This document shows, piece after piece, positions 1 through 64,000 of a stretch of DNA of 64,000 nucleotides; the first letter of the stretch is position 1; every line of letters begins with the position of its first letter. The notes under the pieces are model-generated. The model searched no databases. It was not told the DNA's origin and saw only the letters and a program-made list of their open reading frames with translations. A program made the position numbers and the translations under genes. Source of the DNA: Macrostomum hystrix (taxonomy: Eukaryota; Animalia; Platyhelminthes); contig CATNEN010000007.1 of the NCBI GenBank assembly GCA_950097015.1, positions 1,116,001 through 1,180,000 on the forward strand. Reading direction: 5' to 3'.

Positions 1-710
1 CAGATCCCTTATCCGTCAGTCAGATCCCTTATCCATCAGTCAGATCCCTTATCCGTCAGTCAGATCCCTTATCCATCAGTCAGATCCCTTATCCGTCAGT
101 CGGATCCCTTATCCATCAGTCGGATCCCTTATCCATCAGTCGGATCCCTTATCCGTCAGTCGGATCCCTTATCCATCAGTCGGATCCCTTATCCATCAGT
201 CGGATCCCTTATCCGTCAGTCGGATCCCTTATCCATCAGTCGGATCCCTTATCCATCAGTCGGATCCCTTATCCATCAGTCGGATCCCTTATCCATCAGT
301 CGGATCCCTTATCCGTCAGTCAGATCCCTTATCCATCAGTCAGATCCCTTATCCGTCAGTCAGATCCCTTATCCATCAGTCAGATCCCTTATCCGTCAGT
401 CGGATCCCTTATCCGTCAGTCGGATCCCTTATCCGTCAGTCGGATCCCTTATCCGTCAGTCAGATCCCTAATCCGTCAGTCGGATCCCTTATCTGTCAGT
501 CAGATCCCTTATCCGTCAGTCGGATCCCTTATCCGTCAGTCGGATCCCTTATCCGTCAGTCAGATCCCTTATCCGTCAGTCGGATCCCTTATCCGTCAGT
601 CGGATCCCTTATCCGTCAGTCGGATCCCTTATCTGTCAGTCGGATCCCTTATCCGTCAGTCAGATCCCTTATCCGTCAGTCAGATCCCTTATCCGTCAAC
701 TCAAATCCCT
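1..710. repeat. 20-bp minisatellite (CRGATCCCTTATCCRTCAGT)n, runs off the window start
   Basis: About 35 head-to-tail copies, visible as identical 20-nt columns; decays after ~700. Confidence 0.97.
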
Positions 711-1285
711 TATCCAGCAATCGAATCCCTAAGCCGTCAATCTGATTTGTCATCCCTCAGTTAATCGGATCACTCATAGTTCATTGTATCGATCAGCTAT
801 CCGTATGCGGATTAATTCATCCCTTTTGTAGCAATCAAAGGTTTCCCTACGCGTGTAATTCTCAGTAACTTAATATTCAAAGGCATTGTGAACACTAGGC
901 TAGTTTCAGTCTACTGTTTTTCGCCTTCAATAATGCGGTCGCGCCAGTGTTTCTGTGCTTTTCTTATTCAAATCATTTCTTCACTTTGCATGCACAAACT
1001 ACGAGCTGCAAGTATTTTGTTAGAACTGTGCAGCCCAGCGTTCAATCATGTCAGTAATAAAGGAGACATTTTTCAAGTAATAGTCGTCATATTTAGTCTT
1101 CCTTTGAATAATTGTTTGTCATTCACCTTTTCCTTGGAATAAAATGAAATTTTTTGTATACTATTTTCAAATTCGCATCATTCATTGATTCAGTTTATTA
1201 AATTCTTATCTAATAAGGTGCTCTATGTTATTCTTGGTAGTATCTGAATTATTGACATATCTGAATAAATAATCACTTTTCTTCT

Positions 1286-2900
1286 CCTTGGTACCGACAT
1301 GGGTAATTATCTTTCTTGTCCTTGGTACCGACATGGGTAATTATCTTTCTTGTCCTTGGTACCGACATGGGTAATTATCGTTCTTGTCCTTGGTACTGGC
1401 ATGAGTAATTACCTTTCCTCCCCTTGGTACCGACATGGGTAATTATCGTTCTTGTCCTTGGTACTGGCATGAGTAATTACCTTTCCTCCCCTTGGTACCG
1501 ACATGGGTAATTATCGTTCTTGTCCTTGGTACTGGCATGAGTAATTACCTTTCCTCCCCTTGGTACCGACATGGGTAATTATCTTTCTTGTCCTTGGTAC
1601 TGGCATGGCATGAGTAATTACCTTTACTCCCCTTGGTACCGACATGGGTAATTATCGTTCTTGTCCTTGGTACCGACATGGGTAATTATCGTTCTTGTCC
1701 TTGGTACCGACATGAGTAATTACCTTTCCTCCCCTTGGTACCGACATGGGTAATTATCTTTCTTGTCCTTGGTACCGACATGGGTAATTATCTTTCTTGT
1801 CCTTGGTACTGGCATGGCATGAGTAATTACCTTTACTCCCCTTGGTACCGACATGGGTAATTATCGTTCTTGTCCTTGGTACCGACATGGGTAATTATCT
1901 TTCTTGCCCTTGGTACCGACATGGGTAATTATCTTTCTTGTCCTTGGTACTGGCATGGCATGAGTAATTACCTTTACTCCCCTTGGTACCGACATGGGTA
2001 ATTATCTTTCTTGTCCTTGGTACCGACATGGGTAATTATCGTTCTTGTCCTTGGTACTGGCATGAGTAATTACCTTTCCTCCCCTTGGTACCGACATGGG
2101 TAATTATCTTTCTTGCCCTTGGTACCGACATGGGTAATTATCTTTCTTGTCCTTGGTACCGACATGGGTAATTATCTTTCTTGTCCTTGGTACCGACATG
2201 GGTAATTATCTTTCTTGTCCTTGGTACTGGCATGGCATGAGTAATTACCTTTACTCCCCTTGGTACCGACATGGGTAATTATCTTTCTTGCCCTTGGTAC
2301 CGACATGGGTAATTATCTTTCTTGTCCTTGGTACTGGCATGGCATGAGTAATTACCTTTACTCCCCTTGGTACCGACATGGGTAATTATCGTTCTTGTCC
2401 TTGGTACTGGCATGAGTAATTACCTTTCCTCCCCTTGGTACCGACATGGGTAATTATCTTTCTTGCCCTTGGTACCGACATGGGTAATTATCTTTCTTGT
2501 CCTTGGTACCGACATGGGTAATTATCTTTCTTGTCCTTGGTACCGACATGGGTAATTATCTTTCTTGTCCTTGGTACCGACATGGGTAATTATCTTTCTT
2601 GTCCTTGGTACCGACATGGGTAATTATCTTTCTTGTCCTTGGTACCGACATGGGTAATTATCTTTCTTGTCCTTGGTACCGACATGGGTAATTATCTTTC
2701 TTGTCCTTGGTACCGACATGGGTAATTATCTTTCTTTCCCTTGGTACCGACATGGGTAATTATCTTTCTTGTCCTTGGTACCGACATGGGTAATTATCTT
2801 TCTTGTCCTTGGTACCGACATGGGTAATTATCTTTCTTGTCCTTGGTACTGACATGGGTAATTATCTTTCTTGTCCTTGGTACTGACATGGGTAGTTACC
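1286..2900. repeat. 34-bp minisatellite (CCTTGGTACCGACATGGGTAATTATCTTTCTTGT)n with variant units
   Basis: Period of 34 measured between 2161 and 2195. Variant units (GGCATGAGTAATTACCTTTCCTCC) are interspersed, and diverged copies continue to ~3035. Confidence 0.96.
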
Positions 2901-3559
2901 TTTCTTCTTTAGGAACTGACATTAGTAATTACCATTCTACCCCTAGTTACAAGCATGGTTAATTACCTTTCTTCCTTTAGGAACTGACATTAGTAATTAC
3001 CATTCTACCCCCTAGTTACAAGCATGGTTAGTTACTTTTTCACCTTGTAAACCTGAGTTGGTTGTTTATCTGTTAATCAAAGTAACATTTCCTGTCGCCA
3101 ACTTTCTCAATCTAGTTTGCACTGCGTTAGCAATATTTTTATTAGCTAAATTTTAACTAATATCGAATAAAAACTTTACTTCTAGTAATTATTTGAAAAC
3201 AACTAAAGTGTGAGCGACAAGCCTTGATTGCTACTCTAATATTATCTGTCAGTTATTAAGCTCAACCTAACAAATTTCTTCTGCTTATTTCAGTGTCAAT
3301 TTGTCTTATATCTTGCTTGTGAGCTGCTATACAATTGAAAACGTAAATATACTGCACCAATATCGTATTTTCATATATTAATATATGCCTGAAACAAAAA
3401 TCACATAAATAAGAACCACTTTTGATATAGCCACAGTCGGTGATAATATATAATTATACCACAGTCGGTGCAATTGCTGCAGTTCATGCTTTACCTTATG
3501 TTTTTTATTTATCATCACCTTTGCCCAAGAGTTGTTCAAGGTCAGATTTATCCCAACCT

Positions 3560-4750
3560 CTGATTCCTATCTGTCCCATTTCTCTACTCCCATCCATCCC
3601 ACTTCTCTATTCCCATCTGTCCCACTTCTCTATTCCCATCTGTCCCACTTCTCTACTCCCATCCATCCCACTTCTCTATTCCCATCCATCCCACTTCTCT
3701 ATTCCCATCCATCCCACTTCTCTACTCCCATCCATCCCACTTCTCTATTCCCATCTGTCCCACTTCTCTACTCCCATCCATCCCACTTCTCTATTCCCAT
3801 CTGTCCCACTTCTCTACTCCCATCTGTGCCACTTCTCTACTCCCATCCATCCCACTTCTCTATTCCCATCCATCCCACTTCTCTATTCCCATCTGTCCCA
3901 CTTCTCTACTCCCATCCATCCCACTTCTCTATTCCCATCTGTCCCACTTCTCTACTCCCATCTGTGCCACTTCTCTACTCCCATCCATCCCACTTCTCTA
4001 TTCCCATCTGTCCCACTTCTCTATTCCCATCTGTCCCACTTCTCTACTCCCATCCATCCCACTTCTCTATTCCCATCTGTCCCACTTCTCTATTCCCATC
4101 CATCCCACTTCTCTATTCCCATCCATCCCACTTCTCTACTCCCATCCATCCCACTTCTCTATTCCCATCTGTCCCACTTCTCTACTCCCATCCATCCCAC
4201 TTCTCTATTCCCATCTGTCCCACTTCTCTACTCTCATCCATCCCACTTCTCTATTCCCATCTGTCCCACTTCTCTATTCCTATCTGTCCCACTTCTCTAT
4301 TCCTATCTGTCCCACTTCTCTATTCCCATCTGTCCCACTTCTCTATTCCCATCTGTCCCACTTCTCTATTCCCATCTGTCCCACTTCTCTATTCCCATCT
4401 GTCCCACTTCTCTATTCCCATCCATCCCACTTCTCTATTCCCATCCATCCCACTTCTCTACTCCCATCCATCCCACTTCTCTATTCCCATCTGTCCCACT
4501 TCTCTACTCCCATCCATCCCACTTCTCTATTCCCATCTGTCCCACTTCTCTACTCTCATCCATCCCACTTCTCTATTCCCATCTGTCCCACTTCTCTATT
4601 CCTATCTGTCCCACTTCTCTATTCCTATCTGTCCCACTTCTCTATTCCCATCTGTCCCACTTCTCTATTCCCATCTGTCCCACTTCTCTATTCCCATCTG
4701 TCCCACTTCTCTATTCCCATCTGTCCCACTTCTCTACTCCCATCTGTCCC
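3560..4750. repeat. 23-bp pyrimidine-rich minisatellite (CCCACTTCTCTATTCCCATCTGT)n
   Basis: Tandem copies with CCATCC/CTGT variants. Explains ORFs 3440..5299 and 3532..4770. Confidence 0.96.
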
Positions 4751-5377
4751 ACCTCTGCGGTCTCATCTAATCATTTTCTAGTCGTAACTAGTCTCAGATT
4801 TTACATTTTTATGGTATTCTGTTGGTCTAGGCTGCAGTTTTATTTTGTATTTATTATTTCAATTCTAGATTTTCTTATTCTCATTCTCAACGCATCAATT
4901 TATGTGAGTCGGCCACCAGTGTTTTTGGTTGGTAAAAAAGCTTTTGTCAGACGGCTACAGCCCGGCCGTTCATTTGAAACTGCTTCTGATGGGGCAGACC
5001 TTATTCAATGGTTTTGTTTAGACAAATTTTCAATGGCTGGCATGGATGCATCAATACTATTGTTGTTCACTTGTCTCTTTTGCCTAGCCAGTTCTTCGAG
5101 GCTACTTGCCTTATTGTGTGCCTCGTTTTTTACACTTCTAGCTAAAGTTTCATCCTACTGTCTGGCCTCTCATTTTTTGTTCGACAGGGCGTCTATCTGC
5201 TCATACGATTCCAAGAGTAAAGCTTGCTTTATTCTCCAAGTTATTATTATTATTAATATTATCATTATTTTATGCGCGCACTTAAAAAATATTTTTTGAA
5301 AATATTTTTTTAATCAAAACTAACAGTACTAACGAACCGAAAATAAGTAAAAACGAAAGCAAAAAGGAAGGAAAAGC

Positions 5378-5785
5378 TCAGTCTCCCTCAGGCCTCATTA
5401 AGTCCTCCCCTCAGGCCTCATTCAGTCTCTCCCTCAGGCCTCATTCAGTCTCTCCCTCAGGCCTCATTCAGTCTCTCCCTCAGGCCTCATTAAGTCCTCC
5501 CCTCAGGCCTCATTCAGTCTCTCCCTCAGGCCTCATTAAGTCCTCCCCTCAGGCCTCATTCAGTCTCTCCCTCAGGCCTCATTAAGTCCTCCCCTCAGGC
5601 CTCATTCAGTCTCTCCCTCAGGCCTCATTAAGTCCTCCCCTCAGGCCTCATTCAGTCTCTCCCTCAGGCCTCATTAAGTCCTCCCCTCAGGCCCCATTCA
5701 GTCCTCCCCGTCAGCGCATCGTTCAGTCTCTCCCTCAGGCATCATTCAGTCTCTCCCTCAGGTATCATTCAGTCTCTCCCTCAGA
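5378..5785. repeat. 23-bp minisatellite (CAGTCTCTCCCTCAGGCCTCATT)n with two alternating variants
   Basis: Alternates CAGTCTCTCCC and AAGTCCTCCCC units. Confidence 0.93.
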
Positions 5786-6107
5786 TACCGTTGGAGGCAA
5801 CTTCGCGCCCCCTAACTTGCTATTTTATTTTGTGAGAAACGTTTCGAAATGGTTTGCCTCCAGGTAGCAATCTGCTCGCGCCATTGCTATTCAGTCACTG
5901 AGTGCAAAGAGTGTTAAACAGGGAGCGAGCGAGATTGCGCGCGTGTTCTGTCGGTGCTCTTGGCCAGCCTTTAATTGTTGCAAAGCCCTGACTGCGTTTT
6001 CATATGCTGAAAAAATGTTAATTCTCGGAATTCACTAGAGAATACAATGCTTGTGTGCCTCATTCTGAGTCTGCGCGAACCACAATATACTTTAGCCTCG
6101 CTCTATG

Positions 6108-6568
6108 TTTTATCTATTGTGTGTGGAGCGCCAAAGTTCTATGGTGTGTGGAGCAATAAGTTCTATGGTGTGTGGAGCAATAAGTTCTATGGTGTGTGGA
6201 GCAATAAGTTCTATAGTGTGTGGAGCGCCAGAGTTCTATGGTGTGTGGAGCGCCAAAGTTCTATGGTGTGTGGAGCAATAAGTTCTATAGTGTGTGGAGC
6301 GCCAGAGTTCTATGGTGTGTGGAGCGCTAAAGTTCTATGGTGTGTGGAGCGCTAAACTTGGTGTGTGGAGCGCTAAAGTTCTATGGTGTGTGGAGCGCTA
6401 AACTTGGTGTGTGGAGCGCTAAAGTTCTATGGTGTGTGGAGCGCTAAAGTTCTATGGTGTGTGGAGCGCTAAAGTTGGTGTGTGGAGCGCTAAAGTTCTA
6501 TGGTGTGTGGAGCGCTAAAGTTCTATGGTGTGTGGAGCGCTAAAGTTCTATGGTGTGTGGAGCGCCAA
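6108..6568. repeat. 24/25-bp minisatellite (GTTCTATGGTGTGTGGAGCGCTAAA)n
   Basis: Tandem copies seen directly. Confidence 0.93.
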
Positions 6569-7328
6569 AAGATTACACCCCGGGGCGCCAAAGAGCTTGA
6601 AAGATTTTTGTCAACTGCAAGGTCCCCAAATGTCCCCCAAGTGCAATTTCAGCTTTTCCACCTGAGCGAATATCTAAATTCGTTTCTTCTTGTCGCTCAG
6701 CCTCCGTGCCTTAGTTTTTATGCAGCGCTTTTTCATAGCAACCTGTCTGCTCTGCTAGAGCGCTCTTGAAAGTCTCAGCTCATTTAGTAAGCATACAGCC
6801 TCAGGCCCTGTTTGATGGTACACTGTTTCTCACCCCTCCGCCCCACTTCGACTCTAAAGCCTTTTCTCGTCACGTTTTCTCTATACATTGCTTCTAGCTG
6901 CAATTTTTTTCTCGGAACAATTTGGCTCGCTATGAATGTGTCTTCAAGGTGGACTCTCAGCAAAGTGCTCTGGACAAGCTGCCACTGCCAAACAGACTGG
7001 ACAGAAGCCTGCTTTCGGCGGAGCGGACAATGAAGGCCTGGGGATGAGGCCAGTGCTGGAGGAGGGTGGGTTGCTCACCTAAGACTATAAAGTGAGACGC
7101 CAGTGTCGTCTTTCGAGTTTCTCTTTCACGGCACCCAAAGCAACTGCAGTTATTTTTCTAGACGAATTTTCAAAAGCACAAAGCGACTTGATACCGACTT
7201 TGAATTTACTTCGAGTGCCGATTTCAAACGCGTCCAACAGCACCTCTTGGGTAAGTGGGTTTGTTTAAACTCTGTATTCTATAGTAAATTTTAGTTTAAA
7301 AACACATTACTGATTGAAAGGTCTAAAG

Positions 7329-7969
7329 CAGGGGTCGGCAAACTCCGGCCCGCGGGCCAGATGCGGCCCTCGAAGCTCCCAAATCCGGCCCGTTGCCCCT
7401 TCTGACATCTACAGTGTCCTGTTTCATCTCTCTCGTGTCTCATCTCTCCCGTGTCTAATCTCTCCCGTGTCTCATCGCTCTCGTGTCTCATCTCTCCCGT
7501 GTCTCATCTCTCCCGTGTCTCATCTCTCCCGTGTCTCATCTCTCCCGTGTCTCATCTCTCCCGTTTCTAATCTCTCCCGTGTCTCATCTCTCTCGTGTAT
7601 AATCTTTCTGTGTCTCATCTCTCCCGTGTCTAATCTCTCCCGTGTCTCATCTCTCCCGTGTCTAATCTCTCCCGTGTCTCATCGCTCTCGTGTCTCATCT
7701 CTCCCGTGTCTCATCTCTCCTGTGTCTCATCTCTCCCGTGTCTCATCTCTCCCGTGTCTCATCTCTCCTGTGTCTCATCTCTCCCGTGTCTAATCTCTCC
7801 CGTGTCTCATCTCTCTCGTGTATAATCTTTCTGTGTCTCATCTCTCCCGTGTCTAATCTCTCCCGTGTCTCATCTCTCCCCTATCTCATATTTATACAGT
7901 CAATGCGGCCCGCTGTCGTCTTTTAGGTTCTCTCTTTGGCCCGCCAGCAAATAAGTTTGCCTACCCCTG
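7329..7969. mobile_element. Non-autonomous hAT (Charlie-like) MITE carrying an internal 16-bp minisatellite
   Basis: TIRs CAGGGGTCGGCAAACT (7329) and AGTTTGCCTACCCCTG (ends 7969). The 8-bp flanks GTCTAAAG (7321-7328) and GTCTAAAC (7970-7977) resemble the NTCTARAN hAT target. Internal (TCTCATCTCTCCCGTG)n at ~7424-7890. Confidence 0.88.
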
Positions 7970-8249
7970 GTCTAAACGCCCATTTATCGGCACCAGACGA
8001 GGCTTTAAAAAATTGTATATTTAATTTTAATTATTTATTTCAAAAGCCAATACTGTAAGTCAAACAGTTCTTTTAGGTGATCTGCTTTCATCAGATAGTA
8101 TTTGCATAGCCTATTGTAGTCAGAATTCAGCAGCCAATAAAAACGGCCCTTTTTAGTGCCACCGCTTTAAAGAATCAATTAATAATCCTATAAGCATCAC
8201 TAAAAACCGGACCCGTTCTCGTTTCCCGTCTAGGCGAGGCCAGTAAAAG

Positions 8250-11200
8250 ATGGCGGCAACTTCCCACGACCAGCAGGAGATTGAACAGTGGCTTCTGGAT
8301 AACAAGGAGGCTGTTGAGTCTGCCGACTTGGGATGCACTCAACAGGCCCTGTTGGTGCAGCAGGCCAAGCAGGCTGTTCTGCTAGACGAGATCCGGGCTC
8401 TGGAAGGCAAGCTGGACGACTCGAACTCAAACAAGTCGATCGCGACCTCCTTGGCCAAGCTGAAGGCTGTGGAGGGCCAGATATGCGTCAACCAGGAGGC
8501 GCTCACTTACCTGGAGCAGGTGACATCCTTGGAGACGGTTCTGCTGTCCGTCGGGCAACAGGTGATGGAAAAGGCACTGGCCATGTCCCAGGTGACAGAC
8601 GGTGTGGTCCTCGAGGCCAAGAAGGTGAGTGAAAAAACCGACTTGGCTACTATTAGTAGGGTGTTGCACATTAATAATTTTTTTTTCCTTTTTTAAATAG
8701 TTTTTTTAAAGTACTTTTCTCTGTATACAGTAGACTTATTTTTAATTCGCTTGATCATTGTCGAGTGGGGTGGCTGCAGGTATGGGTAGTGGGGTTGCTG
8801 CAGGTATGGGTAGTGGGGTGGCAACGGTTATGTGCAGTGGGGTGGCTGCAGGTATGGGTAGTGGGGTGGCTACGGTAATGTGCAGTGGGGTGGCTGCAGG
8901 TATGGGTAGTGGGGTGGCTACGGTTATGTGCAGTGGGGTGGCTGCAGGTATGGGTAGTGGGGTGGCTGCAGGTATGGGTAGTGGGGTGGCTTCAGGTATA
9001 GGTAGTGGGTTGGCTATGGTTATGTGCAGTGGGGTGGCTGCAGGTATGGGTAGTGGGGTGGCTTCAGGTATGGGTAGTGGGGTGGCTGCAGGTATGGGTA
9101 GTGGGGTGGCTGCAGGTATGGGTAGTGGGGTGGCTTCAGGTATGGGTAGTGGGGTGGCTTCAGGTATGGGTAGTGGGGTGGCTTCAGGTGTGGGTAGTGG
9201 GGTGGCTGCAGGTATGGGTAGTGGGGTGGCTTCAGGTGTGGGTAGTGGGGTGGCTGCAGGTATGGGTAGTGGGGTGGCTGCAGGTATGTGCAGTGGGGTG
9301 GCTGCAGGTATGGGTAGTGGGGTGGCTGCAAGTATGGGTAGTGGGGTGGCTGCAGGTATTGGTAGTGGGGTGGCTGCAGGTATGGGTAGTGGGGTGGCTG
9401 CAGGTATGGGTAGTGGGGTGGCTGCAGGTATGGGTAGTGTGGTGGCTGCAGGTATGTGGAGTGGGGTGGGCGTGTGGATTATTCTAGCCAATCCCGTGCT
9501 ACTACCTTCCTCCCAGGAGCTGTCTGCGGAGATCCTCGGGAGCTGGAGCTGGGTGAGCCAGCTGGCTGATCTGAACCGCCTGCACACCAGAAACGCGGCC
9601 GACTACCAGGCCTTCCACCACGGCGCCTACGAGCTGAACGCCATGCTGAACAGCCGCGCCAGCAGCAGCTGCGCGAGCATCGCCGCCATCCCGGCCAACG
9701 GAATGCTGGGCTCCGTCAAGCGCATGAGCACTGTCCTCACCGTGAGTAGGGGCGATTGAGCTGGGCATTCGCTCTATCCACTTCCAGTTTTACATAAAAT
9801 CCCCAACTCACTTCTCCAGGACAACTTCGCCCAGTTCAACCGCCTGTGGCAGCTGTCTGTGGACCTATCACAGCGCAGCAAGGCTGTAGTGCCGCTGCAC
9901 CTGCGCTTCAGCACGGACGCCTTGCCCTTCATCGGCAAGAATGTCTTCAAGTTCGATGACGGGGAGGTGAGAGCTCGACTTGCTATTTTCAGTGGCTTCA
10001 AATGAGTTTGTTTTCGAAACCTGAAAACCTGAAGCAACACCCACCCCATCCTTGAGGCCACAGCCACCCCATCCTTAAGGCCACAGCCACCCCATCCTTG
10101 AGGCACCAGCCACCCCATCCTCGAGACCACAGCCACCCCATTCTTAAGGCCACAGCCACCCCATCCTTGAGGCCACAGCCACCCCATACTTGAGGCCACA
10201 GCCACCCCATCCTTGAGGCACCAGCCACCCCATCCTCGAGACCACAGCCACCCCATTCTTAAGGTCACAGGCACCCCATCCTTGAGGCCACAGCCACCCC
10301 ATCCTTGAGGCACCAGCCACCCCATCCTCGAGACCACAGCCACCCCATTCTTAAGGTCACAGGCACCCCATCCTTGAGGCCACAGCCACCCCATCCTTGA
10401 GGCACCAGCCACCCCATCCTCGAGACCACAGCCACCCCATTCTTAAGGCCACAGCCACCCCATACTTGAGGCCACAGCCACCCCATCCTTGAGGCACCAG
10501 CCACCACATCCTCGAGACCACAGCCACCCCATTCTTAAGGTCACAGGCACCCCATCCTTGAGGCCACAGCCACCCCATCCTTGAGGCAACACCCACCCCA
10601 TCCTTGAGGCCACAGCCATCCATCCTTGAGGCGGTGACTTTTCAACCCCTAATTAGCCTCCGCCATCCACCGCTTCGTTCTGTCGCGCAGACAGTCCTGG
10701 AGGCCGGTGAGCAGGTGACGGTAATCGACAATTCCCAGTCGTACACCTGGACGGTGAAAAGATCCGATGGCAGCGAGCTGGAGGTGCCCAGCACCTGCAT
10801 CTGGCTGCCGCCCACGGACCCGCAAGCGCTGGAGCTGGCCATCGGGTTCGTCAAATTTTTTCTTTGTTGAATACAAAAATTGCGGATTAAGAAAGGTCAT
10901 GTCAATCGAGCACTTTAAAAATTATAGTTAAACAGTCAGTTGACTCCTTGACAACTCGGCCACGTTTTGGTAAACCACCTATTCCCAAAATTCCAGGCTG
11001 AGACGAAAGCTGCTGAACACCTGGTCGCAGGTTCTTAGCAAAATGCGGCAGTGGTGCGCTGAGTTCTACGACTCTTACCTGAGTCACATGCTCAAGAGTC
11101 CAGTGGTGAGTGTCGGGTGTCATTCGCTCGAAATAAACTCCTTAGCCAATACTAGTCTAACACGCATCACAGACCGTCAGCAAGAAGATCAAGGACCCTG

Positions 11201-14200
11201 TGAAGGCCTTCATGGAGGATTTGCGCAGGTCCAGCCGCACTTTCTTGGCTGTGAGCGACGAGCTGGCTGACCGACTGGGCAAGTCCATCGACAAGGTGCT
11301 GGAGAAGATTAGCGTTGCCGGTGAGTTCCACGGCTTTAGTTCAAGTGCAAAACTGAGAGTTCAGGACTTAGTGCATGGGACGGAAATATGGGATGGGATT
11401 GGGACGGAAGGATGGGATCGGATTGGGACTGAAGGATAGGATGGGATTGGGACTGAAGGATGGGATGGGATTGGGACTGAAGGATGGGATGGGATTGGGA
11501 CTGAAGAATGGGATGGGATTGGGACTGAAGGGTGAGATGGGATTGGGACTGAAGAATAGGATGGGATTGGGACTGAAGGATGGGATGGGATTGGGACTGA
11601 AGGATGGGATGGGATTGGGACTGAAGAATGGGATGGGATTGGGACTGAAGGGTGAGATGGGATTGGGACTGAAGAATGGGATGGGATTGGGACTGAAGGA
11701 TGGGATCGGATTGGGACTGAAGGATAGGATGGGATTGGGACTGAAGGATGGGATGGGATTGGGACTGAAGGATGGGATGGGATTGGGACTGAAGAATGGG
11801 ATGGGACTGGGACTGAAGGGTGAGATGGGAATGGGACTGAAGAATGGGATGGGATTGGGACTGAAGGATGGGATCGGATTGGGACTGAAGGATGGGATCG
11901 GATTGGGACTGAAGGATGGGATGGGATTGGGACTGAAGGATGGGATGGGATTGGGACTGAAGGATGGGATGGGATTGGGACTGAAGGATGGGATGGGATT
12001 GGGTCTGAAGGATGGGATGGGATTGGGTCTGAAGGATGGGATCGGATTGGGACTGAAGGATGGGATCGGATTGGGACTGAAGGATGGTATGGGATTGGGA
12101 CTGAAGGATGAGATGGGATTGGGACTGAAGGATGGTATGGGATTGGGACTGAAGAATGGGATCGGATTGGGACTGAAAGGTGAAATGTGATTGGGACTGG
12201 GGATGGGATGGGATTAGGACTGGGGATGAGTTGGGATTGGGAATGGAAGATGGGATGGGATCGGGAATTGAAGATAAGATGGGATCGGGAATGGAACATG
12301 AGATGGGATTGGGACTGTAGGATGGGATGGGATTGGGACTGTAGGATGGGATGGGATTGGGACTGAAGGATGGGATCGGATTGGGACTGAAGGATGGTAT
12401 CGGATTGGGACTGAAGGATGGTATGGGATTGGGACTGAAGGATGGTATGGGATTGGGACTGAAGGATGGGATCGGATTGGGACTGAAGGATGGTATCGGA
12501 TTGGGACTGAAGGATGGTATGGGATTGGGACTGAAGGATGAGATGAGATTGGGACTGAAGGATGGGATCGGATTGGGACTGAAGGATGGTATGGGATTGG
12601 GACTGAAGGATGGTATGGGATTGGGACTGAAGAATGGGATCGGATTGGGACTGGAAGCTGAAATGAGATTGGGACTGGGGATGGGATGGGATTAGGACTG
12701 GGGATGAGTTGGGATTGGGACTGGAAGATGGGATGGGATCGGGAATTGAAGATAAGATGAGATCGGGAATGGAGCATGAGATGGGATTGGGACTGTAGGA
12801 TGGGATGGCATTGGGAATGAAGGATGGTATAAGAATGAGACTGAAGGATGGTATAAGAATGAGACTGAAGGATGGTATAAGAATGAGACTGAAGGATGGT
12901 ATTAGAATGAGACTGAAGGATGGTATAAGAATGAGACTGAAGGATGGTATAAGAATGAGACTGAAGGATGGTATAAGAATGAGACTGAAGGATGGTATAA
13001 GAATGAGACTGAAGGATGGTATAAGAATGAGACTGAAGGATGGTATAAGAATGAGACTGAAGGATGGTATAAGAATGGGACTGAAGGGTGGGATATGAGC
13101 GGTGATTGAAGGATAGGGTATTAACGGGACTGAAGGAGGGAATATGAATGGGATTGGAATGAATTGGATATAATTGGAATTCAAGGATCGGAAAAAATGG
13201 AACTGAAAGAAATGATTGGACTCCCAGATGAGATTAGAGGTGATTGGAGGTTAATCCTAATTGTTTCGCCAAAATATCTGTCTGCTTTGTGATGCTTACA
13301 GAAGGCCCTCTAGGCTCACTGGTCGAGAGCGAGCTGGTCATCCTGAACAGCTGCCTGTCTAAGCTCGAGGAGCAGCTGAGCGAGTGGCAGCTGTGCTCCA
13401 GCGAGGCCGCTGACGCCGAGTCACAGCTGAAAGGTCGTACGGAGCTGTCGAATGAGTCAGCGGAAATGCTGGCACGCATTGAATTGTTGTCGTAAGCCTC
13501 ATTGCAGTGATATTTTGTGTATTGTGTATCATATTGAAGTTGACCAGTTTACTTATTGAAGCGCGATTTTATCGAACTTCAGACAGCTGCAGGAGGAGTC
13601 CATGGACCAGTTCGAGGAGCTGCAACGGAGTATCAAGAACTGGAAGCTGCAGGATGTCAAAGCCAAGTTCGAAGTCAACAGGGTGAGACGCCAAATATAT
13701 TATTGCGACAAATTAAATTAGGAGAGAAGTACAGTATCGGCTAAATAGCTCTAATGTAATAGCAATGTCTCAGCCTTACGTCATATGGAATTTGCAGCAC
13801 TCGCGCCAGTCCATGTTCCACGACCGCTCGTCGCTCACCGTGATGGACAGTGTCACTGGAGTCTCGGTCGTGTCAGCACAGACATATGCAGCTCCAGGCG
13901 TTGTCCAGAAGTCCAGCTTCCAAGTCCTGGAACCGAAGCATCAAACTTCGGTCAGCGAGACCGTCAAGTACAGTGTCACCGGCTCCAGCGAGAGGACCAG
14001 AGAAGAACTGCTGAAAACTTCCACCAAGGTAGCAACGAAGGTGATTTCAAGCGGCTGTAACGCATCAACAAACGAAGCCGACGTCACGATCAAAGAGGTC
14101 CACAAGCCAAAGAAGGAGCAAGTTACTTCAAGCGTCTCCACGCAAGATTTCCATACGCTGGTGCTGACTTACGTGGAAGAGCATCAACCGGACTTCTCCG

Positions 14201-17200
14201 CTGTATTTAACTCATGGACCGAAAAGACATCGGTTCAGAAGAGCGGCTCGCTTGCAAGAATTTCTATGACCTCGTCTGAAGAGACTGCAAAATCGAAAGT
14301 AGAGCGCAGAGAGTCCAGCATCAGCACTGGGGATTTTGGAGCGCAGGTGCGCCGCTATGTAGAAGAGCACAAGGCGGAGTTCTCAGCAATCTTTGCCTCA
14401 TGGAGCGGTTTCGACGCCCAAGTTCGTCGCTATGTTGAAGAGCATAAGTTGGAATTCTTCGCTCTTTTTGTCACGTTGAACGAATTTAAAGCTGAAGTTC
14501 ACCGCTATGTGCAGGAACACAAGGAAGAGTTCACCGCCCTCCTCGGCGTCAAGACAACGAAGGCAGTAGAGCTTCCAAAGCCGGCAGTTCGAGTATCTCA
14601 GACTGAGTGCTGGAAAGAGACCAGCATGAATGAATCTCACGCTCGATTTGAACAAGCTGTAGTGAAAGCAGCTACTACAGTCACAGAGGCGCACAGAGAA
14701 GTGATCGAAAAGAAAGTTGAAGTGATGGCATCCGGTTGTATGAGAGAAATATCCGTTGCGAATGCAAGCGTGCAGCAAACAAATCAGGCTCAAGTAATCT
14801 TCTCTCATGGCTCATACAAAGAGAAAGCTGCAGTTTCAGCATCTGTTGTGGCCCATGAGAGCGCTATTGTAAAAGCGAGTGGCTGCTTTAAAGATATAAT
14901 CATGGTAGAAAGCGAAGCCCAGATCAGGAGAGGAGAAACAACTGGTCGCCTATACGACATGCTACAAAGAAGTTTTCACCAACTCTGGCTCAGCCAGTGT
15001 AAGACCGGAAGTTGTTGTCTCAACTAGTGGGTGCTTCAGTGAGCTACGCTTTTCAGAGGGGTCCATCAAATGTTCTCCGGATTTCAAGTTATCTAATACC
15101 AGTTGCTACAAGGAACTGCATCTTGACACTGCTCAGGTGCACATGAAACAGGAATCTATAGTAACAGCTACTGGATGCTACGCAGAATGGCAGCTATTCG
15201 AAAAAACAGCAGCATTCAAAGAAAAAACTGCATTTTCAACAACGTCATGCTACAAAGAAGCAAGTTATGGTGATGCCGCAATGAGAATTGAGGCCGCACG
15301 TGCTGTTGTCAGTGCAAGCGGTTGCTACTATGAAACATCATACAAAGAAAGCAAAGCGCGGTTTATATTAGCAGAAAAACCAGTAAAATCATCTGGGTGC
15401 TTCAAAGAGACATCGTACAACGAATCAAAAGCTAAATTTATCCTGGTTGAAAAACCTGTAAAGTCATCCGGATGCTACAAGGAGCTCCACTTCGACGTCG
15501 CCTCAGTGTCGCAGACAATAAAGATCGAAGTGAGAGAATCTGGTTGCTTCAAGGAGTCCTTCTACCAGGAAAGTGCAGCCAGATTCGTGCAGAACATTGT
15601 GGTAGCAGCGACGGGCTGCTTCAAGGAGTCGTTCTACCAAGAGAGTGCAGCCAGATTCGTGCAGAACATTGTGGTAGCAGCAACGGGCTGCTTCAAGGAA
15701 TCGTTCTACCAAGAGAGTGCAGCCAGATTCGTGCAGAACATTGTGGTAGCAGCGACGGGCTGCTTCAAGGAGTCGTTCTACCAAGAGAGTGCCGCCAGAT
15801 TCGTGCAGAACATTGTGGTAGCAGCGACGAGCTGCTTCAAGGAGTCGTTCTACCAAGAGAGTGCAGCCAGATTCGTGCAGAAGATCGACGTTGCTGCAAC
15901 GGGCTGCTTCAAGGAATCGTTCTACCAAGAGAGTGCCGCCAGATTCGTGCAGAAGATTGTTGTTGCTGCAACGGGCTGCTTCAAGGAGTCGTTCTACCAA
16001 GAGAGTGCAGCCAGATTCGTTCAGAAGATTGTTGTTGCTGCAACGGGCTGCTTCAAGGAGTCGTTCTACCAAGAGAGTGCAGCCAGATTCGTTCAGAAGA
16101 TTGTTGTTGCTGCAACGGGCTGCTTCAAGGAGTCGTTCTACCAAGAGAGTGCAGCCAGATTCGTTCAGAAGATTGTTGTTGCTGCAACGGGCTGCTTCAA
16201 GGAATCGTTCTACCAAGAGAGTGCAGCCAGATTCGTTCAGAAGATCGACGTTGCTGCTACTGGGTGCTTTAGAGAAATCAAGATTGACGTGGCCGCAACG
16301 GGCTGCTTCAAGGAGTCGTTCTACCAAGAGAGTGCAGCCAAATTCGTTCAGAAGATTGTTGTTGCTGCAACGGGCTGCTTCAAGGAGTCGTTGTACCAAG
16401 AGAGTGCCGCCAGATTCGTGCAGAAGATTGTGGTAGCAGCAACGGGCTGCTTCAAGGAGTCGTTCTACCAGGAGAGTGCAGCCAGATTCGTGCAGAACAT
16501 TGTGGTAGCAGCAACGGGCTGCTTCAAGGAGTCGTTCTACCAAGAGAGTGCAGCCAGATTCGTTCAGAAGATCGACGTTGCTGCTACGGGCTGCTTCAAG
16601 GAGTCGTTCTACCAAGAGAGTGCCGCCAGATTCGTGCAGAACATTGTGGTCGCTGCAACGGGCTGCTTCAAGGAGTCGTTCTACCAAGAGAGTGCAGCCA
16701 GATTCGTTCAGAAGATCGACGTTGCTGCTACGGGCTGCTTCAAGGAGTCGTTCTACCAAGAGAGTGCAGCCAGATTCGTGCAAAACATTGTGGTAGCAGC
16801 AACGGGCTGCTTCAAGGAATCGTTCTACCAAGAGAGTGCCGCCAGATTTGTTCAGAAGATTGTTGTTGCTGCAACGGGCTGCTTCAAGGAGTCGTTCTAC
16901 CAAGTGAGTGCAGCCAGATTCGTGCAGAACATTGTGGTAGCAGCAACGGGCTGCTTCAAGGAATCGTTCTATCAAGAGAGTGCAGCCAGATTCGTTCAGA
17001 AGATCGACGTTGCTGCTACTGGGTGCTTTAGAGAAATCAAGATTGACGTGGCCGCAACGGGCTGCTTCAAGGAATCGTTCTACCAAGAAAGTGCCGCCAG
17101 ATTCGTGCAGAAGATTGTTGTTGCTGCAACGGGCTGCTTTAAGGAGTCGTTCTACCAAGAGAGTGCCGCCAGATTCGTGCAGAACATTGTGGTCGCTGCA

Positions 17201-20200
17201 ACGGGCTGCTTCAAGGAGTCGTTCTACCAAGAGAGTGCAGCCAGATTCGTTCAGAAGATCGACGTTGCTGCTACGGGCTGCTTCAAGGAGTCGTTCTACC
17301 AAGAGAGTGCAGCCAGATTCGTGCAGAAGATCGACGTTGCTGCAACGGGCTGCTTCAAGGAATCGTTCTACCAAGAGAGTGCAGCCAGATTCGTTCAGAA
17401 GATCGACGTTGCTGCTACTGGGTGCTTTAGAGAAATCAAGATTGACGTGGCCGCAACGGGCTGCTTCAAGGAGTCGTTCTACCAAGAGAGTGCAGCCAAA
17501 TTCGTTCAGAAGATCGACGTTGCTGCTACGGGCTGCTTCAAGGAGTCGTTCTACCAAGAGAGTGCAGCCAGATTTGTTCAGAAGATTGTTGTTGCTGCAA
17601 CGGGCTGCTTCAAGGAGTCGTTCTACCAAGAGAGTGCAGCCAGATTCGTTCAGAAGATCGACGTTGCTGCTACGGGCTGCTTCAAGGAGTCGTTCTACCA
17701 AGAGAGTGCAGCCAGATTTGTTCAGAAGATTGTTGTTGCTGCAACGGGCTGCTTCAAGGAGTCGTTCTACCAAGAGAGTGCAGCCAGATTCGTTCAGAAG
17801 ATCGACGTTGCTGCTACGGGCTGCTTCAAGGAGTCGTTCTACCAAGAGAGTGCAGCCAGATTCGTGCAAAACATTGTGGTAGCTGCAACGGGCTGCTTCA
17901 AGGAGTCGTTCTACCAAGAGAGTGCAGCCAGATTCGTTCAGAAGATCGACGTTGCTGCTACTGGGTGCTTTAGAGAAATCAAGATTGACGTGGCCGCAAC
18001 GGGCTGCTTCAAGGAGTCGTTCTACCAAGAGAGTGCAGCCAAATTCGTTCAGAAGATCGACGTTGCTGCTACGGGCTGCTTCAAGGAGTCGTTCTACCAA
18101 GAGAGTGCCGCCAGATTCGTTCAGAAGATCGACGTTGCTGCTACGGGCTGCTTCAAGGAGTCGTTCTACCAAGAGAGTGCAGCCAGATTTGTTCAGAAGA
18201 TTGTTGTTGCTGCAACGGGCTGCTTCAAGGAGTCGTTCTACCAAGAGAGTGCAGCCAGATTCGTTCAGAAGATCGACGTTGCTGCTACGGGCTGCTTCAA
18301 GGAGTCGTTCTACCAAGAGAGTGCAGCCAGATTCGTTCAGAAGATCGACGTTGCTGCTACGGGCTGCTTCAAGGAGTCGTTCTACCAAGAGAGTGCAGCC
18401 AGATTTGTTCAGAAGATTGTTGTTGCTGCAACAGGCTGCTTCAAGGAGTCGTTCTACCAAGAGAGTGCAGCCAGATTCGTTCAGAAGATTGTTGTTGCTG
18501 CAACGGGCTGCTTCAAGGAATCGTTCTACCAAGAGAGTGCAGCCAGATTCGTTCAGAAGATCGATGTTGCTGCTACTGGGTGCTTTAGAGAAATCAAGAT
18601 TGACGAGGCCGCAACGGGCTGCTTCAAGGAGTCGTTCTACCAAGAGAGTGCAGCCAAATTCGTTCATAAGATTGTTGTTGCTACAACGGGCTGCTTCAAG
18701 GAGTCGTTCTACCAAGAGAGTGCAGCCAGATTCGTTCAGAAGATCGACGTTGCTGCTACGGGCTGCTTCAAGGAGTCGTTCTACCAAGAGAGTGCAGCCA
18801 GATTCGTTCAGAAGATCGACGTTGCTGCTACGGGCTGCTTCAAGGAGTCGTTCTACCAAGAGAGTGCAGCCAGATTCGTGCAAAACATTGTGGTAGCTGC
18901 AACGGGCTGCTTCAAGGAGTCGTTCTACCAAGAGAGTGCAGCCAGATTTGTTCAGAAGATTGTTGTTGCTGCAACAGGCTGCTTCAAGGAGTCGTTCTAC
19001 CAAGAGAGTGCAGCCAGATTCGTTCAGAAGATTGTTGTTGCTGCAACGGGCTGCTTCAAGGAATCGTTCTACCAAGAGAGTGCAGCCAGATTCGTTCAGA
19101 AGATCGATGTTGCTGCTACTGGGTGCTTTAGAGAAATCAAGATTGACGTGGCCGCAACGGGCTGCTTCAAGGAGTCGTTCTACCAAGAGAGTGCAGCCAG
19201 ATTCGTTCAGAAGATCGACGTTGCTGCTACGGGCTGCTTCAAGGAGTCGTTCTACCAAGAGAGTGCCGCCAGATTCGTTCAGAAGATTGTTGTTGATGCT
19301 ACGGGCTGCTTCAAGGAGTCGTTCTACCAAGAGAGTGCAGCCAGATTCGTGCAAAACATTGTGGTAGCAGCATCGGGCTGCTTCAAGGAGTCGTTCTACC
19401 AAGAGAGTGCAGCCAGATTCGTTCAGAAGATCGACGTTGCTGCTACGGGCTGCTTCAAGGAGTCCTTCTACCAGGAGAGTGCAGCCAGATTCGTGCAGAA
19501 CATTGTGGTAGCAGCAACGGGCTGCTTCAAGGAATCGTTCTACCAAGAGAGTGCAGCCAGATTCGTTCAGAAGATTGTGGTAGCTTCAACTGGTGTCTTT
19601 AAAGAGTTGTCTGTCGATGTTGCTTTTGTCACCAATAAGTCTATTGTTGTAGTTGCTGCAACTGGTTGCTTCAAGGAGTCCTTCTACAAAGAAAGTGCTG
19701 CAAAATTTGAACAGAGTATTCAAATTTCGACGACAGGATGCTTTCGAGAAATTTCTTTTGACGTGGCTTTTGTCACGAAAACAACTAGTGTTGGTGTGAG
19801 TGCGACTGGCTGCTTTAAGGAAGCTATCTTTTCCGCTTCATCTGTGAGCATCACTTCGGAAGCAACTGTATTTAGTGCCACTAGCTGCTTCCGTGAGAAC
19901 TCACCAATTACTGCGTTCGCGGCTACTGGATGCTTTAAAGAGATTCACTTGAACCCATCCTCTGTTAATTTCGAGCTCAAGCTTCCACTGACTGCATCCG
20001 GGTGCTACAATGAGAGCACCGTTGTTGAAGAAGTAAAGATCAATCTTCCACCACCAGCACCTGTCGTTGTTAGCAAACCGGTAGTTAACTCCGGATGTGA
20101 ATTTGTTGGCACAACGACTAATGTGTCGGGTCGCTCGGATGAAAGAAGAATCGAAGAGGAGCATAACAGCCGGGTGTAAGTTTTATCTGCTTTACACTAT

Positions 20201-21433
20201 TACTTTATTCTTCACGCTATTTTTCATGTGTATTTTACTTTTGATTTTACTAATTTTTTTAGATTTGCAGTTGGCGTAGGTCGATCAGTAATTAAGGCAA
20301 CAAAGACTTCCGAGACACAAACGGATCTGAACTACAAGTCGGCGCTCTGGAACATGTTTGTACTATTGAACGGTCGTGTTGACATCAACCTCTCCTTTAT
20401 AGTTTCGTATTTCGGTGTTGAAGCTTTCGCTCGCGAGTACATGCTACTTCGCGAATTTCGAAGCGTTGCCACGCAAGCTGGTGAAGGAGGGGAAGTTGAA
20501 TTCGCGACAGTGTCCAGGAGGACAGACAACTTTCAGATCCGTTCATTTGATTCCAAATCAAGCGGAAACGTGACCTCGGCTAATATACACGGCCTGGTTT
20601 CTCGAGTCTCTGGATCTGAAGTGATTAACATCGGTGGATCTGACGGTGAGATGATTGATTTGTCTGACTCTGCCGCCAGAGTAACATCTGTCCAGAGACA
20701 GTCATCTGGATCGTATGGTGTCATTAAAGTGGCTGGCAGTAGTGAATACTCGTCTATGAGCTCGCGAACGGAGTCGATTCCGGTTAGCGTTCATGGTTTG
20801 GTGTCTCGCGTCACCGGATCAAGCGGTGGAGTAATCAACATCGGTGGTACTGACGGCAAACTCATCGACCTGTCCGACTCGAACACCGGAGTCTCGTCCG
20901 TTCGCAGACAGATTTCTGGATCCTCAGGAGGTGTGATGAGAGCCGAGAGCGGTGACGTTGCTTCATTTGGTTCACGGGTGGAGTATCTTCCAGCTGGAGT
21001 TGGCGTTCATGGTTTGGTGTCTCGCGTCACCGGACCAAGCGGTGGAGTAATCAACATCGGTGGTACTGACGGCAAACTCATCGACCTGTCCGACTCGAAC
21101 ACCGGAGTCTCGTCCGTTCGCAGACAGATTTCTGGATCCTCAGGAGGTGTGATGAGAGCCGAGAGCGGTGAGGTTGCTTCATTTGGTTCACGGGTGGAGT
21201 ATCTTCCAGCTGGAGTTGGCGCCCATGGTTTGGTGTCTCGCGTCACCGGACCAAGCGGTGGAGTAATCAACATCGGTGGTACAGACGGCGAACTCATCGA
21301 CCTGTCCGACTCGGTGAGCTCCCGCTCAGGAGCACACCTGCTGTCTGGTGATGCTCCGACCACGGTTCACCGCAGTAGCGGCGTGACCCATTTCTCAGCC
21401 ACGGAGGGACGCACGTTCAACCTCTCTGACTAG
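8250..21433 (+). CDS. Giant (~3000 aa) plakin-domain/SH3 protein with a long tandem-repeat tail
   Basis: Exons 8250-8624, 9517-9741, 9820-9966, 10691-10845, 10997-11105, 11173-11320, 13302-13491, 13583-13682, 13798-20175 (frame break near 14905-15136) and 20263-21433. All junctions are GT-AG and phase-compatible. Plakin-like motifs: [28 protein letters not shown] (cf. plectin QTQWSWMLQL...ENAAYFQFF), [10 protein letters not shown], and the SH3 insert [46 protein letters not shown]. Confidence 0.82.
8762..9470. repeat. 24-bp minisatellite (GGGGTGGCTGCAGGTATGGGTAGT)n in plakin intron 1
   Basis: Lies between the donor at 8625 (GTGAGT) and the acceptor at 9516 (CCCAG). Confidence 0.95.
10040..10630. 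repeat. 23/24-bp minisatellite (GCCACCCCATCCTTGAGGCCACA)n in plakin intron 3
   Basis: Lies between the donor at 9967 and the acceptor at 10690. Confidence 0.95.
11385..13095. repeat. 24-bp G-rich minisatellite (GGGATTGGGACTGAAGGATGGGAT)n with a derived sub-array, plakin intron 6
   Basis: Lies between the donor at 11321 and the acceptor at 13301. From ~12820 the unit changes to GACTGAAGGATGGTATAAGAATGA. Confidence 0.95.
15530..19600 (+). repeat. Coding 72-bp/24-aa tandem repeat ([23 protein letters not shown][V/D]), ~53 units plus six 39-bp short units
   Basis: Period of 72 (15601 to 15673). Unit variation is mostly synonymous in the + frame of ORF 15137..20179 (GAG/GAA, GCA/GCC/GCT/GCG, GTG/GTT, TTC/TTT), and all unit lengths are multiples of 3. 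Confidence 0.93.
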
Positions 21434-22817
21434 AGTGTTAAGGAAGTTTCCTAATTGAACTATACGCTTTTGAGAGCGAAAACTAAGTGAAACTCTTTAT
21501 TCTTAACAATATTTATTCTCTGAGTACTACCCTTGGCTCTTAGTTTTTAGCACCCAATTATCGTATGTTGGCGCTACTAACACTACGTATTACTACGTAG
21601 TACTAACACTACTAACACTAACACTACTCTACGTACGTACGTATGTGCTTTTTTTTAATTTTAACATTCCCAAAAATACAGTATTCAAGTTGCTCAAAAG
21701 CTGCACAAAGGTACCGAGGTGCACGTGTTTTAATAAAAAAGTATTTCTAGTTTACATTATGACTGCGGTTTAGGTGTGAAAGAGCAGGAATTTCGTTTAA
21801 CTTTATTCGATAGTGATGAAATTTGGTCACTGCAGTGCAGCTTTAAAGCGCTTTAAATTAAACTTGCCTCTCTTTTACAAAGTAGCGATTTCAATGAACT
21901 ATATAAGCTGTGCTTAGTAAATTTCCACTTCGATCGCTAAATATACTCACCCGTAGTGTACTCACAATTTTTAGAGTAGAATTTAGTCTTGATTTTCCAA
22001 AATAAAATGATTCGCCTAATGCGAATATCAAAACATCTTCGTGTCAAAAAATATAGAAATTATCTAACAACAAAACTACTACATGCTTATGCTACCATTT
22101 TATTTCCATTTTTTCTGATTCAAGTCATAGAGTGATGCTCACTTGAGATCAGGAGGAAAGTGACGCTATGAAAACTCTGAAATGGGCATGAATTATAACA
22201 AAACTAGCAAAAGGCATGACACTTAATTACCTTCAAAATTGTAGCCCAGGATACTGCAATTTAAGCAAATAACTTTAGCTGCTATTTTATGCTTTACGAA
22301 AAAAAATTGTTTGAAATTTTTTGAATATTCATTTAGTTCGTAGTTTTATGGTGAATTTTATAGAATAGCAAATACTGTACGATGAAAGGCTGAAATAACA
22401 GTTTACATAAAAAATGATATCGATCATCCATTCATCCCATCACAAAAGTGAAGCGATTACGTTTGCTTAAAAGTTAAACCTTCATGTGTGTAGTCAGTCG
22501 CACTACAGTACCGCAGTACTCTGAAACATTATCGAGTCAGGCTGCTCTGTTATCTGAGATAATGACGCACTGGCAGTGCTGTAAATGCGAGTGCAGCAAA
22601 CGCACACTGGTCCAGTGTGAGGCGCACAATGTCCATGAACGGGTGCGAAAGTGCCAACCCCAGAGGAAGAGTTAAAACTAAGATATCAACATAAGGGTCG
22701 CAGCGGTCGCACAACTATTAAAATTGGTCACACAGAGTTGCCGCTACAAGCCTCACAGCGCAGGTTGAAAAGCTACAAGCTACGATTTTCAAGCAGGTGT
22801 TGAATAGTTGAAAACAG

Positions 22818-24585
22818 ATGAACAAAATGTCCACCCTGTCCAAAAAGAGCGCCTACCGCAGCGCCGAGGAAAGGGAGCAGCACCGGAGGGAACTGTCCAC
22901 GCTGCTAGATATTGCCGGTGTTGAGTACCGCTTCGTGCTGTTCCGCGGAATCCCGGTGTGCCCGTTTCCTGGCGTTAAGAGAAGATTACAGGTGAAAAAA
23001 AGTTGCAACGATATATATAATCCGCTTGGCAAAGGGTTGGGAAATGGTTGAGCAATCAGACTCTCGCTCTAATGTCCCTATGCTCAATTCCGAGACGAGG
23101 CTACATATATTTTTAGCGCAGCGGTGGGGAGAAGGCTTGTGGAGAACCCCTGGGGCACAACCCCTTGGTAGTTGCGCCCATGAACAATCTTGAACGAATT
23201 GACAATTTCGTTTTTCATAAGGCGTATTGGGACAGCTTCCGGGCGCGACAGTCGGATGTGTGGATCTGCGCCTACGTGAAATCCGGCACCCACTGGGTGA
23301 ACGAGATGGCGCACATGCTGCTGAGGGTAAGTGACACAGCTGTGGCATTTCGGCTGAACCTCAAATTATTGCTGCGGAAGCCATGGCTTGACTTCAGGGC
23401 ACCGCCGAGGCGCCGGACACGAAGGAGGAGTTCATGCTTGAGAGGGTCGACTGTCTGGTGCTGCAGGGCCTGGCCAGCCCGAGACTGATGAACACTCACC
23501 TGCACTGCAGCCAGCTGCCCAAGCAGATTTTGTCCCCCGGCTCTGGCAAGATCATCTTCATCACTAGGGATGTGCGCGATGTGGCCGTCTCGCTGTACCA
23601 TCACCAGCGCACTCGAGCCGCAGACAACCTGACACTGTACGACACCACCTGGCAAGCGCATTTAGACACCTTCTGCAAGGGCCTGTGCCAGAACGGATCC
23701 TGGTTTGACTACGTCAAGGTGATTACATTGTGCACGGATCGGCGACAGGGCTAGGGGTCGACGAGATACATAATCTCCACGTGTCTCATCTCACATTTTT
23801 CTCATCTCACACGTGTCTCATCTCTCTCGTGTCTTATCTCTCCCGTAACTCATCTTATCTCTCGAATATCTTATCTCTGTCTCGTGTCTCCGCCTTATCT
23901 CTTATAGTACCCTCTTGTCAGCTTTTAGCTAGCTATATAGCTCATAGCTTATGGGTACGTGTAGTTTTACTATTTAATCCCAAAAACGCACCAGTGAGCT
24001 TCACAAAATAGACAGTCAACTGAAATTTTCAGGGCTGGCACGAGGGATTCCTCAGCCATCAGCCAGAGAACCTGCTGCACCTCACATACGAGTCCATGCT
24101 GGCTGACCATCGCGGAACTCTGCATCGTCTGGCCGACTTTCTGTTGACCCCAGAGCAGCGAGTTCGCCTAGACGAGGCTTTCTTGGAACAAGTCAGGCGA
24201 CTCACCGAGTTTGAGCACATGAGAGCTACGCACACTGGTAAAGTGGCCATCGATATCTACAGGCGAGGAAAGGTAAAATTCTGTTCTTATCTCTCGGCAC
24301 TTCTAACAAGTTGCACACCTGTCTAACAGGCTACGCACCTGTCTAACGGGTCGCACATCATTCTAACATGTTGCAAGCCTGTCTGTACAGACCTGTACCA
24401 AACTTTAAAAACCAATTTATGCCTAAACTAAAAATTAAAAAAACGTCTCTTTAAAGGCGGGCAGCTGGCGAGAGCAGTTCTCAGACTTGGATCTGTTCGA
24501 TTTTCGAGCTCGAATCTTTGACCCGCTATCGACCGACGATCAGCGACTGTTTCTGAGCTACTCAAACATGACCAACTGGAGCTGA
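22818..24585 (+). CDS. Cytosolic sulfotransferase (SULT1-like fold), ~322 aa
   Basis: Exons 22818-22991, 23222-23326, 23398-23718, 24033-24272, 24457-24585, all phase 0. Motifs: DVWICAYVKSGTHW (5'-PSB loop), PRLMNTHL (catalytic His), ITRDVRDVAVSLYH (3'-PB), TYESM, RRGKAGSWREQF. Confidence 0.9.
23040..23150 (+). mobile_element. Diverged 5' fragment of SINE family A in sulfotransferase intron 1
   Basis: TGCTCAATTCCGAGACGAGGCTACAT...GCGCAGCGGTGGGGAGAAGGCTTG aligns by eye to the B-box and body of the 47760 copy. Confidence 0.5.
23775..23890. repeat. Degenerate GTGTCTCATCTC repeat in sulfotransferase intron 3
   Basis: Same motif as the minisatellite inside the MITE at 7329-7969. Confidence 0.6.
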
Positions 24586-25730
24586 CAGATGATGTGCTCA
24601 CCCACTCGTGGGATTACGGACTTGGCTTAATTAGTATCAGGGACATAATGTAAAAGTAAAATATATTTAACTCAATTATAACTTTTGTTAATAATGACGA
24701 ATTAAAGTGACTAATTAAAACAATAATCTATTCGTTTCTAAGAAATTAGGTAAATGCCTTATAACAATTAAAGAAATGAAATTAAATTAAATTAATTTTT
24801 GTTTTAATTAGTATTATCGTTTTTGTTATTATTACTATTAATTCCAGCTCTAATGCCCCTCCTTCCTACGGAACAACATTTTTAGTTTTCTCTCATATTC
24901 TAATATTTTGCATTTTCGTTTCATTGATATTTAATTATTTGTATTTTTAGTCCATTACAATAATTTGCAATTTATTTGCTAAACTCGTTTATATATTTTA
25001 TATATTAGTGAAAGTTACTTTATATTGTTGTTATTATTAGGCATAATGCTGCAATCCAGTGAAATTTTGGTGTTTTAAAGTACATAATTACATTCAAAAT
25101 AGTAAAAACAAAACAAATCGAATTAAACATTTTTTCTACAATTTTATTCGCTATTTTATTGAAGCACTACTCATAGTAGAATAATTGAATCTTGTTAGTG
25201 TAAAAAAGAATTGTTTAGCTAACTAAGAAAACTAGCTGAATATGCAACATTGGCAAGCTTGATTGAGAGCCAAATAAGTTGCTTTTTTATGGAAAACATT
25301 TCTGGCTTCTGTTGAAAGTTAGTAAAACCTTCAAAGATGGCAGCATGGTCTCCTGCCCAAACTGCAGCTACTACTAATACTATTAAGCTGAGCTAATAAT
25401 ATCTGAGCTAATTTGAGCACGCATTGATGCTCTGTGCACAGGTTGTAAGTGCATATCTATAGACTGAAACGATTGTAGCAGTATAACAACATTAAATTTC
25501 TAACCAAATAAGATTTCCGTTGTTTCAAAGTTTTTTATGTACACTAGTAAAAATTAAATTTTTTGAATTCGTTTTTTAAGTTCCATTATTTAATTGTCGC
25601 ACCAGTTCAAGTTGCGTGTCATCAGAAACTAATGGGACTTTGTTGAAAAAAAGTTAAACTGGCGCCAATTCAAATAACATAATCCTTGAATCAAACGCCC
25701 TGGACGGCAAACGTAAAAGATTTGCTCCTG

Positions 25731-28700
25731 TCAGGCCCTGTCCACACTTGAAGTCCCGGCTCGCTCGCTGGTCCTATTGAAATCGCCGGGTCCCGTGGCC
25801 AGGACGGACTCGTTGCCCGGCAACGAATTGCTGACGTCATCAATCTTGGACGGACCGTGCTGGATGAGCAGCGCGATCTGCGGGGGTTCGTCGGCGTAAA
25901 AATATAATACGATACGATACGTCAAATGTGATACGTCAAACTGACTTTGTTTGAAGCCAGTCGACCCGAAGCGAGCGTGGACGAAATGCTGTCAATTCGC
26001 TGATTTGCTGTCATGCAGGGAACAACCCCATGTGCCTTGGGCATTGGCCCAAGCCTTCACTCTGTGGCTGGCTGTGCCCCATAATAATAATGTTGTTATT
26101 ATTTGGATAAGGGCTGTAGGCAATCGCCATCATCTGGTGACACTAGACCCGCAGCCAGCGAGGAGGCAATTCTGCTCATTCCACTGACTCCTGAGCACAC
26201 ACACTCACACAGGTGTGTGCATCTGCCCTGACTTTCTCATCGTCAGGCAGTGTACACTCTCACTGTGCCTTGGAGGTCGGCTCTCAAGGTCCGGAATTGC
26301 ACGACAAGCCCCCAAGCCTTCTCTCCGCGGCTGCGCCTCAAATGAATGTGGCATCTCGGCGGCGCGGAATCGAGCTCACGGAACTTGGTGCGAGAGCCAA
26401 ACTCGTAAGACCTTGACCTTAAATTAATGTGGTCGTGCCACGGATTCGAACTCGGGTGCTCTTTACACTTTAACTGTTAATACTTAAACTTTTTATATCC
26501 TGTCAGTATACTCAAAGGTGACAACTAGTCTGCCAGAACCCACCTTGCTGCCAAACACAATTATCAGAGCGGTGGTGCAGCAGACGATGATGCAGCCGTT
26601 GATCAGCAGGAAGCGCAAGTTGACTTCGCTGCCGGGCAGCACGAAGGTCATGACCACCCCCAGTGCGCCCATCACCATGGTATTGTAGACGCAGATTCCG
26701 ATCTTCTTCGAGTCGTTCAGGCTCTCGATGTGCACAGCTCGGGTCTCCCAGGCGAAGAAGATGCCGAAGGCCAACAGAAATCCTGAAAGCGATGTGTTGA
26801 TATAACACTGCTTGAAAAAATAAACTGAGAGTGCTATTTGAGGTTGGAAGTTCGTGAGTGGCCAGTTCATGAAGAGATTCACAGTGTGCTGTGTGGTCGT
26901 GAGTGGCCAGTTCATGAAGAGATTCACAGTGTGCTGTGTGGTCGTGAGTGGCCAGTTCATGAAGAGATTGACAGTGTTCTGTGTGGTCGTGAGTGGCCAG
27001 TTCATGAAGAGATTGACAGTGTGCTGTGTGGTCGTGAGTGGCCAGTTCATGAAGAGATTGACAGTGTGCTGTGTGGTCGTGAGTGGCCAGTTCATGAAGA
27101 GATTGACAGTGTGCTGTGTGGTCGTGAGTGGCCAGTTCATAAAGAGATTCACAGTGTGCTGTGTGGTCGTGAGTGGCCAGTTCATGAAGAGATTGACAGT
27201 GTTCTGTGTGGTCGTGAGTGGCCAGTTCATGAAGAGATTGACAGTGTGCTGTGTGGTCGTGAGTGGCCAGTTCATGAAGAGATTGACAGTGTGCTGTGTG
27301 GTCGTGAGTGGCCAGTTCATAAGGAGATTGACAGTGTGCTGTGTGGCCGTGAGTGGCCAGTTCATGAAGAGATTGACAGTGTGCTGTGTGGTCGTGAGTG
27401 GCCAGTTCATGAAGAGCTTCAGAATCGAACCATCATGACACCGAAACTCCGATAAATATTGAGAAATATTTAAAGTTTACGAAATAAAATACAACCTTTA
27501 TAGCCAATGAAGACGCTAGTCCACACAATGAGGTGTGTGCTGGTGCAGGACTGCACAACATTGGCTTCGATAGTGCCGCTGAGGATTGACTCCTGGAAGC
27601 AGACAAAGTGTTATATGTTTTTAGTTAGTAATTTTGATCAGTAAATTACGGACACAACAGCACCGTTTACCGGCCCTACCACAACGCCAAATTTGATGCT
27701 AGTCACAGACATTGGATCGATGGTGGCCCAGACGATGATTATGATGGTGTCCAGTGCCACCAGAGCCAGCACAATGCCTGCCAGGTGATGATCCTTGATG
27801 GCCTGGAAGATTAGGGGATTCGCAATAGTCAACTCTCGTGTCAAATCTCAGGTCCATCTCAGAGCACACCCCGGCCCTAATACTCACCACCCGCCGCAGG
27901 TTCCTGTTGGCGAAGATGACGTGCACCCGCCAGGTTTTGGCCAGCATGGCTCCGTAGGCGATGGAGTAGCCGAAGCAGAGGCTGGAGGACTGCAGCCAGC
28001 AGGCCACGGAGTCCTGAGTCCAGCTGCCGCCGATGGCGGAGAAGACGCAGGACATAAAGCAGAGAATGCAGCCGAGACCCATCAGGTTGTTGATGTTGGG
28101 CGAGGACATCTTGATTAGTTTGATGTGCCTGTAATGATGGTTGACACTGATGCAGCCCACCGTGAGGCCGATGCCGACGGAGCAGAGGCTCAGGATGATA
28201 ATGGCGCTGGTGCGGCTCACTACCTGCTGATTGGTTACCAGCTTTGGTTGATCCCTGGGCGGACTTCCACCTGAAAATTAAGCCATGTTTCGTATTTCAG
28301 ATTATAACAGCGCGAGATAAGCAAACCCAATCTTAGAGCACCTACCCCATCCTCCGGTTCTAAGGACACCAACAACCCCAACCTCCGCTTCGTAGAGCAC
28401 CAACCTCAACCTCCACTTCTTAGAACACCAACCCCATCCTCCGCTTCTAAGGACACCAACCCCAACCTCCGCTTCTAAGGACACCAACCCCAACCTCCGC
28501 TTCAAAGGACACCAAACCCAACCTCCGCTTCTTAGAACACAAACCTTAGGATACCAACCTCGTCCTCCGCTTCTAAGGACACCAACCCCAACCGCCGCTT
28601 CTAACAACACCAATCCCACACTCCTCCTGTAAAACGATAAAAGAAAAAATTTCACCCGCAAACTTCAGCTCCTCATTCCAGATGATGATATTTGAGTAGG

Positions 28701-31700
28701 TGTCGATGTATCCCACTGGCACTCGTTCGTAGCCTACAAATTCAATTCGATTTGTTAAAAACTTCTATTGGGTGGATTATAAAGCGGAGTCGAATCAGAA
28801 TGGTGTGAAAGACTCGCTTCGGATTTGGTAGATGACAGCGTTCGCCAGTCGATCGCCATTTCCGTCCAGCTTGACTCGGCCCTGGTGATTTTGAATAATC
28901 GATAATTCGTTTATTTTTAAATATCACAGATCAATAAAAACTTGAAATTCAGCAACTCACGGTGAAGCCGTTGAAGTCGATGGCCCGGATGTCCTTCAAC
29001 AGCTGGTCCTTGAAGGGGCTCTCGTTGATGTCAAGATCGGTTGAGTAGGGATATTTTGCCACGGTTCTGTTCAGAGCCATCGCGGCAGCCAAGACTGCGT
29101 CCATGCGGATTCCCAGCGCGCTGATCGTCACAGCCGCGTTCACGAGGTAGGGATAGGTGACCAGGAACTCTCGGTACAGATCCCCTGATGTCTGCGGGAT
29201 GTCAGTGACGATTTTTTAATGTACTTCTGCCAGTTTAGGACTTTTGTCTGCTTGATATTGTCTGGTCAAAGAGACATTGGGTCAATTCGGGATTTTATCA
29301 ATTCAGGGTCGATATCGATTCGGGACTTCGTAAATTTGGGATTTTGACAATTTGGGATTTTGTCAATTTGGGATTTTGTCAGCTTGGGATTTTGTCAATT
29401 TGGGATTTCATAAATTTGGGATTTGTGAATTTGGCATTTTGTCAATTTGGGATTTTGTCAATTCAGGGTTTCGTAGATTCGGGACTTCGTCAAATTGGGA
29501 TTTGTAAATTTGGAATTGGTAAATTTGGGATTTGTAAATTTTAGATTTCAAAAATTTTGTGTTTTTTTAAGTTGGGATTTTGTCATTTTTTGAGATTCTG
29601 TCAAAATAGTCCACGAACCGAATAGTCACCACCATCATAATGACCACCAGATTTGCAATCTCATGCAAATCAGATTTGGGATTTTGTCAATTTGGGTTTT
29701 TGCCTCTTTGGGATTTTGTCAAATTCGGATTTTGTCAATTTGGGATTTTGTCAATTAGGGATTTTGTCAATCTGGGATTTTGTCAATTAGGGATTTTGCC
29801 AATCTGGGATTTTGACAATTTGGGATTTTGTCAATTTGGGATTTTGACAATCTGGGATTTTGCCAATCTAGGATTTTGTCAATCTGGGATTTTGCCAATC
29901 TGGGATTTTGTCAATATGGGATTTTGCCAATTAGGGATTTGTCAACTGGGGATCTCTGTCTGTCCCAAGGCGTCAATCTTCTCACCACGTTGCCCATGCC
30001 AGTCTCGTTGCCAGCTAGCAGCAGGTCTGAGGTGAAGAACAGCGAGCCCTCGGAGCCGGCGGCCAGGATCTCCGGCGTGCAGTTGGGATCTCCGGGCGGC
30101 GGCGGCACGAAGGTCTGCGTGACTCCCAGCTGGATCCAGAAGTACTTTGGCCCCACCAGGTTCAGTTTCTTGATCTGCGGCACAGTGTAGGGGGGAGCAT
30201 TGTCATGTGATAAACTGGTCTTGGGATTTTTTGGTAGATTTCTGAAATTTAGTTTTTAGGGATTTATTGAGGATTTTAAAATTCGGTGATTTTATTGAGG
30301 ATTTAAGAAATCGGGGGATTTTAGTGAGGATTTGAGAAATCGGGGGATTTTAGTGAGGATTTGAAAAATCGGGGGATTTTATTGAGGATTTGAGAAAATT
30401 ACACAAGATTATGCATGTCTTGTGTAAAAAATACGAGCTACTCCACAGAATCTTGCCTTACTCACGAGGCACTCGAATTTCGTAGACGTCTCCACGCTGG
30501 CAGCTCGCACCACAACGAAAATTCTCACGTCCATGCCCTGGAAATTATTCGGAAAACTAGTTTTTTTGCTACAGATTGATCAGATGCTTAAACTATACTC
30601 ATAGTAGCATGACACTAAATTATCAGTTTTTTTAATTTATTGATAAGTCCTCGAGTAATCTCACTATCATGCGCATCAGCTCGTCTGTCGGATCGGTTTT
30701 GTAGACACCCCTGGCAGCCAGCGAGATGTTGTAAGCTGACATCATCGCTTCGAATTGTTTAGAAATCTGTTTGAACAAATTTAAAAAAAAATCGTTGGTC
30801 TCTGGCATGTTGGTATGTTAGCTCAAATATTATCTTGTATCCTCAAATCGGAAGCCTCGTAACTGAGGTCTGAAACCTGAAGTCTCAGATCTGAGGTCTC
30901 TAACCTGAAGTCTCAGATCTGAGGTCTTTAACGCTGAAGTCTCAGATCTGAGGTCTCTAACCTGAAGTCTCAGATCTGAGGTCTTTAACGCTGAAGACTT
31001 AGACACCTGACGTCTCTAACCTGAAGTCCCAGATCTGAGGTCTCTAACCTGAAGTCCCAGATCTGAGGTCTCTAACCTGAAGTCCCAGATCTGAGGTCTT
31101 TAATCTGAAGTCCCAGATCTGAGGTCTCTAACCTGAAGTCCCAGATCTGAGGTCTGAAACCTGAAGTCTCAGATCTGAGGTCTCTAACGCTGAAGACTCA
31201 GATCTGACGTCTCTAACCTGAAGTCCCAGATCTAAGGTCTCTAACCTGAAGTCCCAGATCTGAGGTCTGAAACCTGAAGTCTCAGATCTGAGGTCTCTAA
31301 CCTGAAGTCTCAGATCTGAGGTCTCTAACCTGAAGTCTCAGATCTGAGGTCTCTAACCTGAAGTCTCAGATCTGAGGTCTTTAACGTTGAAGTCCCAGAT
31401 CTGAGGTCTCTAACCTGAAGTCCCAGATCTGAGGTCTTTAACGCTGAAGTCTCAGATCTGAGGTCTCTAACCTGAAGTCCCAGATCTGAGGTCTCTAACC
31501 TGAAGTCCCAGATCTGAGGCCTGAAACCTGAAGTCCCAGATCTGAGGTCTCTTTACCCTCTCAAATGTTCATGTGTATAACTATAAGTCTCAAGTCTATC
31601 TATGCGGTCTAGAGTCTCACTGAGTACACCGCATCGTAGTCGCTGGTTAGCAGGCCGACCAGGTTCCAGTTGTACTTGCGCAGAATCTGCATCACACCCT

Positions 31701-32343
31701 GCAGGTAGATCCCGTCTGACACGCCGACGCGCGAGAAGTACGGATAGAAGAACTTGTCGCTGAGCTCAGGGGATGAGACCGAGGCGGCGATCTACTCCAT
31801 AAACGGGATTATTCGGGAATTGGAACGCTGCAGATGTCGGAGAATTCATTAAAGAATAAAAACGCTCATCAGACTACTGACGCCTACCTCAGGCAGGAAG
31901 TAGTATTTGAGCACATTGGCCAGAATTACAGCCTGATTGGCGTAGGCCGGGCCAAATAGCAGCGCCTTGTTTGGCCAGCGCAGGTAGCCGTCCGCGAATT
32001 TGCGCACGGCGCTGCCCTGCAGCTCCTGACAGTTCAGGTAGATGGACAGGCGGATTAAACATATTACTCACAAGGATTCATTGACAATGCTAAGAATTCT
32101 CACCTGCAAAGCGCACTGGAACTCAGCCTTCAACTGGAAAGTGAAGCCCTTATCAGTGAGGTTATTGTTCACATAGTCTATGGCAAACTGGTAGTACTCC
32201 ACATCGTATTGTAAGGTGTCATTGTATGAGCACACCACCAGAGTGTGAATGACGGTGCGGTTGTCAAGGGCAGCCCTCGCCGATGAGGCTAGCATCAGGG
32301 CCAGGACGATCGGTGCAACGATAATGGCGTCCTTCTTGGCCAT
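25731..32343 (-). CDS. GABA-B-receptor-like class C GPCR (Venus flytrap + 7TM), ~757 aa
   Basis: 14 exons (plus-strand coordinates): 32104-32343, 31888-32025, 31621-31791, 30665-30766, 30466-30537, 29986-30174, 28961-29191, 28818-28881, 28656-28733, 27888-28270, 27680-27802, 27496-27592, 26544-26782, 25731-25877; total 2274 nt, in frame. Signal peptide, SSPELSDKFFYPYFSR, LVGPKYFWI, GGSPPRD, KLIKMSSPNINNL, YGAMLAKTWRVHVIF and AWETRAVHIESLNDSKKIGICVYN are GABA-B-type motifs. Confidence 0.9.
26075..26410 (-). mobile_element. tRNA-derived SINE family A copy in the last GPCR intron
   Basis: Body nearly identical to 44658-45043 (GACCCGCAGCCAGCGAGG...CATCTGCCCTGACTTTCTCATCGTCAGGCAGTGTACA...ACGACAAGCCCCCAAGCCTTC); short TTA tail. 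Confidence 0.8.
26843..27416. repeat. 45-bp minisatellite (GTGAGTGGCCAGTTCATGAAGAGATTGACAGTGTGCTGTGTGGTC)n in a GPCR intron
   Basis: About 12.5 copies between exons 27496-27592 and 26544-26782. Confidence 0.96.
28340..28620. repeat. ~28-bp degenerate minisatellite (AACCTCCGCTTCTAAGGACACCAACCCC)n in a GPCR intron
   Basis: Lies between exons 28656-28733 and 27888-28270. Confidence 0.85.
29285..29950. repeat. 16-bp degenerate minisatellite (TGGGATTTTGTCAATT)n, two blocks, GPCR intron
   Basis: Blocks at ~29285-29545 and ~29672-29950. Confidence 0.88.
30295..30395. repeat. 29-bp short tandem array (GGGGGATTTTAGTGAGGATTTGAGAAATC)n in a GPCR intron
   Basis: About 3.5 copies. Confidence 0.75.
30862..31556. 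repeat. 28-bp minisatellite (CTGAGGTCTCTAACCTGAAGTCTCAGAT)n in GPCR intron 3
   Basis: Lies between exons 31621-31791 and 30665-30766. Confidence 0.95.
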
Positions 32344-32951
32344 GGCTTCTGCATTTGCTTAGCCTAGAATACGTTTTGGCGGGACTGAGCAAGGACTCAG
32401 GCCTTCGGGGCTGTATAGCGGCTTGGAGACACAATTCTCGCACCTAGAAAACACACCTTATATACCAGCTGGTAATCAGGTTCGGGCAGGACAAATTACA
32501 AAGCCAGAGCTCCTCACGGCTTGCGTGTGAGACAATTAACCGCCTCAGATGCAGTCCTTTCATCCAGCTGCCTTCACTTCCTGCTCGGTCTGCGAGCTCG
32601 GGTGGGAATTTGAAACCAGAAGCCAGCTGGAAGGAAGCACAGACAGGTCCGAAGGCATCCTGCATTTAACCAGGAATCGGGGATGGGGCACGAGGAGCCT
32701 GTCTGTCTGTCATTATCCCTGCACAATAAGCAATGCAGAATTCGACAAGGCAGATGCTGCGAATCTGAGAAACTCAAATCTGAGTTGTTCTACTCAAAAG
32801 AAATTTAAACTGCAATTCGTCTACTTTGTGATTTATGCTTTTTGTCGTCTTTTTTCTAGGTGGAAATTTCCTTTCATGGAAGTTTCTGCGAAATTTGAGC
32901 TACAGAAGACGACCGAATTTTTTGAGAACCGCTTTCAGCAGGTAAACTAAA

Positions 32952-33770
32952 CTGACTGCACTGAAGGGATAACAGACTGCACTGAAGGGATAAACAGACT
33001 GCACTAAATGGATAACAGACTGCACTGAAGGGATAAACAGACTGCACTGAAGGGATAACAGACTGCACTGAAGGGATAACAGACTGCACTGAAGGGATAA
33101 CAGACTGCACTGAAGGGATAACAGACCGCACTGAAGGGATAACAGACCGCACTGGAGGGATAACAGACTGCATTGAAGAGATAACAGACTGCACTGAAGG
33201 GATAACAGACTGCACTGAAGGGATAACAGACTGCACTGAAGGGATAACAGACCGCACTGAAGGGATAACAGACCGCACTGAAGGGATAACAGACTGCATT
33301 GAAGAGATAACAGACTGCACTGAAGGGATAACAGACTGCACTGAAGGGATAACAGACCGCACTGAAGGGATAACAGACTGCATTGAAGAGATAACAGACT
33401 GCACTGAAGGGATAACAGACTGCACTGAAGGGATAACAGACTGCACTGAAGGGATAACAGACCGCACTGAAGGGATAACAGACCGCACTGAAGGGATAAC
33501 AGACTGCATTGAAGAGATAACAGACTGCACTGAAGGGATAACAGACTGCACTGAAGGGATAACAGACTGCATTGAAGAGATAACAGACTGCACTGAAGGG
33601 ATAACAGACACTGCACTGAAGGGATAACAGACCGCACTGAAGGGATAACAGACTGCACTGAAGGGATAAACAGACTGCACTGACAGACTGCACTGAAGGG
33701 ATAAACAGACTGCACTGAAGGGATAACAGACACTGCACTGAATGTAAAACAGACACTGCACTGAAGGGAT
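32952..33770. repeat. 21-bp minisatellite (CAGACTGCACTGAAGGGATAA)n
   Basis: Starts ~10 nt after a donor-like CAG|GTAAAC at 32942. Explains three minus-strand ORFs. Confidence 0.95.
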
Positions 33771-34356
33771 GCAGAGATAATATGCTGAAATCATATATCA
33801 TAAGCAGAAAGTTCATTGCAAATCTATCGTATTAGGCAAGTAACAAGGCCATATTAAGTCAGTTTAATTTAAAAGACAAACTGAGGAAATTTATATTTTT
33901 CCTGTTTGCTTATTGCTATTTTTGCAACGGTCACATAAATCAGATTTCGTGTGCAATTATACAAGCATCAAAGCAAATCTATTAGTTTCATCACAATGCT
34001 TATTTGTTCGCGGTACAATACCATTCTTTCCAGCGTGGCACTGCCTTCCACTGTGGAAGGTAAGGCTATTTTTAGCTCATATGTGTAACACGCAGCAGAG
34101 AATTTGGGGTGTCTGTGCCCGATCTATTTTTAGCAACGCGCCTCTAGTCCACGCAGGCAAGGCTAGTTAAGTTGTGCATTGTACAATGCCAGGACTTACG
34201 CGTTGGAGGAAACTGGCCTGGCAACGACTGCCCATCGCCGCCAGATCCAACAGCATAAAAGCGACCGACCCAAGCGGGCAAGTTGAGAGTCAATCAACTC
34301 TGAGACACCTGGATAGAGCTTCTGAAGCAGCAAACCAATCAAGCGCATTCATAATC

Positions 34357-34914
34357 ATGGGCGTCTGGCTTTCAAGACTGCTGGAGAACTTCGTGGACGG
34401 CCAGCCGGCCAGGGTGCTGATGCTGGGCCTGGACGCGGCCGGCAAGACCACCATTCTGTACAAGGTGAAGCTGAATGAGACTGTCACCACAATTCCCACC
34501 ATCGGCTTCAACGTGGAGGAGGTGCGGCCCTGCAAGGGCGTCAGCTTCACCGTCTGGGACGTCGGCGGCCAGGAGCGAATCCGGGCTCTGTGGCGCCACT
34601 ACTACCAGAACTCCGAGGGCCTGCTATTCATCGTCGACTCGGCCGATCGGGAGCGCTTCGCCGAGGCCCGCCAGGAGATGATGGGCGTCCTCGAGGCGGA
34701 CGAGATGCGCCGCGTACCGGTGGTGGTCGTGGCCAACAAGCAGGACCTGCCGAACGCTGCAAGCGTTGCCGAGGTCGCCGACGCTCTGGCGATGCACAAG
34801 CTGACTGGCCGGCGTTGGCACATTCAGGGAGCCACCGCCACCACAGGCGACGGCATCTACGAGTCCATGCAGGAGCTCAGCCGCCTGGTGAAGGAGTTCC
34901 GGCGAACTCGCTGA
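34357..34914 (+). CDS. ADP-ribosylation factor (Arf/Arl) family small GTPase, 185 aa, intronless CDS
   Basis: MG start (Gly2 myristoylation site), GLDAAGKTT (G1), [10 protein letters not shown] (G2), WDVGGQ (G3), NKQD (G4), [10 protein letters not shown] (G5). Confidence 0.95.
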
Positions 34915-36414
34915 CGATCCCGAGATTAACTGACTCGCGTATTTGTTGTGTACATACTGCTTGCTTATCTATGACTGAATGCTCCTAATTAAGTCTAATC
35001 AACGATTGAATAATCCCAGCTACTGACAGTAGTAATGTTCCTATGCGATTTTCAATTTCTAAATTCTTTTTTTATTCTTAAAATATCAAATAAATATAAA
35101 TGACAAGCACCTGTGAGTTGTTTTTGTACCAAAATCCGACAGTAAAGCCTTTCATGCTACTCATGAAGATCTATTTGCAAATATGAATCTTAATCAAACG
35201 TAATAGCCAAGAGAATAAGAATAAATGAATTAGCGGATAATTATCGAATTAGGCAGGTGTTGAAAGACTTGATTTCTGAAAACTCATCAGAAATTCTACG
35301 CTTGGGCCAAGAGTTAGTAAGTGTTTGTACAACAAAAAAGTACAAATATAGTTATTTGCGGATAAAGTCTGTTCTTCACAACATGGTGTACATCAGCACA
35401 ACAGTTGGAATAAAACTAAAAACATAATTGTCTATTTCTACAAAAGTTATACAATTCTTTGAACATAATAGAAATTAAAAATACACACACTATACATACT
35501 ACTCGTACTTGAGCACAAGGTTTAACAAAATTTCTGCTCAGAATTATCACAGTTAAAAAGACTATTGTAATTGTCTAGTGTTTAAAGTGTTCAATTTCGG
35601 AAAATGAGAAAACTTTATTGAACCTTTTGAGCATTCATTAGTAAACGCTTAGCAGAAACAATAAATATGTTCTATTTTTCTTAGAAAGCAGACTCGAATT
35701 ATCTAGAAACCATATCAAAAGTTTTTTAGAAACCATACAAAAATTTCCTAGAAACCACATCAACGTTTCCTAGAAACAATATTGAAGTTTCCAAGAAATC
35801 ATATTAAAGTTTCCTAGAAACCATAGTAAATGAATTTTTATACAAACAAGCTTCGAACTAGATGTTTAAAATCGACAAAAAATCCTATAGGTTTCCTGTA
35901 AAGTATACACAATTTCAAAGAAGCAGTTAAGCGTTTCCAAGCAACTAATTTTCCAAGAAACAGTCAGTGAAAAAGTAACAGGAAAGCTTTCTAAAGCGAA
36001 CTGTACATTGACAGTAGAAAGATTACGGTGGTATTTCAAATACACTTTTTCTGTCTCTCCCAAAATATCCAACTATTCTCTATGAAATTCCAGAACACGG
36101 GCTACAATTCTGCGCTCTTGATTTGATGAAAATTAGGTTTATCATGTAGCCATGTCGGCTATTATTGTAGATTTTTTGTGTTGATCATATTTTCTATTTT
36201 GAACCAATATGAATTCGCCATAGAAGTTCATACACAGCAATGTTACTTGTTCCTGACACTGGGGTCTTCGACTGTTAACAAGATTACAATAAAAAACGAA
36301 TGTCGGTTCCCACAAAAAAAACGGAAACAAGAACAGCATTCTGCTACTAGTAGAAAACAGTAAAAACCGTAAAGAAATTAGACCCTCTTCGCTCTCTGCT
36401 GAGCTCCAATCGTA

Positions 36415-39400
36415 TCACAGGAACACATACTCGTCCGTGGACAGTGTAGTATAGCCGTCCCTGTTGAAACTGATCTGATGCAGCCGCAGCAGAGACTCCT
36501 CCAGTTCCGTGTAGGTCTCGTGCTCTCGCTGGCTGGCGTCGGTGCCAATGGAGAACAGCGGCAGGGCGGCAGACGCTGATGAGTAGGATGACGATGCGTC
36601 TAGATCGGCCCGATCCTGCGGACTGGCGGCGCAGACGTCAACGCGGCGAAGGAAGCAGTCAGCCTCGGGCCAGGAGCGCAGGAGGAAGCCGAGAGCACAG
36701 CTGGGGTCCAGCTCGGCCAGTCTCACCAGCCTAGGCTTGGCCCGATAGTGCAGGCTGGGCGGGGCGCCGGCCGGCTCGCACACGTGCGGATCCAGGCACA
36801 GCAGGCGATCGCCCTGGTAGCCGAAGATGTAGACGGAGTGGCGCGGCCGGCCTCCAAGCATGCCGACGAAGGCTTCGTCACCGAGCAGCACCTGGGGAGG
36901 GGATGTTTGAGAGGGAGTTTACATTGTGCTTATATTGAGTTTACTTGTGTTTACATTATGTTTTACATTATATACATTGTGTTTATATTGTGTTTAAACT
37001 GCTCTGATAAGCCTTATGTGTGTTTAAACTGCTCTGATAAGCCTTGTGTGTGTTTACACTGCTCTGATAAGCCTTGTGTGTGTTTACACTGCTCTGATAA
37101 GCCTTGTGTGTGTTTACACTGCTCTGATAAGCCTTGTGTGTGTTTACACTGCTCTGATAAGCCTTGTGTGTGTTTACACTGCTCTGATAAGCCTTGTGTG
37201 TGTTTACACTGCTCTGATAAGCCTTGTGTGTGTTTACACTGCTCTGATAAGCCTTGTGTGTGTTTAAACTGCTCTGATAAGCCTTATGTGTGTTTACACT
37301 GCTCTGATAAGCCTTATGTGTGTTTACACTGCTCTGATAAGCCTTATGTGTTTACACTGCTCTGATAAGCCTTGTGTGTGTTTAAACTGCTCTGATAAAG
37401 CTTGAGTGTGTTTACACTGCTCTGATAAGCCTTATGTGTGTTTAAACTGCTCTGATAAGCCTTGTGTGTGTTTACACTGCTCTGATAAGCCTTGTGTGTG
37501 TTTACACTGCTCTGATAAGCCTTGTGTGTGTTTACACTGCTCTGATAAGCCTTGTGTGTGTTTACACTGCTCTGATAAGCCTTGTGTGTGTTTACACTGC
37601 TCTGATAAGCCTTGTGTGTGTTTAAACTGCTCTGATAAAGCTTGAGTGTGTTTACACTGCTCTGATAAGCCTTATGTGTGTTTACACTGCTCTGATAAGC
37701 CTTATGTGTGTTTACACTGCTCTGATAAACCCCATGTGTGTTTACATTAGTCTTCAAATTATCTTACTCAATAGTTTAACAGAAGAATCACCTGCAAAGC
37801 GGCCAGGTACATGGGATTGGCCAGCCGAGCTCCCCCAAGCCACAGAGGCAGCAGCAGCAGCACGGCTCTGTTGTCACGAAAGGCATTGGGCTTGAGCATC
37901 TCAGCCAGCTGGTCCCGGTTGATGCAGGACTGCCTGGCAACTAGAACACTCAGGGTGGCCAGCATGGGCTCGTAAGCCGCTTCCTGGGCAAACATAGCAA
38001 CAAGTGCTCAAATCAATGTTGATTCCCACTGCTCAAATCAATGTTGATTCCCACTGCTCAAATCAATGTGGATTCCCACTGCTCAAATCAATGTGGATTC
38101 CCACTGCTCAAATCAATGTGGATTCCCACTGCTCAAATCAATGTGGATTCCCACTGCTCAAATCAATGTGGATTCCCACTGCTCTAATCAATGTTGATTC
38201 CCACTGCTCAAATCAATGTGGATTCCCACTGCTCAAATCTAGCTCAGTTACCAACTCAGGTCAATCTGGGCTCCATTAGCTGCTACTCACCTGCACAGCC
38301 AGCCGAATGGCTTCAGCAGCCGTGGCAGGCCCGATGAAACGGCCGGCCGGTGAGCCGCTCGCATGCTGCAGCAGCCGGCGCAGTGACAGCGGGCCGTTGG
38401 TCTCATGGAACAGATTCAACAGCTGGCCAATCAGCTGCTGGCCGTTGGTTCCTCCGCGGCCTGCCTGCAGCTGCTGGAACCTCCAGGCCCGGCCGAAGTG
38501 CAGCGACTGCAGCGCGTTGCCAAGCAGCATCTGGGCGCAGCGGTACATGCAGCCCCAGCCCGCATCCGTGGTGAACCGCCTCCGGCCTCCGCTCAAGTCT
38601 GAGCTGCTTTTTGAGTCGCTGTTAACAGGCTCGTTGAGCACAATTGGTTCGAAGTTTTTTCTGGAAAACAATAAGTGCATTTTATGTGCTTTGGGAACGT
38701 ATTAAAACGCTCCCAAACGAATACACTGGTATCAAGAACAATGCTCTCAAAGGACAATGGTCCCAAGGACACTGGTCTTAAGGACACTGGTCCCAAGGAC
38801 ACTGGTCTTAAGGACACTGGTCCCAAGGACACTGGTCCCAAGGACACTGGTCCCAAGGACACTGGTCCCAAGGACACTGGTCCCAAGGACACTGGTCCCA
38901 AGGACACTGGTCCCAAGGACACTGGTCTTAAGGACACTGGTATCAAGAACAATGCTCTCAAAGGACACTGGTCCCAAGGACACTGGTCCCAAGGACACTG
39001 GTCCCAAGGACACTGGTCCTAAGGACACTGGTCCCAAGGACACTGGTCCCAAGGACACTGGTCCCAAGGACACTGGTCCCAAGGACAATGGTCCCAAGGA
39101 CACTGGTCCTAAGGACACTGGTCCCAAGGACACTGGTCCCAAGGACACTGGTCCCAAGGACACTGGTCTTAAGGACACTGGTCCCAAGGACACTGGTCCC
39201 AAGGACACAGGCCTGCTGTAAATTGGTTATTACCTGTAGCAAGCGAAGAATCTGGAGGCCATATCGGCAGCCAGTTGCCTTGTCTGCTCAGACTGATTAG
39301 TGTCATAGTACGCCCCCATACAGCATACTGGCTGAGATTTTGACAACCTCAAACCAGTACTGAGGTTCACTGAATATCTGAAACTGTTCCACATATCGGA

Positions 39401-39709
39401 CACTGTGTCTTTCAACTGCTGCTGCTGTTGCTGCTGCCGACTTGGCTGTAGCGACTCGGTACACGATGAAATTCTACGCAAAGCACCCACAGAAGCGGTG
39501 GAGTTGGAGCCGTTGCTAAGGTCGCAGCCGCTGCCGCCGACGCCGCTCCTAGCGGAATCGAACTCATAGACATCGTAGCCATTGAGGCTGCGATCAACCT
39601 GGACAAAAGTGCCACCGTCTGGCAGCTGGTGACTGCGACTCGGCTGCCGATTTTCATCGCCTTGAAGAGACTGCGCCAAGTCTGGCGGCTTCGAACTGCT
39701 GGAAGATGC
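36415..39709 (-). CDS. ATG4: Cysteine protease ATG4 (ATG4C/D-like); start exon not located
   Basis: Exons 39234-39709, 38291-38660, 37792-37983, 36415-36891 are phase-compatible. Motifs: MWNSFRYS (cf. ATG4C/D AWNN.KY), YRKNFEPI, TTDAGWGCMYRCAQMLLGNAL (catalytic Cys), GGRPRHSVYIFGY, LCLDPH (Asp/His), LDPSCALGF. Confidence 0.9.
36990..37745. repeat. 30-bp minisatellite (TGTGTGTGTTTACACTGCTCTGATAAGCCT)n in an ATG4 intron
   Basis: Fills the last ATG4 intron. Confidence 0.95.
38004..38240. repeat. 25-bp minisatellite (TGCTCAAATCAATGTGGATTCCCAC)n in an ATG4 intron
   Basis: About 9 copies. Confidence 0.93.
38745..39208. repeat. 15-bp minisatellite (GGACACTGGTCCCAA)n in an ATG4 intron
   Basis: About 30 copies between exons 38291-38660 and 39234-39709. 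Confidence 0.95.
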
Positions 39710-39734
39710 CTGGAAGAAATAGGAAATCAGTCGT

Positions 39735-40860
39735 TGAGGATCAGTGTTGGAACTGAGCATCAGTGATGGGATTGAGGATCAGTGTTGGGATTGAGAATCA
39801 GTGAAGGGATTGAGGATCAGTGAAGGGATTGAGGGTTAAGTGTTGGGATTGAGAATCAGTGAAGGGATTGAGGGTCAGTGTAGGGATTGAAGATCAGTGT
39901 AGGGATTGAAGATCAGTGTTGGGATTGAGGGTCAGTGTAGGGATTGAAGATCAGTGTAGGGATTGAAGATCAGTGTTGGGATTGAGGGTCAGTGTAGGGA
40001 TTGAAGATCAGTGTAGGGATTGAAGATCAGTGTTGGGATTGAGGGTCAGTGTAGGGATTGAGGATCAGTGAAGGGATTGAGGATCAGTGAAGGGATTGAA
40101 GATCAGTGTTGGGATTGAGGGTCAGTGTAGGGATTGAAGATCAGTGTTGGGATTGAGGGTCAGTGAAGGGATTGAAGATCAGTGTTGGGATTGAGGGTCA
40201 GTGTAGGGATTGAAGATCAGTGTTGGGATTGAGGGTCAGTGTAGGGATTGAGGATCAGTGATGGGATTGAGGATCAGTGGTGTGATTGAGGGTTAAGTGT
40301 TGGGATTGAGAATCAGTGAAGGGATTGAGGATCAGTGAAGGGATTGAGGATCAGTGAAGGGATTGAAGATCAGTGTTGGGATTGAGGGTCAGTGTAGGGA
40401 TTGAAGATCAGAGTTGGGATTGAGGATCAGTGAAAGGATTGAGGATCAGAGTTGGGATTGAGGGTCAGAGTTGGGATTGAGGATCAGTGTTGGGATTGAG
40501 CATCAGTGTTGGGATTGAGGATCAGAGTTGGGATTGAGGATCAGAGTTGGGATTGAGGATCAGAGTTGGAATTGAGGATCAGAGTTGGGATTGAGGGTCA
40601 GAGTTGGGATTGAGGATCAGTGTTGGGATTGAGCATCAGTGTTGGGATTGAGGATCAGAGTTGGGATTGAGGATCAGAGTTGGGATTGAGGATCAGAGTT
40701 GGAATTGAGGATCAGAGTTGGGATTGAGGGTCAGAGTTGGGATTGAGGATCAGTGTTGGGATTGAGGGTCAGTGTAGGGATTGAGGATCAGTGTAGGGAT
40801 TGAGGATCAGAGTTGGGATTGAGGATCAGTGAAGGGATTGAGGGTCAGTGTAGGGATTGT
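39735..40860. repeat. 19-bp minisatellite (GGGATTGAGGATCAGTGTT)n between RPL9 and the first visible ATG4 exon
   Basis: About 58 variant copies. Confidence 0.95.
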
Positions 40861-41166
40861 GTATCAGATTAGGATTAGAGTTTCTAGTAAGAATCAAAGG
40901 CAGCGATTTGGATTAGCGGCAGGTTTGAAGACTTAAAACAATTTAGGCTGATAACAAAAAAGATGACAGAAAAAATGAATCCAAAAGTCGTCCTGCTTTT
41001 CAATCCAGCGCGCCTCTCTCATATATTGTTTATTGTACTTGGCCATAACAGACCCGTTGGCAAATAGCTAACAGCACAGTCAGGACACAGCATTGCAGTT
41101 ATAGCCTGCTCAATTCACAGACCCCAAACAACCAACTCGAAGGCATCATCCGAAGCGGCAGCGACT

Positions 41167-41739
41167 TCATTCGTCGCAGGTCAAGACGGTGCCCTTCTCG
41201 CTGACGTAGACACCGTCCAGAAACTTTCGGATATCCTTATTCTTGACAGCGCAACACTGTTGAATGAGTGCGGCAGAATGACTGACCGCCTCAACATCGT
41301 TGCCATCAAGCTGAATCTCGTCCTTGATGCCAGTCTGAGAGATGGTCACTCCGCGCAGCATGTTCACTGTGCGGTTATTCTTCTCGCCAAGAAAGTTGCG
41401 AATCTCAATAGAATCGCCCTTGGCGCTAATCACCATGTTGATGGGAAAGTGAGCGTACACAGACTTCATCTTGTAGCGGAAGCCGTAGGTGACACCCTTG
41501 ATCATGTTGCGCACGTGGGTTACAACTGTGCGCACAGCGGCCAATTCTTTGTGAACGCCGAACCATTTCTCAACGGTCAGGGTGCGACCATTGCTGGACA
41601 CTTTGATGTCTAGTGACAGGTGCCTGAAGGACCTAGATAGGGCGCCCCGCTTGCCTTTGACTCGGACAACGCGGGAATGCGACTCCACTGTGACACCCTC
41701 CGGAATCTTCAGGCTGACGGCTGACTTGATCACCTTCAT
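41167..41739 (-). CDS. RPL9: 60S ribosomal protein L9 (uL6), 190 aa, intronless CDS
   Basis: HVRNMIKGVTYGFRYKMKSVYAHFPIN, IEIRNFLGEK and KNKDIRKFLDGVYVSEKGT match RPL9. ATG at 41739; AATAAA on the minus strand at 41029-41034. Confidence 0.96.
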   Translation of the reverse strand: MKVIKSAVSLKIPEGVTVESHSRVVRVKGKRGALSRSFRHLSLDIKVSSNGRTLTVEKWFGVHKELAAVRTVVTHVRNMIKGVTYGFRYKMKSVYAHFPINMVISAKGDSIEIRNFLGEKNNRTVNMLRGVTISQTGIKDEIQLDGNDVEAVSHSAALIQQCCAVKNKDIRKFLDGVYVSEKGTVLTCDE

Positions 41740-44144
41740 GCTGACGGCTGCTGCAATGTTTTGTAGAGTATCTTGAATATCTTGATACAATTAGGCTCTT
41801 AAGGTGATCTTTAATATGCTTTTCTGCTTTCTTAGAGTTAGCTACACTGTGCTGCCAAGGGCTTGGGGGAAATGAAATTGTGACTTTAGGGATGCCACTA
41901 TGTGTTTGCATATGTATTCAAGTAACTTTCTAATCACGAGTTTTTGGTAAAAACAACTTAACCAAAGGGACTCTGCTGTACCTACAGTGTTTTCAACATT
42001 TTTTTCTCATAAAAACTCAACTACCTACAAATATAGAAATTCTAAAATTGCTGACAATCAATAGTCAACTGAGAGGGCATCAATTTTCATCTACTGAGGA
42101 GGCTGTTTAAGTGTACCACAATGCTGTGGCCTATGTACCATAGGGCAAAGTGAATGGTCCCAATGTTTCACCAACTAGTTTCAGAGGATGAATCGGTGCA
42201 TGCAAGTTGCTAGAAAGTACTTTTAAAAGTTGTAACTAGTTTCCACTTTGTTAACTTGGTTTATTGTTGTGTATTTGGAAACTTTCAATGCACCCCTCAT
42301 ATAAAGGGACTCTAGTGAGCGAAAAAAATAGAAAAAATGAAAAAAATGTAAAAAACAATGCTATGTTCTGAAGAAAAAAAGAACATCAATTTTATGTTAA
42401 GAAAATAAAGCCTACTATCAATAGAAAGAAGATAAAATTAACTTTATAATATGTGTTTATACGCTACAATTAGTGCAAAAACAAAAAAGTCATACAGTGC
42501 CAAAAAACATTTTTAAGTATTCACTATGACTGAAATTTAGAAAAAACTACTTTACATAGAACTTAAAAATTTTACTAATAAACTGAAACTGATACTGAAA
42601 TAAACAAATTAAAAATTAAGAAAGAGGATATAAAAATCTATATTAACAATTCTCTTTTAGTAAAAAACAGTTTTTTTATTTGCCAATTTTTTGGTTGAAA
42701 TTTTCTTTTTCTTTTTCTCAATCATTGTTTATAGTATTTTCCAAGTGTATCCCATTAAAATTTTATGTATAATTTTATGTAGAATATGATATACTCAAAT
42801 CTTTTTATTTTCCTTTAGTGGAATCTCCTAGAAACATGTTTCTCTAATGTACCCCCTTTACGCATTTCAGATGGCTTTTGCAATTGACTGTAAATAGTAA
42901 ATTGATGTCTATAGGCCTACAACATCTATTTGTTAAGCTATGGAATAGGTATGGCTTTGCCACTTCTTTCAAGCCAAAAGAGTTTTATATTGTAAACAAA
43001 TAAACATGTCTTGTCAGCATAGTAATCCTATTGAATGTAAAATCGAAATTAATACTTTAATACTGAGTGTTAATAGAAGATATATATATTCCATAGTGTA
43101 GATAACAAAAAAATGAACTATATGATTTTAGAATTTTTTAAATCCATTAAAAAATAAAAAACTTATTGCAATTTTTTTGTTTTCCAAGTCAAATCTATCC
43201 TGTCATCTGAATCACAGCCCCTTATGAGAAAAATACATTACGAAAACAACAAAAATGTAGATCAAAAAATTGTTATAACTTTTTTATTAGGCCTACTTGA
43301 CCAATTTTGATGAGTGAGGTGTCTTTTAACTCAGACAAGCAAGATCTTTAACACAAGAAAACAAAAATATGGAATTTTTACTCTTTTTTCTTACTGGAGC
43401 CCCTATTATTAATAAATGTGCACTCAGACAGTCGTGCTGGTTATAGTATATTTAATCATTTCATATAAATTAATTGATGTACTAAAAATCTAAACGGACA
43501 AAAAACGAAAGCAAGAAAGAAGAGATGAATGGGGAAAAAAGTAAGTTATAATGAAAGAATTCAAACGAATAAACTAAAATTGTAAATTAAAGTTGATTTT
43601 AACGTAGGCTTAATGTATTGAAGTATACTTTAAGGTATTTGTTTATTTTTCAAGCAAATAATAGTACAATCATGAGAAAACAAGTTAGTTTCAACAAAAG
43701 AAGCCAGAATAATATAACCAAAATGTCACTAAAGTAAAACTTTCACAATTTGTCTCGATGTCTCTTAAAATTTGCTTGACAATAAGAACATTTAAAAATA
43801 AAAAAACTGTCCGTATTTTCTGACTATTAAATTATTATTAAAACATAAACATTTTTCATACAATAAAATATTTTTAAAACGTTTGGTACACTTTATAAAA
43901 CTTGTGGCTGCCTCATTTTTTGTTTATATTTGATTAGCGCGAATAAATAACGGGTTATCTTATTGATTAGGCCACTATGTTTTCATTATGTCAATGTTTT
44001 AGTTTGCAGCCATATAATTATATATATTGAAGCATATGTTAAACAGAAGACTCAATTTCAGTGACACTTTTAGTATTAGCGGTGGTAGAAATAGGATTAA
44101 AGGAAGGTCAGCACCTTGCCCAATATGTAAGCCTCGCTCGCCTC

Positions 44145-44326
44145 TGGCGTAGCCAGGGGGTATCGGTGTATCGTCTGATACCCCAAAATTTTGATGTCTC
44201 AAAGTTTTTCGCATTCAGTTTCTTCGAAAGAAAGAATTAATTGCTTTTTAATCCATGTTAGGAAATTATACGCTGGACAGAACCTAAAACAGATACCCCC
44301 AAAAAATCCTGGTTACGCCGGCCCTG
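44145..44326. mobile_element. Short hAT-type MITE with 8-bp TSD and a truncated left TIR
   Basis: CTCGCCTC direct repeat at 44137-44144 and 44327-44334. Inverted ends TGGCGTAGCCAGG and CCTGGTTACGCCGGCCCTG; subterminal GATACCCC repeats. Confidence 0.7.
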
Positions 44327-44657
44327 CTCGCCTCCTTAAGTAAGTCAAGTAAACTCGAGTGAGTCAATGTGACTTTGAAACTCCAGGGCAGGTAAAAGCT
44401 ATAAATGATTGAAATGAATTTTTTCTAATTAATAAAAAACGTATTAAAAAACTGCAGATAACGATAACTGCAACGATCACCTTAACTTACAGGATTATAC
44501 TACAACATAAAATAAATGCATTAAATTAATTTGTCTCGTATAATCACCCGTGCCGTTTGAAACTCGATTAACAACAGCTTTTTAAGCTGCTTTAGGCGTG
44601 CGTATTCTGCAGGAAATGTGTTTTTTGGACGGCGGCTTTATATACCATTGCGACAAT

Positions 44658-45043
44658 AAATAATAATAATAACAATAACAATGGCGGGCAGGCTGCGGGC
44701 AATGGGCTGCGGGCAATGACACATCATTTAGTGACATTAGACCCGCAGCCAGCGAGGAAGCAATTCTGCCCATTTCGCTGACTCCTGAGCACACACACAC
44801 AGAGATTGTACGCAGGCACACGCTCACACAGGTGTGTACATCTGCCCTGACTTTCTCATCGTCAGGCAGTGTACATTTCACTGTGCCTTGGAGGTTGGCC
44901 CTCAAGGGCGTAAATTGCACGACAAGCCCCCAAGCCTTCTTTCCGCGGCTGCGCCCCAAATAAATGTGGCCTCGCCGTGGAATCGAACTTAGGAACCGTG
45001 GTGCGAGAGGCAAACGCGATAACCGCTCTGCCACCGACTCCCT
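44658..45043 (-). mobile_element. Full-length tRNA-derived SINE family A with 10-bp TSD
   Basis: Minus strand: A-box TGGCAGAGCGG, B-box AAGTTCGATTCC, TTA-rich tail. Direct repeat TTGCGACAAT at 44648-44657 and 45044-45053. Confidence 0.85.
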
Positions 45044-45632
45044 TTGCGACAATGAAGGTTCAGATATTAACATTCATGCTAAGCTAAGTTATCAAAGGAC
45101 AAAAAGTACCAATTATAAAGTATAAAGCCTTCCTATCATACGTGGACATGCTCCGCACGCTACATGTGATGTTAGCAAGGCATGAATCACGTGAATCACG
45201 TGAACTTTATTCAACATAAAAATATTTTGCGGTAGTTCATATGATAGTTCATAGTTCATGCTAACTGATTATGGTTAAAAAATATTGTAAAAAATAATAA
45301 AGGAATATAAACAAAGCCAACGACGATATTTTCGAGGTCGTTGGCCCAGAGACGCGCTCTCTGACTTTTCCCTTTTTCTGGCCGCTGCGATAGCAGTCTT
45401 TTGTTTTTGTTGTTATAAATAACGTATGTGCTGCAATTGGACTAAAGAAAGATGTACTCACACTACCATCAAGCAAGGCCAGAACATACAATAATTGTAC
45501 ATGTTTTATGGCTTTTTATCGCCATTCAATTAAAAATCACATAAGCTACTAACACAGAGAAGAATTTGATGGCAATTGTGAAAAAGCCTTTAGTATAGCA
45601 AAAAACATAATCTCATAGAGGTGTCGACCCAG

Positions 45633-47150
45633 TTAATCCTCCCGTCGGTGAAAGATCAGCTTGTGCTCCCCTGGAGCCTTGACAGTTCCCGGCGTACCCT
45701 CGAGAATCTCCGCCATTCTGGCCGCCTCCTCGGCCGGCAGCTCAATGCGGAAGCGCTGAATGATGATCACGGCGAAGATGAAGAGCTCCATGCGAGCCAG
45801 GCTCTCTCCAAGGCAGGAGCGCTTGCCAATGGAGAACGGGATGACGCGCTCCGATGGGGCGAATTTCCCCTTTTCGTCGATGAACCGCTCGATGCGAAAG
45901 GTTGCCGGCTCGGGAAAGGCCTCTGGATCCGAGTGCAGAGCCTCGAGGTTCGGCATGACGCTGAAGCCCTTGGGGACCAGGTGACCGAACAGTTCTGTGT
46001 CCTCAAGTACCCTGTGGGCCACGCCGCCCGGTACGAGGGTGTAAACACGCTGCGATTCTAATAGGAAGGCCTCGATCAGTGGCATCCTAGTCCTGTCTGA
46101 CATGGCCGGAGGTCGATCGCCAAGGGACTCGCGCACGTACTTATGCAAGCGCTCCTGCATCTGCTGGTCCTTGGCCAGGTGCAGCGTCAACCAGCGCAGG
46201 CTATTAGTGGTCGTATCGGTACCCGCCATGAACAGATCGGCGATGCTTACCTGAAGCTTCTTGTCGCCGAAGTATTCAACTGCCTCCACTGGATCTCGTT
46301 GTTCAAGACGGTGTCGCTCAGCGAGGTAGGCTTCAATGTAGTCCGCAGGCTCGTCGGTCAAGTTGTAAGCTGACTTTTTATGGTCGATTTGAGCCTGGCA
46401 GAACTCGAACATTTGATCAAACAGTTTTACGCTCTTCTTGACAGCCTCCATGTTCATGAGAATGTTGGGTGCAAACTTCGTTAGCAGAGGTAAAAGGAGG
46501 CTCGTCCGAATGGTTGGCCTACTCGGTGCGCCCTGCTGCGTAATCTGATTGACGAGGGCCAGCGTCTTGTCGAATGTGGGATCCTCACTTGCCACGCGTC
46601 TACCAAACACCAGCATGCAGATGACGTTTGACACAGCCTTGCCGAACGGGTTGCCAGTGCTAATGGGCTCGGCTTGTGTCTCCTCGAGCACCGTTGCCAG
46701 TTCAAGCGCTTCTTTGACGATGCTTTCCTCCGAGCCGATCTTGCCAAAGCCGCAGTCTCGCAGCACCTGCAGGCTGAAGCGACGGTGGCGCTTCCAGCTT
46801 GGTCCGTCGGTCATGACCAGACCGCTGTTGCCCATGACCCGCTTGGAGAAGATGTGCTGCGGCCTTCCGGAAAACACTGCGCCCTGCGTCACGAATGCCT
46901 CCTTGACGGCCTCGAAGGTGTTTAGACAGATTGTCTGGCGGCCGTTCAGCTGGAAGCTGCTCACCGGTCCGTAGCGCTGCTTGACCGTGCGCAGCCAGCT
47001 TCGCAGCGGGAACTCCATGAAGGGGTAGCTGCCGAGAAGTGGCAGCACAGGCGGGCCGGGTGGCAGCCGGCGTTGCCGGTTCAGGAAGCTCACCAACCAA
47101 CCGACTGAGACAAGCGCCAGCAGGCCAACTGCAATGCTGAACAATTCCAT
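45633..47150 (-). CDS. Cytochrome P450, CYP2 clan, ~505 aa, intronless
   Basis: N-terminal TM anchor, PPGPPVLPLLG, WKRHRRF, FMAGTDTT (I-helix), ESQR (ExxR), FRIERF, and PFSIGKRSCLGE (heme Cys). ATG at 47150. Confidence 0.96.
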   Translation of the reverse strand: MELFSIAVGLLALVSVGWLVSFLNRQRRLPPGPPVLPLLGSYPFMEFPLRSWLRTVKQRYGPVSSFQLNGRQTICLNTFEAVKEAFVTQGAVFSGRPQHIFSKRVMGNSGLVMTDGPSWKRHRRFSLQVLRDCGFGKIGSEESIVKEALELATVLEETQAEPISTGNPFGKAVSNVICMLVFGRRVASEDPTFDKTLALVNQITQQGAPSRPTIRTSLLLPLLTKFAPNILMNMEAVKKSVKLFDQMFEFCQAQIDHKKSAYNLTDEPADYIEAYLAERHRLEQRDPVEAVEYFGDKKLQVSIADLFMAGTDTTTNSLRWLTLHLAKDQQMQERLHKYVRESLGDRPPAMSDRTRMPLIEAFLLESQRVYTLVPGGVAHRVLEDTELFGHLVPKGFSVMPNLEALHSDPEAFPEPATFRIERFIDEKGKFAPSERVIPFSIGKRSCLGESLARMELFIFAVIIIQRFRIELPAEEAARMAEILEGTPGTVKAPGEHKLIFHRRED

Positions 47151-47759
47151 CGCGCTCAATCTCTGTCAATTTGTTTCTGCTGAGATTTAGAAACGATTTG
47201 TGCCAAAAGAAACGTCCTTTCCTGTTCTGCTTTCTCCTATTTGTGCGGCCTGGCAGCCTGTTATCGGCACGTCTCTCTCACTCTTATCGCCATAATTTTT
47301 ACTCTCCCCCCATCGTGGGTAGCCTGCAAGGTTGCACGTAACACAAACAAACTTGTGAAAGTAGCGGCTGCGTACATAAGTGTAACACTATGCTGTATTA
47401 GGCTAGAGTCCGAAAGCTGAGCACAGATACACTCACTGTACTGGCTACTAAGTGCGTTTGCGTGTCGCCCTCAACGGCACACGTTTGGCTCGCGTAATTT
47501 CAAACGAAGGTGAACGGCAGGTTTATTTTCAGGTGCATGTAGCAGCACACACTGACAAAGTGTCTGAATCCATGACTGTTTCATAGTTGTGACTAAGCAA
47601 AGCTTTTGGTAATTTTTTTACCTGTGAGTCATTTATAAAAGGGCTTTCATTAACTGCAGTTTTATCAGTCTTCTTCTCATTCTATCTATAAGCGAATATT
47701 CTTCGAGAACATACTCAGGAAGAATGTGAAAATCATAGCAATATACATTCCCTGTGAAT

Positions 47760-48095
47760 GGTGGGTGAGTGGCAGAGCGGCTGACGCGTCTGCTTCTAGC
47801 GCCAAGGTCCCTGAGCTCGATTCCGCGGCGAGGCCACATTCATTTGGGGCGCAGCCGCGGAGAGAAGGCTTGGGGGCTTGTCGTACGCCATTGAGGGGGC
47901 CAACCTCCTAGGCACAGTGAAAGTGTATACACTGCCTACAGATCTGCGTACAGTATCTGGGTGCGTCCAGTACTCAGGAGTCAGAAGAATGAACAGAATC
48001 GCCTTCTCGCTGGCAGCGGGTCGACTGTCACTGAATGATTTGCCAGTGCCTGCAGCCCTCCTCTAAATATTACTATATTCTAATATTTTTATGCT
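47760..48095 (+). mobile_element. tRNA-derived SINE family A copy with 8-bp TSD
   Basis: A-box TGGCAGAGCGG, B-box GAGCTCGATTCC, and the same body as the other copies. CTGTGAAT at 47752-47759 and 48096-48103. Confidence 0.8.
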
Positions 48096-48802
48096 CTGTG
48101 AATCTGCATGTCCGATGTAATAAGATCTGTCTGTTATAACCCAGAAAAGGGTATGTTAACTACAGCATTGCCATAAAAAATGTAAAACACAACCCTAGGT
48201 CTCCAGTAAGAGAGCAAAAATGTTTCTGGGATTCCGTGAAAACAAAAACAAGCTGAAACAGAATTCTTTGCCTGCAACATTTCTGTTCTGTTCTGTGAGA
48301 CTTTATTTAGCTAGGCAACGATTTCTCTCAGCTACACTGCATGGTCTGCGACAAAAGACAAGTTTGTGGTGAATGAGAATTGCATGAGTTCACCGTAGTT
48401 GAATGAACCGACGCGGTAGCTCAACAGTGGCGGAAAGTCACGTCCAAAACAAAAAAATGGCATCTTCCCAACCAGGATATAACTGGTCCTCCCCAGCCAC
48501 TTCCCGGGTCCCATCGCACCTGCCACATTTGAATGAAAAAATAATATAATAGCATCTTCCCAACCATGCTTTTATGCTTCTTCCGGTCGGGGAGAGGCCG
48601 ATCTCCCGCAGAGAATGAGATTGGTCCCTCTCCTCCGCCCCATTTTCCGCTTCCTACCTCATGCGATCATTCTGTGCTGTCCAATCTAAATGCTGGCCCT
48701 GAAAAATAAAAGTGAGCAGTCACAATGCCTTCCAGATTGTGATTTACAGAGGCTGGTTCCACTCCCGTTCAGTTCAACTTCTGCATTGGCAGCTGTTCCA
48801 GC

Positions 48803-50882
48803 ATGCTGTTGCGTTTTCTCCTTCTACTCGCGCTTGTGTCGCTGCCGGCCGCTCAGCAGCCGGTGGCTGTTGTTGACGAGCTGCAGGTGTGCAGTCCTGG
48901 CTGCTCACCTGGCGGCTGCAAGTGCGATCGGCTATGCCACCACCTGGGTGACTGCTGCACCGCAGCTGATAACGAGCTGCCATCGGCAATAGCGGAGGCT
49001 AACTGCATCGATGCCAGATCCTTCATCCTTCTCGACAGCAAAGGCGTGCGGCGTCCAGTTGCGCCAGCCGAGTCGCCGCCGCTCAGTCTAGACGGTCAGC
49101 TTGGCATCGGCATCGCGTCCGGCTGTCCGGGGTCGGCAAATTCGGCACAGAGACGCCTGTGCTTCGAATCGGCCTTCCTGCCCGTGACTGCGGAGGATTT
49201 GATCTTCCGCAGTGCAGCTTGCGCTGCCTGCCACGGCCTGAGCAGCCATCGCCATCTGCCTGGACGATTAGTCTGCGACTCTGTCGCCAGCGATGCAGCA
49301 TTTCAGCTGGCGCTGCTGACGCCACCCTCCGGCTGCCGTCTGGAGTTCGTCCTGCAGTCGTCCATGTCTGCCAGCGTCAGGTTCTGCTGGAGACGGCGGC
49401 CTGTGTCTGACTGCCATCTGGCAGAGCCCGAACTGCCTCTCGCCTCTGCGGAGCTGAAGCGCCAGAGGGCCGACTTCGAACGGCAATGTCGCAGCGGCGC
49501 CTTCGATCCGGTGTTGGACGGCCGACTGGCTGCTCAAGACGACTCCGGAGCTGCTGCATCGGTAGCTGCTGCCGGAGTCTACCGAAATCTGCACTGCGCC
49601 CTGTGCCATCGGGTCAGCCTGCCGTTGCGGCCGCCAGCGAGCTGCCAGCCTGCTGGCCCAGCGCTTGCTGCCGCGGCCAGCGTCACCCGGCTGTTTTCGG
49701 CTGAAGAAGCGCGTCAGGCAGCTGCGGAGGCGGCTGTGCGCAGCCTCTGCAACCAGTCTGCTGCGAAGCAGGTTGACTTCAGCTGGCGGGATGTTCGGTG
49801 AGTTGTCATTGTTTAGTACTCGTAGCTCATTCTGATAGGCAGCAAATTCTGCACAAATTATGTACAGAGCTTTGAGAATACTTGCTTTGATGGCCGTCAG
49901 GTAGATTTAATCGCCAGTCATCGGAAATAAATTTCATTCCTCAGTATTGTCATACCGATTATCATTCCGCCACACCTGCAAAATTAACCATTTATCAGTT
50001 GGGTATAACTGAAGCAACAGGGAATTTCCTATCTAAGCTCAATGGACTCAAATTGCTTCCTATTTGGCTGTGATTTGAGCTCTCGACCTCTCTGTGAGAA
50101 GTCCAAAGATTTTGTAGCTAGCTCCTTATAGAAAGGTGTTCTTTAATGGTGAGGCTCTAAATTGATTGTCCAAGATCACATGATAGTGAACTACTTTTAA
50201 ATCTATGATGAAAATAGGAAATGTTGCGATGCTTATTCTAGAAAGTCGCATGGCTCCGTATTTGCTCTGTTCCATCTTCTTTCACTGCCAGTCAATGCAG
50301 CACGCTAACACGAGGAGGCAGGAAACTCAAATAAAATGTTAGCTGCATTAGCAAAATTAAAATTCATGCAAATTGGATGAATATGAGAATGATTGTCCAT
50401 GTCTAAGCTGTGCTGCCCTGGGCAGCCTTAGCTACCCATCTAGTAATCCAATACAATCTAGCCACTAATCAGCTTTGACATGCTCCGGCATACAAGCGTT
50501 AAACTGAGCAGGCAGTTTGTAAGTTTTTAAACTTATTTTTATGCACTATAATACGCTCGTGACTTTTGTGTTTCTGTAACAACGCTGAGGTTGTAGCCTA
50601 GTGGTTAGGGCGTCGGACTCACGAATTAATGGTCGGGGGTTCGATTCCCGACTCCACTGGAACAATTTGCGTCCTTTAGCAAGACACTTAACTCTGCATT
50701 GCTTCAGTTCACCCAGCTGTTAAATGGGTACCAGCATCAGCTGGGATAATTGAAGGTGGGTGTGGCGTCCCCCCAGTCCGTGGACTGAACAGCTGTACGC
50801 AGCCTTCAGATGCGCCACGCATTAGCTGCGGCTGTGCTGTCGGCTGCACATCTGACCCAATTGGGGCAGGTGTAATCAATTA

Positions 50883-50919
<37 letters not shown>

Positions 50920-52458
50920 CAACGCTGCAACGAGCTCGATATTGGTCGAATAAGTATATTTGATAGTTCTTTCGGAGCACATGCTAATGTTATATAAAAA
51001 ATTGAACAAAATTATTCACTCGATTCTCAGAACTCAATAGATTTCTCGAAGATACCCCTGTCTAAATTCCAGTCAGGATAAATTGCCAGTTATCTTCGTC
51101 TATATCAGCGATTGCCAGGTTCATGATAAGCAGCATGCAGGTACATCTAATGGATCAGCGGATGGCATTGTCAAGGCTGCGTCCTGACCTCAGTAGAAAA
51201 TAACGGTGATCCACGTCGGGAATTAAAAAAAACTCTTCAGACCCCGTTTCAGTCTGGCTATGACTTTTGCCACCGACTTCCCGACCAGAATCGTTGAATA
51301 TCTCGACTGTGATTCCGGAAGTTATTTCATCGGATAGAGCGGAAAATTCTAGTCGGATTTTCATTGCGATTGGTCGCATGTTTTAGGAGATACAGAAAAA
51401 AAGAAAAATGTGGGAATTTAAAAGAAGTAATTTCCCATTTCTTTTGCAAAACAGGTAGTTAATTACATTTCAGTAAATTCATTCTCTATAAAATTGCAAT
51501 TTCCTTTCTCCAAAAACTCCCCACCCGCAGATGTCCTGCTACAGCATCTTCCGAGAAGTCGTTGAACGCTACTCACTCACGTGGCAGCTTCAGCGATGAC
51601 ATTCGACCCGGACTGCAGGCCGCCGCACTGCTGCTCACCTGCGCCACCTGTCTGCCTCAACTATACCTGGCCTTACAAGGGTGTCGTTGCCAGGCGTTGC
51701 CACCGATTGAAAGAAAAAATGCAACCCCACTGCTACTGAGTTTGCACTGTGGCGGTCTGGCCGTCCAGATGATTTCCGAGCTGTCACTGGCTGTTGCGCT
51801 GCCATCATCGCCTACGAAAGTTTCTTCTGTGGCAGCGATAGCTTGGCGCACAGCAATGATCGTTCAGTCGGCGGGACTGTCGATGCAGATGCTGGCATTG
51901 TGTAGCTCCGAAATCGCCGCTGGAGCTGGCACAGGAGTCGTCACAGCCGCTGTCTGGCTCGGCAGCATCGGAGTCTCTGGCGTTGCCGGGCTTCTGGATG
52001 TCGCCTCCGGATTTGTCGAGGAGTCATCGCTGCTAGGTAGTGCAGCGGCTACAATCGCCCAGCTGTCGATCTGGACGCTGTTAATCGCCATCGCCGTTGG
52101 CATCCTCGTCCATTTAATACGCTGCAGACGTCATGCATCAGTGACGGCTTTGTTCACTAGGCGCACTTTCACAAAACTGCTGGCACTTTTCGCCATTAGG
52201 ACCGCTGCAGCAGCCGCCTACGCTTCTGGCGTTGCCACCGCAGCTGCCGTCGCTCTTGCTTGCCTCGTTGACTTTGCTCGATCGGCCTGCCTGCTGACGC
52301 TGGTTGTCGCGACGGTTCCCGCGAGCGACTTCGACACCAACACCTCGAGACGTTTGCTTCGCGTTCGACGGCAACTTCGAGCTGGTTCATCCAGCAAGTC
52401 GTCATCGTCAGCGACATCGAGCAGCTCAATTGCCCCTGGAATGGCCACTTTTGTTTGA
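48803..52458 (+). CDS. Somatomedin-B/Cys-rich ectodomain multi-pass membrane protein (adhesion/methuselah-type GPCR-like), ~640 aa
   Basis: Exons 48803-49797 and 51531-52458 join in phase 2 (CG|A). Signal peptide MLLRFLLLLALVSLPAAQQ; SMB-like CSPGGCKCDRLCHHLGDCC; FRSAACAACH and YRNLHCALCH motifs; about 7 hydrophobic segments in exon 2. Confidence 0.72.
50588..50918 (+). mobile_element. tRNA-headed CORE-like SINE (family B) with 9-bp TSD, in the receptor gene intron
   Basis: A-box TAGCCTAGTGG, B-box GGTTCGATTCC, MIR/CORE-like GTCCTTTAGCAAGACACTTAAC...CTGTTAAATGGG, (TTA)n tail. ACAACGCTG at 50579-50587 and 50919-50927. Confidence 0.85.
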
Positions 52459-53729
52459 CGCTTGACTCGAAATGTAAAGCACGGAATAAGGAGAAAAGAG
52501 GAAGTATGTATTCTCCGTTTCTTCGAGATTGCATTTAGAAAGAAAATATAGTAGCAATTGAGAATAGCTTGAGTATATGGATGCTTACCGGGCTAAATGA
52601 CGCACTGTTGCACTGGGCCTACGGGGGCTGTACAACTGGGCCCAACTGGTCTCAGAGCGATTTCTATTTTCATCTATCTATGACGTAAATATTCTCTAGT
52701 TGTAAAAGTTTATCCGTTTCTTTTCTTTATTTTTTCCTCTGCGTCTCTTCAACTGCGTCATTTCGTTCCTATAAAGGTAGTAAATACTTCGTATACAAGC
52801 GAGCTTGAGTCCAACTCACAATGGCACTTCTCAACTCATGGCTGGAGAATTTTTAACAAAAGAGTTTCTATTGTGCGCTAAAGAGCTCAAAAGTAAGATG
52901 CGACCTCTAAAAGAATGCTCTGGCCAATAGGGATTGGCTACTCACATTCCGTAGAAGAGATTCTACAGGCAATTGTACTCGTACATCGCTCCATAGCTGC
53001 TATTGCTCTGTGCCGCTAGCCGTTTACACCTTGTCTAAATAAAAATGAGAATTAAAAATTGAAGCTTTAGTTAGCTGCACTGCTTGAAAAAATAATGATA
53101 TTTAATAGCGACAAGCATTGCTGCCTTACTAGCTTGCTGAAACTACTCAACTGCTCACAGTGAGCAGGCCGCTACCCCTGCATTGGAAGAGTAGAAACTA
53201 ATTGAAAGCTATATTTAAGTACGATGGCAACTGGTATGATATGACCTGTGAAATCTATTTGATACCTTTCATTCATATTGATTCACAGGAATAAGTGTAT
53301 CCCCGCGTCGAATTAACGACAGGGTCTTTAGTATTTCATCATCGGTAAGTCTATGCTATATTCCATGAGTAGATTTCGGAATTCTATCATTCTAGTCTGA
53401 ATTCTCGACAAGGATTTAGAGCACAGAGCTAGTCGCAGAATGAAGGAGTTAAAACAAATACTTTAATCATAGAATTTCACAATAATTGTTTTTAAATTAT
53501 TGTAACATCCTAGGGCAACTGATACGAGATGCAAGATAATTGAGGCTGATAGTATATGGAATGAGGACCTAAGTATCATAAAACTTATAAGCACAGAGTC
53601 GGTTTGTTAATATCCACAATAATGCTGTGATAATTCACGCAAAGTTTTGATGTCTTTCAATGACACTAAACGAAAATATTGCTTCTAGGCCACTCAAAGG
53701 GACGCAACAGGAGAGCGAGACTTTACGAG

Positions 53730-56700
53730 ATGTCTGATGAGAGACTGAATGAACACTCAGTGACAGACCAGCTTGCTGGTGATACCTGGCAAGATGAATT
53801 ATTCGAAGCCATTGCGAGCAAGAACTGGCGCCAAATTATTGAATGGTGTCGGGGTATTACTCCAGGAAGAACTGCAACTGAGGTCGAAGAGATTCTGAGG
53901 GACTTAAGAAATGCTGAATCAAACACAGTGTTTCACGCAGCTGCAGAATCTCTCTGTGATAAAACCCTATTTAGGGAATTGCTGGGTCTGGTAGAAAGCC
54001 CTGAAAGATGCTTATTACAGACGAATAACCACGGAGTAGCACCAATCCACCTGGCATGCCAACATCAAAGAGCCTCTATATTTTCTATGCTTACGGATAA
54101 GGCACTGACTGATGATCCAAGTCTGATAGAGACATTGATGGACAACAACGGAAACACAGTTCTTCACTACGCGGCTCGGAATCAGCAGGACGAATCTATA
54201 ATACTCAGCCTGTGGAAAAAATCTAGCCTAAAGGTGAAGGGCCTTCTTATTGAAAACAAGAATAAGGTGACGGCACTTCACCTTGCAGGCCAGTATAAAA
54301 GTAGATCTACCGTTCTTAAGCTAGTGGACAATGTTGTTTCTTTGAAAGAAGCCCGAGACAGCAATGGCAACACAGTGCTTCACTATGCGGCTAGGAATCG
54401 TCGAGACGAATCGATCGCAGCCAGTCTGCTACAGAAGTTTAAGAATCTGGCAAATGAGTTGCTCAGGAAAAACCAAATGGGTCTGAACCCCATTCACATT
54501 ATGTTTCAGCAGCAAAGTGCTCGCCATTTTGAACATTCCGTCAACCAAATGCCAGATTTTCGCTTTAAAGAGCCTAGCGCTCAAGGCAACACTATCGCAC
54601 ACTTTGCCGCACGCCATTCTGTTAGAAATTTGAATTTGGCTGTAGAAACTCTCGGAGTGGAAAGCCTGAAATCACAGAATAACTCTGGCCAGACACCTGC
54701 TCATGTGCTGCTGCGGCAGTTTTGGAGAACAGAAAATGTTCTAGAATTTTTTATCGCGAAAAAAGACATAATTAACTTCAAACTCACTGACAATAACCAA
54801 AAAACCTTGCTTCATTCTCTTTTCGAAAACCCAAGTTTGGGACTAGCTCATGCGAAGCTAGACGAATTCGTTGCGTTAGTGAGGTTTTTGGTCGACTTTG
54901 TGGACGTACAGCTTGAGAATACCCTCCACGAAAACTTACTGCATTCGTCCAAGCTACAGCCCAAAGTCTTGCATGCCATTCTTGATCGGCTCTTGGCGTT
55001 CGACTCCTGTAAGAGGATTCTCTCTGCCGCGCAGTACAACTCGCAGAGGCTTCATGTCATCCACGCACTCTCCAGAAGGTGCGATTTGAAGGAAGTGATT
55101 GGTCCGCTTTCCAAGCTTTCTCGGATGACTCAATCTGAGCTCATAAATCTCCGAGTGGCAGACGGTTCCTACGCAGGTGCCACGTGTCTTCACTTTGCGT
55201 GCGAGGCAGGTCATGAAGCAAACATTCTCTACCTTCTGGACAGCGGTCTCGTGTATTCATTTGAGACATGCGACGGCCGATCCTGCATCGACTTTGCCTT
55301 CGACAATGGAAAGTCTGACATTGTTTGTCGATTGGCGTCGGAATTTCAGATGTCTGAAATCGATCTGCTGCGACTGATTGATCCATCGCGGAGAAGTCTC
55401 AAACTCCCCAGCGTGGAATGTGCTCAAAGAAAGCTGGCTCTGCTTACAGGTGAAATGGTCATTGGCATGGCCGAGCTGGAAGTTCGCTTCATTGAAGGTG
55501 AAAATGAGCAGGAAGAACAAGGAGATCTCTTTTTGTCTGCTACAAGTGCAAACATGTCATTGAAGTCTTGGGCATACACAGCCGCACTATACACGGCCTT
55601 CTTACAAGACTCGAATGAAATTTTTCGAAGCGCCATCCGTCTTCGCTTGCTGAACTGTGAAGAAGAGAAGCGACTCTGTCAGTTTGTTGCACAAAAACTG
55701 AAAGATGCCGAGGATTCAAATAGACCCCTTCAGTGGATGAAAAGTCTCGAGCCAAATGGCTATCAAGAGCTTCGTAGAACAATTTCTAGCGGATCGTCTT
55801 CGTTTTGCATGTTGGAACTGGCAGTTCGACTGGACTGCTTCAACATTCTCACTGACTTGATACTCTCAAGACAGTTCGATATTATTCCGTTTGCACTGAT
55901 CGCCATTATCAGTCTTGAATCAATGACAAAACAGAAATATGAATTGAGGAAGAAACTAAAGCAGAAAATTTTGGTGATCCTGGCAACATGCCTTGATGAC
56001 TTCATTGTGAATGCCACTTCAGAGGAGCGAAAGTGCTTGTTTCGCTACTTAGTAGGAGAAATGAAAATTGACAAAACTGAATTGACATCATCCTATGGTA
56101 TTCTAGATGATCAATCTGATTCTGCTTCAGGCAATCATCAAGAGAAAACTATCGCTGATAAGGCTGTAGGCCCGAAGTTTCAATATCGAATATCAGACGA
56201 AGGCCTGTCCGAGGAACGGACAGTCGTTGAATTGATTGCAGACGCAGCTTGTGAAAAACTCTTTGCAACAGACTGTCTGTTTGAATTAAGTAGTAACTAT
56301 TGTTCATCGCCTCGCCATGATAGTGTTTATCATTCGCTCAAAATTTCTCCGATTTATAAATACTTAATTTTTGTTTGCCTTTCCTTTACTACTTTTTACC
56401 TTCTGCTGGCCATGTACATAATTTACATTCAGATACCTGCGGCAGCAAGTGAGGTCTCGGCTGGCAGATGGGTGATGATTGTAATTCTAGTTCTATACTC
56501 AATTTCGTTCGCTTTACAAGAAGTTGACAACTTCTACAGGCAATTAAGCTCGAAGAAACTTCAAGTCAGAATCTTAATAACCCAAAATCAGCTTGTTTCA
56601 ATGGTTAGCGGCAAAATGATTGGTAATGCATGGGTAAAATGTTTGCAATATTCAGCAGAGTTTTTCCTGGGGTTTTTAAACATATTACCTAAAGTTTCGG

Positions 56701-57817
56701 CGCATGTCACACTGTGGGCTGGAGTTTTACTTGACTTGGTTGCCATTTTTAGCGACAACCCGAAACTCTGCTACGACAGTCAGGTGGTACTCAGTGCTTC
56801 ACTTCTCCTTTGGAGCTTTCTGTACTTTGAACTCATCAAATTCTATCCGAGACTCAGCAATACGATGGCAATGCTCGTCAGTTTGATAAAGAAGGATCTG
56901 ATACCATTCTTGCTCATTATTTTCGGCTTGGCAATGCCGTTCGGAGTTTTCTTCTACAACCTGTTGTTTCCAGCGATCAATGCTCAAACTCAGCGTACGT
57001 TCACGTTCGGTTACTCCTCGTTGTTCCATGAGATGTACAAAATAGCGCTCAATATGATGTTCGGAATATTCGAAAAGGTTGACTATCAGAAAGCGAACTC
57101 CACCGACGCGAATTCAACAAACATGAAAGCTGGGGAGGTAGCCCACCCCATCGGACACTGGTGGTTTAACAACGTCCTGATATTTGTCTTCCTGACCTTC
57201 GTCAACATCGTAATGATAAACCTGCTGATTGCTCTGTTCAATCGAACTGTCGAAAGGATGGCAGTGAAAGAAAAAATGATATGGCAGAAAACTTTTTTTG
57301 ACGCATGTCAGGATTACGAGCACATCAGCTGTATTCCTGCACCGTTCTCCATCATCTACTACCTGAAAAAGTGGCGAAAACCCAAGCCAAGCCTCAGCAC
57401 GAATTCAAAAAACGTAAGCCCGTGCAGATGCTCACAGTCTGTTTGAACATTTTATATCCCATGTTCGCATATCATTTGTACTTTCTGCATTTTCCTTCCT
57501 AGGTTCGAGCCTGGTGGTCAGTCGACGGCCCAGTCAACGACATCCCGGAAGATTATCTGAAGTTCCTGGAGTTCCAGGCCCGCAGGCTCCGAGTGCTTCG
57601 ACCGAAGCTTCTGCAGGCGGTGCCCCAGCACCAGGGTGACCTGAAGGAGCTGAAGGGCCTCGCGGAGTGTCTGGTGGAGACCCAGGGCGAGAGCGAGATT
57701 GCAATCAACAGTCAGCGAGAACTGCTGCAGCTGATGCAGGAGAATCAGCAGAAACAGGCGGAGCAGTTGCAGAGCGTCATCCAGATACTCAACGACCAAG
57801 ACCGGCGGTCGACCTAA
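53730..57817 (+). CDS. Ankyrin-repeat TRP cation channel
   Basis: Exons 53730-57413 (acceptor at 53688, 41 nt upstream of the ATG) and 57503-57817, phase 0. About 13 ankyrin-like motifs (NGNTVLHYAAR twice, GQTPAH, GATCLHFAC); TM block; S6/TRP-box MINLLIALFNRTVERMAVKEKMIWQK; DYEHISCIPAPFSII; C-terminal coiled coil. Confidence 0.88.
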
Positions 57818-57924
57818 CGATCGGGCCGCCTTCCGTCAATTTTATTCGAGGGCTGTTGATGTAATCAAATCGCGAGAATATTTTTAATGATAAACGATAA
57901 TTTTCTATCAAATTGAGAGTACTT

Positions 57925-59452
57925 GGTACGATGTTGATAGTGTGATTGAATCACAAAGTACTTGGTTCGCTGTTGATAGTGTAATTGAATCATAAAGTAC
58001 TTGGTTCGATGTTGATAGTGTGATTGGATCACAAAGCACTTGGTTCGATGTTGATAGTGTGATTGAATCAGAAAGACTCGGTTCGATGTTGATAGTGTGA
58101 TTGAATCACAAAGTACTTGGTTCGATGTTGATAGTGTGATTGAATCACAAAGTACTTGGTTCGATGTTGATAGTGTGATTGAATCACAAAGCACTTGGTT
58201 CGATGTTGATAGTGTGATTGAATCACAAAGCACTTGGTTCGATGTTGATAGTGTAATTGAATCATAAAGTACTTGGTTCAATGTTGATAGTGTGATTGAA
58301 TCACAAATCACTTGGTTCGATGTTGATAGTGTGATTGAATCACAAAGCACTTGGTTCGATGTTGATAGTGTAATTGAATCATAAAGTACTTGGTTCGATG
58401 TTGATAGTGTGATTGAATCACAAAGTACTTGGTTCGATGTTGATAGTGTGATTGAATCACAAAGCACTTGGTTCGATGTTGATAGTGTGATTGAATCACA
58501 AAGCACTCGGTTCGATGTTGATAGTGTGATTGAATCACAAAGTACTTGGTTCGATGTTGATAGTGTGATTGAATCACAAAGCACTTGGTTCGATGTTGAT
58601 AGTGTGATTGAATCACAAAGTACTTGGTTCGATGTTGATAGTGTGATTGAATCACAAAGCACTTGGTGCGATGTTGATAGTGTGATTGAATCACAAAGCA
58701 CTTGGTTCGATGTTGATAGTGTGATTGAATCACAAAGCACTTGGTTCGATGTTGATAGTGTGATTGAATCACAAAGCACTTGGTTCGATGTTGATAGTGT
58801 GATTGAATCACAAAGCACTTGGTTCGATGTTGATAGTGTGATTGAATCACAAAGCACTTGGTTCGATGTTGATAGTGTGATTGAATCACAAAGTACTTGG
58901 TTCGATGTTGATAGTGTGATTGAATCACAAAGCACTTGGTTCGATGTTGATAGTGTGATTGAATCAGAAAGACTCGGTTCGATGTTGACAGTGTGATTGA
59001 ATCACAAAGCACTTGGTTCGATGTTGATAGTGTGATTGAATCACAAAGCACATGGTTCGATGTTGATAGTGTGATTGAATCACAAAGCACATGGTTCGAT
59101 GTTGATAGTGTGATTGAATCACAAAGCACTTGGTTCGATGTTGATAGTGTGATTGAATCACAAAGCACTTGGTTCGATGTTGATAGTGTGATTGAATCAC
59201 AAAGCACATGGTTCGATGTTGATAGTGTGATTGGATCACAAAGCACTTGGTTCGATGTTGATAGTGTGATTGGATCACAAAGCACTTGGTTCGATGTTGA
59301 TAGTGTGATTGAATCACAAAGTACTTGGTTCGATGTTGATAGTGTGATTGAATCACAAAGCACTTGGTTCGATGTTGATAGTGTGATTGAATCACAAAGC
59401 ACTTGGTTCGATGTTGATAGTGTGATTGAATCACAAAGTACTTGGTTCGATG
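57925..59452. repeat. 39-bp minisatellite (CTTGGTTCGATGTTGATAGTGTGATTGAATCACAAAGCA)n
   Basis: About 39 copies directly downstream of the TRP stop codon. Confidence 0.97.
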
Positions 59453-59561
59453 TCCTTTTGCAAACCTTCTTACCCTCCTTTACTGTGCTAAAGCCAACTT
59501 ATAATTTATATTTTATACTTTTGCTTACCTTGAAACTCTAAATTTTCAGTGGAGTTACATT

Positions 59562-59735
59562 TGAAGCTTCAGTTCACCCAGCCGTTAATTGGGTGCCTGC
59601 ATTAGCTGGGGTATTTGAAAGTGAGTCTTGAGTGTCCATAGACTGAACAGCCGTAAGCAGCCTTCAGGTGCGCTGCACAATAGCTGCGGCTGTGCTGTCG
59701 GCTCCTCATCTGACACAATAGTGGCAGGGGGTAGT
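59562..59735 (+). mobile_element. 5'-truncated copy of SINE family B
   Basis: GCTTCAGTTCACCCAGC...GACTGAACAGC.GTA.GCAGCCTTCAG.TGCGC...TAGCTGCGGCTGTGCTGTCGGCT matches 50700-50860. Confidence 0.8.
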
Positions 59736-61149
59736 CAATCACTTTTATCATATTACCCGGAAAAAAACTTTTTTGCGCTACCCAATTGTTACAAATCAAT
59801 TGATTTCATTCAAACACTTACATTTTCTGCATCATTATGATAATTGTAATGTTTTTTAATCTACCTTTTATTTAGCCATGTGTACTTAGCTGGCAAGTTT
59901 TTTTCATGGCAAATTTTTTATTCATCTGCAGAGCAGTAAATTATCATTTTTTCTAAATGACAAAATATTTTGTATTGACAAAATATTTCAACACTCTACC
60001 TTCGCAATGGAGTATCAGCTAGTTTCTTTTCAGAAAAAAACTATTTGCTCGAATTAGACACTAAAACTCTAGATTTTAGCAAAATAAAGCTAGCGTATGA
60101 CAAGCGCAATACCGCCAAGGTCTTGAAAGTCCTGCTAAAGCAGCAGGCACACACTAAAACGCAGCTGCCATTCGACACAGCCGTGGCAGGTAAAGGAGAT
60201 TCGAGACGACACATGGAGACTACAACGAGGCCAACAGTCCTGCATGCGGCACGTGACTCAGCTACGACCACTGATGGGGTCCGGTGGCCCGCCTGCCAAC
60301 CCACCTGCCCGCCAGTCATCTGACCCGCCCGCCGGCCAGGACACTCGTCAGGATAACGATGCCGTTGCACTGAGACAACATCCAAGAGCTGCCCGTGACA
60401 AGCCGAATTGGCATTCACGTTTTGAAATTTCGGTACTATCGACTAGAAAAATTATATTTCTCAGTTTTTACGTTACCTGTGACTACCTGGGACAAAATCT
60501 CGGCCGAAGGAAAATCCTGGCAAGACTCGGTGCTGCCCTCGGCCCGCCAGCTGCTCATCGGACAGTTAAACAGCAGGCTGACAATGCTCAAAGTTAGGTG
60601 AGATAAACTACCCAGCCTTCTCACTGTTGCTTCTTGATCTCAGAGGCTGCTGCAATATGATCTTCTCATCTTCTTCGAAAACTCCAAGAGGGTTACATCC
60701 CATCTTCCAAATCAATGATCGCAGATCACTGCATATTGGGCTGTTCTGTCGATCTCTAGATTGTGCAGCTCCGAATTAAGATGCCAAGTCATACAGAAGC
60801 AATTCACCTGCTCTACGCCCTTAAGATGCACAATGCTTTCGCCCCCCTCACAGTTAGGAGCCTTCTCACTGCCTGATGCTACACTGCGCTATATTAATCT
60901 GGCTTTTTAATATGCTGCTCAGGTTTCTGAACAACCTCAGCAAGTTTACTGAGCCTTTCACTGGAATTAAGCAGCATTTACTGAAGCTTTCATTTTGTTT
61001 CCTATGAAAAACTGGAATACAATCCCCTTTTAGAAACAGTGTAACTGTTTGCCATTGGGGTCGAACTATCCAAACACGTGGTTCATTTAGTTTTTCTCTC
61101 CAGCTGCGGTATCTGGGGGTGAGAGCACAGAATTAAAGCCAGAGCATTG

Positions 61150-62168
61150 TCACAAGCGGAACAGATCGAAAAGCCAGTTGATTTCTGCGGCACTTCGGTA
61201 GTCATTGGCCAGAGCGATCAGCCTGACCTGGCCCTTAAACCAGTAGTTGTAGGAGCTGTCCGAGGCGCCGAACCGGATGCATCTTCGAGGCGCAGCGCCC
61301 AGATAATCGCGCCTCGAATAGTTGAAGTTGGCACTGTCGATGAAGCTGCGGTTGTAGTACATAGAAGCTGCCTCCGTCAGGTTGGACACTGCGACGCCCA
61401 AGTCCACCCACTGGTCGTTGGTTTCAGCCAGCAGCACGCGGCCAGCTCGAGTCTCCACTTTGAGCAGCGGCAGCAGCCTGCCGTAGGAATCGTAGAACAA
61501 AGCGCCGGGTCCCTTCCACTCCCACATGTTGGCGCCCATGGCCCCGTTCACGCAGTTGTAGTTGTCCAGGTACGGCTGCGACTGCGGATAGCGCTTGATG
61601 CGAAGCAGCCAAGTCAGGCCTCGGGTCCAGTGGAAGTCGTCAGCGTCAGCTGCGAATTCACGCCGTTGAGGCGCGGAGGGGCGCCGACGTAGTCGTAGAC
61701 AATGTTCTGGTCGGCAAAGTTGGCCTGAACGCCGTCTCGACAAACGAGGTTGCAAAGCCCCATTTTCGCCCTGACGCTGGGAATCCAAACGCCATCAAAG
61801 ACTAGTCTCATGTCCAGAGCAGTCGAGTCGACGTAGGTAGTGCAAGCCGGTGGTAAAAGTGCAGCGGACGCCTTTTTGGGAAATACCTGGGCGCACACGT
61901 CTTGCAGAGCAAACGCCGAGCATTGTTGAATGTGCGGGCTGTACTGGATGACGCAGAGGTCGCACTGCAGCTGAGGTACTCTAGACATGGCAATCAAACA
62001 GCTGCGGCTGTCAGTCAAACTCCAAAGTTGAGCAACTGCAAGCGAGTCGGAGAGACAGTCGGTGACAGCGTCGAGGCTGCGAAAGCGCCGAGTGCAGCCC
62101 CTGCTCGTGACAACCAGCCGCTGTTGAAGCAGCAGCTGCAGAAGGAGCAGTAGCACTGCAAGCGACAT
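61150..62168 (-). CDS. Secreted Cys-rich (PAN/apple-like) plus LamG/ConA-like protein, interrupted by a 1-nt frameshift
   Basis: ATG at 62168 with signal peptide MSLAVLLLLLQLLLQQ. Frame A runs to RLNGVNSQLTL and frame B continues DDFHWTRGLTWLLRIK...FKGQVRLIAL to the stop at 61150. One extra base near 61641 gives a 339-aa ORF. Domain names come from motif resemblance only. Confidence 0.55.
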
Positions 62169-63254
62169 CTAGCTGAAATTGAGGTGCTGAAATTGAAATT
62201 TATTTGCTTCATCATCATCTTTTATCCATCGCATCGAGCAGAATCTGCTCCAAAGTGGCAAGAAAATCTGCCCCAGCTCGTGCTGGGAGACATTGTTTCG
62301 CCTGTCAACAAAATCTCTTACAGGCAACACGAGAACAATGCTCTTTTGTTTGTTTGAGTGAAAAGAATTAGTAAATAATGATTGACATTCCAGCACTCAA
62401 TGCATTCCCAGACAAGTTTTTGTGGCCCTCAAAACACCTGTACCCGATTCCCACGGCACTATATTCGTACCCGGGCATTAAGGGCGTAAATGTGATTCAT
62501 CAGGCATCATTTTACAGAAAGTCACGAACTTGAAGCTTCAGAAGAGGAGCCAGTTCAGCTCTTGGACCGAAGACAATTGGCAGGGCGCTCGAGCTTCAGA
62601 ATGGTAGGTGGCGTTCCTCCAAGATCAGCAGGAGGCCGAAGACTGCCATCCATGCTACTCGATGTCGTTGATCATTGTGCTTTGCGACATGATTTATTCC
62701 CTAAGTTTAGCTGTTAACGGAGTTCTCATGTTGAAGGAAATTCTCAGAAATTAATAAACGAAATTTTATCATTTTCTTAACAAAAATGATTTCAGTGTTT
62801 TTTAACTAAAAAAGAATTCATGATGCAAAAATTGTTTGTCATTCATTTCGGCTGCCTCCAAAAGTGTACAAAACTGATTAAACTTACTTATAATGTATTT
62901 ATATTGTATAGACAATATCGTAGCAAATCAGCTTCTTCCACGCGAGCGAACAACGGGAATAAAAGAGAAGGAAAAATCTTCGTAAAGAAGAGACGCAAGT
63001 AATAAAAAAATTATTTTGGACTTTCATTAATAAAACTTTTATTCACAAATGACAGATCATAGCATTAATTGAACTTTAATTCGAATATAGGACTGTACAG
63101 TTTTTTTTATTCTTATGTCAAATTGTGGATTGGGTTCGGTGCTGAAAAGGCACTGCGTTGGGTTCTTCGTGGGATTATTGTTAATTCTATTATGTAGTGG
63201 TGCCGATGGATGGCTGAAGCTATATGAGGTGGTTAACCGAGTTTGATTTCGGTA

Positions 63255-63510
63255 GAGGAGTGAGGTCGTTGGCGGAGTGAGGTGGTTGGCGGAGTGAGGT
63301 GGTTGGCGGAGTGAGGTGGTTGGCGGAGTGAGGTGGTTGGCGGAGTGAGGTGGTTGGCGGAGTGAGGTGGTTGGCGGAGTGAGGTGGTTGGCGGAGTGAG
63401 GCGGTTGGCGGAGTGAGGTGGTTGGCGGAGTGAGGTGGTTGACAGAGTGAGGTGGCTGGTGGAGTGAGGTGGCTGGTGGAGTGAGGTGTTTGTCGGAGTG
63501 AGATTGAGTG
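63255..63510. repeat. 17-bp minisatellite (GGCGGAGTGAGGTGGTT)n
   Basis: About 14 copies. Confidence 0.92.
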
Positions 63511-64000
63511 AGTTGGATTATTCACATAGTTTCGGTGATGGAGTTTGATTAGTCTCCGCTGTTCAGGTTGAGAAGTTTGTTCGTCGGATGAAAGTAAAAA
63601 AAATGAAGTAAATTTGATTTGAAATTTCTTTTTCTGTTGTATCTTTAAAGTTTGATCATTTTAAAAAGCAGATAATTCAATAGAGGTGCTCCGATTTGTT
63701 CGAAAACACGAGCTCATTTAATTAAACACAAGTAAGACTTGAAATGTTGCAGGGAAAGACTTATTGCAGCATAAAACAAACATCCAAGAGTGTTGATCAA
63801 ACTGAAGCGGATGTCTCTTCTCCATCTGGATCATTGTAAATTGTGAGCTGCATTTATCAAACAGAGACAGCCGCAGTATGATCTCTCAGACTACAACTTC
63901 GTAGACTATCTTTCGACCTTGTCTGTAGCCGGACTCAAAGCTGTACGGGTCCGTGTCTGGAATGGAAGCAGGAAAGTTTAGCTCATTTTCTCTGAAATTC

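What the first reader, a model, noticed from the sequence alone, without database searches (positions are those of the whole stretch)
8250..21433. Plakin head fused to a ~2500-aa tail built from three unrelated repeat types: a possibly undescribed cytolinker architecture
Eight small exons encode a recognisable plakin domain with its SH3 insert. Known plakins (plectin, BPAG1/MACF, desmoplakin, periplakin) carry an N-terminal CH actin-binding domain and/or a coiled-coil rod with plakin-repeat or GAR domains; none of these is visible here. Instead a 6.4-kb exon and a 1.2-kb exon encode 25-aa helical repeats, ~53 copies of a Cys-containing 24-aa repeat, and 72-aa Gly/Ser repeats. Mostly synonymous variation between units argues that the repeat is translated and under selection. 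Inference: a lineage-specific structural protein, for example a junction, adhesive-organ or muscle anchor, or an elastic or Cys-cross-linked filament.
Basis: partly seen in the sequence, partly recalled or inferred. Interest (0 to 1): 0.82.

Follow-up and report, generated by a model that had tools for sequence, protein, structure and literature searches.

The report
Flatworm plakin with orphan repeat tail
A Macrostomum flatworm gene joins a short plakin-type (junction-docking) head to about 2,500 residues of repeats that match no known protein family. It belongs to a flatworm-specific set of such genes, it has never been studied, and its function is still only inferred.

Summary
Ten + strand exons (8250-21433) with canonical GT-AG borders encode a 483-codon head. 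The head carries a plakin SH3 (PF17902) and resembles the plectin and desmoplakin plakin domains. The tail has four ~25-aa helical units, about 74 Cys-motif 24-aa units (53 near-identical) and four ~70-aa Gly/Ser units. Variation among the 53 units is mostly synonymous.

One point was missed. The "6.4-kb exon" is not one open frame, because a +1 frame break lies at about 14909-14950. This is probably a long-read assembly indel, but that is unproven.

Head and tail are joined in RNA-derived gene models of the Macrostomum lignano orthologue (PAA76993.1, PAA82667.1). A UniProt model covers the last junction.

No CH, plakin-repeat or GAR domain is present. The tail has no Pfam, ESM Atlas or sequence relatives outside Macrostomum.

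The genome holds 14 plakin-SH3 loci. Several are followed by other giant repeat exons, and one has a 6,657-aa frame of the same Cys repeat. This scan had already flagged such paralogues on other DNA of this genome.

Best reading: a cytoplasmic, lineage-specific plakin-family linker whose Cys repeats may form a beta-solenoid-like rod. I rate it a new variant of a known kind. Function is untested.

The parts
8250..8624 (+). Exon 1, from the start codon. First spectrin-like three-helix unit of the head. Donor GTGAGT at 8625.
   Evidence: 72% identical to residues 5-124 of M. lignano PAA82667.1. The start Met is conserved in the M. lignano models. Weak Spectrin hit, E 0.005. Border read.
9517..9741 (+). 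Exon 2. Helices of the SH3-bearing spectrin repeat.
   Evidence: tblastn against P0005. GT-AG borders. The orthologous residues align with plectin 3pe0 and desmoplakin 3r6n.
9820..9966 (+). Exon 3. End of helix B and the first third of the plakin SH3.
   Evidence: tblastn. In P0001 the full SH3_10 profile (positions 1-65) spans this exon and the next.
10691..10845 (+). Exon 4. C-terminal two thirds of the plakin SH3.
   Evidence: PF17902 SH3_10, E 3e-10, profile positions 26-65. 87% identical to P0005.
10997..11105 (+). Exon 5. Helix following the SH3.
   Evidence: 73% identical to P0005 residues 301-337. Borders.
11173..11320 (+). Exon 6. Helical.
   Evidence: 51% identical to P0005 residues 338-384. 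Borders.
13302..13491 (+). Exon 7. Helical.
   Evidence: 60% identical to P0005 residues 382-449. Borders.
13583..13682 (+). Exon 8, last head exon. Ends in phase 0, with donor GTGAGA at 13683.
13683..13797 (+). Intron 8 (115 nt), joining head to tail in frame (phase 0 on both sides).
   Evidence: Sequence read. The same junction is contiguous in the M. lignano proteins P0001, P0005 and P0007.
13798..20175 (+). Exon 9 (6378 nt). Low-complexity start, helical units, then the Cys-motif array. Contains the frame break.
14146..14547 (+). Four ~25-aa amphipathic helical units (D-F-x4[12 protein letters not shown] type).
   Evidence: The same unit occurs about 40 times in the M. lignano tandem paralogue. 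Predicted helical in the orthologue model.
14909..14950 (+). Interval that must hold the +1 frame break. The entry frame stops at 15025-15027. The repeat frame is open only from 14909.
   Evidence: It lies in four units that the M. lignano orthologue lacks.
15542..19591 (+). Core array: 53 near-identical 72-nt (24-aa) units with one Cys each, interspersed with six truncated 13-aa units.
19592..20175 (+). Divergent Cys-motif units and the end of exon 9. Donor GTAAGT at 20176.
   Evidence: The junction matches M. lignano P0016.
20263..21433 (+). Exon 10, including the stop codon.
20306..20509 (+). The most conserved block of the protein (~68 aa, roughly 85% identical to M. lignano). No known family.
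   Evidence: Pfam and ESM Atlas negative. AF2 gives helix-hairpin-helix at pLDDT about 50-58 only.
20588..21400 (+). Four ~70-aa Gly/Ser-rich units, followed by a conserved C-terminal motif at 21404-21430.
   Evidence: The same unit is repeated about 16 times in the M. lignano paralogue.
21732..21737 (+). AATAAA, a candidate polyadenylation signal about 300 nt after the stop codon.
   Evidence: Consensus match only.

Best explanation
This is one protein-coding gene of a Macrostomum flatworm. The assembly statistics match M. hystrix. It is the orthologue of the M. lignano models PAA76993.1 and PAA82667.1.

It would encode a cytoplasmic protein of about 3,000 residues. The N-terminal 483 residues form a shortened plakin domain: about three and a half spectrin-like repeats with the plakin SH3 inserted in the second. 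No CH domain precedes it.

The tail replaces the coiled-coil rod, plakin repeats and GAR domain of known plakins with orphan modules. In order, these are a disordered stretch, four amphipathic helical units, about 74 beta-rich 24-residue units with a fixed Cys, a conserved ~68-residue block, and Gly/Ser repeats.

Inferred mechanism: the head docks the protein at a membrane junction or cytoskeletal anchorage, as plakin domains do. The Cys-repeat array forms a long, regular beta-solenoid-like rod, one unit per coil, roughly 35 nm long, with the Cys residues in a line. The C-terminal block and Gly/Ser repeats bind a partner that is not yet known.

The frame break near 14909-14950 is most likely an indel left by the long-read assembly.

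Shown: gene anatomy, the plakin head, head-tail linkage in the orthologue, constraint on the repeat frame, and absence of known tail domains.

Inferred: docking, rod geometry, partner binding, and the cause of the frame break.
For: Head:
- SH3_10 lies above its Pfam cut-off in the window.
- Orthologue residues 126-315 match plectin 3pe0 (E 2.9e-8) and desmoplakin 3r6n (E 5.9e-8).
- The window exons are colinear with the orthologue at 51-87% identity.

One gene:
- All nine introns are GT-AG and in phase.
- The head-tail junction is contiguous in P0001, P0005 and P0007. The GenBank models among these (PAA76993.1, PAA82667.1) derive from RNA-seq-guided transcripts (PMC5730564).
- The junction between the Cys array and the last exon is contiguous in P0016.

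Translated and constrained:
- 170 synonymous against 47 non-synonymous unit differences, with third-position bias at p = 4e-5.
- 405 non-core codons downstream of the break carry no stop (chance 5e-10).
- The C-terminal block is roughly 85% identical to M. lignano.

Orphan tail:
- No relative in the word search.
- Only M. lignano in the exhaustive search.
- No real Pfam hit.
- Nothing in the ESM Atlas.

No CH, GAS2 or plectin-repeat hit lies in this part of the contig.

Beta rod:
- AF2 of the orthologue gives regular strands in the Cys units at pLDDT 60-80.
- The best structural rows for that part are beta-solenoids: CsgA fibril (Z 9.9) and a SufB/D-like beta-helix (Z 9.1, rmsd 3.4 over 163 residues). 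Weak beta-helix rows also appear in Foldseek.

Assembly error is plausible:
- The assembly that matches G000 (220 Mb, 42 contigs) was made with canu from PacBio reads and then polished (PMC10468722).
- Paralogue arrays show similar frame switches.
Against: - The frame break is in the sequence as given. If it is real, translation would stop at 15025-15027 after about 890 residues.
- I have no transcript or read data from this species.
- The spliced model itself was not searched or folded. The M. lignano orthologue served as proxy.
- The AF2 models are poor overall (mean pLDDT 43 and 28). The structural matches fall in the range that unrelated repeat proteins also reach (note), so the beta-solenoid reading is weak.
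- The two GenBank orthologue models begin with exon 1 of the neighbouring paralogue, so those models are not flawless.
- The head is only about half the length of a canonical plakin domain.
- No binding partner, cell type or phenotype is known.
Confidence: 0.6

Rival explanations
1. The frame break is real, and the locus is a truncated or decaying gene. It would make only the plakin head plus about 400 tail residues. The Cys array and the last exon would no longer be translated.
For: The entry frame ends at 15025-15027 and the repeat frame opens only at 14909. No good intron restores the frame inside that interval. The break lies in four units absent from M. lignano.
Against: About 1,750 codons stay open downstream, including 405 non-repeated codons (chance 5e-10). 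Unit variation is strongly synonymous. The last exon keeps a block roughly 85% identical to M. lignano. The assembly method leaves indels, and paralogue arrays show similar switches. An in-frame GT-AG bypass (14879-15167, weak donor) would give a junction colinear with M. lignano.
Confidence: 0.17
2. Head and tail are separate mature mRNAs. The tail exon is trans-spliced to a spliced leader at the 13797 acceptor, or is transcribed from within intron 8 using the ATG at 13765. The plakin head and the repeat protein would then be two products.
For: Macrostomum uses SL trans-splicing. About 7% of M. lignano transcripts are multi-gene precursors (PMC5730564). An in-frame ATG lies at 13765 inside intron 8.
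Against: The exon 8 donor and exon 9 acceptor are in the same phase and the frame runs through. The M. lignano transcript-derived proteins read straight across the junction. Conservation with M. lignano starts at the acceptor, not at the intronic ATG. Several paralogues keep the same layout of a head followed by a giant exon.
Confidence: 0.1
3. The product is a secreted or extracellular structural protein, such as a glue or a Cys-cross-linked extracellular fibre, rather than a cytoplasmic linker.
For: It is a giant repetitive protein with a regularly spaced Cys, which is reminiscent of secreted adhesive or matrix proteins.
Against: The conserved N-terminus is hydrophilic, with no signal-peptide-like or membrane-spanning stretch (read from the sequence). 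Plakin domains are cytoplasmic modules (established knowledge). One third of the units in the paralogous array lack the Cys.
Confidence: 0.03

Closest known systems
Macrostomum lignano hypothetical proteins PAA76993.1 / PAA82667.1 (UniProt A0A267FTC3, A0A267GB43) and the locus NIVC01000773.1:105895-149017
   Same: Same exon order and the same modules: a plakin head, three helical units, a Cys-motif array (48-aa double unit), the conserved block, Gly/Ser units and the C-terminal motif. Identity is 51-87% in the head and about 36-44% in the tail.
   Different: They are uncharacterised and truncated in the databases at 895 and 1091 aa, because the repeat array is frame-broken in that assembly. 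Their unit period is 48 rather than 24 residues. A tandem paralogue with only helical and Gly/Ser repeats sits upstream, and no counterpart of it was found in this genome.
Envoplakin / periplakin (vertebrate epidermal plakins)
   Same: An N-terminal plakin domain with an SH3 and no CH actin-binding domain. Mammalian envoplakins were the only non-flatworm proteins returned for the head (E 2e-6, 28-34% identity over about 30% of the head).
   Different: Those proteins have a full-length plakin domain, a coiled-coil rod and a linker or plakin-repeat C-terminus. Here the head is about half as long and the tail is made of orphan repeats.
Spectraplakins (Shot, VAB-10, MACF1/BPAG1), especially the Shot isoform with a giant plakin-repeat exon (PMC2173965)
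   Same: Plakin-domain exons followed by one giant exon that encodes a long tandem repeat. Cytoskeletal linker logic.
   Different: No CH domain, plakin repeats, spectrin rod, EF hands or GAR here. Canonical spectraplakin-type loci exist elsewhere in this genome, on C39 at about 9.35-9.42 Mb and on C2 at about 0.43-0.48 Mb.
Beta-solenoid repeat proteins such as the curli subunit CsgA (PDB 8enq)
   Same: A repeat length of about 22-24 residues per coil. The orthologue's Cys units are modelled as stacked strand-turn-strand coils, and CsgA and a SufB/D-like beta-helix are the best structural rows for that part.
   Different: No sequence relationship. The scores are middling and the model is low-confidence. 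CsgA is an extracellular bacterial amyloid, so this is an analogy of shape only.

Membership tests
Plakin family (plakin domain) | Plakin-type SH3 (Pfam SH3_10, PF17902) above the curated cut-off | tested here: met
   Window exon 4: 40.5 bits against a cut-off of 22.8, E 3e-10. The full profile (positions 1-65) is matched in the orthologue.
Plakin family (plakin domain) | SH3 embedded in spectrin-like repeats with sequence similarity to solved plakin domains | tested here: met
   Orthologue P0001 residues 126-315 against plectin 3pe0 (E 2.9e-8) and desmoplakin 3r6n (E 5.9e-8). The window exons are 71-87% identical to that stretch. The test was made on the orthologue, not on the joined window model.
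Plakin family (plakin domain) | Full-length plakin domain (SR3-SR9, about 900-1000 residues) | tested here: not met
   The head is 483 codons. AF2 secondary structure of the orthologue shows about 11 helices ending at residue 478.
Plakin family (C-terminal modules) | Plakin repeat domain (PF00681) | tested here: not met
   No hit in the gene's pieces. No genome hit on this contig.
Plakin family (C-terminal modules) | Coiled-coil rod after the plakin domain | tested here: inconclusive
   The orthologue model shows disorder (residues 480-598), short helices (599-668) and then strands. No dedicated coiled-coil predictor was run.
Spectraplakin | N-terminal calponin-homology actin-binding domain (PF00307) | tested here: not met
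   Of 80 CH hits in the genome, none lies within C7:1.116-1.180 Mb. The start Met is conserved with M. lignano.
Spectraplakin | GAR/GAS2 microtubule-binding domain (PF02187) | tested here: not met
   Eight hits in the genome, none on this contig. The last exon has no such hit.
Macrostomum plakin-head / Cys-repeat genes (provisional group) | 24-residue G-C-F-K-E-type unit recognised by an HMM built from the window's units | tested here: met
   The HMM finds 73 units in the C38:25.06 Mb paralogue and finds the M. lignano arrays. It finds nothing above shuffled controls in four other paralogue tails.

The most novel reading that the evidence does not exclude
Macrostomum flatworms may have turned the plakin head into a reusable docking module. 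They would have fused it, gene by gene, to different giant orphan repeats. In this gene and its 6,657-residue paralogue, the repeat would be a new kind of intracellular rod: a beta-solenoid of 24-residue coils with a ladder of cysteines, taking the place of the coiled-coil rod and filament-binding repeats of all known plakins. That would be a previously unknown way of building cytoskeletal linkers or an intracellular skeleton.
Probability: 0.25. Interest if true: 0.75.

Novelty: new variant of a known kind. Interest (0 to 1): 0.55.

Why it matters
Plakins are thought to have a small, fixed set of partner modules: CH, a coiled-coil or spectrin rod, plakin repeats and GAR. This gene, and the family around it, show a short plakin head combined with very large, fast-evolving repeat tails of unknown fold in an early-branching flatworm lineage that is a laboratory model.

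If the tails are structural rods or filament binders, they would reveal new cytoskeletal building blocks. They might also help explain how flatworms, which lack a cuticle, reinforce their cells.

The question is directly testable. M. lignano has RNAi, in situ hybridisation and transgenesis, and the orthologues are identified here.

Tried and rejected
- Word search of the 1,680-aa repeat frame: no hit.
- ESM Atlas look-alikes for the Cys array and the last exon: nothing usable.
- Pfam on all tail pieces: only summed-repeat artefacts. For example eRF1_2 scored E 2.9e-8, but no single stretch passed, so I rejected it.
- AF2 of the last exon: pLDDT 28, no fold.
- AF2 of the orthologue plus Foldseek against the PDB: no significant match.
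- An intron as the explanation for the frame break. Among 230 in-frame GT-AG pairs none is convincing. The best-looking pair (14999-15056) creates a stop codon. One weak pair (14879-15167) remains possible.
- The idea that all paralogue tails share the G-C-F-K-E unit: rejected. The HMM finds it only in the C38:25.06 Mb paralogue and in M. lignano.
- Expression data. The gene ids Mlig010347 and Mlig021572 were not found in the searchable full text or in the supplements of PMC5816591 and PMC10468722.
- Literature on Macrostomum or flatworm plakins: none found.
- Copies of the tail's start in the same genome by DNA search: only the locus itself.
- The joined spliced protein was not built, searched or folded. 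Exons were searched by reference, and the M. lignano proteins served as proxies.
Full report
**What the window is.** The window is G000:C7:1116001-1180000 of a 220,453,370-base assembly in 42 contigs. Those figures match the published Macrostomum hystrix assembly (~220 Mb, 42 contigs; PMC10468722). The only relatives of the gene's tail in public protein sets are from Macrostomum lignano. I therefore treat the organism as a Macrostomum flatworm, probably M. hystrix; this is an inference. It is not human DNA. Neighbouring genes are ordinary: a P450, an Arf-family GTPase, ribosomal protein uL6, an ATG4-type peptidase, a class C GPCR exon and an ankyrin-repeat protein.

**Checking the observation.** I aligned M. 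lignano protein P0005 (PAA82667.1) to the window and read the borders directly.
- The eight head exons are 8250-8624, 9517-9741, 9820-9966, 10691-10845, 10997-11105, 11173-11320, 13302-13491 and 13583-13682.
- All are flanked by GT-AG and all are in compatible phases.
- Exon 8 ends in phase 0 at 13682. A 115-nt intron follows, and exon 9 begins in phase 0 at 13798.
- Exon 9 runs to 20175 (donor GTAAGT). An 87-nt intron follows. Exon 10 is 20263-21433.
- Introns 1, 3 and 6 are filled with 23-24-nt minisatellites, which create long spurious ORFs on both strands.

**The repeats.**
- Four ~25-aa helical units lie at 14146-14547.
- From 14909 onward there are 74 Cys-motif units. Of these, 62 are spaced 24 residues apart. 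53 are near-identical 72-nt units (15542-19591) and six are truncated 13-aa units.
- Four ~70-aa Gly/Ser units lie at 20588-21400.
- Variation among the 53 core units is concentrated at codon position 3 (185 of 217 minor-base counts).
- In the + frame there are 170 synonymous and 47 non-synonymous differences from the consensus. The other two + strand frames give 3 against 214 and 5 against 212.
- Counting columns rather than cells, 19 of 26 variable columns are third positions, p = 4e-5.
The caveat is that units share ancestry, so cell counts are not independent events.

Exon 9 is not one open frame.
- The frame entering at 13798 reads sensibly to about 14908, then loses the repeat pattern and stops at 15025-15027.
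- The +1 frame opens at 14909, just after a TAG at 14906-14908. It carries proper Cys-motif units from there to the end of the exon.
- The switch must therefore lie in 14909 to about 14950.
- I listed all GT-AG pairs that would restore the frame. None inside that interval is credible. The best-looking pair (14999-15056) creates a stop codon at the junction.
- One weak pair (14879-15167, donor GTGGCT) would skip four units that M. lignano lacks. It would give a junction colinear with the orthologue.
- Downstream of the break about 1,750 codons stay open. This includes 405 codons of non-repeated sequence, with a chance of 5e-10.
- The assembly that matches G000 was built with canu from PacBio reads and polished with Arrow and Pilon. 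Paralogous repeat arrays in the same genome show similar frame switches.
- I judge a residual assembly indel the most likely cause (about 0.65). A real recent frameshift or a bypass splice cannot be excluded without reads.

**What the head is.**
- The window exon at 10691-10845 matches the plakin SH3 profile PF17902 at E 3e-10, above the curated cut-off.
- The profile match starts at position 26, because the first third of the SH3 lies in exon 3. In the M. lignano proteins the whole profile (positions 1-65) is matched.
- Against solved structures, orthologue residues 126-315 align with the plectin plakin domain (3pe0, E 2.9e-8) and with desmoplakin (3r6n, E 5.9e-8). The alignment covers the helices on both sides of the SH3.
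- The AF2 model of the orthologue is poor (mean pLDDT 43). Its secondary structure shows about eleven long helices up to residue 478, with strands at the SH3 position.
- The head is thus a true but short plakin domain of roughly three and a half spectrin-like repeats.
- A head-only word search returned only mammalian envoplakins, weakly (E 2e-6). Envoplakin also lacks a CH domain.
- No CH, GAS2/GAR or plakin-repeat hit lies anywhere near this locus. Canonical spectraplakin-type loci exist elsewhere in the genome.

**Is it one gene?** I could not obtain transcripts of this species. The evidence is comparative.
- An exhaustive HMMER search of 1.84 billion cluster representatives with the first 420 tail residues found three true hits, all from M. 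lignano.
- P0001 (PAA76993.1, 895 aa), P0005 (PAA82667.1, 1091 aa) and P0007 read without interruption from the plakin head into the tail. They continue through three helical units and into Cys-motif units.
- The GenBank annotation of that genome consists of ORFs called on RNA-seq-guided transcript assemblies (PMC5730564). The head-tail junction is therefore transcript-supported in the sister species.
- P0016, a UniProt model, reads across the junction from the Cys array into the last exon.
- The genomic locus L018 shows the whole orthologous layout. It has head exons, a 48-aa double Cys unit repeated over about 6.5 kb (also frame-broken in that older assembly), and a last exon 44% identical overall to ours. 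That last exon includes a ~68-residue block that is roughly 85% identical.
- A caveat: both GenBank models start with exon 1 of the upstream tandem paralogue and then continue with exons of the orthologue. Either the first exon is shared or the models are partly chimeric.

**What the tail is.**
- Nothing known matches it. The word search was negative.
- Pfam gave only artefacts of summed repeats.
- The ESM Atlas gave nothing usable.
- In the orthologue model the Cys units form regular short strands, with local pLDDT up to about 80.
- The best structural rows covering that part are beta-solenoids: CsgA curli fibril (Z 9.9, but rmsd 8.8) and a SufB/D-like beta-helix (Z 9.1, rmsd 3.4 over 163 residues). 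Weak beta-helix rows also appear in Foldseek.
- These scores are in the range that unrelated repeat proteins can reach. The beta-solenoid reading is a lead, not a result.
- If each 24-residue unit is one coil, 74 units would give a rod of roughly 35 nm with the cysteines aligned. This follows from the general geometry of beta-solenoids and is an inference.
- The last exon could not be folded (pLDDT 28).
- The N-terminus is hydrophilic and conserved, with no signal-peptide-like or membrane-spanning stretch (by eye). Plakin domains are cytoplasmic. I therefore read the protein as intracellular.

**The family.**
- The genome has 14 SH3_10 hits, several with the same intron position inside the SH3.
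- Loci on C38 (25.05 Mb, 23.11 Mb, 23.13 Mb) carry colinear head exons at 31-60% identity. C34 carries partial head matches.
- The C38 and C34 loci, and the C39 SH3 locus, are each followed by giant open frames of unrelated tandem repeats.
- The C38:25.06 Mb gene has a 6,657-aa open frame made of the same 24-residue unit as ours. One third of its units carry Val in place of Cys.
- An HMM built from our units finds 73 copies in the 10-kb stretch fetched (L011). It finds none above shuffled controls in the other tails.
- Earlier notes of this scan describe other members on other DNA of this genome: s1-358465, s1-300468, s1-300507 and s1-384944.
- The architecture is therefore a family trait, not a one-off.

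**Verdict.** The architecture is unstudied rather than unknown to databases, and the functional suggestions remain open.

I rate this a new variant of a known kind: the plakin family with orphan tails. Interest is moderate to good (0.55). It would rise if the repeats prove to be a new structural rod or if the family builds a flatworm-specific intracellular skeleton.

Noticed in passing
G000:C38:25,056,900-25,082,000 (L003 head exons 4969-8358; L011 open frame from 586): A paralogue with a colinear plakin head (37-53% identical), followed by a single 6,657-aa open frame built from the same 24-residue G-C-F-K-E-type unit. It is arranged as a 72-residue triple unit in which one unit has Val in place of Cys.
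   Followed up: partly
G000:C38:23,110,000-23,144,000 (L004, L012, L005, L013); C34:5,585,000-5,602,000 (L002, L010, L017); C39:10,037,000-10,045,800 (L009): Further plakin-SH3 heads, two of them in tandem on C38. Each is followed by giant open frames (about 1,600 to over 3,000 aa) of tandem repeats. An HMM of this gene's unit does not recognise these repeats.
   Followed up: partly
L010 7455-7480; L012 7482-7511: The repeat arrays of two paralogues also switch reading frame in mid-array. This suggests that residual indels in long tandem repeats are a general property of this assembly.
   Followed up: no
L018 10001-10372 vs 25182-25553; L019 10001-10372 vs 27676-28047: Both M. lignano GenBank models (PAA76993.1, PAA82667.1) use exon 1 of the upstream tandem paralogue (100% identity). 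They then continue with exons 2-9 of the downstream gene, which has its own exon-1-like sequence (85%). Either the first exon is shared or the annotation is chimeric.
   Followed up: partly
L018 13656-19925: The M. lignano tandem paralogue has a 2,089-aa exon with about 40 copies of the 25-aa helical unit and about 16 copies of the Gly/Ser unit, but no Cys units. Protein searches of this genome with the tail's start (helical units) and the last exon (Gly/Ser units) found no second locus carrying those units.
   Followed up: partly
window 8764-9469, 10030-10632, 11376-13094 (introns 1, 3, 6); also 6113-6569 and 7420-7889 upstream: Minisatellites of 16-25 nt with 19 to 72 copies fill the long introns and the upstream region. 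They produce long spurious ORFs on both strands, for example 11361-13184 on the - strand (607 aa).
   Followed up: no
window 13683-13712 vs 13798-13827: Read in frame, the first ten codons of intron 8 resemble the first ten codons of exon 9 and the orthologous M. lignano residues (shared R-Q, aromatic, D-K/R). This could be chance, or a trace of a duplicated exon border.
   Followed up: no
window 14909-16036 and 19301-20173: Pfam eRF1_2 scores E 2.9e-8 and 8.5e-6 on the Cys array, but no single stretch passes. It is a summed-repeat artefact and should not be annotated.
   Followed up: yes
window 27699-28220 (-), 34174-34914 (+), 36415-38680 (-), 41167-41790 (-), 45633-47159 (-), 53679-57446 (+): Neighbouring genes: a class C GPCR exon, an Arf-family GTPase, ATG4-type peptidase C54 exons, ribosomal protein uL6, an intronless cytochrome P450 (508 aa) and a 1,255-aa single-exon ankyrin-repeat protein.
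   Followed up: partly
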